Shown here piece by piece: positions 1 to 64,000 of a DNA stretch of 64,000 nt. The position numbers and the translations under genes were made by a program. Under the pieces are notes generated by a model, which had not been told where the DNA came from, made no database searches, and saw nothing but the letters and a program-made list of their open reading frames with translations. The stretch's first letter is position 1. Each line of letters opens with the position of its first letter. This DNA comes from Eledone cirrhosa (taxonomy: Eukaryota), in assembly GCA_964016885.1 (NCBI GenBank), contig OZ024744.1:74028001-74092000 (forward strand), in the 5' to 3' direction.

Positions 1-1145
1 AAATGATACCTGTATGCCTTGAGAAATCATGACCTATGAGCTGAAAAATAAAATGTCTTAGTAGTACAGTCTATTGCCGAGTATCAATCTAGAAATGCAC
101 CACCAAGTTTAGAACGTACAGAGACGAAAGTAAAGTTACCAAAAAATCCTACACCAGCACCACAGTAATATTAGATATAAAGGGTTCCGGTTTAGGCTCA
201 AGGTCAACAATTTAGGGGGAGAGGAACGTTGACTAAATCGACCCCAGTGCGTTACTGGTACTTTATTTCATAGAACCCGTAAGTATGAAAAGCAAAGTTA
301 ACCTCGGTGGGATTTGAACTTAGAACGTAACGGATCGTAACTATAGACCGTAAAATATGTTGTCAGATGCTCTACCAGTACCAGCACTTACAACCCATTA
401 GATATAATAACAATAGTAATTCTTGTATCTAGAGTATCGATGTCAATACATAATTAATACACATATCGAATCAAGAAAGCTGAGAATCGACGGCAACTTT
501 ATAATGATTCGAACTCAGAGCAGCAAATGACAACAAAAAGAATATATATATAAGAAATTTCGTTTGGCGTTGGCTGTTTTTGACAATCCCAAACCCTTTA
601 GAAATACTGGGAATATAAACGTTTACAGATCGACTTAATAACCATTGAACCTAAGATAGGAATTTCTTCATGAAACCCCGGACAAGATATATTTAGAGAA
701 AATCCCTTTATATTTACATGATACAATCAATCAAATCTGTTAAGTGTCCTTATCAATCATGTTTAGAGTCCCTAGAGATGCTAAAAGTATATTTCTTCTT
801 CACTGCAAGATTACCTTGACGTTAGACTGCGACGAATCAAAAATTAGCATTGATGAGTTAATATTTCAGCGAGAAAGCAATGCTGTTCCATGTCAAGTTG
901 AGAACTATATAAAATGATTTCTTTCTCATAATGGAATCATTCCGATGACATGACCATGTAATTCCTTATATTAAAAACCTGTACAAGAAATTGCAGAATA
1001 TTTTAAATGAGGAGAAATTCTAAGAAGAAGAATACGAAAAAGATATATTTTTCTGACATTAAAAGTTGAACTTATCAATTCTAAGCTATTGTTGAATTGA
1101 AGAATTAATAAAAGCAAGTGGAGAAGAAGACTTGACTAACGAATT

Positions 1146-1557
1146 TCTTCTTCTTCTTCTTCTTCTTCTTCTTCTTCTTCTTCTTCTTCTTCTTCTTCTT
1201 CTTCTTCTTCTTCTTCTTCTTCTTCTTCTCCTCCTTCTTCTTCTTCTCTCTTCTTCTGCTTCTTCTGCTTCTTCTTCTTCTCCTCCTCCTCCTCCTCCTC
1301 CTCCTCCTCCTCCTCCTCCTCCTCCTCCTCCTCTTCCTTCTTCTTCTTCTTCTTCTCCTCCTCCTCCTCCTTCCTATTCTTCTTCTTCTTCTCCCCCTCC
1401 TCCTCCTCCCTCATCTTCTTCTTCTTCTTTTTCTTCTCCCCCCTCCTCCTCCTCCCTCTTCTTCTTCTTCTTCTTCTTCTTCTTCTTCTTCTTCTTCTTC
1501 TTCTTCTTCTTCTTCTTCTTCTTCTTCTTCTTCTTCTTCTTCTTCTTCTTCTTCTTC
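1146..1557. repeat. (CTT)n/(CCT)n compound trinucleotide microsatellite
   Basis: Directly visible; explains the poly-L/P/F and poly-E ORFs. Confidence 0.97.
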
Positions 1558-1835
1558 GTTTATTTCAGAGTGGAGGATAAGTTATAACAATTTTCGACAT
1601 ACAGCTTTGAGTAGACTTACGTATATTTCTCATACAACAACTATTTTCATTAGCTTAATATAACATTAGTTAATTGCTTTCTGGAAAGGCTTCAGAGAGA
1701 GAATGTATACATCATAAAAATAAATTATATATGAACCCATTGTAGAACGTGGGATTTTTCGTAAAAGGCCTAAAACAATTATAAAACTATATGTGTCTGA
1801 CTATACATGAATATGTATATATATTCACGAAGAAG

Positions 1836-1889
<54 letters not shown>

Positions 1890-2063
1890 CTGTGTAGACA
1901 CATGTCCATACATGTAGCATATTCAATACAAATGATTATTTACATCTACACACACTCAATCTCAGAAATACACGTACACATGTTATGTAATTCTCTCTCT
2001 CTCTCTCTCTCACTCTCTTCCGCTCTCTCTTTCATACTCTCTCCTTTTTTCTTTCTCCGTACA

Positions 2064-2109
<46 letters not shown>

Positions 2110-2439
2110 ACACATATATATATATATATACATGGGTGAGCGTGTTCATGTTTGGCGGTTTACCATGTACATACAGAAAGGATACAAACAAAAAGGCAAT
2201 TTCACAAGCACACACACACACACAACTATATTTATTGAACCTTGTTACTGAGAGGTAAAGTTGAACTCGGCGAGGTTTGCACGTAAACAGTCAAAACAGT
2301 TGCAAGTGGCATTCTATTAGATGTCTCCTAATTCTGTGAATATATTACGAAGTGCGCTAGTGCTACCGAAGTGAGTTATATCTGTACATATAAATAGTGG
2401 GTAATCGAGACTGCATTAATATGTTTATAAAGATACACA

Positions 2440-2950
2440 TATTTAATGTGTAAGCATGGAAACGTGCGAGAAGATACAAATTTCACTATAAATTGAAAAA
2501 AACGATAAACATCTTTAATTTATTTTCGGACCTAGTTGGGTGCTCGTCAGAAGACGTGTATATTATCCAAACAACCACAAAGAAATATGTATTTGATGGG
2601 TATATATACCGATTCGTTTTTAGTATTATTCTGAAATGGACATAATAATATGCATATAATTAGCGCTCGTGTTTTATAACTAATTAAGATGTTTGCTATA
2701 TATAATATATATCTTAATTGCTAACACGAGCGCTAATTTCATGCAAATTAGTACTTCCGTTTCAGAATAATATTACCAGCGAATGGTTAATGATACTCAT
2801 CAAATACATGTTTCTTTGTAGTTGTTTGGCTGATGTACACCCCTTATGATGAGGGTCCAATTAGGTCCGAAAATTGATTAAAGGTGTTTATCATTTTACA
2901 CCGAAATTCGCATCTTCTGCCATGTTTACATGACTACATATTAGATATGT
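2440..2950. mobile_element. Fold-back (inverted-repeat) HHR-containing non-autonomous element
   Basis: Diverged arms of about 250 bp (2440-2690 and 2710-2950) around a TA-rich centre. Each arm has an HHR core, and ATGCAAAT lies at 2741. Confidence 0.8.
2509..2557 (-). ncRNA. Type I hammerhead ribozyme (minimal)
   Basis: Minus strand acgtctt-CTGACGAG-cacc caacta ggtc-CGAAA-ataaat-TA-aagatgt; mirrored degenerate copy at 2838-2887 (+). Confidence 0.75.
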
Positions 2951-3038
2951 GTATATATATGTGTATATCTATGTGTATATATATGTGTATCTATGTGTAT
3001 ATATATGTATGGTGCAGTCTCAGTTACCCACACATACG

Positions 3039-3069
<31 letters not shown>

Positions 3070-3176
3070 GTGTGTGTGTCTGTGTGTGTGTGTGTGCACG
3101 TGTATGTATGTGTGTATCTGTGTGTATCCATATATATATATATATATGGATACACACAGATACACACATACATATA

Positions 3177-3767
3177 GGATTCCTTTTCCTTTGAGCACAT
3201 TATTGACAGGGAATAACGAGAGTCTATGGCTCCGTTAATTTATCGTGATATTTCGCTCTCTCTCTGTTTGGTTGAGCACACTTCTTTGAGTGGTTTTTGA
3301 GCTGCCCTTTCTAGCAGCTCGTCCCTCAGATACCACTGGTTCACTGCCCTAAACACGCTGTGACATCTCTCTACCGCGTGCAGCTGGACGGTCGCTTTAG
3401 ATTCACTTAGAGTTGTCTGGAATGTATAGTCTTACACACGCTGATGAACCATAGGCTATTCCATTTCAGTCAACAACTTACTGGCGAAACAGATCTCTTT
3501 AGATTTGTACGCGTGTGTTATATAGTTATAGAGGTGCGTATATACATTTTAATTTATATTTTTAATTATTGTGTGTCTACCCTGCCTTCCATAGATTATA
3601 CATTCCATACACGGGTGGTTTTTCCCTGTTTTATTGATGGAGCACTATCTCGCTCTAGTGTGTTACCTTTTCAACATATTGTATTTTAAAGAGCCCAAGA
3701 TTCCTTTTCCTTTGAGCACATTATTGACAGGGAATAACGAGAGTCTATGGCTCCGTTAATTTATCGT

Positions 3768-3768
<1 letters not shown>
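3177..3768 (+). mobile_element. Retrozyme-like element, monomer about 520 bp with about 70 bp terminal direct repeat
   Basis: 3177-3247 repeated at 3699-3768; ends in (TA)n; internal HHR; second copy at 29172-30062 on the minus strand. Confidence 0.85.
3434..3518 (+). ncRNA. Type I hammerhead ribozyme
   Basis: acacacg-CTGATGA-acca...tggc-GAAA-cagatct cttt agatttg-TA-cgcgtgt; hairpin stem III and GUA cleavage triplet; homolog at 29530-29612 (-). Confidence 0.85.
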
Positions 3769-3827
<59 letters not shown>

Positions 3828-4449
3828 GAGAGGGAGAGAGCGAGAGAGAGTTACCACACATACGCGCACACACACAGACACACACACACACACACACTCA
3901 CACACACATATATATGTGTGTGTGTGTGTGTGTATGTGTGTATGTACGTGTGTATATGTGTGTATCCATTTATATATATATAGAGAGAGAGAGAGAAAGA
4001 GATAAATATGTGTGTGTGTATGTGTGCGTGTATCACACATATATATATATATATATATGTACATGTGTATGTGCGTGTATGTGTTTGTGTGTGTGAGTCT
4101 GTGTGTATATATATAAAAACAGGACTGTGAGTGAAATCAATTATGTCTTATTTATTATGATTTTTTTTCATGTTTTATTGTGTTCTTTAAGTTTGCTTTG
4201 GAACAGTTAGGTTCGTGTATCCCTAAATCGAGATATTCCCTACCTCATCTGCAGAATAAAATTGATTGTAGCAATGGCCTATTGTTTGAGCATTTTCTAG
4301 TGGTTGCCAAGTATTGTAAGAGTACTCATAAACCTCCAATGATGGATTTAAGAAAATTATTTTACGGTTAAATCCTGATAGTTTTCTTTGTTAATTTCAT
4401 ATAGGCTGTATCTGTGTTTATTTTTTATTTTTATTTTGCTACTTGTAAA

Positions 4450-4700
4450 ATGTTCATTGATAATCTCCTCGTTTTATTTAAGATTCTATATAGAATTCTA
4501 ATATTACCAAGAAATATTTATTTATCAAATTGTGCTACATGTATTCTATCTATTACGAGAGATGCACTTTAGTCTTGATGTAACTGCTCGGCCAAACGTT
4601 GAGAAAGTGTCGTGTTTATGTACGAGATTATAAATTGAGTTCAAATGTATTCAATACATTTGTTGTTCAAAGTATTTTCTGTAGATTGCTAGTTTGTGGT
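4450..4700 (-). pseudogene. Highly decayed PLE GIY-YIG endonuclease fragment
   Basis: Minus-strand translation SYINTTLSQRLAE...LVILEFYI resembles the YIGxTxxxLxxRLxEH...LxxLEAxxI motifs. Confidence 0.4.
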
Positions 4701-5030
4701 TTTATGTTGATGGGGGAAGATTTTCATTGTTGCTTTTTTTTAGATTAAAAAAAAAATGATTTAAAAAAATTAATTCTAATGAAATCGTGGTTAGGAACGG
4801 GTTTGAGCGTTTTACTTAGTCCAGCGATACTTTACAACCAGTGCAAAGCAACAAACAAAAATACTTATTAACATATCGTTTATTCTGAACAGGATTTGAA
4901 GGTCTTGAAATGTTAAGAAACATATAAATGGTAAGAATGGTATTGCTCCTGACAAAACAGTAATAAAAAAAACGGAATATGAAAAAGACGTAATAAAAAG
5001 GAGCATTCCTTTAATATAACACTAGCTGGC

Positions 5031-5075
5031 CTGTCCGACTGGCGCTCGGCTAGGTATACCGGCATTTTATCTTTT
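5031..5075 (-). mobile_element. Helitron-like 3' terminus (GC-rich hairpin plus CTAG)
   Basis: Minus strand gccgagcgccagtcggacaggccagCTAGt. Confidence 0.5.
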
Positions 5076-5233
5076 CAGGAATCGCCTCGCTACTCCAGTG
5101 CAAAGATACCTTACGCCCTCTCAAGTCAGCGAGGGTGGAGGGGGTTAACGTGCTCTGATGTTGGGTTTGAATAGTTTTAGAATTCCCCAGTTCAGCAGCC
5201 AGTACGTTAAAGAAAATTGATAGTTACAATAAT

Positions 5234-5418
5234 TGTTTCTACTTTAGGCACAAGGCCAGCAATTACGCAGTGCATTACTGGTACTTTATTTTATCGACCC
5301 CGTAAGGATGAAAGGCAAAGTCAACCTCGGCGGGATTTGAACTCAGATCGTAAAGGGACGTAACTATGCTGGAAAGCATGGCGTCCGACCCTCTACCGAT
5401 ACTGCTAATCCACCGCCT
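5234..5418 (-). mobile_element. tRNA-derived SINE (family 1), full length
   Basis: Minus-strand A-box TAGCAGTATCGG and B-box GAGTTCAAATCC; TSD tgatagttacaataat on both sides; multiple copies in the window. Confidence 0.92.
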
Positions 5419-7028
5419 TTGATAGTTACAATAATAAAGGCTGGACAGAGAACACATTTTTTAACAAACTTTACAATAATTTGTACTACCATAATGGAAA
5501 TTCCAAGTAACAGAAAATACATAAATTACATTGTTAGAGCATCAGAGTATATAATATTTTTTGTTAGGCTCTCGGGAGCAAAGATGAAGAGATTGTTTGG
5601 CGAGTTCACCCTAGAACATCCTACATACAATTTACCATGGGATAAGCATGGTTTTCCCAGATGAAGGCCAGCCACTTTTAGGATTTGACCCTGAGTTTTG
5701 TTGGGGGTAATCGCGAAGCTTGGTTTCTCTGTTGCTCTAGTAACATTTTTTTCTTCTGGAAAATCTGATCTTGCGGCCAGGCTGGGACTTTTGGGGTCGC
5801 TTATCGGCAGTAAAAAGGATGATAAGCTGTCTGAGCTTTCGTGAAATAAATACGTTTGTTTATTTATTTTTTTTTTGTATGCAAAAATATCTGTACACGA
5901 ATATATAATTATATATATATATTTATATATATATATATATAAATTAATAAAGACAATGAAATAAAAACAAAGAACATGTTCCTTATATTGAAAAAAATTA
6001 TCATTTTACGATTGTTTCTGGGATATATGTGTGTTGGTATGTATATCATATTAAAGATCTATGTAAACAAATTACAAATTATCAGAGGAGACATACATAC
6101 CTTCACTTATACATGCCATTTTCAGAAATGATGAAGTATGTTTATTGAAACAACGTATTAATACAAAAAGTCTGTTTGGGAACAGGTTTTGAATTGACCA
6201 ATAGAAAAGAGTTAGAGGTCCAGTTGATAGAATATCAGTAGTAGAAGTTATGCTAGGAGTGGAGGAATATAAAATAATGCTTTGAATGAAAAGAATACAG
6301 TGGGGAAGAGAAAGGGGTTAAAATGAGGTCAAGTCAATGAGATAGTGAGTGATTCTCAAAAAAGAAATTGATGTTATTAAAGAATGCTGTTAAAAACGAA
6401 GGGAAAATAATTTTTTGTTGGATGAGAGTGTTAGTGAGAAAAACTATTACTGTTTAAGTTTCAAGGAACCACGATGCATAAAGGGAAGTTAAATTAATTG
6501 AAAGGCATACTTACAGAGTTAAAATTATATTAATTCTTATGAATGTGATAAATAAAGAAGTAAAAAAAGTAAAAAATAAAAAATATATAAAAAAATATAT
6601 ATAGAAAGACTGAAATAGATAAAATGTTATGAGAAGTAGTGTGTCTATCTAAACATCCATAATATTAAAGATATAAATTATATTTACTAATCCTAGGTAT
6701 TATATGCGATAGATAGGGGATGCGGTTAAAAGAAGTAGTAGTGAGTTTAAAGATAACTTTAGGTAAAATGGGCTGCAGGAGGGAAATAAAATTATGAAAT
6801 TCTTTGTAGTAAATATCCAATTATAGGTTAACTAAATTAAACAATTTTTTTTAAATTAATTATAATAGTTTGTAAAATATAAGAGTGAGGTATATATTAA
6901 TTAAGTTTATAATATTTGAATGTTTTTCTAATTCTATGATTGCATGATATAATTAACTCCTGTCGCTTATTTAATAGGATATTATTGGATATCATTAGAT
7001 ATATATTAGGATATAAATATCCAACCAC

Positions 7029-9318
7029 ATGGATATTGATAATTATAATGAGTTCATTTATAAAGAACTCAGGAAAAGTTATAAAAAAACAAATAAAGCA
7101 GCTCTTACCGATATGAACAACAAAACATACAACATAGTAAATAAACTCAATATTGAAGACAGAACTGAAACCTTGGCACTGAAAAAACCGCACTTTAACC
7201 TGAAAAATCACAAATCTAATTTCAACTCTAATCCTTCTATAAGACTTATATGCCCTTCCAAATCAGACATTGGCATCATAAGCAAAATAAATTCTGGATA
7301 GAATTATCCCACAATTAAGAAAACACGTTAATTTACCACTCTGGGAAAACACATCCCAAGTGATTACTTGGTTTACTAATATTGAAAATAAATCCTCTGC
7401 GTCATTTCTACAATTCGATATAGATGCATATTATTCCTCTATATCACCCATACTCCTGAACAAAGCCTTAATATTTGCCAAAAATAGATCAGACTTAACT
7501 ATGGATGACATCAATATTATCACGCATGCTAGACAAACACTACATGAATTTCAGGAGTATTAGACCAGAAATACATATAGTAATCTCTTCGACATAACTA
7601 TGGGCTCGAGTGATTCTGCCCAAATTACCGATCTTGTGGGCCTTTTTCTTCTATTTAACATTAATTCATCTTTTCCCCATCTTAAAGGTGGTTTATATCG
7701 TGATGACCTATTTTCATCTTTCCACTAACCTTAGCTATCAGAAATTGAAAAAAATAAAAAACTTATTAGAACTTTCCTCAAAGACTATTATAATCTCACT
7801 ATTACATTTGAAAACACCAGTAAAATAGTCAATTTCCTAGATATAACTATGGAACTATCTACAGGTGTCTACCAACCTTACCATAAACCTAACCAAAACT
7901 TGCATTACATACACTCACAATCTAATCACCCTAGATCTATCCTTAAAAACCTTTCATAAAATCATGATGTATTCGATAAAAACGCGCCCTTTTATAATGA
8001 AGCTTTAGCTAGAAATGGCCATAAGAACAAATTAGTCTATATACCTTGCACCAATAATATTTCAAACATACAACCTAATATTACCAACAAACACCAAATG
8101 AAAAACCCACACCTGAATGCCACTCATACTACATCTAAAAACACCAACACCAATCTTAAATTCTCTACCTCTTCTCACATAAAAGATAATGACCTTCAAA
8201 AAACCATTCACCCTAATACTCTTACATATGTCAACAACATAACTAACACAATTCCTAGTAATCAGACTAAAACATCAATTAATCTAACTAAACCTATATA
8301 TAATAAAATCACTAATAGTAACTCTATCAATAAACCTCCCGATACATCATATAAATATAAGAAAGAATGTCGAAACCGTAATAGACGGGTTACTTGGTAT
8401 AATGCTCCATTTAATCTACAGATTAAAGACAATATCCCTAAAAAATTATTTTCTATCCTGGAAAAAAACTTCCCACCAAACCATAAATACCATCAAATTT
8501 TAAATAGATCTACTGTCAAATTTTCCTACTCCACTACCAAGAATATACAACATAATATAAGTGCTTACAACATATATAAGTGTAAAAAAACATAATTATA
8601 CCACAAACACATCAAACCAACCTTAATAATACTAAAATAAACCAAAACAAACCACCTTCTTCTTCACCTATAATAGGTCCTGTAAACTCCACGTCAATTT
8701 TGACTAATAATCTCCAAAACAATCACAACTCTACTAGCTCCACATCCCCTAAACTATCACCCACCAACAACCTGTCTAACCATACTAATCTAATTACAAC
8801 CCATTCTAAACAATACATTAATGAAAATAGTAACACTAATACCACTATAGATAACACAATTAACTCTCCTGATACAATATTTACGAATGGCTGTAACTGT
8901 AGAATCAAAAGAAATTTCCCATTAAAGGGAAATTGTCTTAATAATAACATAGTCTATAAATGTGTAATTAATACTAAGGACTCCACTCAATCCTATATAG
9001 GAGCTACGTCTAACCAATTTAAAGTAAGATTTAATACCCACAAACATAGTTTTAAAAATGCCGCATTAGCTAATACAACCTCCTAAGCTGAAGCAATTAA
9101 TAATTATAGAAAGAAGGATATTGATTACAACCTGACCTGGAGCGTGCTCAAAAGGGCCACCCCTTATCAAAATAGCAGATATGAAGGTAGGTTATGATCC
9201 CAAGAACTATTTGAAATCATGAAATCTAATGATATCCTATTAAATAAGCGACAGGAGTTTTTTTTATATCATGCAATCATAGAATTAGAAAAACCTTCAA
9301 ATATTATAAACTTAATTA
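7029..9318 (+). pseudogene. PLE reverse transcriptase plus C-terminal GIY-YIG endonuclease (frameshifted, with stops)
   Basis: [102 protein letters not shown]. Confidence 0.93.
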
Positions 9319-9828
9319 ATATATACCTCACTCTTATATTTTACATATTATTATAATTAATTTTTTTAATTTAGTTAACCTATAATTGGATATTTACTAC
9401 AAAGAATTTCATAATTGTATTCCCCTCCTGCAGCTCACTTTACCTAAAGTTATCTTTAACCTCACTACTTCTTTTAACCGCATCTCCATCTATCACATTT
9501 AATACCTAGGATTAGTAAATATAATTAATGTCTTTAATATTATGGATGTTTAGATAGATACTTTTTATAAAATGTTATCTATTTCAGTCTTTCTATATAT
9601 ATTTGTTTATATATCTAATGATATCCAATGATATTCTATTAAATAAGCGACAGGAGTTAAATATCATGCAATCATTGAATTAGAAAAACCTTCAAATATT
9701 ATAAACTTAATTAAAATTCTACTACTGATATTCTATCAACTGGACCTCTAACTCTTTTCTATTGGTCAATTCAAAACCTGTTCCCAAAAATACTTTTTGT
9801 ATTAATACGTTGTTTCAATAAACATACT

Positions 9829-9967
9829 TCATCATTTCTGAAAATGACATGTATAAGTGAAGGTATGTATATCTCTTCTGATAATTTGTAATTTGTTTAC
9901 ATAGATCTTTAATGTGATATACATACCAACACACATATATATCCCAGAAACGATCGTAAAATGATGA
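9829..9967 (+). ncRNA. PLE pseudo-LTR hammerhead ribozyme with about 100-nt stem II
   Basis: 9-bp stem I tcatcattt/aaatgatga; core CTGAAAA (CTGAAGA in the paralog at 37011-37148); GAAA-cgatcg-TA palindromic stem III. Confidence 0.75.
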
Positions 9968-10212
9968 TTTTTTTTTCAATATAAGGAACCTGTTCTTTGC
10001 TTTTATTTCATTGTTTTCCTTAATTTACCCTGACTCTGTTTTCCTATGATTTTTATCGTTAAATTTTGAATGCATTTTCTCATTTCATGATATCTTCTAT
10101 ATTTGGATTATATTGAGTTCTTCATAGGGATTGGACACTGCCGTTTATTTTGGTAGATTTATCTACACACACACACACACACACACGCACACACACACAC
10201 ACATATATATAT

Positions 10213-11698
10213 AAGAGGATCAAGGAGATCAAGGAGGGCAAGGCTCATGAAGAAGATGGAGTGGCATCAGAGGTGATGAAGAGGTGTGATTTTGATGATA
10301 TCATCCTGGGGTTCTGTAACGGGGCACTGGAGAAAGGAGTTGTCCCGAATCAGTGGAGGATCAGTAACATCGTCCCAGTGCCGAAGAAGGGAGATCTCTC
10401 TAACACCAACAACTACCGGGGGATCTCACTGACGTCACTTGTGGCAAAGACCCTCAACAGGATGATTCTTAACAGGATCCAGCCTGAGATGGAGAAGAAG
10501 CTCAGGGACAACCAGAACGGCTTCAGAGAGGGTAGATCAACCAGTCACATCCTGATGCTGAGAGGATATTAGAGGGAGCTAGAGCAAAGTGCCTTCCTGC
10601 GGTCATAGTTTTCATTGACTTTAGGAAGGCCTTTGATTCTGTGGACCGTTACTGCCTGATGAAGATCTTACAGGCTTATGGAATCCCCAAGAGGATAGTG
10701 GACCTGATATCACTGCTCTACACCAACACCAAAGCCCATGTCATTACACCTGATGGGATGACAGAGTTCTTTGAGATACTGGCTGGAGTGCTCCAGGGAG
10801 ATACATTGGCTCCCTACCTTTTTATCATCGTAGTGGACTATTGTATGCGCCTTGCACTGGAGAAACACCAGGACTCTGGCTTTACTGTAGCACCGGCTCA
10901 GAGCAGGAGAGTTGGGGCGTAAAAGGTATCGGATGCTGAATTTGCCGACGACATAGTTTGGGTGACAAATACAGTGAAGGAGACAGAGGATTTGATGCGG
11001 GAGGTTGAGACTGTGTCGATGAGTGTGGGGCTGAGAATGAATGAGACTAAAACAAAATATCTGGTAGAGATGTTGAGAAGCCAGAGGGGATCACTAATGT
11101 AGGCGGGAAGCCGCTGGAATTGGTTGAGGACTTCCTGTATTTGGGAGCAAAGATTGGGAATACGGAAGATGATGTGGTTGAGAGGAAGAGCAAGGCCTGG
11201 GCGGCGTGTCACAGCTTGAGATCGGTGTGGAAGTCGGACCTTCGTAGAGACCTGAAAATCCGCCTCTTCATTGCTGTAGTGGAGTCTGTGCTGCTGTATG
11301 GGTCTGAGACTTGGACACTGACCAAGAGACTCACTCAGATGGTGGATGGGTGCTACACGACAATGCTGAGGATGGCTCTGAACATTAATCAGTATACACA
11401 GAGGATGAAAAACTCAGAGCTGTATGGGAGCATCCCAAAAGTCAGCTCAAAAGTGACACAGAGGAGACTGAGGTTGGCTGGACATGCTCACCGACATCCA
11501 GAGTTAACATTGCACTCAGTGCTCCTTTGGGAGCCCCTACATGGACACACTAGAAGAGGAAGACCAAGGTTAACATATGTTGATGCCCTAAGGACAGACA
11601 CTGGTCTGTTGGAGATGCAGGATATGGCAGCGATAATAAGGGACAGAGACCGCTGGAGAGAACTCGTCCATGGATCTCGGGAATTTTTCCCGCCTTAG

Positions 11699-11699
<1 letters not shown>
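10213..11699 (+). mobile_element. RTE-clade LINE, 5'-truncated, decayed RT
   Basis: IVPVPKKGDLSNTNNYRGISL, QNGFREGRST, GVLQGDTLAPYLF, FADD, FLYLG, LLYGSETW; flanked by (TA)n. Confidence 0.93.
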
Positions 11700-11729
<30 letters not shown>

Positions 11730-11736
11730 TCTGTTA

Positions 11737-11797
<61 letters not shown>

Positions 11798-11802
<5 letters not shown>

Positions 11803-12298
11803 TAACAGATTAAAATTTAAACAAAGAATCGCTGCTTTCACCCTTAACGGGATCTTATGAAACTAAAAAAATTACAATCTGTGAACGCAGAAGTAGATGT
11901 TTCGAAAAACGTTGCAACCGAAGGAAAACAGGAAGAAGATACTTTGGTTCGTCAAGACAGGCAGATAATCTAAGCGTGCGACGTTATAGCTATGTATCTA
12001 ATGCAGACATCAGGCATATAAGGGTGCGACGTTATAGCTATGTATCTATCTAAAAATACAGACTAAGAAAGAGAGGGGGATGTCGTACAACCGGAAGTGT
12101 TGACATTTGAAAATTTTAAAGAAGTGAATATATAAATAAACGATAAAATATCTTTAATCTTTTAACGAAATTTAGAAGACAAAAATAGCCTCACTTTCCT
12201 ACTTTGAGAAAGTCACATCTATGGTGCAAATTTGGTGCTGTTCGGTCCAGCCGTTTGGCAAAAAGTTTGTTACCAGCAGGCAGCTTTATAATATAGAT
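11798..12298. mobile_element. Composite non-autonomous Helitron-like repeat
   Basis: Left part ttaaaataacagattaa... recurs at 45177-45310 and 52610-52770. The right end on the minus strand starts TCTATATTATAAAG...AAACGGCTGGACCG, and an internal segment is shared with 49590-49650. Confidence 0.55.
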
Positions 12299-12316
12299 TT
12301 GAGGGGAAAACTGGTG

Positions 12317-12393
<77 letters not shown>

Positions 12394-12718
12394 CACACAT
12401 ACACATGTATGTATATATTTCCACGAATATATACATAACTTCATATGAAAGTTTGTGTATGTGTGTTTATTTATATATGTTGTATGCATATTTGTGTGTA
12501 TGTGTAAGCGATAGAAAATTATTTTGTAACATACTAAGAAAAGTAACATGAATTTGCTGTCAGTAAGATTTATCTCTCACTTCATTTCTTTATATAAATT
12601 GTACACATGTATATTTGAGCGGTAGTATGTCCAATACGAAGGTTTCTTTAGGTGTTATCCTTATTATATTAATCTCAACACGATTCCTCTACTCTTCTTA
12701 TGTTGTTGCCTATATGCC

Positions 12719-12765
<47 letters not shown>

Positions 12766-12810
12766 TTGTGTGTGTGTGTTTGTGTGTGTGTGCGTTTGTG
12801 TGTGTGTGTA

Positions 12811-13142
<332 letters not shown>

Positions 13143-13160
13143 ATATATATATATATATAT

Positions 13161-13333
13161 AATGTTGAATAATGAAACGAATAAGTCAAGATTTAGTAGT
13201 AAATTAAACCGGGTTTACGATCGTTTCAGAGAGCCAGAAAAAGAAAAATTTGCCTAATCGAATTATAAAATCTCCATAGTATTAGACACCTCAAAATACA
13301 TCCATTTTGCCGTCCATTGTCAGATAGACTCAC

Positions 13334-13334
<1 letters not shown>
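13161..13334 (-). mobile_element. pLTR-like fragment with degenerate long-stem-II HHR
   Basis: Minus strand CTGACAA...about 90 nt...GAAACGATCGTA (same stem III as the 9829 HHR); bounded by (TA)n; stem I poor. Confidence 0.45.
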
Positions 13335-13379
<45 letters not shown>

Positions 13380-13729
13380 GTGAATCTATATATATATATA
13401 CACATATATACCTATATATATACATACATATATAGTTACATATGTATACACGCATATACCTATATGCATATATGAATTTAAGTTATATTATATGGACAGA
13501 TTTTGTTTTGCATATGATACAGATTTAACTCACATATAACCAAACAAACACACTCACGCACACACACACACACACACACGCGCACACACGCACACACGCA
13601 CACACACACATATATACTTATATGTATATATGTATATATATATATATATTTATATAAATACATATATATATACATATCAATATATACACATATACATATA
13701 TATATATATATATATAATGTATATATATA

Positions 13730-13795
<66 letters not shown>

Positions 13796-14007
13796 TGTTG
13801 ATACAACAATGCAAAATTCATTTGGAGATTCGGCGAAATGCCAGGCAAGTTTTGGACAACTAGCAAATTGGCAAAGAAGGAAAGGGGAATTATTAAATTG
13901 GTTGCGACAGTCTAGAGTAGCTGCAACTTGGCAAAGGTTATCATGTAGTTTCATTATATTATAATCTCTTATCCTTCTGAATGGTGTAGTAACTAGTATA
14001 GTTTAGG

Positions 14008-14095
<88 letters not shown>

Positions 14096-14166
14096 ATTCT
14101 CCTTGTGGCTAATAAAGAAACATATCTATGTAATTGTCTCTCTGTCTCTGTATCTGTCTGTCTGTA

Positions 14167-14227
<61 letters not shown>

Positions 14228-14284
14228 ATATATATATATATATATATACAAACATACACACATATATCTATACATATATACACA

Positions 14285-14345
<61 letters not shown>
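14008..14345. repeat. (TCTA)n, (CT)n and (TA)n microsatellite cluster
   Basis: Directly visible. Confidence 0.95.
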
Positions 14346-14347
<2 letters not shown>

Positions 14348-14351
<4 letters not shown>

Positions 14352-14544
14352 GGAACCAGTAAGACCCCGACAGCTGAGCTCAAGCCGTTTCGACGGCTAA
14401 TTCTGGACTCGAATTAGCCGTCGAAACGGCTTGAGCTCAGCTGTCGGGGTCTTACTGGTTCCTATTACCCACTCTACTACCTCAAGTATTGAGTACTTTG
14501 GTGCGTTATGGTCCACCTCGTTCCTTACCACATTTCCTTCGTTA
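14348..14544 (+). mobile_element. Fold-back HHR-remnant element (family P), copy 1
   Basis: Perfect 56-bp inverted repeat (14348-14403 / 14411-14466) containing GAAA-cggcttgagctcagctg-TC (HHR 3' half), then a unique tail into (TA)n. Confidence 0.88.
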
Positions 14545-15411
14545 TATATATATGTATATATATATATCTATATATGTGCGTGTGTGTCTGTGTGTGTGTT
14601 TGTAATGCAATATTCAGTTCTTATAGCACATGCAATATTCTCTCTTTTTCTCTAAGTAGGTAACACATCTAATACATTGACCTGGAAGTACTTTGGTTGA
14701 ATATTTAAGAATTCCGCTTACCAAGTATTATGTCCCAGGTTCGCATCTTGGAGTGTTTCATTTATCGTAACCTCTCGTTGACCCAATCCTTGTGATTGAG
14801 GTAGAGGAAAACCGTTTGAGGGCCTGTCAGATGGACTGTAAATGTAATTCAAAGGGCTAGCTTTGTCAAACAGCGTCACAACAAATCTACCAGCAATTTC
14901 GATAAGGTTACATGTTAATTTCACTGGCAGGCTTTACCATTGATCGGACAACTAAAATTCTCATCTTCGTATCCGACTGTGATATATACGTTGGCTCCAT
15001 ACTATTTATTGTACAGAAATAAAATTATCAGCAACTCCAACAACATACAAATATAATCAAATAACAAGTTTCTCATATTCACAACTGTTAATTAAATTTA
15101 AATGTTAATATTTCCATAATGTAACGGTCAATCTCATTAAAAATAGTTTTTAATATTTTTCGTTTGTTAGACAAAATAATATGGGAGCGAGAGAAGAGGA
15201 AATCAGTTGAAAGTATCTGATTGGAGGTGTCTCGAGATATGTTACCTGCATAGAGCATATGCTTTGTAATTGCAGTAAAGAACAGTAAAAAAGCAGAGAA
15301 CGAGAGAGAAAAAGTATGGAAAGAAAGCGTTTGTAGACCAGAGGTCGGTGTGATATTTGCTGAGAGATTTCTTTCCAATTAGTCAATTGCATGAATACAA
15401 ATCTGTGAAAA

Positions 15412-15413
<2 letters not shown>

Positions 15414-15466
<53 letters not shown>

Positions 15467-15945
15467 GATCTTCTTCTTCTTCTTCTTCTTCTTCTTCTTC
15501 TTCTTCTTCTTCTTCTTCTTCTTCTTCTTCTTCTTCTTCTTCTTCTTCTTCTTCTTCTTCTTCTTCTTCTTCTTCTTCTTCTTCTTCGTTTTTTATTTTC
15601 CTGTCAGAAACAACCGTCTCCAACTGGATCCTCAAATGAGACAAAGCATCCTCATGGATGATACCAAACAACTTACTCAGGGGTCTACCCCTGGGTGTCC
15701 TGCCAACTAGTTTTACCCGTAAAATCTGTCTAGTGATTCTCTCCAGAGACATTCTAACTACATGTCCATAATATCGGAGATGTGATCTCTTAATTCGGAG
15801 AAGTAGTGGCTCTACCTGGAGTGACTCTCTGATCTCCGAGCTACGCACTCTATCGAAAAACGTTACTCCAAAGATCCTTCGGGTGAACTCCATTTCGGCC
15901 ACTTGTATTCTCGATCGTATTCTTTCGGTCATTACCCAATATTTA
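15414..15945 (-). mobile_element. RTE (Expander/Rex3-like) 3' fragment with (GAA)n/(CAA)n tail
   Basis: WVMTERIRSRIQVAEMEFTRRIFGVTFFDRVRSSEIRESLQVEPLLLRI..YYGHVVRM..RPRGRP-like C-terminus; related copies at 54110 and 56480. Confidence 0.85.
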
Positions 15946-16059
15946 TGATGATAAGAGTTGGCACGTATACTGAAATGAAGAGAACGGATTTGGCTTTTAT
16001 AATAGAGAACCACTTCATAATCTCTCAAATACAAACCAAAATAAAACATAAATAGCAAT

Positions 16060-17158
16060 TGGTAACAACAAAAGAAATCATACAAAAATTAGAAAATGAC
16101 TTTACTGAGTCAAATAAAATTATTTACACATCTGCTATTGAAACAAAATGTATGTCTCCGAAAAAAACGAAGAAAGCCAAACATAACAGGAAAGTTAGTG
16201 GAAAGCTAAAATTGAAACAAAAGATTGCTTTAATGAATTAATTTCTGGAAATAATTTAAGATCAAGAAAAGGAAGAAAATTAAAGAGAAAATGTGAATAT
16301 TTATCAAATTAAGAGAAGAGCTGAAATCAACGAAGGAAATACTGAAACAAAAAGTCCAATTAAAAGCTCAAAAATTACTAAGATATAAGAAAAGAAACAA
16401 TTTTTACAAGCCAAATAAGTTGTTCACATCCAATACCAAATTATTTTACAAAGAAATAGGGAAGGAGAAAATAACCATTGAAGCCCCCACCCCCTCCTTC
16501 CATAGAATAAATTGAAAATTTTAAGAGAAAGATTTGGAGTAATGAGAAGACATACAATGAAAATGTAGATTGGATTAGACACACTGAAGAAACCTTCAAA
16601 AATTTGCAAGAACAGGCATAGGAAGACATATCAATAGCAGATCTAAGGATGGCACTCACAAAGACTCCTAAGTAGAAATCTACTGGTAAAGATAGGGTGT
16701 CAAATTTCTGGCTCTCATCACTCTCGTTCACATACAAAAAGTTAGTCCTGTTGAAATTATGAAAGATCCTGAAAATAGACCTGATTGGATAGCCAACGGT
16801 ATTACTTTCTACCAAAGAATCATGAAAGCAAATGTCTACAAAGACTATTGGCCTATAATCTGTTTATACACCACTTATAAAGTTTTAACATCTATTCGCA
16901 TGCATTTATGGAGAAGAACAACATTTTTAATACAAACAATAGGAACAATAGTTCCATGTAACATGTATTAATAACAAAACGGCTTTTGACAGCATACCAC
17001 ATTCATGGATTCTGAAATGACTGGACATCTTCAAAATGCCTCCCGTGATTTGAAACTTTCTGAAATATATGTTATCGTGGAACACGAATCTCCAATTATA
17101 TTATTCCAATGGATTACTAAATTGAAACAAAATTAACATCAACTGCGAAATTCTCTAA
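16060..17158 (+). pseudogene. Decayed R4/Dong-like non-LTR retrotransposon RT fragment
   Basis: PDWIANGITF, DYWPIICLYTTYKVLTSI, AFDSIPHSWILK motifs. Confidence 0.7.
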
Positions 17159-17164
17159 TGTTGT

Positions 17165-17490
17165 GGAAGCCTTTTACAATTTTCTCCAAGCAGTCTTCTC
17201 CTCCGCTACTCTGTTCGCCTCGCAGTGACTCCTGTCGGTTCATGTACAGATGTGACTAATCCAGCACCTTTTTTGTCCGCCTTCTTCTCATGAATTACAC
17301 TGCACACCGGTCTCGAATTCTTAAAGTGACTCACACATGTCCAAAATACTTCAGCTTACGATCTTGCGCTTTCTTTAGCAGGGATTTCTAGGCTGCACCA
17401 GTTATTTTCCTCCATTTGTTTCCGAATTATCTCGAACAATTTTTGATAGCATTTTATCTGAAATGCATTGAATCTCCGGATTCCACACAT
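17165..17490 (-). pseudogene. Decayed RTE 3' fragment
   Basis: Minus strand RFNAFQIKCYQKL...RKLKYFGHV. Confidence 0.6.
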
Positions 17491-19057
17491 TTCCACCTAA
17501 AAGTAATATAAACACAGCAAGCAAACAAACCTGCAGAAGAGCAGAGCTGATATTTGAGTTAATAGTCAAACAAAGCATATTAGTTCTTAATGATAAACAG
17601 AAAATAGAGTAAGTACATCACAATATCCCATTGAATATCCTTTTAAATATTTCAAGTTTGTGTTTTATATCGGTATACTACTATGTCATATTTTAGTCTA
17701 GAAATAATACCGAGGATATAATTACGATTTCAATACTTGCAACAGCTGTTTCAGTTGTTGATGTAAATTCAAGTCTACCGTTCCTATATTTGTACAATAC
17801 ATATGATGGTTTTCGACTTTGTTATGCATATGAAATTTCACTCACAAACTTAGGTCAACTCATGTCCCTTGTAGAGTTATCTTGTCTAATATTCCACACA
17901 GTAGAATCAAAACTGCAGCCACGTGGTCAGGAATAGAATGTCTTAAACACACGGCTATTGACTTAAGTAAAGTGCTATGTATTTCTATTATTTGAGGGAT
18001 GATATCAATATTGATCTCGGTGTAATTTGAATTCGGGTTGTAAAAGCTTGATCTTTATTTCTGATTTTCAGAAATATTGGCTTGCGCTCTAGGAAGTAGA
18101 AATAGATTTCTGGTGGTTGGAGATATAAAGATAAAAATCGACTTCTATGAAATAGTGACACTTTTAATTGACACTTTGTTTCACCAACCCGGTGAAATTT
18201 GAACTTGTTTTTGTTATAAATACGAATCTAAAACATACATGACATTTTGACCGGTGTATAAGATATAGATCCTTGTAGAAATCACAGCAAACAATTTCTG
18301 CTTACGCTTGCCAAGACGAGGAATAGTTTATCAGAAAATTGTCTAGCTTTGAAATCACTCCTAGGATTAATAAAGCTACAAACACTCTTAAGATTCATTA
18401 AGTGGAGTTTGGCAGCAACACAAATTAAATTAAAAAGAAAAGAAAGAACATGTATTTCCACAGCATTTCTGTTTACTTTCGTTTTTCGTAAATGCCAAAT
18501 TTTAATGACTTGCAAGCAATGAATACAGGAAATGACGTTTTTCATCAGTAGCGATGATAGATGAATAGACGGTTGGTGTAATGAACATTTAGATGTAAAT
18601 AATACGGAAATGTACTTCAGTTTATGATGAATCTAATGGTCAAGAGGATTGTTCACATTTCTGAAATTTTTATTTTATTTTATTTTACATAATTTTAAAA
18701 TTGTAAACAGAGAAACAAAACAGACAGACAAACAAACAAACAAACAGACAAACAAAAAGAAGCTAATATATGATAAAGCATTTTAAAGCTTGATTGAGTG
18801 TGTTTCAGAATTGCAATCAGAGAGAACACTCAATCTGAATTGGACATTGCACGGGTTAGACAAGCAAGGGAAGTACGAATATAGAAGAGGAAAAAAGTGT
18901 GAATTAAAAAGAAAATGAAAAAAAAAGAAACGAATGAGAAAAATAATAATAAAATCTATTAAGAAAGAAACAAATGACACAAAGGAAGGAAGTTGTGGAT
19001 ACAAATATAAACAAAGGGACAGGGTTATAATGAGACGTGTATATATTGATATCTGAA

Positions 19058-19198
19058 GTGGTGATGGTGGTGATGGTGGTAGTGGTGGTGGTGGTGGTGG
19101 TGGTGGTAGTAGTGGTGGTGATGTTGGTGGTGGTGATGGTGCTGGTGGTGCTGGTGGTGCTGGGTTTGGTGGTGGTAGTGGTGGTAGCGATTGTGGTG
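19058..19198. repeat. (GGT)n microsatellite
   Basis: Directly visible. Confidence 0.9.
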
Positions 19199-19339
19199 TT
19201 TAGTTCCAGGTTACCTCTGACGGCAAGGTGTGATATGAGAGTGATATTACAACCCCTGTCAGAGAAAAACAGATTTTATAACAGGCGTATATGGCTGGCC
19301 TAGGATCAAAGCATGATTAGTTTGTTTGTTTTTTTCACG

Positions 19340-19860
19340 AATTAAACACCAACCAAAATACATGTTAAGAAATGAATCTGTCGGATTAACATACATTTTT
19401 AATGTTTTCGTTTTAGGGGGTTGTATTTTGCAGTCTAATGTGCTGTAATGACACCGTGTTGCAAATGCATGGTCAAACAACGAGAAAGTGTAGTAAATGT
19501 GTGTCTAATATAACAATTTCAGTAATGACATTTAGAGCGCTGACGTTGTTTAATTGCTCAAATTAACAATTTGAAGTATATTATATCCATTGCAGACTTG
19601 TGGTTTCTTATTTATGAGGTTTTAAACTCTGGTGGTTGTTTTTTTAATATAATCTTGCCGCTATTATATGGTTATGTGAGATACGTATGTTCTGTTTTGA
19701 TGAGTGTTTTTATGATACCAGGTTCTATTCTATAACGAAGGTACTTCTTTAATGCACTAAAGGTTTGTGTGGCTTTACTGAGTGTTGGTTGTGTTTGATG
19801 GGGAGGGGTGAGCTGGTACATGAATCGTTCTAACATATGCTCTATTAATGTGTTCAAGGA
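19340..19860 (-). pseudogene. Decayed PLE GIY-YIG region
   Basis: Minus strand YIRHTFTTLSRCLTMHLQHGVITAH matches the YIGxTxTTLSRRLTMH motif. Confidence 0.6.
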
Positions 19861-20010
19861 TCTATTAATAAAGAAAATTTAAGTAATTTTTATGAGAGAG
19901 GGTTCATAACTGAAGAAGGTTAGTCAATGAAGCATTCAATTAATTTAAGTATCAGACAGCCAGAGGACAATCTATCAGTCAAACTGTCAGTCAATCAGTA
20001 TATATATATA

Positions 20011-20048
<38 letters not shown>

Positions 20049-20387
20049 TGTGTGTGTGTGTGTATGGACACGTCGTATTTCTAAAGAAATACGGTTTTAG
20101 GAAGCCGAAGCTATGCAAACACCGGCGCTAAAGCCCTCTGGTGGTGTCCAGCAGAAGCAAGGGGGAGCACCGTCTATGCATTCAGGCTTCACTGGCTTTA
20201 GTCAGGACGATCCCTCCCACCGCTTGCTACTTTTGGACTTAGAAACAGCCGAGAATATATAGTTTTCTCGTCTGTGTAAATGAGGTGATTAATCTCATTT
20301 GCATATGAAGCTGTATAAGTTGGCTCAACTTGAAGCGAAATCTTATTTCTTTTCTATTATAAGTTGAGCCAACTTATGCAGCATCAT

Positions 20388-20437
20388 ATGCAAATGAGAT
20401 TAATCACCTCATTTACACAGACGAGAAAACTATATAT
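20388..20437 (+). promoter_or_regulatory. Octamer - PSE-like - TATA cassette (putative snRNA/type-3 Pol III-like promoter)
   Basis: ATGCAAAT at 20388, TCACCTCATTTAC at +9, TATATAT 35 bp after the octamer; same spacing in other families. Confidence 0.55.
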
Positions 20438-20480
20438 TCTCGGCTGTTTTCAAGCCCAGCAGTAGCAAGCGGTGGGAGGG

Positions 20481-20524
20481 ACCGCCCTGACGAAGGCCAG
20501 TCAAGCCTGAAATGCATAGACGGT
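20481..20524 (+). ncRNA. Type I hammerhead ribozyme (minimal, palindromic stem III)
   Basis: accgcc-CTGACGA-aggc cagtcaa gcct-GAAA-tgca-TA-gacggt; stem I extends (ccagcag..agcaag / cttgct..ctgctgg); copies at 30608-30651 and 30931-30974. Confidence 0.9.
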
Positions 20525-20674
20525 TGTCCTCCTTGCTTCTGCTGGACACCACCACAGGGCGTTAGCCTCACTGTTTGCATAGCTATGGCTTCCTAAAACT
20601 GTATTTCTTTAGAAATACAACATTTCTATACATATTTGTATAAAGCTATGCTTGAAGCGAAATCTTATTTCTTT

Positions 20675-20713
<39 letters not shown>

Positions 20714-20716
<3 letters not shown>

Positions 20717-21245
20717 ACTCCAGAGTGGGAGTGGTGAGGCAACCCGCAATGATGGTAGAACTCTATCTAGGATCCTCTTACTGATAGAGCCGATGTCTGA
20801 ACGAGTGGGGTTGATAAGTCTGACAGATAGTTTGTTGAGGAAGTTTCACTTATGGTCCTTCAGGGTAAAGTGCGGGGTCTTTACCCTTAAAGGTTCGGTT
20901 CGATCATATAATTTAAGGGACTCGGCGATTTCTTTTCCGGCCGCGTTTGTCTCAGTCAATGCCATCTCTATTACCTTTTTGTAGGGGGTCGTGATGGCAT
21001 TTTTTGCCAGCTTATTGTAGGTCTGTGGGTCTACCTCATAAACGTTTTTTATTTTATCGAAGGAGACATGAAGATTAGGGGCTAATCTTCATGTCTCCCC
21101 CGATAAAACGTTTATGAGGTAGACCCACAGACCTACAATAAGCTGGAAAAAAATGCCATCACGACCCCCTACAAAAAGGTAATAAAGATGGCATTGACTG
21201 AGACAAACGCGGCCGGAAGAGAAATCGCCAAGTCCCTTAAATTAT
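20714..21245 (-). mobile_element. Internal PLE (Nematis-like) RT fragment with fold-back duplication, within (TA)n
   Basis: Minus strand LYDRTEPLRVKTPHFTLKDHK..VRLINPTRSDIGSISKRILDR..LPLWS; 20907-21078 mirrored at 21083-21245. Confidence 0.88.
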
Positions 21246-21325
21246 ATATATATTATATATATATGTATAATATATATATATACATATGGGGGGAGGTGCG
21301 TGTGTGTGTATGCGTATATATATAT

Positions 21326-21597
21326 ATTAAGAATATTTTCGAAACAGCGAGTGGGTCTGAAATTATTAGAAATGTAAGCTATCGCCGTATTTTGACTAAA
21401 GAAATTAAAGAAATTATTTAGCCTGATAGTGGGGTTAGGAACCCTTGGAGAAATGGAAAAAGATGAGTATTGACTCCCATGTACGTCAATACTCATCTTT
21501 TTCCATTTCTCCGAGGGTTCTTAACCCCACTATCAGGCTAAATAATTTCTTTAATTTCTTTAGTCAAAATACGGCGATAGCTTACATTTCTAATAAT
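21326..21597. repeat. Fold-back insert (about 113-bp arms) between TA tracts
   Basis: 21362-21474 is the reverse complement of 21485-21597. Confidence 0.85.
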
Positions 21598-21781
21598 TGT
21601 TTCTACTTCAGGCACAAGGCCAGCAAATACCCAGTGCATTACTGGTACTTTATTTTATCGACCCCGTAAGGATGAAAGGCAAAGTCAACCTCGGCGGGAT
21701 TTGAACTCAGATCGTAAAGGGACGTAACTATGCTGGAAAGCATGGCGTCCGACCCTCTACCGATACTGCCAATCCACCGCC
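21598..21781 (-). mobile_element. tRNA-derived SINE (family 1)
   Basis: Near-identical to 5234-5418; TSD cttacatttctaataat. Confidence 0.93.
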
Positions 21782-21822
21782 CTTACATTTCTAATAATAT
21801 ATATATATATATGTGTGTGTGT

Positions 21823-22622
<800 letters not shown>

Positions 22623-22628
22623 CTTTAT

Positions 22629-25600
22629 ACTTAACCACGTATATTTAATATGCACTGTGATGTAAAATTATTATTTTACCCGAATAGTGTATATAATGAA
22701 AACGTTGCCTTAATATTTGCCTCAGACGAGTCCCATTGGGCGAAACATGTGTAAGAGCTTTATAAAGATATGATTTAACGGCTTGTAACTCTTTCATTAA
22801 TTATTTTGCCTATAACCGCTCTGCTTATCCTGTACACCAAATATTAATTTTTTCTCTAATATTTAACCCTGATAACCCAAGCATCGAGCACTTAGGCACC
22901 CGCTCTTGGCATGTAATACTCTGTATCACACCTCTTTATACCTCTTCTTTCTATCCTCTTTTACGGTACTGCAACATTTCATTATCGCGCTCCTTTCAAT
23001 AGAGCCCAACTTACTACTTGCTATCATGTTGGAAAAACAACAGTCACCTATGTCTCTCAAATCTATACCTAGACCTAGCAGAAAAAAACTTACCTTAAAC
23101 AACTCATTGCCGCTACGAATTCGTTTATACGAAGGGTCAGATGGAAGGCCTACCATTTGGATAAGGATACTGATAATCTTCCAGCACCTAAAGAAAAATA
23201 CAGCTTTAAGACCTACCAGAACCCACTGCACAATACACTGTTGGACTCATTTGAGGAATATTTGCTCAAAATGATCAAAAATATCAAGTTTAAGATTAGA
23301 CGCAAATGCAGCAATACGTTCCTGACATCTCTGGACTCTCTCATCACTAAAATCAAGAACGATATAAACCTTTTCGTTGCCTCTGATAAAACTAAGAACT
23401 TGTGTAAGTTGGATGTAAGTAGATATAGGCAATTCATCTATAATGAATTAAACAAAAATTACATAAAAACTCCTATTAGCATTTTAAACGACATTAATAG
23501 ATTAAGCAAATACATTGTAACTAGCTTAGATATAGATAAATACACTAACCCTTATGTACGTATGACACCAATATTTTCTCTCAAGGATCACAAATATAAT
23601 TTTAACGAAAGCCCCTCTAATTAGATTAATATGCCCCTCCGCTTCAGATATAGGTAGAATTAGCAAAGTGATCCTTGATAGGATGATAACTGAACTTAAT
23701 AGTAGATAAACCTAAGGTCCGTCTCTGGAATAATACCGACCAGGTCATTAAATGGTTCACAGATCTACCTGATAAGGTATCTCTGAAATTTATCCAGTTC
23801 GACATAAACAATTACTACGCCTCTATTTCCCCTATACTCCTAAATAAGGCCCTCATTTTAGCTAGATCTAACACTAGTTTAACTAAAAAAGAAATATATA
23901 TAGTGCTTGCAGCGCGGAGAACCATTGCTCATTTCGAGGGCTCCTACTGGACCAGAACCAACCGTCCTGATAACTTTGATATCACGATGGGGTCAAGTGA
24001 CTCAGCGCAAGCAACTAACCTGGTCGGGATTTACCTCCTGCACATACGAGATCCTTGTGCTACAAGGAGGAGTGTTTAGGGGCGATGTCCTATTCACTGT
24101 AAAGAACCATAGCCCCCGTAGAACAGAAAACCTTAATAAACATATACAGAAGTTCTTTAAATCATACGGACTCTCTGTTACTATCGACCACAACCATAAT
24201 ATAGTTAATTTCTTAGATGTTACGTTAGAATTAGGTTCCGGAGCTTATACAGACCATACCACAAGCCTGGTGAGGTCCTTTCCTACATAAACTATGCTTC
24301 TAACCACCTTAAATCTAGGCTCAACTCTATTGTGTATAGCATCTCACATAGAATCTCGAGGTTTTCTGCTAATGAAGACATCTTCAAACAAACTGCTGAT
24401 TATTATAACAAGGCATTGGCTGAATCAGGTTATAACAGCAACATTTCATACCTCCACGACGCAGGCTCTATAAAGCCCCCCTCTTGTAGGACCAGTGTTA
24501 TAGCGAGCCATACCTATAAGCAACGCCACCGCGGCCATACAAGCGTATAAAGTATTAGAAGAGCTAATACTGCCATTAGCTACGGCCCGCATCAGAACCA
24601 TAAAGCTAGCGGGACGGGTATATTACCATACACACACCATCATGGTCTGGTTGATTATAGTAGTAACTGCAGCCTTCTGGAATTATTCACTGCTTACAAG
24701 CTTAATAAAGGTGACAGTTTATTACCTGCACCTTCTAGCCCGCCTTGGGTAACCCTAAACCGCCGCACTACGGGTGTCTGTGCACTCAGGCATAATGCCA
24801 ACAGTGCACACATTATACAGCAGCCCTATAGACCTGATAAGGACATCCACCAAGGTAATAACCCCCGTGGTAACCCCAGAACTACGCGTAATCGCCACCA
24901 TAAGGAGTATGGCCTCCAATTTACCCAGCATCTTTTTCGACGCCTTAGAGAAGAACTTTCCACCTAACAACAACTACAGAAAAATCCTCAATAAGAATAA
25001 CGTAAAAATCTCCTATTCCACTGCACCTAATCTAGCCGACCTCATAGAAATAAATAACCACAGCAAGCTCACTAGAATACAACATGCTAGTAATGAGAAT
25101 TTTAGGGAATATGACAACTCGGTTAACCTTAACAGTTCTCTGGCCCCGCATTATAACGATAGTAGTGACCAGAACAGGTATCTTAGTATTAGCAGTAGAT
25201 TACACAATAGCACCACGTTAGAAACTAACTGCTGCACCAGTAGTGTGACCGACGAGAAGGCTAGAAACCATAACAGCTCTAACAACGGCTGTAGAAGACA
25301 CTATAACACGAGAGGTGTGCGTGGCACCATTTCGCGTGTTTCTAGCTATAATAATGCCAACTACAAATATGGTAGCTATGGTGATGGTGTAAAATAATAA
25401 TAATACGATTAACACCAACACTCACAACCTTAGAGGTGACAACAAAAAACATTGCAATTGTCGTAAACCTGTGGACTATCGACTCCGAGGCTACTGCTTG
25501 ACTAGAAATGTTATCTATAGATGCACGGTTAATAGTCATGATAGTGTTAAGTCTTACATAGGAGCTACTTCTGGGGCGTTCAAGACAAGATTTCGGGCAC

Positions 25601-26572
25601 ATCTCCACTCTTTCAGGAATAGGAAGCTTAGATACTCTACCTCCCTCGCTAATTATATTACCCAATTAAATGACTCTAACATTAGCTACACCACTCATTG
25701 GGAAATTGCGAACCAAGCAAAACCATACAACTTTTAAAAAAGCTGCCAACTCTGCCTATTGGAACTGTATTATATAGTGCAAGCACCCCAAGAGCTAATA
25801 AATAGTCGTGCTGAAACTGTCATCATTTGCGGCCATCGACTACAACAATCTTTCTACAGATGGACCCCAACAACTGTATAACCACCATAACACCTGATGT
25901 TCTCAACACCACACCCTGTTCTGACTTACCGGCGGTAGACTTACCATTTAACAACGTGGAATAACACCATCACCCACCCTCTGTTCTCCCGCCAGGAAGC
26001 CGCACTGCGTATGTTCAGCCGGACCTACCCCGTTGGTCTTTTGGTAATCTTACAAAACTGCTGCCTATACCCAAGCAACTTCTTAGACAATCGATCATAT
26101 AAATATACAAATTATATCCAAACTGACTTTATTTTTCTATGCCTTCAAATTCGCACCTAACGTGCCCCTTGCTCTAGTTAAACCTGTGTGTGGTCTTTAA
26201 CGACTTTACCAATAGTATATCATTTTCTCACCTTAACACAGCCTCATTTACACCGAGTTAACCAACCCTGCTTATGTTAATTCCTAATAAATTTTTTACA
26301 TAGCTGGTACATGTCATTTGTTTGACAAGAAACTTTATACTAGCACCGGTAATTACCTACCTTAGCATACTAATATCTTCCCACTGTGTTTTAAACTTAA
26401 CCACGTATATTTAATATGCACAGTGATGTAAAAGTATTATTTTACCCCAATAGGGTATATAATTAAAACTTTGCCTTAATATCTGCCTCAGACGAGCCCC
26501 ATTGGTCGAAACATGTGTAAGAGCTTTATAAAGATATGTTTTACCGGCTTTCTTTCATTGATTATTTTGCCT
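22629..26572 (+). mobile_element. Near full-length Penelope-like element (Nematis-like) with direct pseudo-LTRs
   Basis: 22629-22812 repeated at 26395-26572; decayed RT/GIY-YIG ORF between them; HHR-like core CAGACGAG-tccc att ggg-CGAAAC-atgt-GTA in both pLTRs; 3' end in (TA)n. Confidence 0.92.
23025..25880 (+). pseudogene. PLE RT plus GIY-YIG (frameshifted)
   Basis: KYSFKT, VASDKTKNL, FSLKDHK, QFDINNYYASI, MGSSDSAQ, VNFLDVTL, NFPPNNNYRKILNKNNVKISYS, CNCRKP..GYCL..VIYRC..YIGATSGAFKTRFRAHLHSF. Confidence 0.92.
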
Positions 26573-26592
26573 ATATATATATATATATATAT

Positions 26593-26785
26593 ATAGGAAA
26601 ATGTATATGACCCGACGGCGGAGCTCAAGCCGTTTAGACGATTATTTCCAGAAATAGCCGTCGAAATGGCTTGAGCTCTGCCGTCGGGGTCATACATTTT
26701 CCTATTACCCACTCTACTACCCTAAGTATTGAGTACTCTGGTGCGTTATGGTCCATCTGGTTCCTTACCACAACTCCTTCGTTAT
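26593..26785 (+). mobile_element. Fold-back HHR-remnant element (family P), copy 2
   Basis: Same architecture and tail as 14348-14544; flanked by (TA)n. Confidence 0.88.
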
Positions 26786-26790
26786 ATATA

Positions 26791-27712
26791 TAGTCTTTTC
26801 AAGACTATACAGAAATAGTATTTTCAAGACTATACAGAGCATTTGAAGTTGTCCCAATTTGAAGGATGAGTACTTTAGAATTGGTTTTATCATGAGTTAA
26901 GGCTGTATTGATTTTTCCCTGGATTTCTCTAAATTCTCTTCGATAAATCTATATCCTCATTCTTTTTGAATTAAGTTTGAATTATTTTTCCCATATCTTA
27001 TGTTAACTATTTTCCCATTTTGACGCTACAGTCACTTATATATTATGGAATACTGTTAGCTTCTCGCTACAACAATTTCTATACTTTTCATTTATATATA
27101 TATTCTCGGATTTATTTCCTAGAGTGCTTAAATTATTTGTGACTAATCCCGGTATTTAAAAAAAAAAGACCGCGATAATATTGCTTTTTGCTGAACTCCT
27201 TATTGTAGATTTTTTTTCGGAATGTTTTTGACTGTTGTTTCATGTAAACAAACATACGTCTCATTCTGACGTCACCAGCCCTGTTTTTCCACATGTGCGT
27301 TTTATTTTCATAATCACGCATGATGTTAAACTAGCCTGCTTTTAAATTCCCTTTTTGGCATATTAATCAGTGATACTTTGGTTACCATGTTGAGCTCTGC
27401 TGATGAACGAAATCCAACCGTGACCATCCCCACTGAAGGTGTTCGTGAAATAGTATTTTCAAGACTATACAGAGCATTTGAAGCTGTCCCAAATTGAAGG
27501 ATGAGTACTTTAGACTTTGTTTTATCATGAGTTAAGGCTCTATTGATTTTTCCCTGGATTTCTCTAAATTCTCTTGGATAAATCTATATCCTGATTCTTT
27601 TTGAATTGAGTTTGAATTATTTTTCCCATATCTTATGTTAACTATTTTCCCATTTCGACGCTATATTATGGAATACTGTTAGCTTCTCGTTACAACAATT
27701 TCTATACTTTTC

Positions 27713-27718
<6 letters not shown>
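26791..27718 (+). mobile_element. Retrozyme-like element, monomer about 635 bp, about 1.4 copies
   Basis: 26812-27095 repeated at 27447-27718; intact HHR spans the repeat junction; TA flanks. Confidence 0.88.
27394..27475 (+). ncRNA. Type I hammerhead ribozyme
   Basis: gctctg-CTGATGA-acgaa...ttcgt-GAAA-tagt attttcaag acta-TA-cagagc; all three stems pair. Confidence 0.92.
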
Positions 27719-28547
<829 letters not shown>

Positions 28548-28999
28548 TAAGAGAGTAAAACAAAGAATCATTTAATACATCAAAAGTTTTTATTAGCCGA
28601 CAATATACATACATACTTACATTTAAGTAAGTGCTGTACTAAGAGTGAGAAATGAAATTTCGTTTTCATTTTATTACAACTTATCGTTTTCGGTACGCCT
28701 GGCCGAACTCACTCGATATGCAAATTAGGCTGCTCAGCCGTTAATTTTCATAAGGAATGTATATACTTTCGAACGTTCAACCATCTGGCAGAAGGGTATA
28801 CGGTGCTGATGATAGCTAACAAGCTTGAAACTAGTACATCGTTCCTGTGTCAGTGTTGAACAAATAGGTGACGCGGTTGCCTTAACACCGTACGACATAA
28901 ATTCAGGCTGTTCAGTTTGTTTACAAACGAACAAAGCGGGCGTTATAATAAGCGTCCGCTAAACTGATACGTACATATATGTATGTGTACATATATGTA

Positions 29000-29032
<33 letters not shown>

Positions 29033-29147
29033 GCATGCTACTGTACGTCTGTATACATATATGTATGTACGTATACATACTTACATTTAAGTAAGTGCCG
29101 TACTAAGAGTGAGAATTGAAATTTGGTTTTCATTTTATTACAACTTA
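28548..29147 (+). mobile_element. Retrozyme-like family B (monomer about 465 bp) with terminal direct repeat
   Basis: About 28610-28684 repeated at 29073-29147; octamer at 28718, TATA-like at 28760, HHR at 28801. Confidence 0.85.
28801..28841 (+). ncRNA. Type I hammerhead ribozyme (minimal)
   Basis: cggtg-CTGATGA-tagc taacaa gctt-GAAA-ctag-TA-catcg; extended stem I gttcaac..ctggca / tgtcag..gttgaac. Confidence 0.88.
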
Positions 29148-29171
29148 TATATATATATATATTTATATATA

Positions 29172-29280
29172 TCAAGATAAATTAAGGGAGCCACAGACTC
29201 TCGTTATTCCCTGTAAATTATGTGCTCAAAGGAAAAGGAATCCTGAGCTCTTTAAAATACAATATGTAGAAAGGGTAACA

Positions 29281-29325
<45 letters not shown>

Positions 29326-29775
29326 GATAGATAGAGAGAGGGAGAGAGAGAGGGGGGAGAGAGAGGGGGAGGGAGAGAGAGACATAGAGATAGAGAGAGC
29401 GTATGTGCCATCAATAAAACAGGGAAAAACCACCAGTGTATGGAATGTATAATCTATGGAAGGCAGGGTAGACATACAATAATTAGAGATATAAATTAAC
29501 ATGCACATACGCACCTCTATAACTATATAACACACTTACAAATCTAAAGAGATCTGTTTGGACCAGAAATTATTGATTGAAAAGGAAGCGCCTATGGTTC
29601 ATCAGCGTGTGTAAGACTATACATTCCAGACAATTTAAAGAAAATATAAGATAACCGTCCTGCAACACGCGGCAGTGAGATGTTACAGCGTGTTTAGGGC
29701 AGTGAACCAGTGGTATCTGAGTCACGAGCTGCTAGAAATGGCATCCCAAAACCCCTCAAAGAGATGTGTTCAACC

Positions 29776-29813
<38 letters not shown>

Positions 29814-29953
29814 GATTGTTATAAGGAGCGAAATATCAAGATAAATTAAGGGAGCCATAGACTCTCGTTATTCCCTGTAAATTATGTGCTCAAAGGAAAA
29901 GGAATCCTGAGCTCTTTAAAATACAATATGTTGAAAGGGTAATTGATTGCACA

Positions 29954-30008
<55 letters not shown>

Positions 30009-30062
30009 ACTCTCTCTCTCTCCATCTCTCTCTCTCTCTATTGTGTTACCCTTTCTACATAT
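29172..30062 (-). mobile_element. Second copy of the 3177 family, partial tandem plus short terminal inversion
   Basis: Reverse complement of 3177-3768 with (GA)n expansions; 29172-29280 repeated at 29836-29942; 30043-30062 inverted. Confidence 0.88.
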
Positions 30063-30065
30063 TTA

Positions 30066-30112
<47 letters not shown>

Positions 30113-30119
<7 letters not shown>

Positions 30120-31045
30120 AATAGGATTTCACTTCAATATATATAAATATTTCGTATCTCTAAAGAAATACGGTTTTAGGAAGCCGTAGCTATACAAACA
30201 CCGAGGGGCTGACGCCCTCTGGTGATGTCCAGCGGAAGCAAGGGGAAGAACCGTCTCTGCATTTCAGACTTAACTGGCCTTCATCAGAATGGTCTCTCCC
30301 ACCGCCTGCGACTGCTGGACTAGAAGACAGGCGAGAATATATACTTTTCTCGTCTGTGTAAATGAGGTGATTAATCTCATTTTCATATGAAGCTGCATAA
30401 GTTGGCTCAACTGATAATAAAAAAGAAATAGGATTTCGCTTCAAGCATAGCTTTATACAATATGTATAAATATTTCTTTTTTATTATAAGTTGAGCCAAC
30501 TTATGCAGCTTCATATGCAAATGAGATTAATCACCTCATTTACACAGACGAGAAAAGTATGTATTCTCGCCTGCCTTCTAGTCCAGCAGTCGCAAGCGGT
30601 AGGAGGGACCGTCTTGACGAAGGCCAGTTAAGGCTGAAATGCATAGACGGTTGTACCCCTTGCTTCTGCTGGACATCACCAGAGGACGTTATTCCCCCGG
30701 TGTTTGCATAGCTACGGCTTCCTAAAACCGTATTTCTTTGGAGATACGAAATATTTATACATATTGTATAAAGCTATGCTTGAAGCGAAATCCTATTTCT
30801 TTTTTATTATAAGTTGAGCCAATTTATGCAGCTTCATATGCAATTGAGTTGAATCACCTTATTTACACAGAAGAGAAAAGTATATATTCTCACATGCCTT
30901 CTAGTCCAGCAGTCGCAAGCGGTGGAAAAGACCGTCCTGACGAAGGCCAGTTAAACCTGAAATGCATAGACGGTTGTCCCCTTGCTTCTGCCGGACATAG
31001 CTACAGCTTACTAAAACAGTATTTCTTTGGAGATACGAAATATTT

Positions 31046-31050
<5 letters not shown>
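30113..31050. mobile_element. Retrozyme-like family A locus 2: inverted monomer plus tandem dimer
   Basis: 30113-30472 inverted; 30475-30800 and 30800-31050 direct; three HHR copies; TA flanks. Confidence 0.9.
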
Positions 31051-31080
<30 letters not shown>

Positions 31081-31173
31081 AAGTAATTCCGTCGGAAAGG
31101 TCCAGGAAAAAAGAGTGCTCTATGTAGGTTACAGAGCTTATTAGTTATGTAATAAACAACATAAGATAATTAT

Positions 31174-31231
31174 TTCATTTACCAGTGGTTTCTTGAAAGA
31201 AAACAAATTTGCGTTCATTCATCAGAATGAA
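31174..31231 (-). ncRNA. Type I hammerhead ribozyme
   Basis: Minus strand ttcatt-CTGATGA-atgaa...ttcaa-GAAA-ccactgg-TA-aatgaa. Confidence 0.82.
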
Positions 31232-31464
31232 AAAATCCTGGTGTATTTATTGAAAGTGGATTTGCAAAACAAAAATATAATAAATATGGAAGTGAGGATG
31301 GAGGAAGAAGAAGATAAGGAGAAAAAGAATAATAAATATAAACGTATATAAACACACACGCACAAACACACATACATATATATAAATATATATACATATA
31401 TATACATATACACACATATATATATATATATACCCATACATACACATACACATAGATAGACAAG

Positions 31465-31508
<44 letters not shown>

Positions 31509-31742
31509 TATACATATACATATATATGTATACACACATACATACACACACATACATACACACATATACACACATTCATACGCACACACATATAAGATAT
31601 ATATACCTACATACGCAATCACATACAAATAAAAATATAAAAATAAAAAAATAATTATTGAGTTGACAGTGATTCAGAGGAGGAGAAAGGCACAAATAAA
31701 ACAACAAACAGATGTGGTAAGCAAATGCACAATATGAAATAA

Positions 31743-31837
<95 letters not shown>

Positions 31838-31973
31838 TATACAAGCATACACATACAACATATATACACATACACCAAAAAATACACACACATAAATATA
31901 TACAGTACAAACATATACACAGAAAAGTGTATACATACGAATACATATGTATTCGTATGTATACACTTTTCTG

Positions 31974-32023
<50 letters not shown>

Positions 32024-32359
32024 CATACATACATACATATATATATACACACATATATATAAAAAAAACATACACACACATATACAATTCACATTCATAC
32101 ACATTGATACGCATGCATATACTCACAATCAGACGAATAAGAAAATATATATAAATGTAATTGATTATACACACATCGAAAAACATATAAATACATTCAC
32201 GTACATGAGAAAAAATACATACAACCACATACACACATATATATAAGTAAATTACTTTTATATAAAAAAACATATATAAAAAAAACTATATATAAAGATA
32301 TATAAAGATATAAATACACACATACGCATAAGTACGTACACATACATACGCACACACAT

Positions 32360-32396
<37 letters not shown>

Positions 32397-32512
32397 CACA
32401 CATACACACATACTCACACATATATATATACATACATATATACATATACATACATATGCGCGCGCACACACACACACACACACATATCTATCTATCTATC
32501 TATATATGTATA

Positions 32513-33137
<625 letters not shown>

Positions 33138-33146
33138 CATAAATAC

Positions 33147-33211
<65 letters not shown>

Positions 33212-33418
33212 AATTAAAAGATGGAAGGGGTATTTAAATAGTCGGGAATACGACAAATAATAAATAAAGGTATAAATGATTATAGCTGATTTAGAGCACT
33301 CAACAAGTTCCTTTAGCAAATAATCAATGAAAATAAACATTAAATAACTGTGTTTGTAATAATGCATATACATACATATATATACATACACACACAACCA
33401 TATACATACATATATATA

Positions 33419-33496
<78 letters not shown>

Positions 33497-33501
<5 letters not shown>

Positions 33502-33687
33502 TTATACTTTGGGAGGGTCATGTTGCCAATAAGAAACACACGCACCAGTTGTTTCACTTCAATTTATTATATATTTATAAATTTATAAATTTACAAATCT
33601 ACAAACTTGTAAATTTCTGGTTGGTTGGTTGGTCGGTTTCAACACACGATTTCAGATAAAGAATCTTGCTAAACAAATTCAGAAACG

Positions 33688-33690
<3 letters not shown>
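33497..33690. mobile_element. Rearranged short copy of the 42611 family
   Basis: 33497-33630 is the reverse complement of 42820-42942; 33633-33690 matches 42943-43000 directly. Confidence 0.8.
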
Positions 33691-33721
<31 letters not shown>

Positions 33722-33852
33722 TTATATACACACACACACACATATACAAAGAGTTACATCACCACATGAATAAAAATACGCACACACACATATAAACACA
33801 CACACACACACATATATATATACATATATATACACACGCATATATATAGAAT

Positions 33853-33934
<82 letters not shown>

Positions 33935-33964
33935 TACTCATATACACAAATACATACATACACA

Positions 33965-34252
33965 CAGAAATAAATAGCGGTGGGTGTGTAAAGGGTAAGG
34001 TAGAAAGTAGGGGGGAATAAGAAGAATAAATAACATAGGAAAGATAAGGGAGAAAAAGAATATAAGGGTTCAGAAAGTGTGTTCAGAGAGTAATAAAAAT
34101 CGTAGTGGATGTAAGGCGTAAAGAGCAAAGAAGAAATTCTAGGTGGTTGGGTTATCGTAGGAATGTCAATCTAGTTTCAGAGCAGATGAGGACTACAGGT
34201 GAGGACAACATCTGGTGATCTCGGTCTTGGAGTCAAGGCAAGTTGAAGTAAG
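33965..34252 (-). mobile_element. PLE (Nematis-like) extreme 3' end and UTR fragment
   Basis: Minus strand [14 protein letters not shown] resembles the LNKRxExxSxCxH terminal motif of the other copies. Confidence 0.5.
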
Positions 34253-34260
34253 TATACATG

Positions 34261-34295
<35 letters not shown>

Positions 34296-34316
34296 GTATA
34301 TATATAAATGTATATA

Positions 34317-37230
<2,914 letters not shown>

Positions 37231-37233
<3 letters not shown>

Positions 37234-37405
37234 GTCCCGGATTCAACCGGGGGTAACTACAGTAAGTGAAGTACTCAATACATTAGTAGATTATATACAA
37301 AATTTAATATAGAAATGGCTTCTAGAGGACTAGAAATGTTTCATTCGTAAGAAATCATCAGAATTCTAGTCCTGTAGAAGCCAATTTTATATTAAATTTT
37401 ATATA
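37231..37405 (-). mobile_element. Second copy of the 12945 fold-back family
   Basis: Shared tail and arms; minus strand CTGATGA tttcttacgaat GAAAC. Confidence 0.8.
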
Positions 37406-37407
37406 TG

Positions 37408-37459
<52 letters not shown>

Positions 37460-37463
<4 letters not shown>

Positions 37464-37662
37464 CGAAGGAAATGTGGTAAGGAACCAGGTGGACCATAAC
37501 GCACCGAAGTACTCAATACTTAGGGTAGTAGAGTGGGTAATAGGAACGAGTAGGACCCCGACGGCTGAGCTCAAGCCGTTTCGACGGCTAATTCTGGACT
37601 AATTCTAGTCCAGACTTAGCCGTCGAAACGGCTTGAGCTCAGTCGTCGGGGTCCTACTCGTT

Positions 37663-37667
<5 letters not shown>
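37460..37667 (-). mobile_element. Fold-back HHR-remnant element (family P), copy 3
   Basis: Reverse orientation of the 14348-type element; TA flanks. Confidence 0.88.
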
Positions 37668-37705
<38 letters not shown>

Positions 37706-39575
37706 TAAACTTGTTGAAATAAGAGAAACTGATAATATATTTGATCATGTAAGATACATAATTATATTTGCTTCATATAAACTAAAGCTTTTTTCATTCT
37801 CTTACATTTGATATATATAGTAAACGAAATTATTCTTCCCACAGTGACGATATAAGTTGGTCTCTTGAATAGTCTTCCTTGAGACACGTAAATAACTACC
37901 ATCCATCTATTCATTATATTTCTCTTCGATTCTAATCTGAATCATTTATATCTTATTTGCTTTAGTATTTAAATGTATAATGAAGATGTAGAAATTTTGA
38001 ATGCTTACCGATCTTTTGTGAATATTACATTTTTACAGACTAGAAAGAATTTCCATTTTTTTTTCTTTCTAAACCAAGTTAGATCCCAATCGGATCCAAT
38101 CTACTTTATATTTTCAACCTTATCTTTATTGCTCGAAGAAATAAATGTATCAAATATTTTCTCTTTTGATAACGTTTTACGTATTTATTTATCATAATAT
38201 CTAAGATTTCAGTTTTGAAGGTCTGTAATAGGATATTTCTTTCTCTGATAACACGAGTAAAATTTCATTTAATTTATTATTATTATTTTTTATCATTATT
38301 CAATTACTTTTTTTTACCTAGAAAATACAAAAATGTGTTGCATTACAGATAAATAGGATATGACAGAATAAAATACATTTCTAAAATATTAATGCTTTTA
38401 TTAGTGAAAACATTTGGTGATTTATATAGATTTCCTCAATTGCCTTTGTTTTTAACAATATAACGCATTCACACGTTTCTACCCAGAAACAAATCTTTGA
38501 CTTTTCGTTTACACACACGTGTCATTGATAAATGGAAACCACAACTGTTGAGTACCGGGTAAAATAACTTTATGTATTTATTTACACATTCTTATGATTT
38601 CAATTCATATCAAACATTTCATACTTCTGGAGTTGATAAGATATACACCGGTATAATATTGATTTCATATTTAGGAACAGGGCCAGTAAATTTAGGAAAA
38701 AATACAAATTTAATCAAAACATCCCCAGTATTTGAGTAATATTCTATTTAATCGACCCTCTTAAGTTAACTGGTCTTTAGGGTTCCATTAAGTTTGTTTC
38801 TATTGCAAAGTCTCTAAACATTTCAGAATATTCTGATTCAATTTCTTTCTCTGAGTTATAGTTTTACCACTTATCTTCGCACCCAAATCCTCATTTCTAG
38901 CTTAGTTTCCAACGCAAGATCTTAGCTATTTCATCATGTCTCCTATTTTTGTATTCATTTTGCGATCCTCTGCCTAAGTCATACAAAATTCAATTTAATA
39001 TCCATTTCTGACACGCATATTTTATTTTTTCCTATGTTTTAAGTAAAGGTTTCAACAGAGTAACTAAAACAGTATTTCTCTGACTAAAATTCTCCATGTA
39101 TTTTATGTAATCACCTTAACTTCTATCTTTAAATTGTGCTAGAATATACTGTGCATTTCATCCTTGTAAGGTCAATAAAAATACAACCAACAGTTTACTG
39201 TAATCTGCTGTTTTATTTTCCTTGTGTCAAAGTTAGATATCTACATACTTCAATGCAAAATAGAGCTTGGTAACTGTCTTCCTTATTCAGGAGCTTAACT
39301 TTTACTCCATAGTGCTTATAAATCATTTCAACATAGTTCTTATTGTTATTGTTTAGCTCCTGGAGACCCGTGTGGAAGAGTAGTGGGACACTTTCTTTGT
39401 TGTCTTCTTATATTACTCGTTGATATTTAATAGTCCTCTATCCACTTCCCACCTAGGGATGGCATTTATTGCTAGACGTGTTGTATATTATGTGTTTTTA
39501 GTACTGGTGTTATACCCTATGTAATCTAGATCTGTCAGGTTCAAGCCTAATACAATTGAGCCACATGTTATAACT

Positions 39576-39756
39576 ATTAGCAGTATCGATAGAGCGTAAG
39601 ACACCATGATTTGCAGCATAGAGTTATGGCCCTTTGCGTTCTGAGTTCAACTCCCGCCGAGGTTAACTTTGTCTTTGTCTTTCATCCTTAATAAGATAAA
39701 GCACCAGTAATGCACTGGGATTATTGCTGTTCTTGTGCCAAAAGTAAAAGCAATTA
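39576..39756 (+). mobile_element. tRNA-derived SINE (family 1), diverged
   Basis: attagcagtatcgatagagc...gagttcaactcccgccgaggttaactttg. Confidence 0.8.
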
Positions 39757-39944
39757 TTTACTTACCATATACCTATACCACGTATTAGTGCAGATATATT
39801 CATTTACATCCATCATATTTCGATATTCAAATATATCAATCAACAGAAGAACAGTCTAATTGATTTTGGTTTGGATGGAGTGAGATATTTAATTAATCAT
39901 ATCCAGTCGAATTATCGATTTCGAATGATGAATAACGATATATA

Positions 39945-40067
39945 CCGTATTTCCCGGAGTCGAAGACGCTACTTTTTTTCTTTAAAAAAGTCTCAAAAAT
40001 CTACTATGCTTGTCAATATTAGGGTGCGTCCTCGAGGACCAAGCGTCTTTGGCGCCGGCAAATACTG
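39945..40067. mobile_element. MITE (Tc1/mariner-pogo type)
   Basis: TIRs CCGTATTTCCCGGAGTCGAAGACGC / GCGTCTTTGGCGCCGGCAAATACTG with TA on both sides. Confidence 0.75.
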
Positions 40068-40436
40068 TACCATGAAGATTTTTGAACTCAGAACATAAAC
40101 GGCTGCAACGAAAACAAATCTATAAAAAACGCTAAAAAAGATTCTTCTGCTTCGTGTTCTTAACATTAATGCATTGACATTTGTATTCATGTTAGTGCGG
40201 AGAATATCTATGTTTCCACCGGATTACACACATTGAAAAAGCTAGAGAGACGGAGGTATTTCTAAATCAGAGACGCCCACAACGCTGACCTTAACATTCA
40301 ATGTGTAATGTAAAAAATGTATGTATGTATGTATGTTTGTATATATGTATGTCTCTTTCTTTTCTCTCTCTCTCTATAGATATATATATGCGTGTGTGTT
40401 GCTCGAGCGTGTGAGTGTATATATGTATATGCATAA

Positions 40437-40483
<47 letters not shown>

Positions 40484-40485
<2 letters not shown>

Positions 40486-41895
40486 AAATTAAGATAGATT
40501 AAAAGAATTCAAAAGAATCGAAATTGTGGGTGTCATTCCATAACGGAATGCACCATATCGCCCGGAAAATAAGCTCTAGGACCTTGTAGGTACGAGCATT
40601 TAATAATAACTAGGAATTGATCAACATATATATAAATAAATATAAACATGAAAAATCACAGGAGATAATTTCTACAAGCGTGTAACCACGCATGGCTAGT
40701 AGGTAACAAGTAAATAAAGTTAACTAGAACTTCAAAAATATATACCTTTTAATGATTAATCTTGCCTGTATATATTTCATTAAAGAAATATATTTCACCA
40801 ATTAATCAGATGGTAAGTCACGGAAAGTGGATATTATTGGATTATCAACAAGGAAGAATAATATCAAGCGATCCATGTTTACACTTCGAGTCAACATCTT
40901 AAACTGGCCGTTACCACGTGTTGATATTACACATCACAGCGGCTTCGTTTCAGTGGCGTGAATAGGTATTTGACAACTAGAAATAGCAGTCAATTCCCTT
41001 CAACAGAGTTAGCTCTACAATTAAGGAGCAGTATTTATATATCTATATCCAAAATTAAGATAGATTAAAAGAATTCAATCAGAATCTAAATTGTGGGTGT
41101 CATTCCATAACGGAATGCGCCATATCGCCCGGAAAATAAGCTCCAGGACTTTGTAGGTACGAGCATTTAATAATAACTAGGAATTGATTAACATATATAT
41201 AAATAAATATAAACATGAAAAACTTTATTTACTTGTTACCTACTAGCCATGCGTGGTTACACGCTTGTAGAAATTATCTCCTGTGATTTTTCATGTTTAT
41301 ATTTATTTATATATATGTTAATAAATTCCTAGTTATTATTAAATGCTCGTACCTACAAAGTCCTAGAGCTTATTTTCCGGGCGATATGGCGCATTCCGTT
41401 ATGGAATGACACCCACAATTTAGATTCTGATTGAATTCTTTTAATCTATCTTAATTTTGGATATAGATATATAAATAATGCTCCTTAATTGTAGAGCTAA
41501 CTCTGTTGAAGGGAATTGACTGCTATTTCTAGTTGTCGAATACCTATTCACGCCACTGAAACGAAGCCGCTGTGATGTGTAATATCAACACGTGGTAACG
41601 GCCAGTTTAAGATTTTGACTCGAAGTGTAAACATGGATCGCTTGATATTACTCTTCCATGTTGATAATCCATTAATATCCACTTTCCGTGACTTACCATC
41701 TGATTAATTGGTGAAATATATTTCTTTAATGAAATATATACAGGCAAGATTAAAAAAGGTATATATTTTTGAAGTTCTAGTTAACTTTATTTACTTGTTA
41801 CCTACTAGCCATGCGTGGTTACACGCTTGTAGAAATTATCTCCTATGATTTTTCATGTTTATATTTATTTATATATATGTTGATCAATTCCTAGT

Positions 41896-41900
<5 letters not shown>
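40484..41900. mobile_element. 1.4-kb palindrome built from a monomer of about 565 bp (about 1.3 + 1.2 copies)
   Basis: 40484-40655 repeated at 41050-41222; 41221-41900 is the inverted multimer; TA flanks; HHR-like variant at 41692-41748. Confidence 0.9.
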
Positions 41901-41948
<48 letters not shown>

Positions 41949-42119
41949 AGTTAATATAAATTAATATATTTGATAAACACAAATACCAACATATCCGTGT
42001 TTGTATTGTAAACGACTAAGTTAGCTAGATTGAAAAATACTAATTATAATAATACAGTTTGCCTGTCTCGATTTAAAATAATAAATCAATAAAAACAAAG
42101 CATATTGGCAGATGGCCGT

Positions 42120-42249
42120 GGTGCTTGGACAAATTTAAATTTCAAAATCAAACCTGTTCCGTAGACAGGTTTAAACCTTAAAATCCAAATAAGTTTCGAA
42201 AAATGAAAAAGTGAAAGAATACCACATTTCTATCTCCTCAGCAAGCACC
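42120..42249 (-). ncRNA. Type I hammerhead ribozyme with long stem III
   Basis: Minus strand ggtgcttg-CTGAGGA-gatagaaatg...catttttc-GAAA-(about 63-nt hairpin)-GTC-caagcacc; perfect 8-bp stem I. Confidence 0.85.
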
Positions 42250-42524
42250 AGAAAAATTGGTATGTTCCACTTCAAAATATTTAAAAAGACTGTTTAACGC
42301 ACATGGTTTTTCACACATGGTTATCCAGTGTCTAGCTGCCCCATACTCGTGCTGCTAGAAATAACAGCCGTTTATATGGGGCTAAATTGTATTACACGGC
42401 TCATAAATACTTCTTTCTTTGAGCTATTTCATTGTAAAGGACTGCCTGAGTTTTGAACTCATTATTAATAGTATATATATATATAAATATATATACGCAC
42501 ACACACATATATATAGTTATATAT

Positions 42525-42570
<46 letters not shown>

Positions 42571-42610
42571 GCACGCAGTCACACACACATATATATATAT
42601 ATAATTATAT

Positions 42611-43000
42611 ATGCTGTTATACTTTGGAAGGATCATGTTGCCAATAAGAAACACGCCATCTTGTTTTTGTGTGTGACACACACAAAAACAAGATGGCGTA
42701 GGACAGAACAAAGGACAGGCACAAAAACAGAGAAAAGAATCCCCAGTCACTGAAGAGGTCACAGAATGTGTGACAAAATAACATTGACAATATATAAACA
42801 ATCATCTGGTTGTGGAACTAACCAACCAGCCAGAAATTTATAAATTCCTAAATTTATATAATTATTACAATAAATTGAAGTGAAAGCAACTGGTGCTTGT
42901 GTTTCTTATTGGCAACATGACCCTCCCAAAGTATAACAATATCGGCTTCAACACACGTTTTCAGATAAAGAATCTTGCTAAACAAATTCAGAAACGAAAT
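42611..43000 (+). mobile_element. pLTR-like element with nested inversions and degenerate HHR
   Basis: gtca-CTGAAGAG-gtcac agaatgt gtgac-aaaa-taacat-tgac at 42746-42788; near-perfect hairpin at 42653-42699; 42615-42653 inverted relative to 42898-42938. Confidence 0.75.
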
Positions 43001-43061
43001 AATTATATATGTATATATATATATATTTATATATATATATAATTATATATCTATATAATTA

Positions 43062-43151
<90 letters not shown>

Positions 43152-43164
43152 TATATGTATATAT

Positions 43165-43823
43165 AATAAATGTAATCTGAGTTGAATGAACACTTCATTC
43201 TTGCTCTTGTGTTGGCATGTGAACAGAACTGCAGACACTAATGTTTCTGGGAATCACCCTTCATCAGTACAGCTCACTGTTCACCTACCAAACTGTCAAA
43301 GCTAGTGAAAATATATGCTATTTTCGAAAATACACAGTGACTGATCAAATAAAAAAGGCTTGTTTGCATAATTGCAAACGAAGCGAATGTTATTAATATT
43401 CGATAAAACTCAGATTACATTTATTGTATTCAGCCATGTAGAGCGAAATTTTCTTTTTTATTTGAATGTGGCAAAGCCGGCCAAATATCACTCGTATACA
43501 GGAAATGACTGGTCAGTCTGCTCATATGCAAATCTGGCTGATCAGTGGATCGGCTAATATGCAGATCTGACTGATCGGCCAGCCTGCTAATATGCATATC
43601 AGGCCGATCAGTCACTGTGTATTTTTTAAAATAGCATATATTTTCACTAGCTCTGACAGTTTGGCAGGTGAACAGTGAGCTGTACTGATGAAGGGTGATG
43701 CCCAGAAACATTAGAGTCTGCAGTTCTGTTCACATGCCAACACAAGAGCAAGAATGAAGAGTTCATTCTACTGACATGGCTATAAAATTAAGGCTCGTTT
43801 GCATAATTGCAAACGAATCGAAT
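43165..43823 (+). mobile_element. Retrozyme-like family C (monomer about 435 bp), fold-back plus partial tandem
   Basis: 43184-43346 inverted relative to 43606-43768; 43355-43389 repeated at 43790-43823; three tandem octamer-like units at 43524-43612. Confidence 0.88.
43680..43723 (+). ncRNA. Type I hammerhead ribozyme
   Basis: ctgta-CTGATGA-aggg tgatg ccca-GAAA-cattagag-TC-tgcag; stem I extends tggcaggtgaacag / ctgttcacatgcca; mirror copy at 43228-43272 (-). Confidence 0.9.
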
Positions 43824-43860
43824 CTTTGCAGCAAAGAGTTACGTCCCTTTATATATATTT

Positions 43861-43932
43861 GCATCCATAGCTCAATGGTTAGAGCACTGGTCTTGTAAGC
43901 CAGGGTTCGTAAGTTCAATTATCACTTGTTTT
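43861..43932 (+). pseudogene. tRNA-Thr(TGT)-like pseudogene
   Basis: ccatagctcaatggttagagcactggtctTGTaagccagggttcgtaagttcaatt; D and anticodon arms present, acceptor and T stems broken. Confidence 0.7.
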
Positions 43933-43937
43933 GTGAA

Positions 43938-44150
43938 GGCGCGTGGCTGATTGGTAAGAGACTTGGATTCGCAATCTTGAGGTTGTGATTTCGATTCCCG
44001 GACCGGGTGATGCGTTATGTCCTCGAGCAAGACACTTTATTTCACGTTGCTCCTTCTACTTGGACTTGCGATCGATAGATAGTATTAGCAATTGGAAAGA
44101 TCCATTGAAACATTGTTTCCTCGTTCCGATTTGACGAAAGTCGATCGACT
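43938..44150 (+). mobile_element. tRNA-derived SINE (family 2) with CORE-like domain
   Basis: tRNA-like head ggcgcgtggctgattggtaagag...ttcgattcc, then tgtcctcgagcaagacactt; second copy at 46031-46243 (-). Confidence 0.8.
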
Positions 44151-44634
44151 GATGATAAATATATATATATATAATATACACATAATGCATATGAATATAT
44201 GTGTATGTGTGTGTATTGGAGTGGCTATATGTGTGAATGGGTGTGGATGCGTTTATGTAGAAGTGAGAGTGTATGTTTGATAGTAATGTCGGTTCATAAA
44301 TATATATTTGTTGTGGCGGTAACCAACATCTGTCAGCTGAACAAAGCAAGGTGTACAATGCATAGTAATCTTTATATTGTTATTATATATTTGAGACAAC
44401 TTAATAATTATATACAAACTACTTTTTTCTTCATCTTAACCTTTCATTATTTCACCCGTTTATTTACCTATGTATGTATTTAATTTATCAACGTAGGATA
44501 TAAATAGATTCTAAGTTTACAATTATTTCAGGCAACGCACACACACACACACACACACACACACGTATATATACATATATTTTAACGAACTCGACAAATA
44601 GAATTCGTCCAAGATCTCCGTTTGCCACTATATG

Positions 44635-44738
<104 letters not shown>

Positions 44739-44819
44739 GGCGCGTGTGTGTGTATGTAATAAAGTTTACAAAAAGCTGCAATTCTTATTGTCAGTGTATA
44801 TATATATATATATATATAT

Positions 44820-45140
44820 TCAGTCTGAACTACCCAGAAGACTCGATTTCCGTGTCCTCTAAGGCAGAGCTGTTCCTCTACACGATTTGCTGACTCCTGG
44901 CGTATAGAATGTTGCTGGAGATTCTCGTACTACAAGTTTTACCTTTGCCATGCTTATCACATGTACAATCTTCTTAAGCACATGATTGTCTCCATGTGTA
45001 TCTTCCCCAGTCTATTACTACTTTGCATAAGCTCAAAACGTGTTCCACAGTATCTACCGTGACTGAGGTTTTGATGTTTCGACAGCAAATTCCTGTCTTG
45101 AATTTGATGGCTAAATGTCAAGAGCTCAGCCGTTTGCCGC
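44820..45140 (-). pseudogene. HERO/NeSL-like non-LTR retrotransposon zinc-knuckle fragment
   Basis: Minus strand TVEHVLSLCKVVIDWGRYTWR..HVLKKI. Confidence 0.65.
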
Positions 45141-46030
45141 TGATTATGTATTATATAAATATATATATATATATATTAAAATAACAGATTAAAGTTTAAG
45201 CAAAGAATCACTGATTTCACCCATAACGGGATCTTCTGAAACTAAAAAAAATCAATCTGTGAACGCAGAAGTAAATATTTCGAAAAACGTTGCAACAGCA
45301 AGAAAACAGGGTTCTTATATATTTGATATATATTTAACCTTATCGAGCCCTCTTTGGATTTTAGTCTTCAAATTTATTATTATTACTATTTATATATACT
45401 ATATATATACTATATATATACTATATATATATACTATATATATATACTATATATTATACTATATATACTATATATTATACTATATATGCTATATATTATA
45501 CTATATATATATAATTAGTTACAACAGTGACATAAACATGTACTTAAATGTTGTTGGGTTATACACCCCAACCCATTCAACCTGTAACTATTATAATTAA
45601 CGCCTCATATGGACTGAGAGCTCTTACCGTTGGATTTTTCTACCAAACTTATATTACAGTATATTCATATATGTACTCAAATGTAAAGTTTTTTTTATAT
45701 ATATCTACCACACGGGTAGAAATATGGGGAAGAAAATGTGTAAATGTAATTGGAGTCTTTAAGAAGATTTATTTATATTAACTTATGACTTTAACTCATT
45801 TCAGATTTGAGTTACAAATCGGCATAGCCACAAATCTCTCCATCTCCTTTAACGTTTGAAAATAAATTGTTAAACCGGTAAGTTATCAATTATTGTAAAT
45901 AACCCTTCTTAAAGGTGGTGCGAATACATATACACAAGTAATTGCTACACACACACACACGCGCACATACACTCATGGACACACACACACATAAATAAAA
46001 TTCTTATTTTATATATATATATAAATAAAG

Positions 46031-46243
46031 GATCGATCGACTTTCGTCAAATCGGACCGAGGAAACAATATTTTCATTGGTCTTTCCAGTTAGTAGTACT
46101 ATCTATTAGTCGCAACTCCAGTTAGAAGGAGAAACGTGAAATAAAGTGTCTTGCTCAAGGACATAACGAATCACCCGGTCCAGGAATCGAACTCACAACC
46201 TCAAGACTGTGAATCCAATTGTCTAACCACTCAGCCACACGCC
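46031..46243 (-). mobile_element. tRNA-derived SINE (family 2)
   Basis: Reverse-complement homolog of 43938-44150. Confidence 0.8.
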
Positions 46244-46516
46244 TAGTATATTACAAAAGCCGTGTGTAATTTTTGTCAGTTATTCTGATGATTTAATTAG
46301 GTATACATTGTATTTAAGATAGAGTGACACAATTTCAAATGATTAGCAATCGTTAGACAACTTAATCATTGAAACAATTGTTAATACTGTAAATAAAACC
46401 CGTTTTGTACTGTTGACCATGTTATTTTTCATTCTTTTACTATATATATATATATAAAGCAGCGATTATTTGCTTAAACTTTAATCTTTAATTTTAATAT
46501 ATGTATAATAGTTTGT

Positions 46517-46935
<419 letters not shown>

Positions 46936-46964
46936 TATACATGTGTGCGTGTATATATATATAT

Positions 46965-47628
46965 ATATGAAAAATATGGGGAGAAAAATACTGCATGGTT
47001 GCACATGGATTACATGTTATAAAATGAGTCCCTCATCAGTGATTTGCCAACGATCATTGGTATTTCATCGCATTAAAAATCATATACCTCACGTTGAGGC
47101 GACAATAACTAAAATAAGTTATTGGGACAATTGAAACGCGTAAAGCGAGTGAGACAAGTAAACAACACAGGGGAAAGCTAACCGAAGATAGAAAGAAACA
47201 CAAGCAACATGGTTATTCTGTCAGTTTAAGCTGGGTGAATACATGAGCGAGTATGAAACAGACCTTTCGCTAGTGAATCCGATGTGAGAAAGAAGGAAAA
47301 TCGGGTTCGTAGCGGACGGGAGGAGGTGAGAAGGGGAGAAACAGAGAGTGAGTGAGTGGAAGTGCGAGGAAGAGGTCAGTAGAGAGAAAGTGTTAACTGA
47401 CATGATAGAGGGGACGAAAGAAAGTAAGAGAAACAGAGAGAACGAGGGAGCAATAAGAGAGAAAGAGAGAAACACAGAATCGCAGTTTAGGTAAATATAT
47501 GAAAAATATGGGGAGAAGAATACTGCATGGTTGCACATGGATTACATGTTATAAAATGAGTCCCTCATCAGTGATTTGCCAACGATCATTGGTATTTCAT
47601 CGCATTAAAAATCATATACCTCACGTTG
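46965..47628. mobile_element. Partial-tandem element (monomer about 530 bp, about 130-bp terminal direct repeat) in (TA)n
   Basis: 46965-47096 repeated at 47496-47627; only partial HHR motifs (CTGATGAG on minus, GAAACGCGTA on plus). Confidence 0.8.
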
Positions 47629-47866
47629 GTATATATATATATATATATATATACATTAGATAGTGAAATAGAGCGTCTGATGTATTTTTTTACTAAGTAA
47701 ATTACCCTAATAGTTGGAGTTATAACAGATGACGATTTATCTTCGGCACGGCACAGCTTTAATCGGGCCGTTTGTTCACAAACGAATCGAATATTATTAA
47801 TATTCGATATAACCCGTACGCACATATGTATCTGTATATATGTGTGTATGTTTATATATATATAGA

Positions 47867-47985
<119 letters not shown>

Positions 47986-48105
47986 CACACGCGCACACAT
48001 GTGTGTATATATATGTCTGTGCGTATGCGTACTTATATTCATGTATCAGCTGTGTTAGGACGAGAAATAAAATTCTAATTTTATTTGTTTATTTATACAC
48101 TCACA

Positions 48106-48168
<63 letters not shown>

Positions 48169-48254
48169 GTAGAGAGAGAGAGAGAGAAATACGATATCAG
48201 CTATATTGCGGTGGAGGCAATGCAAGCTTATATCAACAAATAAACAAGTAAATA

Positions 48255-49115
48255 TACTTGGTGACCCACAGAGTCTCACTGATGTTGCAGTCGACTGTCA
48301 CCAGGCCAAGCTGGTGCTACCCTTCAAATCCATCGTTGAAGAGTACAAAGTCGAAGAAGTAAGGCACTCGACCATGCTTGAAATATCGAAAAATAAAGGT
48401 CATGATGTCGATCCAGCCGAAGCTGAAAACAGACAGAAAATGGAAGGTCCAGGAGGTGGTAGATGCAATACAGGAAAACCTTAGGATCAGACAAATACTT
48501 GTTTCTACTTTTGGCACAAGGCCAGCTTTATTTTATCGACCCCGTAAGGATGAAAGGCAAAGTTAACCTCATCGGGTTTTGAACTCAGACCCTAAAGGCC
48601 CGTAACTCTATGCTCGGACGCCTTGCTTTGCAGCATAGAGTTACGGCTGTTTATGGTCTGAGTTCAAATCTCGCCACGGTTAACTTTGCCTTTCATCCTT
48701 ACGGGGTTCATAAAATAAAGTACCAGTTATTGCTGGCCTTGTGCCAAAAGTAGAAACAATTATTTCTTTGATCGTAAAATAATGGGACACACTGAGGCCA
48801 ATTGCCAAGGACTGGGTGTAACAAAAATGAAACAAAAACGAACAGAGGCCAGGGGAATGTTGAGGAGAGATCTGATTTTTGTTGGAGGTGAAGAAAGAAG
48901 AGGATTCCAGAAGACTCCGGAAGGCATTTCAACAGAACTAACAGGGCCAGTGGATGACATGGGAAGGTGCAGTCCAGAAGTGTCTAAGCCGGAATGACTT
49001 GTATCTTACGGGACCTCCCAGAATCAGTTTTTTTCTCAGATCTGTCTACGATCTCCTTCTGTCGAATACGAATTTAGTCAAGTGAGGCAAATCAGATAAC
49101 GACGTTTTGACAGCA
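48255..49115 (+). pseudogene. HERO-like non-LTR retrotransposon fragment interrupted by an inverted SINE pair (48499-48762)
   Basis: KLVLPFKSIVEEYK, LKTDRKWKVQEVV, QGLG, QGQWMTWEG, RISFFLRSVYDLL. Confidence 0.75.
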
Positions 49116-49350
49116 AATTCTAGACTGGCACTGATTCTCTATTATATTTACTTTCTACTACCCCAAGTATAGAATACTCTGCTGAATTATGGTCTTACCT
49201 GTTTAAATCGGTATTATCCTGATCTAGATTTTTATATATATCTACATTCATCTATCAATCAATAAAACAATCCAATCTATCTACCTATCTATCTATATAT
49301 TTCTCTCTCACTCTCCCCCTCTCTCTCTCTCTCCCTCTCTCCCTCTCTCT

Positions 49351-49399
<49 letters not shown>

Positions 49400-49412
<13 letters not shown>

Positions 49413-49986
49413 CTGAGGATGTCTGTGTGTGTGTGAGTTTGAATCCCTAAAACTAGAGAAGAACCCAACCGACTGTTTTCAAACTTTACACATATGATAC
49501 TTATGTTTCAGGGAGTGTTCTGAGCAAAATAAATTTCGAATTTTCAATGCCCTAGGGACCGCATTAGGCGATTTAGCGATCTCTCTCTATAATTCTTAGT
49601 CTTTCTCTTTTTAGATAGATACATACATATAACGTCGCGCTCTTATAATATCTGTCTGTATGTCTGGCTCTCAGCATTACGTCACTTCTTACAATTCACG
49701 CTGCGTCCAGATGGCGCCCTTATAATATCTGTCTGTATGTCTGGCTATCTGCTGCCTCCTGTTATTCAGCCACCCTTGCTCAAGACAAAACCCACACTCA
49801 TACGCCAATCAGTTGGTAAGTGCAGAAAACTTCTTCCTCGTGTTTTAAGCCACAGTGTTGCTTACTTACGTACCACCAGACCCTTACTTCTTTGCCAGCC
49901 GTGGTTGTGGCGATACTAAGCATAGCTAAGGCGGTTATATATTTCACAATACCTTTTCCCGTGCAACGCCGGATACCAGTGCTTGT
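49400..49986 (+). mobile_element. Non-autonomous Helitron-like element
   Basis: 5' (TA)n-AAAA..GTCTGTGTG..CAACCGA..TTCAAACTT leader; 3' hairpin cccgtgcaacgccgga followed by gCTTGt (CTAG variant). Confidence 0.65.
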
Positions 49987-50483
49987 ATATAATCGTATTA
50001 TGATATTATACAATAAATCATCTCAAATATACTTTATCCCTTTAGCATTCACATTACTCTATATATACAATTTTATTTTCATGGTAAAGGCTTTATCTCA
50101 CATAATTATCTCATATAATATCAAATCTATGAGATTTTGAAAGTATTTATTTTGAGAACAATGCCTTAACATCAGTTTGAGTGACCAGTTACAGCCAGGT
50201 TCAACAGAAAAAGCTAGAGAATTCTGGCCGGTTTTGACCGGTTTGAACATTAAAGGGTTATACAGGTTAAAATCTGTACTTTACAGAGAATTATTTATTC
50301 AAAATTTTATTTAAGTAAAATATCTAAGTATATTACTATCAAGAACAAGTATATTTGAGGAAACCATATAATTTTAACTGCATAAATGTCCAGACTGCGG
50401 TTTCACCATGATTAAGAATATTAGCCAAATAACATAATTGATTACTCAATCAAGATTTCCATACCGATCAGTAAATAATAATT

Positions 50484-50577
50484 GTTTCTACTTTAGGCAC
50501 AAGGCCAGCAATTATCCAGTGCATTACTGGTACTTTATTTTATCGACCCCGTAAGGATGAAAGGCAAAGTCAAACTC
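50484..50577 (-). mobile_element. 5'-truncated SINE (family 1)
   Basis: TSD atcagtaaataataat. Confidence 0.88.
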
Positions 50578-50929
50578 ATCAGTAAATAATAATGCAATTC
50601 AATTTAAACATTCAACACCATGTGTTTTCTTCCAAATATAATTTGTTTTTTTTGTTACCGAGTATATGTACAATAAAGATAATTGCGAAGGTCTATGCAG
50701 ATGTTTAAAAACCCTATGATACATATTTCAATGGCGTTCATGGCTACTTGATGGTTCGATCACGCAACCGGTCATGCTACGTCATTAGACAGCATCTTTT
50801 GCAATAAGGTTATGTTTCCAAGACAATCTAGGATAAAGACAAGGGAACGGAAGAGATATGATATTTATATTACCGGACATTATATTATATTATATTATAT
50901 TATATTATATTATATTATATTATATTATA

Positions 50930-51480
50930 TGTGTGTCCATGTAGGGGCTCCCAAAGGAGCACTGAGTGCAATGTCAACTCTGGATGTCAGTGAGCATGTC
51001 CAGCTAACCTCAGTCTCCTCTGTGTCACTTTTGAGCTGACTTTTGGGATGCTCCCATACAGCTCTGAGTTTTTCATCCTCAGTGTATACTGATTAATGTT
51101 CAGAGCCATCCTCAGCATTCTCGTGTAGCACCCATCCACCATCTGAGTGAGTTTCTTGGTCAGAGTCCAAGTCTCAGACCCATACAGCAGCACAGACTCC
51201 ACTACAGCGGTGAAGAGGCGGATTTTCAGGTCTCTACGAAGGTCCGACTTCCACACCGATCTGAAGCTGTGGCACGCCGCCCAGGTCTTGCTCTTCCTCT
51301 CAACCACAACATAGACACACTAGAAGAGGAAGACCAATGTTAACGTATGTTGATGCCCTAAGGACAGACACTGGTCTGTTGGAGACGCAGGACATGGCAG
51401 CGATGATGAGGGACGAGACCGCTGGAGAGAACTCGTCCATGGATCTCGGGAATTTTACCCGCCTTAGAATAGAATAGAAT
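50930..51480. mobile_element. RTE 3' fragment with 5' inversion (same family as 10213)
   Basis: 50930-51307 is antisense to 11133-11550; 51314-51468 continues in sense; (TAGAA)n tail. Confidence 0.92.
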
Positions 51481-52609
51481 ATATTATATCATATTATCTC
51501 TTGCCTGTTCGAGCCGACGGGCTGAAACGGTCACCAACATTGTTGTTATGTTGTCTATAGTCGTCCTTCATTTGTTAGCCATTGTTACTTGAATGAATTT
51601 GACGCTGCTGCAACCATTTGTGCTTTTTAGTGTACTGTGGGCCCATATGTTATCATATATGGAAGATACTGCTTGAAAACATCTAAGTGTAAGGGGAAAA
51701 GAGCGATATAAGCATGCTTCGACATGTTAACATCTGCTTTTAGGAATTTCGAAATTTTATCTTTCGAAGAAAAGATTTCGGAGTATTATCTTTATAATTA
51801 TTAATGACAAACTCCTGTGTTCAAATGTCTCTTGGTGTGTGTGTCCCAACCCCAATTGGTAAAACATGACTCTTTTGCACGTTTCCTACATCCTATGCGC
51901 AATTATATCTGATTTAAAATGTCAACAAGTTTGACGTCTGAAAATGAAGGGGCCGGGAAAAAGCCGTGTTAGCTGTAACACCGAAGCTGTTGTATGTTTT
52001 GAAAGTTTTACTTACGAAAGGTGTAAAGTAGTTTAAACTGAATTTTTTTCTCTCTGAGAAATGTATCGGCAAATGTATATGTTCGGGGTGGAGGTAGGGG
52101 TCAGTGATTGTGTTTTTGTCGTTGACAAAACCGGTAGCATTGTGGTGTAAACCTTTGTCAGACAATGATACCCCACCCCACCCTAAAATCAGTAACTACA
52201 CGAGCAGAAAAAAACAACATGCCAAGCTGTGAAAACACCGCGACTAGCAATAAAACCAATCTTCTAACCAAAAGAAAAAAAAGACGGAAACCAAAAATAA
52301 TAGTAGTAACAAGAGCACAATTAATATCACCTCCATTTTAACGAGAAGTCAGTTGACTGCCATATTCACAAGTAACAGAATCACTCTCAGAAGCAATAAC
52401 ATCAACAATGCCACAACCACTAGCAGTTAGACAATGAGCAGAAAATATGAAATACTAGATCCCCAGCAATAACATAGACAGTATTACAAACAATTTCTGC
52501 AACAGTTGTGATCAACTTTAAAATGCCCTTTCTCTTCATCCCAAACGAGCATACTATTGAAGACATTTGAAACATATCTAAAATTGTTTTATATATATAT
52601 ATATATTTA

Positions 52610-53035
52610 TTAAAATAACAGATTAAAGTTTAAGCAAAGAATCGCTGCTTTCACCCTTAACGGGATCTTCTGAAACTAACAAACTCAATCTGTGAACGCA
52701 GAAGTATATATTTCAAAAAACTTTGCAACTGGAGGAAGACAGGCAGACGATACTTTGGTTCGTGGAAACGTTCCCTGGCAAAGAACGGGAAAAAAACGAA
52801 TATAATACGTCATTAATAGGAGCGGTGAAAAACAATTACACGCAAAGACAAAATCACGTTTATGGTATAAAAGAAGTCGTAGACTAATATTCTCTTAGGG
52901 GGTTCATAGAGACGTTCTCTGGCAATAAACGGAAAAAAACGAAGATAATACGTCATATGTGGAGCGTGGAGAACAATTGCACGCAAAGACAAAACCACGT
53001 AAATGGTATAGCAGAAGTCGTAGACTAAAATTCTA
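52610..53035 (+). mobile_element. Helitron-like repeat with an internal tandem unit of about 144 bp
   Basis: Same 5' sequence as 11798 and 45177; acgttc(c/t)ctggcaa... unit at 52768 and 52912. Confidence 0.55.
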
Positions 53036-53739
53036 ACTAGGAAACCGAATGATTCTCGGCTTCAGAGTTAAGAATAAAGTAAATGAAATACAATACAGAG
53101 GTAATTGAAATTAAATAAATACATACACGCATCCATATACGCACATACACAAGCATACGCGAAAAGACTCGCCATAGGCATACAAATACACGCACGTACA
53201 CAACCCCCCCCCCCCCCCAAAAAAAAAAACCGCACGCGCATACAGAACCCACGCAACGTCTGTTCCCTCACGCATACGAATGTATACACCAAATACACAT
53301 AACAATATATATAAAATATATATATATATGTGTGTGTGTTTGTGTGTGCGTGTATACATATAATTAAAAAAACGTATATAAATAAATAAATACGTATATA
53401 ACAAGCGCACACACATACCTACATGTAAATACACATATGTTCGGAGACCGACGTCAACCAAAACACAAAGTACACATATACGCACACCCTACATACGTAC
53501 GAACCCGCATACTCACACAGACACAAAACTCACGTATACACATAACCAAAAGCATATTTACTAGAATATATAATATATACGCCATAACATATACACTCAA
53601 ATATACGTACGAGAAAGTATACGTAACTTCACAAAACATACAGGTAATATATACTTACCTATACAAATAAGTAATGGTATAAGCATAACATATACTTAGC
53701 TCCCACATCACGACGTAAAATATCCGCGTATAGTTCGTA

Positions 53740-54010
53740 CTATCCGTTAGGGTATAATGTGGGGCTGTAATACAGGAAACTTTTGTGCAATTTATGTTTA
53801 CAAGCCGAAATTGCCTCAGATTTTTTGTTTAAGATGTGGTCTTTGGCGTAGAGTATTTCCAGGGCCTCAGCGGCGCAGAGCTCACATGGTCTTTTATTTC
53901 CGTTATACGATCCAGCCCTAGATTGGATCTCCCAGTGTAACTTATATTGGGTGTGGTTGTCTTTTAGACTCCAGATATAAGCTGAAAGTGACGTCATATT
54001 CCTTCTGTTG
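53740..54010 (-). pseudogene. PLE (Nematis-like) GIY-YIG C-terminal fragment
   Basis: TSLSAYIWSLKD..YKLHWEI..CELCAAEALEI..LNKKSEAISACKH. Confidence 0.88.
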
Positions 54011-54109
54011 ATATATAAAAATTGTATCTCTTCTGTGGTGGTTAATACAGGTTCAAAGAATTCCGCATAAATTTATTAATTGATATCTCCTAAATACACT
54101 ATTTTGAAA

Positions 54110-54543
54110 GATGAATACCACACGATGGAAAGAATTCGATCGTGAATACAAGCAGCCGAAAAGTGGTTATTCCGAAGGGTCTTTGGAGTAACGTTAATCA
54201 ATAGAGTGTGTAACTCGGAGATCAGAGAGTCACTCAAAGTAAAACTGCTTCTTCTCCTAATTGAGATATTACAGCTCCGATACAATAGGCTTGTGGTTAG
54301 AATGTCTCAGGAAGGATTCGCTGGGTAGATTTTACAGGCAAAACCAACCGGCAAGAGAACCACGGGTAGATTCCAAGAAAGATAGTTTCATAACATCTAT
54401 GAGCTTGGCTGGTTACACTTGGGGATCGAGCCGGATCACTTGCGGACGGTTGCTTCTAACAGGACCCGCTGGAAAGAGTGTTTGATGACTTTGCCCTCAC
54501 CACCCTCTCAAGAAGAAGAAGAAGAAGAAGAAGAAGAAGAAGA
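54110..54543 (+). mobile_element. RTE (Expander-like) 3' fragment with (GAA)n tail
   Basis: Homologous to 15590-15945. Confidence 0.8.
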
Positions 54544-54968
54544 GCACATGATGATTGCTTTTTCAAATTTCGTAACATCACAAACCAACAAAGTGATAAA
54601 ATGAGAAAAATATATCAATTCGTTTATGTTTACTATTACAACGAAAATTAACTTTAAAATCGTCAGTTTTCTTGAAATTAACTCAAAATTAGATTCTTGT
54701 CAAAAGCATGCAAATATAAAACATTGTACCGTATAACAGTTATTTTTTATAACATTAATTTTCGCTTATCAAACGTCTCATGCGATGACAATTCATTCAG
54801 TTATTTTACAGATTACTGTAACGTATCTCTACTAACGGAGGTATTCACTGATAATAATTAAATATATTTTAAATTTATACTATAATAAAGTAAGGAGTGT
54901 AGGACTGCGTACAGTTTATTTCTTTTAATCCAATTAGTAAAATAAGTTGGATTACTTTGAATAAACAA

Positions 54969-55085
54969 TTGTTTCTACTTTTGGCACAAGGCCAGCAATT
55001 ATCCCAGTGTATTACTGGTGCTTTATTTTATCGACCTCGTAAGGATAAAAGGCAAAGTTAACCTCGGCGGGATTTGAACTCAGAA
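54969..55085 (-). mobile_element. 5'-truncated SINE (family 1)
   Basis: TSD attactttgaataaa. Confidence 0.88.
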
Positions 55086-55579
55086 TTACTTTGAATAAAT
55101 AATGAATGAATATTACATAATTTATGTACTAAATTTCGTAACTTTTGATTAAATTTAATATAAATAATTTTATTATTTATTTAAAATTGACTTCTTTTCA
55201 AAGGTAAAAATGTCTGCACTTCCGGTAATTCGCCGCCGCCACCACTACTTCAACTACCATATATATAAATAGAGAGTGTGTGATGCGAGAGATACAGATA
55301 TATAGAGTGATTATGACTTTTAACAGGCTGACGCGTATGTGTGAGTATATAACTATTATGAGTATATAATTATAATCACGCAAACACAAACATACAAAAA
55401 TACACGGACATACATTCACACAAATACACATACTTTCACACAAACATATACATACATTAACACATATACATTTACACAAACATACATTCACATATATACA
55501 TTTACACAAACATAGACATACAGTCATACAGTCATGATAGTGTTCGATGAATTGGAAATGGGAGAGTAAAAGTACAACT

Positions 55580-56295
55580 TTTTATTTATTTATTAACAGC
55601 ACAGTTTAACTCTTTTTTTAAAAATCATTTAATATGATGGTTACAGAACGAAAACACTAACAAATATAATATATACAAAGAAAAGGGAAAGGAAAAAAAA
55701 GAGAAAAAATACACAAGCACGTAATACACACATCTTAGACCACATAGAACAAAATGCAGGCCAAAGAGTGGAAAAACGAGATGCTACTAGAGCCAAAGAT
55801 AGCAATATAGCGAGGAGCACTGGGAAACTTCTCTAATAATTTTTGAGGCAAGCCAGCAAGCTCGCAGCGTTACCTGGGGTGATGGCGAGGCTTAGGTGCT
55901 GGAACAACCAAGTACCCTCACGATCATCACCAGTTACCTCTGTTTGAGGGGCCGCCAGTGAAGATAAGAACCTCGCTGTCAGTAGCCCGACTCCCCCAAA
56001 CGTCTCGAACGCCACAGGCTGCATATGTAGTTAGCTGACAGAACACGATATTTTAGGATTTTGTTCCGTTCAACTGCGGATGCTGTAGCTCTTGCCCTTA
56101 CAGCTGCATCCAGGATGTGGGAGGAAGCAAAAGAGTCACTAACTGTGACGTCCCAGGTAAGGCACCTGCCTCTTGACCAGGAGCACAGAGTAAGACCGTC
56201 AAGTCTTTTCCCATCAATTCTGGACTACCCAGACGGTTCCAAAATTGAGGAAATGTTTGCCCGGGCCAAAGCTCTTAAGTGGTAATAGCACAGTG
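55580..56295 (-). pseudogene. CRE-like non-LTR retrotransposon 3' end (restriction-like endonuclease)
   Basis: DGKRLDGLTLCSWSRGRCLTWDVTVSDSFASS..KILKY..PVAFETFGGVG..FQHLSLAITPGNAASLL; A-rich tail at about 55580. Confidence 0.8.
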
Positions 56296-56479
56296 TGTAT
56301 ATGTGCACGCGCGTAAGTTTGGCGGCGTTCTTAAATTAGAGACACGTGTGTGTGTCACTGTTTTTAAGTTAGACATATATATGTGTATCCCTTTCGTTAC
56401 TTTTCACACACATACATTCATACAAACACACATACACATTGTGTGGTGGACGGGTGGAAAGAAGTCCGTCAAATTTATA

Positions 56480-56800
56480 TACAGGTGAATGGAGTTCTAC
56501 TGAAGCAGTTAGAGAAGTTCAAGTATCTCGGGGCCGTGTTCATGAATTATGGAATGCAGGAGGTTGAATTAAGTAAAGAATTGCAAAAGCTGATGCAGTA
56601 ATGCGCCAGCCTCGGCATTCAGCAACCAGAAGGAGGTAGGTGTAAAAGCCAAACTCGCTGTCTTCCTGGTACTCCTGCCAACTCTTACCGAGGATCAAGA
56701 ATGTTAGGTAATGACCAAACGAATACAATTGAAAATAAAAGCGGCCGAAATGGGTTCCTCCGAAGGGTCTTTGGAGTAACGTTACTCGATAAAGTGCACA
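56480..56800 (+). pseudogene. RTE fragment
   Basis: QVNGVLLKQLEKFKYLGAVF; homologous to the 54110 family. Confidence 0.7.
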
Positions 56801-56889
56801 GCACACCACCGTTCCATATAATACTAACGTAATGACTTGTAACATTAATAACATTTCCTATAAACAGTTCATTATTTAATGGCTGCATA

Positions 56890-59800
56890 ATATGTGTTTC
56901 TCATTCCCTACGGTTTCCGCCTCAAGTTTCACCCCACATCTTACCCTGCTCCCACCACTGAGCCCATCCTTACCCGGTCCTCTCGCCAGCTCATGCGGGC
57001 GACCATTCGATCAACTCTCGCCCAAATCCGATCTCTCGACCGAGATCTCCCCAAGGCCTACCTCCATCTCTCCTCAACTTGCCACCCTTTCCTCACCCAA
57101 TCCCTTATCCAATTCATCCTTTACCTCAATCGCCGCCTTTTCAATTTCCTCACTTCCGTAAAAAAAACACAAACTCGACGCTCTCCGCTCCCCGCATGCC
57201 GTAATCACCCATACTCATATCACCTCCAACCCTAACCCCTCTATCCTGTCACCTACCACCCCATTTCCTTTCCCCACCGTACCCCAGGACCTACCACTCT
57301 CAGAAGCTGAGTGCTCCCTCCTCGCCCGTGGTTTGCGTTTCATACCAACCACATCTATCTGCGACGAGTTCCGCACACGTGCCGAGATTGAAGGATTCCT
57401 CCGTCGATTATAGCTGAAAGCTTTTTTTAACGACACGCCATCATCGACACAGACGGATGACTTCATTCGTCTCAGTCGCCGCAGTCAAATTGGACGCCGA
57501 GCCCTGGCCAATTCAGCACCCTCGACTCCTTTGTACTTGCAGGCGTATTGTGAATTGGTTCTTTTTCCACCAGCATTCTCGTCGCTCTAACATCACGCGA
57601 ACTGAGCTCTCCGCTCTTCGCAACCTTCGGCGACGTGATGACATTGTCATCAAACCCGTTGACAAAGGTGGCACTGTGGTGGTTTGGAGCGCTGACCTCT
57701 ATAGGGCTGAGGCTCCCCTCTAGCTTCACAATACCCTTTTTTTACCGCCCTTTATCCTCTGATCCCACTCCTGGCTAGCAACAAATTCGTGTCCTCCACC
57801 ATCCACGAGCTCATCTCCTCTCTCCTACCTCCCACAGCCACCAACTTTATTGTACGCATCCCTCACACATCCACCATCGACTTCCTCCCAAAACACACAA
57901 ACAAAATAATCCCGGCCGTCCTATCGTTTCTGCGTGCAACTGCCCTACCTAGATAATTTCTCAATATTTAGACACCATCCTCGCCCCGTTGGTCAGCAAT
58001 CTCCCCTCCCACATCCACGATACAAATCATGCCCTTAGATTCTTCAACTCTTTCTCCTTCCCTCCCGGACACTCCCGCCATCTCTTTACCCTGGACATCA
58101 CCTCTCTCTATACCGTCATCCCTCAAGATGACGGCCTCCGCGCTCTTCAGCACTTTTTAGATTTACGCCCTACCCCTAACCCCAGCACTACCTCTCTTCT
58201 CCGTCTGGCTGAGCTTGTTCTCACCCTTAATGGATTTTCTTTTTCGGGTGAAATTTATCAGCAGGTTTCTGGGATAGCGATGGGGACCAGAATAGGCCCA
58301 AACTATGCCAACTTGTTGTTGGCTACGTCGAAGCCCAGGTCTTCTCCCAGTATGCTGGAACTACTCCTGAGCTATACGGTCGTTAAATCGACGACTGTAT
58401 CAGCACCACCTCTCTATAACGAGAACAGCTCGACTGTTTTCGTTCTTTTGTCCAATCTTTCCATCCTGCTCTCAATTTCACCGCCTCCGTCTCCGATGCT
58501 TCTGTCGCTTTTCTAGATATCTCTCTATCTATTAATCACTCTCATCACACCCTCTCTACTTCCATCTTCATTACACCAACAGACTCCCAATCTTATCTCG
58601 ACTTCACCTCCTCCCATCTAACCCACACCAAACACTCCGTAACCTATTCACAATTCCTCCGTCTTCGTCACCATGTAGCCAGGACGACGATTTCGTAACC
58701 CATTCCCTTCGCATGGCTTCCTGCTTCATCCAGCGTGGATATCCCCCCACCCTGATCCAAGCTGCTCTCACCCGCGCCCGTGAAACAGACCGTACCACAG
58801 CCCTCTCACTTCACCGCCGCCCTCCCAACACCCGTGTACATTTCTCTCTCACCTACCACCCCATCACCCTACCACTCAAGCGACATATCCTCCTTTCCTT
58901 CTGTATCCTCTCTTCTGACTCCGTCATTTCTCGCTTTTTTCCCAAACCCATCCATTACTGCTTTTAAGCGCGCCCGCAACCTCCGTGACCTCCTGGTTTG
59001 CAGTTCCTTTTCGTCCTCTCTCACGACTCCACCAGGCCCTCACCATTGTTCCTGTTCTCGCTGCAACACTGTCCCTTTATTTGCACCACACTTACAGGCC
59101 CTAACGCGTCTTTCCATATCCGCCATTCCTTCACCTGCACATGCACCCACGTTGTCTATGCCATCCGGTGTTCCCTTTGCGGGTCTTTATATATCGGGCA
59201 AACGGGACGCCGATTGGCGGATCATTTGCCGAACGTTTGAGGGACATACGACTCGATTTGGATACTCCTGTCGCCCGTCATTTCTGTTCTCCTGGTCATT
59301 CTTCCCTACATGTTTCAGTCCTGTGTGTCCTTTTACATGATGGATCACAGGTTTCGCACACCAGGACTGAACACAGTCTGATTCACTGCATTGGGTCCTA
59401 TTCCCCTCTTGGACTCAACTCACCTCCCCAATTTCTCTAATACCCCGTCCATAATCACACCCCTATCGCTTTCTCTTGATCATTAACATCTTCTCTTACA
59501 ACTAATACCTGCTGACTATATATGCTCACTCCACTTTTCCCTTCACTGCTCTGTATACACACATATACACCCTTGTATTTACATACATTTGCTCATAGCT
59601 TTGTACTTACATGCACACACACTCTTTTACTCACATATACACACACATTCCTTTTAGCTTCGTACGGACGTATAATAACACACACACACACTCACACACA
59701 AGCACATGCTTACGCACGTGCACAAGTATAGCTCTTTTTACAAACCGTTTTTTTTCCATTTCAGGTAGACGCGCTCCCTCATCTACTTTTCTAAAAAATA

Positions 59801-60055
59801 AATCATACACAAAACGCCAGCACCAACAGTTTTGCAAGAGATGTCAACATGAATGGAGCTCTTATTTGTATCTAAAGACATTTTTTTCCAATTACATCCG
59901 GCTCGTACCCTCAAACTATCTTATTTCTCCTGCTTTCTTATGGAGGACTAGCGTCGGAAACGTTAAGATCCTCTTTCTGCTATATCAAGCATTAACCTAA
60001 TATATACCTTCCATATACTGTACCGATTGTATTGTTATTTCTGTTTACTTTTTAC
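56890..60055 (+). mobile_element. Near full-length Neptune-like Penelope element (decayed RT plus Zn-finger/GIY-YIG)
   Basis: IPYGFRLKFHP, IVIKPVDKGGTVVV, PGRPIVS, FTLDITSLYTVIP, QVSGIAMGTRIGPNYANL, CSRCNT..FTCTCTHVVYAIRCSLCGSLYIGQTGRRLAD; 3' pLTR ends in (TA)n. Confidence 0.93.
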
Positions 60056-60095
<40 letters not shown>

Positions 60096-60140
60096 ATTTT
60101 ACAGATAACGAGGGATCAGTGATGCATCAAAACACAATTT

Positions 60141-60240
60141 ATAAACATATTACATATGTTTTACCGACGATCAGCTCAAGGCACGATCTATTATAGATCG
60201 AATTTGACTCAGCATTCGCAAGGTCCTCAGATATGGTTAT
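60141..60240 (-). ncRNA. Hammerhead ribozyme with long stem II (GAAA box mutated)
   Basis: Minus strand ataaccatat-CTGAGGA-cc..(cgatcta taa tagatcg hairpin)..ggt-AAAA-catatg-TA-atatgtttat. Confidence 0.7.
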
Positions 60241-60540
60241 CGTTTTCAAGGCATTTTCTCCAACTGACAATATTCAATGCGTTTCATCCTCAGCAACTGA
60301 CATTATCCTGTTGATGCAGCCTAACCATTGGTTTAGAATTTGAGGCGTCACCTCCTTCCTTGACCAGTCAAATACGTCCACTGCCTGCAGTTATTCACGC
60401 GTGACCTGTACATCACTCGAACTTGGTGAGCAAATTACTACTATGTGGGCGCAAATGTATAAAAGTATCTACCACTACCCAAGTATACTCATACACACAC
60501 ATACACACATACACGCACGTATGTATATATATATATATAT

Positions 60541-61730
60541 ATCATCATCATCATCATTCGTCGACTACTGTCGAGATGTGGATCTCACTCTCATGCCCCA
60601 GAATTCCCTGTCCCCATCGCTATCCCCAGGTCCTGTCTACTGATTCCTGTATCCCTAGAGATAACGTCAGGGAATGACAGCTTCCTACTCCTAGTCAGGC
60701 TGGAGTCAGGGTTCCAGAACAAGAGAGCTGATATGATTTCATTGCTGGCACGGTGACAGTGGCGAGCAAATTGAGCTCTCCGGGATTTTAGAAGGGCAGA
60801 GGCTCGAGGGAGTTTGCCATAGATTTTAGACAAGGTGGGATGTCGTTTCCAGGATAGGTTTTGCACTCTCATTAAGAGGCGGGTATATGTGCCATCCAAT
60901 CTCCTCTCAAGTTGTGATGTTAGTGTCCAAGTTTCGGATCCATAAAGTAATATGGGCTTAATGGTTGCTTGGAATATTTCCAGTTTTAGCTTGTTGGTAA
61001 GTTGAGATGTCCATATGGTGTGCATGTCATGGCACGCTGACCATGCGATACCCTTCCTGGTTAGAAAATCTTTTTTGGAGGAGGAGATATATGAGCCAAG
61101 ATACTTGTAATCTTCCACCTGCTTAAGGGTGGTACCATTAAGGGTTCTGATGGGGTAGTTTGGGCTGTTTGCGCATCTGTTCACATACTCAGTCTTGGAT
61201 TCGTTGAGGTACAGTCCAACACAGTTGGACGCTTGCTCTAATGACTTCAAAATACTCTCAGCATTTTCCAGTGACCGATTGATCAGTGCGATGTCGTCAG
61301 CAAAGTCGGTGTCGGTCAAGTATTTTTCTGGGTAGTGTGAGCTTCTCCTAGGCTGTAGTTGGTATCCCCTATCCTGAATCCTATCCACAGACATGCGCAA
61401 AACATAATCCACAACAATGATAAATAGATACGGAGCAAGGGTATCGCCCTGTAAAATTCCAGCGAGGATTGAGAAAGGTGTAGTTTCCCCATCTGGGGTC
61501 AGGACAGTTGATTTGGTATATGTATACATTACACGTATGGCCGCGATGATTTTATCAGGAATCCGATAGAGTTGTAGAATTTCAAACATCCCCGACCTGT
61601 CAACTGAGTCGAAGGCTTTCGAAAAATCAACAAAGATGAGTGCAAGGTCTAGATTGCGGTTTTGAGACTCCTCTATAAGTCGGCGAAGGCAGAGAATCTG
61701 GCTAAGTGTTGATCTACCTCTCCTAAATCC
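60541..61730 (-). mobile_element. RTE LINE 3' half (RT C-terminal region) with (ATG)n tail
   Basis: GFRRGRSTLSQIL, FVDFSKAFDSV, GILQGDTLAPYLF, DFADDIAL, YKYLGS, LLYGSETW; open reading frame to 60591. Confidence 0.94.
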
Positions 61731-62073
61731 ATGTCAAAAGAGCAAAGGAACTCATGGGAGCTCTTAAGAGCTCTTGGAGTCAATGGCCGAAAGGCGCTGC
61801 AGTGCCGGAAAAGTCAACTTCCTGCTACTAGTATGCTGGTAAGCTAGTACAGCGTATCTCCAGACGGATAGAGTGGGTCCGTAGCTTTGGTTAGCGACTA
61901 CTCTAGTGCTTGCAACACGAATAATTTGGGGAGGGTATAAATGCCAGGTTGGTATCTGGCGCCGGGTAACCCACCACACGGAGGAGAAAGCACCTTCTTC
62001 AAGACTTGGCTGTCAAATTCTTTCACATGTGTGTAGTAGTGGCGCCCACACACATTATTAGCTATTTGAAAAG

Positions 62074-63939
62074 ATGATGGATTTCGCAACTGACTGCACC
62101 AGGGTTCCTGTTCCTCAGGGAACCACACCATATGGTATACCTGTTGATATAGGTCCAGCCCCTGCTTTCATGGGTCCTGTTTCTGATCATAATGCACCTA
62201 CAAAGGCATCGAATGATGATGAATCCTCAAATCTCAAGGGACGGGGTTCATCTGATGGAGAAGAAACAGGTCCTAACCAAACAACAAGCAAATCTCGCTT
62301 GGCTAGCTGTAAAAAGCAAATAATAGTTAGCTCCTTGAACACCAGAACCCTCCTTCCAACAGGTAGACTCCAGGAGTTGGCAGAGAATGCCAAACTTCAG
62401 AACATTGACATCCTTGCGGTCCAAGAACACCGCTTTTTCCACCCAAAGGATGATCTCAAGTATCACACCCTAGGATCCTACCAACTTGTCACCTCTTCAG
62501 CCACCAAGAACCCTGTCAATGCCTCCGTTGGAGGAGTCGGCTGCCTTCTCTCATCTAAAGCCAGCAATAATCTTCTGGGGATTGAAACAATCTCTCCCAG
62601 AATCTTGGTGCTTACACTAGAGGGCAATCCTAGAACCACTGCGATATGTGTATACAGTCATCATAACGCCTCTCCTGAGGATGAGGTAAGAGAATTCTAC
62701 ACGACCCTTCGCACAGTTGTTGAGCAAGTACCCCTACACAACTTTCTTATCATCGCTGGAGACCTCAACGCTCAACTTGGCCCGGATGAAGTAAAGTTCA
62801 CATACAATAGGGTTACTAACCGAAACGGGGAATATCTCAAGGACTTCATGGAAGAATTCAGTCTATTCAGCTCAAACAACAGCTTTATGAAGACCAGAGG
62901 CCAGCTTTGGACCTTCGAATACCCAAACCAAAAACGAACTCAGATTGACTATTTGATATTTCGCAAGAAATGGAGAAACTCAATCATAGATTCTAGATCT
63001 TATTCCTCCTTTAGCTCTGTTGGCTCAGATCATCGAGTCATCTCGGCAACAATCAAACTTAGTCTCAGGATATCCAAGAGGGCCGAACCTCATCCTATGA
63101 AAATAATAGACTGGAAAGCCGTCTCTTCCAACAAACAACTATCCAATAGCTTCACGCTTCAAGTCTATAACAGATTTCAATCTCTCTCAACTTCTGACAT
63201 CAATGACGATAATATTGAGGATGTGTATGACTGTCTTAAGCAATCAACAGAGGAAGTTGCACTTGCCACCCTACCTAAAAAGAAAAGCCGAAGCCAAATG
63301 AAATCTAGTGCCTCAGAGTGGGTAGTTGAGGCAAGGGCCCATCTTAGGTCAATATCCCAATCTCACCATCAATCACCATCTCAAGGGAAAAAGATACAGC
63401 TTATCATGGCCAAAAAATCACTAGACGACGCTTATCTTAATGCTGAAACCGACTATATCTCAGGTAGGATTGATCAGCTATCGCAACATCACAATAGCAA
63501 ACACCATCATCTTGCTTGGAAGGTTGTCAAAGATCTTTCAGGCAAAAACTCAAACTCTGCAGTTAGAATCAAAGGAGGCTCTGCCAAAAAACGTCTTGAA
63601 AATTGGTCGGCTCATTTTAAAAACCTTCTAGGGAAAAAGGCCAGACTCCCTGATAACTATCAACTGCCATCCGTTCAGGTTTCAGAGCCTTTAGCAATCA
63701 ACACCTCTCCTTTCACCATGTCTGAGCTCAAAGAAGCCATCAAACAGCTCAAAGCCTCAAAAGCCTTTGGGCCGGATAATATACCTACCCTGATTTGGAA
63801 GGATGAGCATTTCCACATCCTTTTGCTCAACTTATGTAACCATACTTTCGAGACCAATAAACCACCTAGCGTCTGGCATGCAGCTCAAATTATCCCCATG
63901 CCCCAAAAAAGGAGATCTTTCTTTAGCCACCAACTATAG
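62074..63939 (+). CDS. RTE LINE ORF N-terminal half: APE endonuclease and start of RT (frameshift at about 63910; runs off the window)
   Basis: SLNTRTL, ILAVQEHR, IAGDLNA, QIDYLIF, GSDH; KAFGPDNIP; KKGDLSLATNYRGISL in the shifted frame. Confidence 0.92.
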   Translation: MMDFATDCTRVPVPQGTTPYGIPVDIGPAPAFMGPVSDHNAPTKASNDDESSNLKGRGSSDGEETGPNQTTSKSRLASCKKQIIVSSLNTRTLLPTGRLQELAENAKLQNIDILAVQEHRFFHPKDDLKYHTLGSYQLVTSSATKNPVNASVGGVGCLLSSKASNNLLGIETISPRILVLTLEGNPRTTAICVYSHHNASPEDEVREFYTTLRTVVEQVPLHNFLIIAGDLNAQLGPDEVKFTYNRVTNRNGEYLKDFMEEFSLFSSNNSFMKTRGQLWTFEYPNQKRTQIDYLIFRKKWRNSIIDSRSYSSFSSVGSDHRVISATIKLSLRISKRAEPHPMKIIDWKAVSSNKQLSNSFTLQVYNRFQSLSTSDINDDNIEDVYDCLKQSTEEVALATLPKKKSRSQMKSSASEWVVEARAHLRSISQSHHQSPSQGKKIQLIMAKKSLDDAYLNAETDYISGRIDQLSQHHNSKHHHLAWKVVKDLSGKNSNSAVRIKGGSAKKRLENWSAHFKNLLGKKARLPDNYQLPSVQVSEPLAINTSPFTMSELKEAIKQLKASKAFGPDNIPTLIWKDEHFHILLLNLCNHTFETNKPPSVWHAAQIIPMPQKRRSFFSHQL

Positions 63940-64000
63940 AGGAATTTCTCTCATGGCAATTGCTGCAAAAATATACAAGCTTCTTCTTAACCGCTTAATC

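Follow-up and report, generated by a model that had tools for sequence, protein, structure and literature searches.

The locus of Eledone cirrhosa studied here (contig OZ024744.1, assembly GCA_964016885.1) raises the question of how three short palindromes came to lie within (TA)n tracts and whether their centres were set by the fold of a hammerhead ribozyme. The window, meaning the whole analysed stretch of 64,000 nucleotides (positions 74,028,001–74,092,000 of the contig), had a GC content of 35%, was rich in microsatellites and carried broken retroelement ORFs. The three palindromic copies to which an earlier note had drawn attention were all recovered (family A in Table 1), each consisting of (TA)n, an inverted arm of 55–62 bp, a spacer of 2–7 nt, a direct arm, a 78-nt tail and again (TA)n. 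The arms were identical at 55/55, 49/54 and 60/62 positions in copies 1, 2 and 3, with spacers of 7, 2 and 4 nt, respectively; in copy 1 the spacer was supplied by the inverted arm, in copy 2 by the direct one. The site occupied by copy 2 was the TA tract immediately following the repeat 26390–26571, which flanks ORF remnants of the Penelope-like element (PLE) type.

Table 1. Palindromic copies, their parts and related features, in window coordinates.
Feature	Position	Strand	Remarks
Family A copy 1, whole	14349..14543	+
Copy 1 inverted arm	14349..14409	-	tcctat joined to left (TA)n
Copy 1 direct (tail-linked) arm	14411..14465	+
Copy 1 hammerhead 3' half (probable)	14423..14445	+	GAAA, 6-bp stem III, palindromic loop, GUC triplet
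Copy 1 tail, 78 nt	14466..14543	+	one end only; terminus cgtt/TA
Family A copy 2	26593..26783	+	inverted arm 26593-26648, 2-nt spacer, direct arm to 26705, tail to 26783
Family A copy 3	37462..37667	-	tail 37462-37539, tail-linked arm 37540-37601, 4-nt spacer, inverted arm 37606-37667
Old diverged palindromic relative	45060..45150	.	72% over 58 nt; 7-nt spacer, junction geometry as copy 1
Old diverged relative	49100..49215	+	tail match 83% over 41 nt; short inverted-arm-like stretch before it
Family B copy	12947..13138	-	layout as family A, related tail, complete hammerhead core in both arms
Family B copy	37232..37406	-	complete core in tail-linked arm; inverted arm ends before GAAA
Hammerhead-core palindromes, core mirrored in arms	2436-2951, 20064-20629, 27764-28192, 30146-30755, 32592-32945		four families
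Long palindromes without clear hammerhead	20911-21242, 21361-21598, 40606-41898, 48481-48777

In all three copies an inverted, 5'-truncated terminal repeat adjoined a direct copy, the tail extended from a single end and (TA)n flanked both sides; a TA target-site duplication is indistinguishable here, because both flanks are TA tracts. TA-joined ends were also found in three of the four public runs that were mapped on copy 3 (X1, 20,997 contigs; X19, 25,856 of 12.47 million reads; X4, 42 contigs; X7, 2), namely in X1, X19 and X4. The layout matches the insertion signature described for PLEs, an inverted 5'-truncated pseudo-LTR plus a tail (PMC8557442, PMC3846280), and the earlier idea of an integration footprint was thus right in kind. 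The endonuclease-bearing (EN+) PLEs treated in the same sources (Penelope/Poseidon, Neptune, Nematis) share with family A the head-to-head inverted 5' copy, the tail at one end, a short palindromic junction, an AT-rich or microsatellite target and a hammerhead motif in the terminal repeat. In contrast to them, family A has no ORF, measures only ~195–205 bp as a whole, lacks the 5' half of the hammerhead and has junctions clustered within about 8 nt; its 78-nt tail exceeds the published 30–40 bp, which counts against the account favoured below. A MITE with terminal inverted repeats fits poorly, the tail lying outside the inverted repeat and alleles specific to one arm being absent. The non-LTR retrozymes (bioRxiv 10.64898/2026.07.22.740005; see also PMC7229834) resemble family A in being short, non-coding, hammerhead-related, present in high copy number and probably PLE-dependent, but their units are arranged in tandem, head-to-tail, and each has a complete type I hammerhead, whereas the copies of family A are head-to-head and core-less. 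Family A is a real and abundant PLE-type family of known architecture, and its members are in all likelihood short non-coding insertions made by PLE machinery, with a pseudo-LTR and a tail in (TA)n. In the repeat annotation reported for Octopus vulgaris, PLEs make up 6.83% of the genome and ribozymes go unmentioned in the sections on which we draw (PMC13282606); one supplement of that paper contained no sequence match to family A. Pattern scans for the family gave no matches in metagenome contigs or in viral contigs, and two matches in prokaryote genomes were dismissed as chance, since the 22-nt pattern alone matched and about 1.1 such matches were expected.

All inverted arms ended at tcctat/TA, as had been claimed, and the same end base recurred in reads from other loci: TA was joined at this position in 98 contigs of X1, in 3 of X4 and in 3562 of the about 16,000 X19 reads (a biased library) at the arm end, although the arm in such reads could be either inverted or a tail-less direct copy, which the reads do not distinguish. 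In vitro, both strands of the target are cut and extended by the Poseidon protein of Anolis carolinensis, and synthesis begins at two internal sites matching the ends of the tail, with uncleaved, hammerhead-bearing RNA as template (PMC11167929). This element further resembles family A in its two fixed 3' ends defining the tail, its AC-rich terminal region and its AT-rich target; inverted arms are left unexplained in the available parts of that account. By analogy, the two fixed outer ends of family A (cgtt/TA, and tcctat/TA 78 nt upstream) would fit two start sites on the element RNA. Of the microhomology joining proposed earlier, the fixed tcctat/TA end stood, but a second reverse-transcription start site of the kind reported in PMC11167929 accounts for it at least as well.

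Each direct arm of family A contained C-GAAA-C, a stem III of 5–6 bp with the palindromic loop GAGCTC, the triplet GUC and then GGGGTC, that is, the helix III features of a type I hammerhead (GAAA, a helix III closed by A15.1-U16.1, and an NUH triplet). The assertion that only the 3' half is kept was borne out, with CUGANGA upstream in 0/3 copies; a helix II with G10.1-C11.1 together with CUGANGA, or with its U3-A8 variant UUGANAA (PMC4209133), was likewise absent from all three. The 3'-half pattern appeared in 2 of 5000 dinucleotide shuffles in its strict form and in 38 of 5000 in its relaxed form. Rfam found no hammerhead in a single arm plus tail (one match, Vault, E 2.8) and, among the 150 listed of 172 matches for the whole window, only matches driven by hairpins or microsatellites; a strict hammerhead scan, which missed several motifs found otherwise in the window, was left out of the counts. 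The word AGCCGTC is present twice in the arm, before GAAA and at GUC, and on its own the arm therefore takes up a competing hairpin; its overall fold is not better than that of shuffled sequences (z 0.35), and the GAAA...GUC motif may have originated by nested inversion.

The assignment of this motif was aided by a sister family of two copies, family B, whose tail is related to that of family A (1 and 21 of 5000 shuffles) and whose core is complete. The distance from GAAA to the shared tail motif is 57–61 nt in family B versus 63 nt in family A, and because of this matching position the family A motif is taken as most probably a hammerhead 3' half. Rfam matched family B to hammerhead HH10 at E 5.7, which is not significant. 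Like the hammerheads of PLEs, family A has GAAAC...GUC with a palindromic loop 3, but its helix III is 5–6 bp long as against 1–2 bp, and the core and the 5' strand of helix II are absent (PMC4209133); opposite-strand hammerhead pairs 100–700 bp apart were regarded in the same 2014 paper as probable truncated PLEs. Being without CUGANGA, the inserted copies of family A should not self-cleave. A type II permuted hammerhead with its core in the family A tail was considered and rejected, the tail having no core-like word. An RNA 5' end at 37601 produced by cleavage at an upstream ribozyme of the family B type was also rejected, because the letters shared with family B lie in its loop III and not after its cleavage triplet. 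The centre of copy 3 (37594-37605) has 11 letters in common with the adjacent family B copy ~230 bp away (37361-37375), probably by chance. Arm plus tail of copy 3 (37462-37601, minus strand) may represent a degenerate dimer with a period of ~58 nt, a marginal signal (116/5000 shuffles).

Among 17 variable columns over the six arms, none separated left from right arms and 6 grouped the arms by locus. The check by an arm tree placed together the two arms of copy 2 (97/95) and those of copy 1 (89/89), as expected if arms cluster by locus, and yielded no left/right clades, but did not resolve the arms of copy 3; in raw distance the tail-linked arm of copy 2 lay 9 from the other arm of the same copy, but only 7 from the tail-linked arm of copy 3. 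The arms differed within copies by 0, 9 and 2 columns in copies 1, 2 and 3, respectively. The mirrored variants had been called private to each copy, which did not hold: all 8 mirrored alleles looked up were shared within the family, at 1.1–45% of the summed contig depth in X1 and 5.6–73% of the reads in X19, and a further variant of the same segment was seen both TA-joined and tail-joined in many records. The mirrored alleles being those of the family, a single subfamily source gave rise to the two arms of a copy; mirroring does not by itself say how the two arms were made.

On copy 3 coordinates the six inner arm ends lay at 37594, 37600/1, 37598, 37594, 37601 and 37601, that is, within 8 nt and 12–19 nt upstream of GAAA. 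The three junctions all differed, including which arm was the longer, and the inverted arm of copy 1 extended 6–7 nt further upstream than its tail-linked arm. That the centre is the ribozyme's own stem II must be regarded as unproven: the centres differ between copies, and the hairpin found there is no evidence for a natural stem II, because the inversion itself creates it. Non-inverted continuations were seen among the 20 listed of 403 loose-end rows, behind 37602 in 78 contigs of X1 and 1 contig of X4 with the same consensus, and behind 37590 in 110 contigs of X1 and 1591 reads of X19. By eye, the X1/X4 continuation (37602) and that of X19 (37590) form an imperfect hairpin with GGCT/AGCC closing just 5' of GTC-GAAA. 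Over their 30 letters, the continuations in these 20 of 403 rows contained no CUGANGA, U3-A8 variant or G10.1-C11.1 pair, and the expected intact parent with CUGANGA upstream was not found there; a 13-nt motif taken from one upstream continuation had 2 matches in the window at 2 mismatches, as chance predicts. It is plausible that the template forms a hairpin close to the junction, and the parent may have had a longer helix II. An accumulation of 7270 X19 read ends at 37593 was rejected as a biological end: the position is AATT, which we take to be the restriction site of this RAD library, and the ends were most likely made by the enzyme.

Among the joints between opposite strands (15 listed of 20), 11 linked a piece with its end at 37590-37605 to one on the opposite strand that ended at 37494-37563; in 6 of these 11 the latter end fell within the tail, and one of the six was present in X1 as well as in X19. 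The asymmetric joints were of low depth, and four at 37546 may represent alignment breaks at a variable segment; the contigs and the X19 library under-sample symmetric joints, so that the listed joints give no share of the symmetric ones.

Other palindromes of the window served as controls. Most of the 14 examined lay beside TA or other dinucleotide tracts, and near-symmetric junctions were the rule: besides families A and B, 8 long palindromes had arms of 113–612 bp and spacers of 0–64 nt. In five of the eight, belonging to four families (the palindromes at 20064 and 30146 are one family), a hammerhead core was located 41–143 nt downstream of the junction; of the remaining three, one gave loose hammerhead matches only and two gave none. 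The palindrome 27764-28192 has the U3-A8 core variant, and its part 28009-28084 matched Rfam HH9 (E 0.0007, below the gathering score); 40606-41898 has 612-bp arms of 98% identity with internal duplications. With junctions so far from the core in four other hammerhead families, a junction at stem II is not the rule. In the two copies of family B the junctions were within about 10 nt of the core and the arms as short as those of family A, which makes a short template or a fixed 5' end an alternative to a stall at stem II. It is unlikely, in our estimate, that helix II of a parent with an intact hammerhead sets the junction, with both cDNAs of a double-primed PLE insertion stalling and annealing there; if this were true, each new copy would be a hairpin that has lost the ribozyme core, and the strand-joining step of PLE integration would be recorded base by base in thousands of copies.

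The account of family A that we favour, and to which we give about an even chance of being correct, is that two cDNAs are primed on opposite target strands and joined by annealing. An endonuclease would nick both strands of the TA tract, as suggested by work on another PLE clade (PMC11167929), and at each nick reverse transcription would begin on one of two defined RNA sites, the tail end and the position 78 nt upstream, where the ends are observed and priming is presumed. Both cDNAs would copy the same or sibling source RNAs, giving the mirrored subfamily alleles that are observed; they would traverse an uncleaved hammerhead 3' half and stop, or be trimmed, in the short region where the inner ends are seen to cluster. 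There, short words that are self-complementary, together with an imperfect hairpin of the template, would allow the two 3' ends to anneal and be filled in, with the spacer coming from either cDNA and an early stop of one of them producing asymmetric copies. Because the arms group by locus without left/right clades and the junctions differ, the palindromes are most likely a footprint of retrotransposon integration made new at each insertion. In the twin priming of LINE-1, two target nicks prime two cDNAs and their microhomology joining leads to a 5' inversion; the parts of LINE-1 copy mostly different RNA segments, whereas those of family A copy the same segment, resulting in a palindrome. No open-access paper was found that links PLE junctions to a ribozyme or PLEs to twin priming, and the origin of the inverted terminal repeats and tails of PLEs is described as still open in PMC8557442 and PMC11167929.

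A fold-back, as the earlier note had it, is possible but rather improbable: a tail-primed cDNA would stall at a hairpin 5' of GAAA, possibly stem II, fold back, copy itself as far as tcctat and be linked through microhomology to the TA tract. Arkhipova et al. (2013; PMC3846280) had inferred self-priming from the palindromes that occur at inverted PLE junctions, and thus both the architecture and the general idea are already published. Near-symmetric junctions, as seen in the three copies and the 8 long palindromes, are predicted by it directly, while double priming explains them only by annealing at self-complementary words or hairpins; the hairpin just 5' of GTC-GAAA in two non-inverted continuations is also in its favour, even though it comes without the G10.1-C11.1 pair or the core, and tcctatta is the first longer (TA)n match that the second strand would meet. 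In a one-step fold-back the inverted arm can contain nothing that the tail-linked arm lacks. Copies 2 and 3 agree with this, and they do so as well as with double priming, but copy 1 does not: the 6–7 nt of its inverted arm that are absent from the supposed template call for a later deletion. The six listed joints (15 listed of 20) with a long inverted arm and a direct part ending inside the tail follow directly from two separately primed cDNAs, whereas fold-back again needs later deletions, and the distance of 41–143 nt between junction and core in the other hammerhead families is a further argument against it. Two separately primed cDNAs are in turn burdened by the failure to find an autonomous partner for family A, or an intact parent with a core within the 30 letters of the 20 listed of 403 loose-end rows.

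The inversion might instead have arisen once or a few times, in a MITE-like palindromic master moved in trans by PLE proteins, with subfamilies copying the whole hairpin, intra-strand conversion homogenising the arms and the centre decaying. Mobilisation of sequence in trans by the termini of PLEs is possible, and 5' palindromes occur in some pLTRs (PMC3846280); two fixed outer ends, centres within 8 nt, an old 72%-identical copy with the junction geometry of copy 1, mirrored alleles equal to subfamily alleles and the further variant both TA-joined and tail-joined would all agree with such a master. We nevertheless consider it quite unlikely, given that the three junctions and the longer arm differ, that the centre of copy 3 is not shared (the depth past it in X1 dropped from millions to about 15,000), that arm-specific alleles are missing and that there are non-inverted upstream continuations shared between records; the TA-joined share of the X19 reads was also below the half expected if all copies were palindromic, with the library bias to be kept in mind. 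Palindromes are a known type of chimera, and the absence of a Rfam hammerhead match on the arm would be compatible with a chance likeness. However, arms that differ by 0, 9 and 2 columns, the same end base at three loci and the same TA junction in independent contigs and raw reads have largely refuted an artefact of assembly or library, and the rarity of the motif in shuffles at a position matching the full core of family B speaks against chance; together these are highly improbable explanations.

What family A contributes is a useful test set: its short copies are very numerous, both of their outer ends are fixed and their junctions cluster tightly, so that fold-back and double priming could be told apart by a simple genome-wide comparison.

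In support of the PLE reading, the window contained PLE-type ORF remnants recognisable by motif (C-x-C-R linker, YIG.T, DKG, YRDD), with weak Pfam GIY-YIG matches (E 0.009 and 0.049), the ORF remnants staying below the Pfam cut-offs, which weakens this support; when one GIY-YIG-like ORF was searched against longer proteins, no homolog came up, and no DNA similarity was found between these remnants and family A. The segment 22624-26571 is a probable decayed full-length PLE, whose C-x-C-R linker is presumably Neptune-like; remnants of RT and GIY-YIG-type ORFs are enclosed by direct repeats (22624-22810 and 26390-26571) that contain a motif resembling a hammerhead (core CAGACGA). A further PLE-type element, whose ORF stretches are rich in asparagine, was present in two copies at 5942-10025 and 34424-37202, the former with an inverted 5' repeat (5942-6995). 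A Penelope/Poseidon-type remnant with DKG and YIGQT motifs was present at 57418-60054, with fragments at 21826-22179 and 22341-22623 and a complete hammerhead core in the fragment near 21943 (minus strand). LINE remnants with RT were found at 10117-11698 (plus) and 60591-63939 (minus), the latter having two long open frames (380 and 625 aa) and a Pfam RVT_1 match at E 4e-21 for 60594-61733. Finally, the segment 43861-43933, which matched tRNA in Rfam at 36.9 bits and so exceeded the gathering score, is possibly the head of a SINE.
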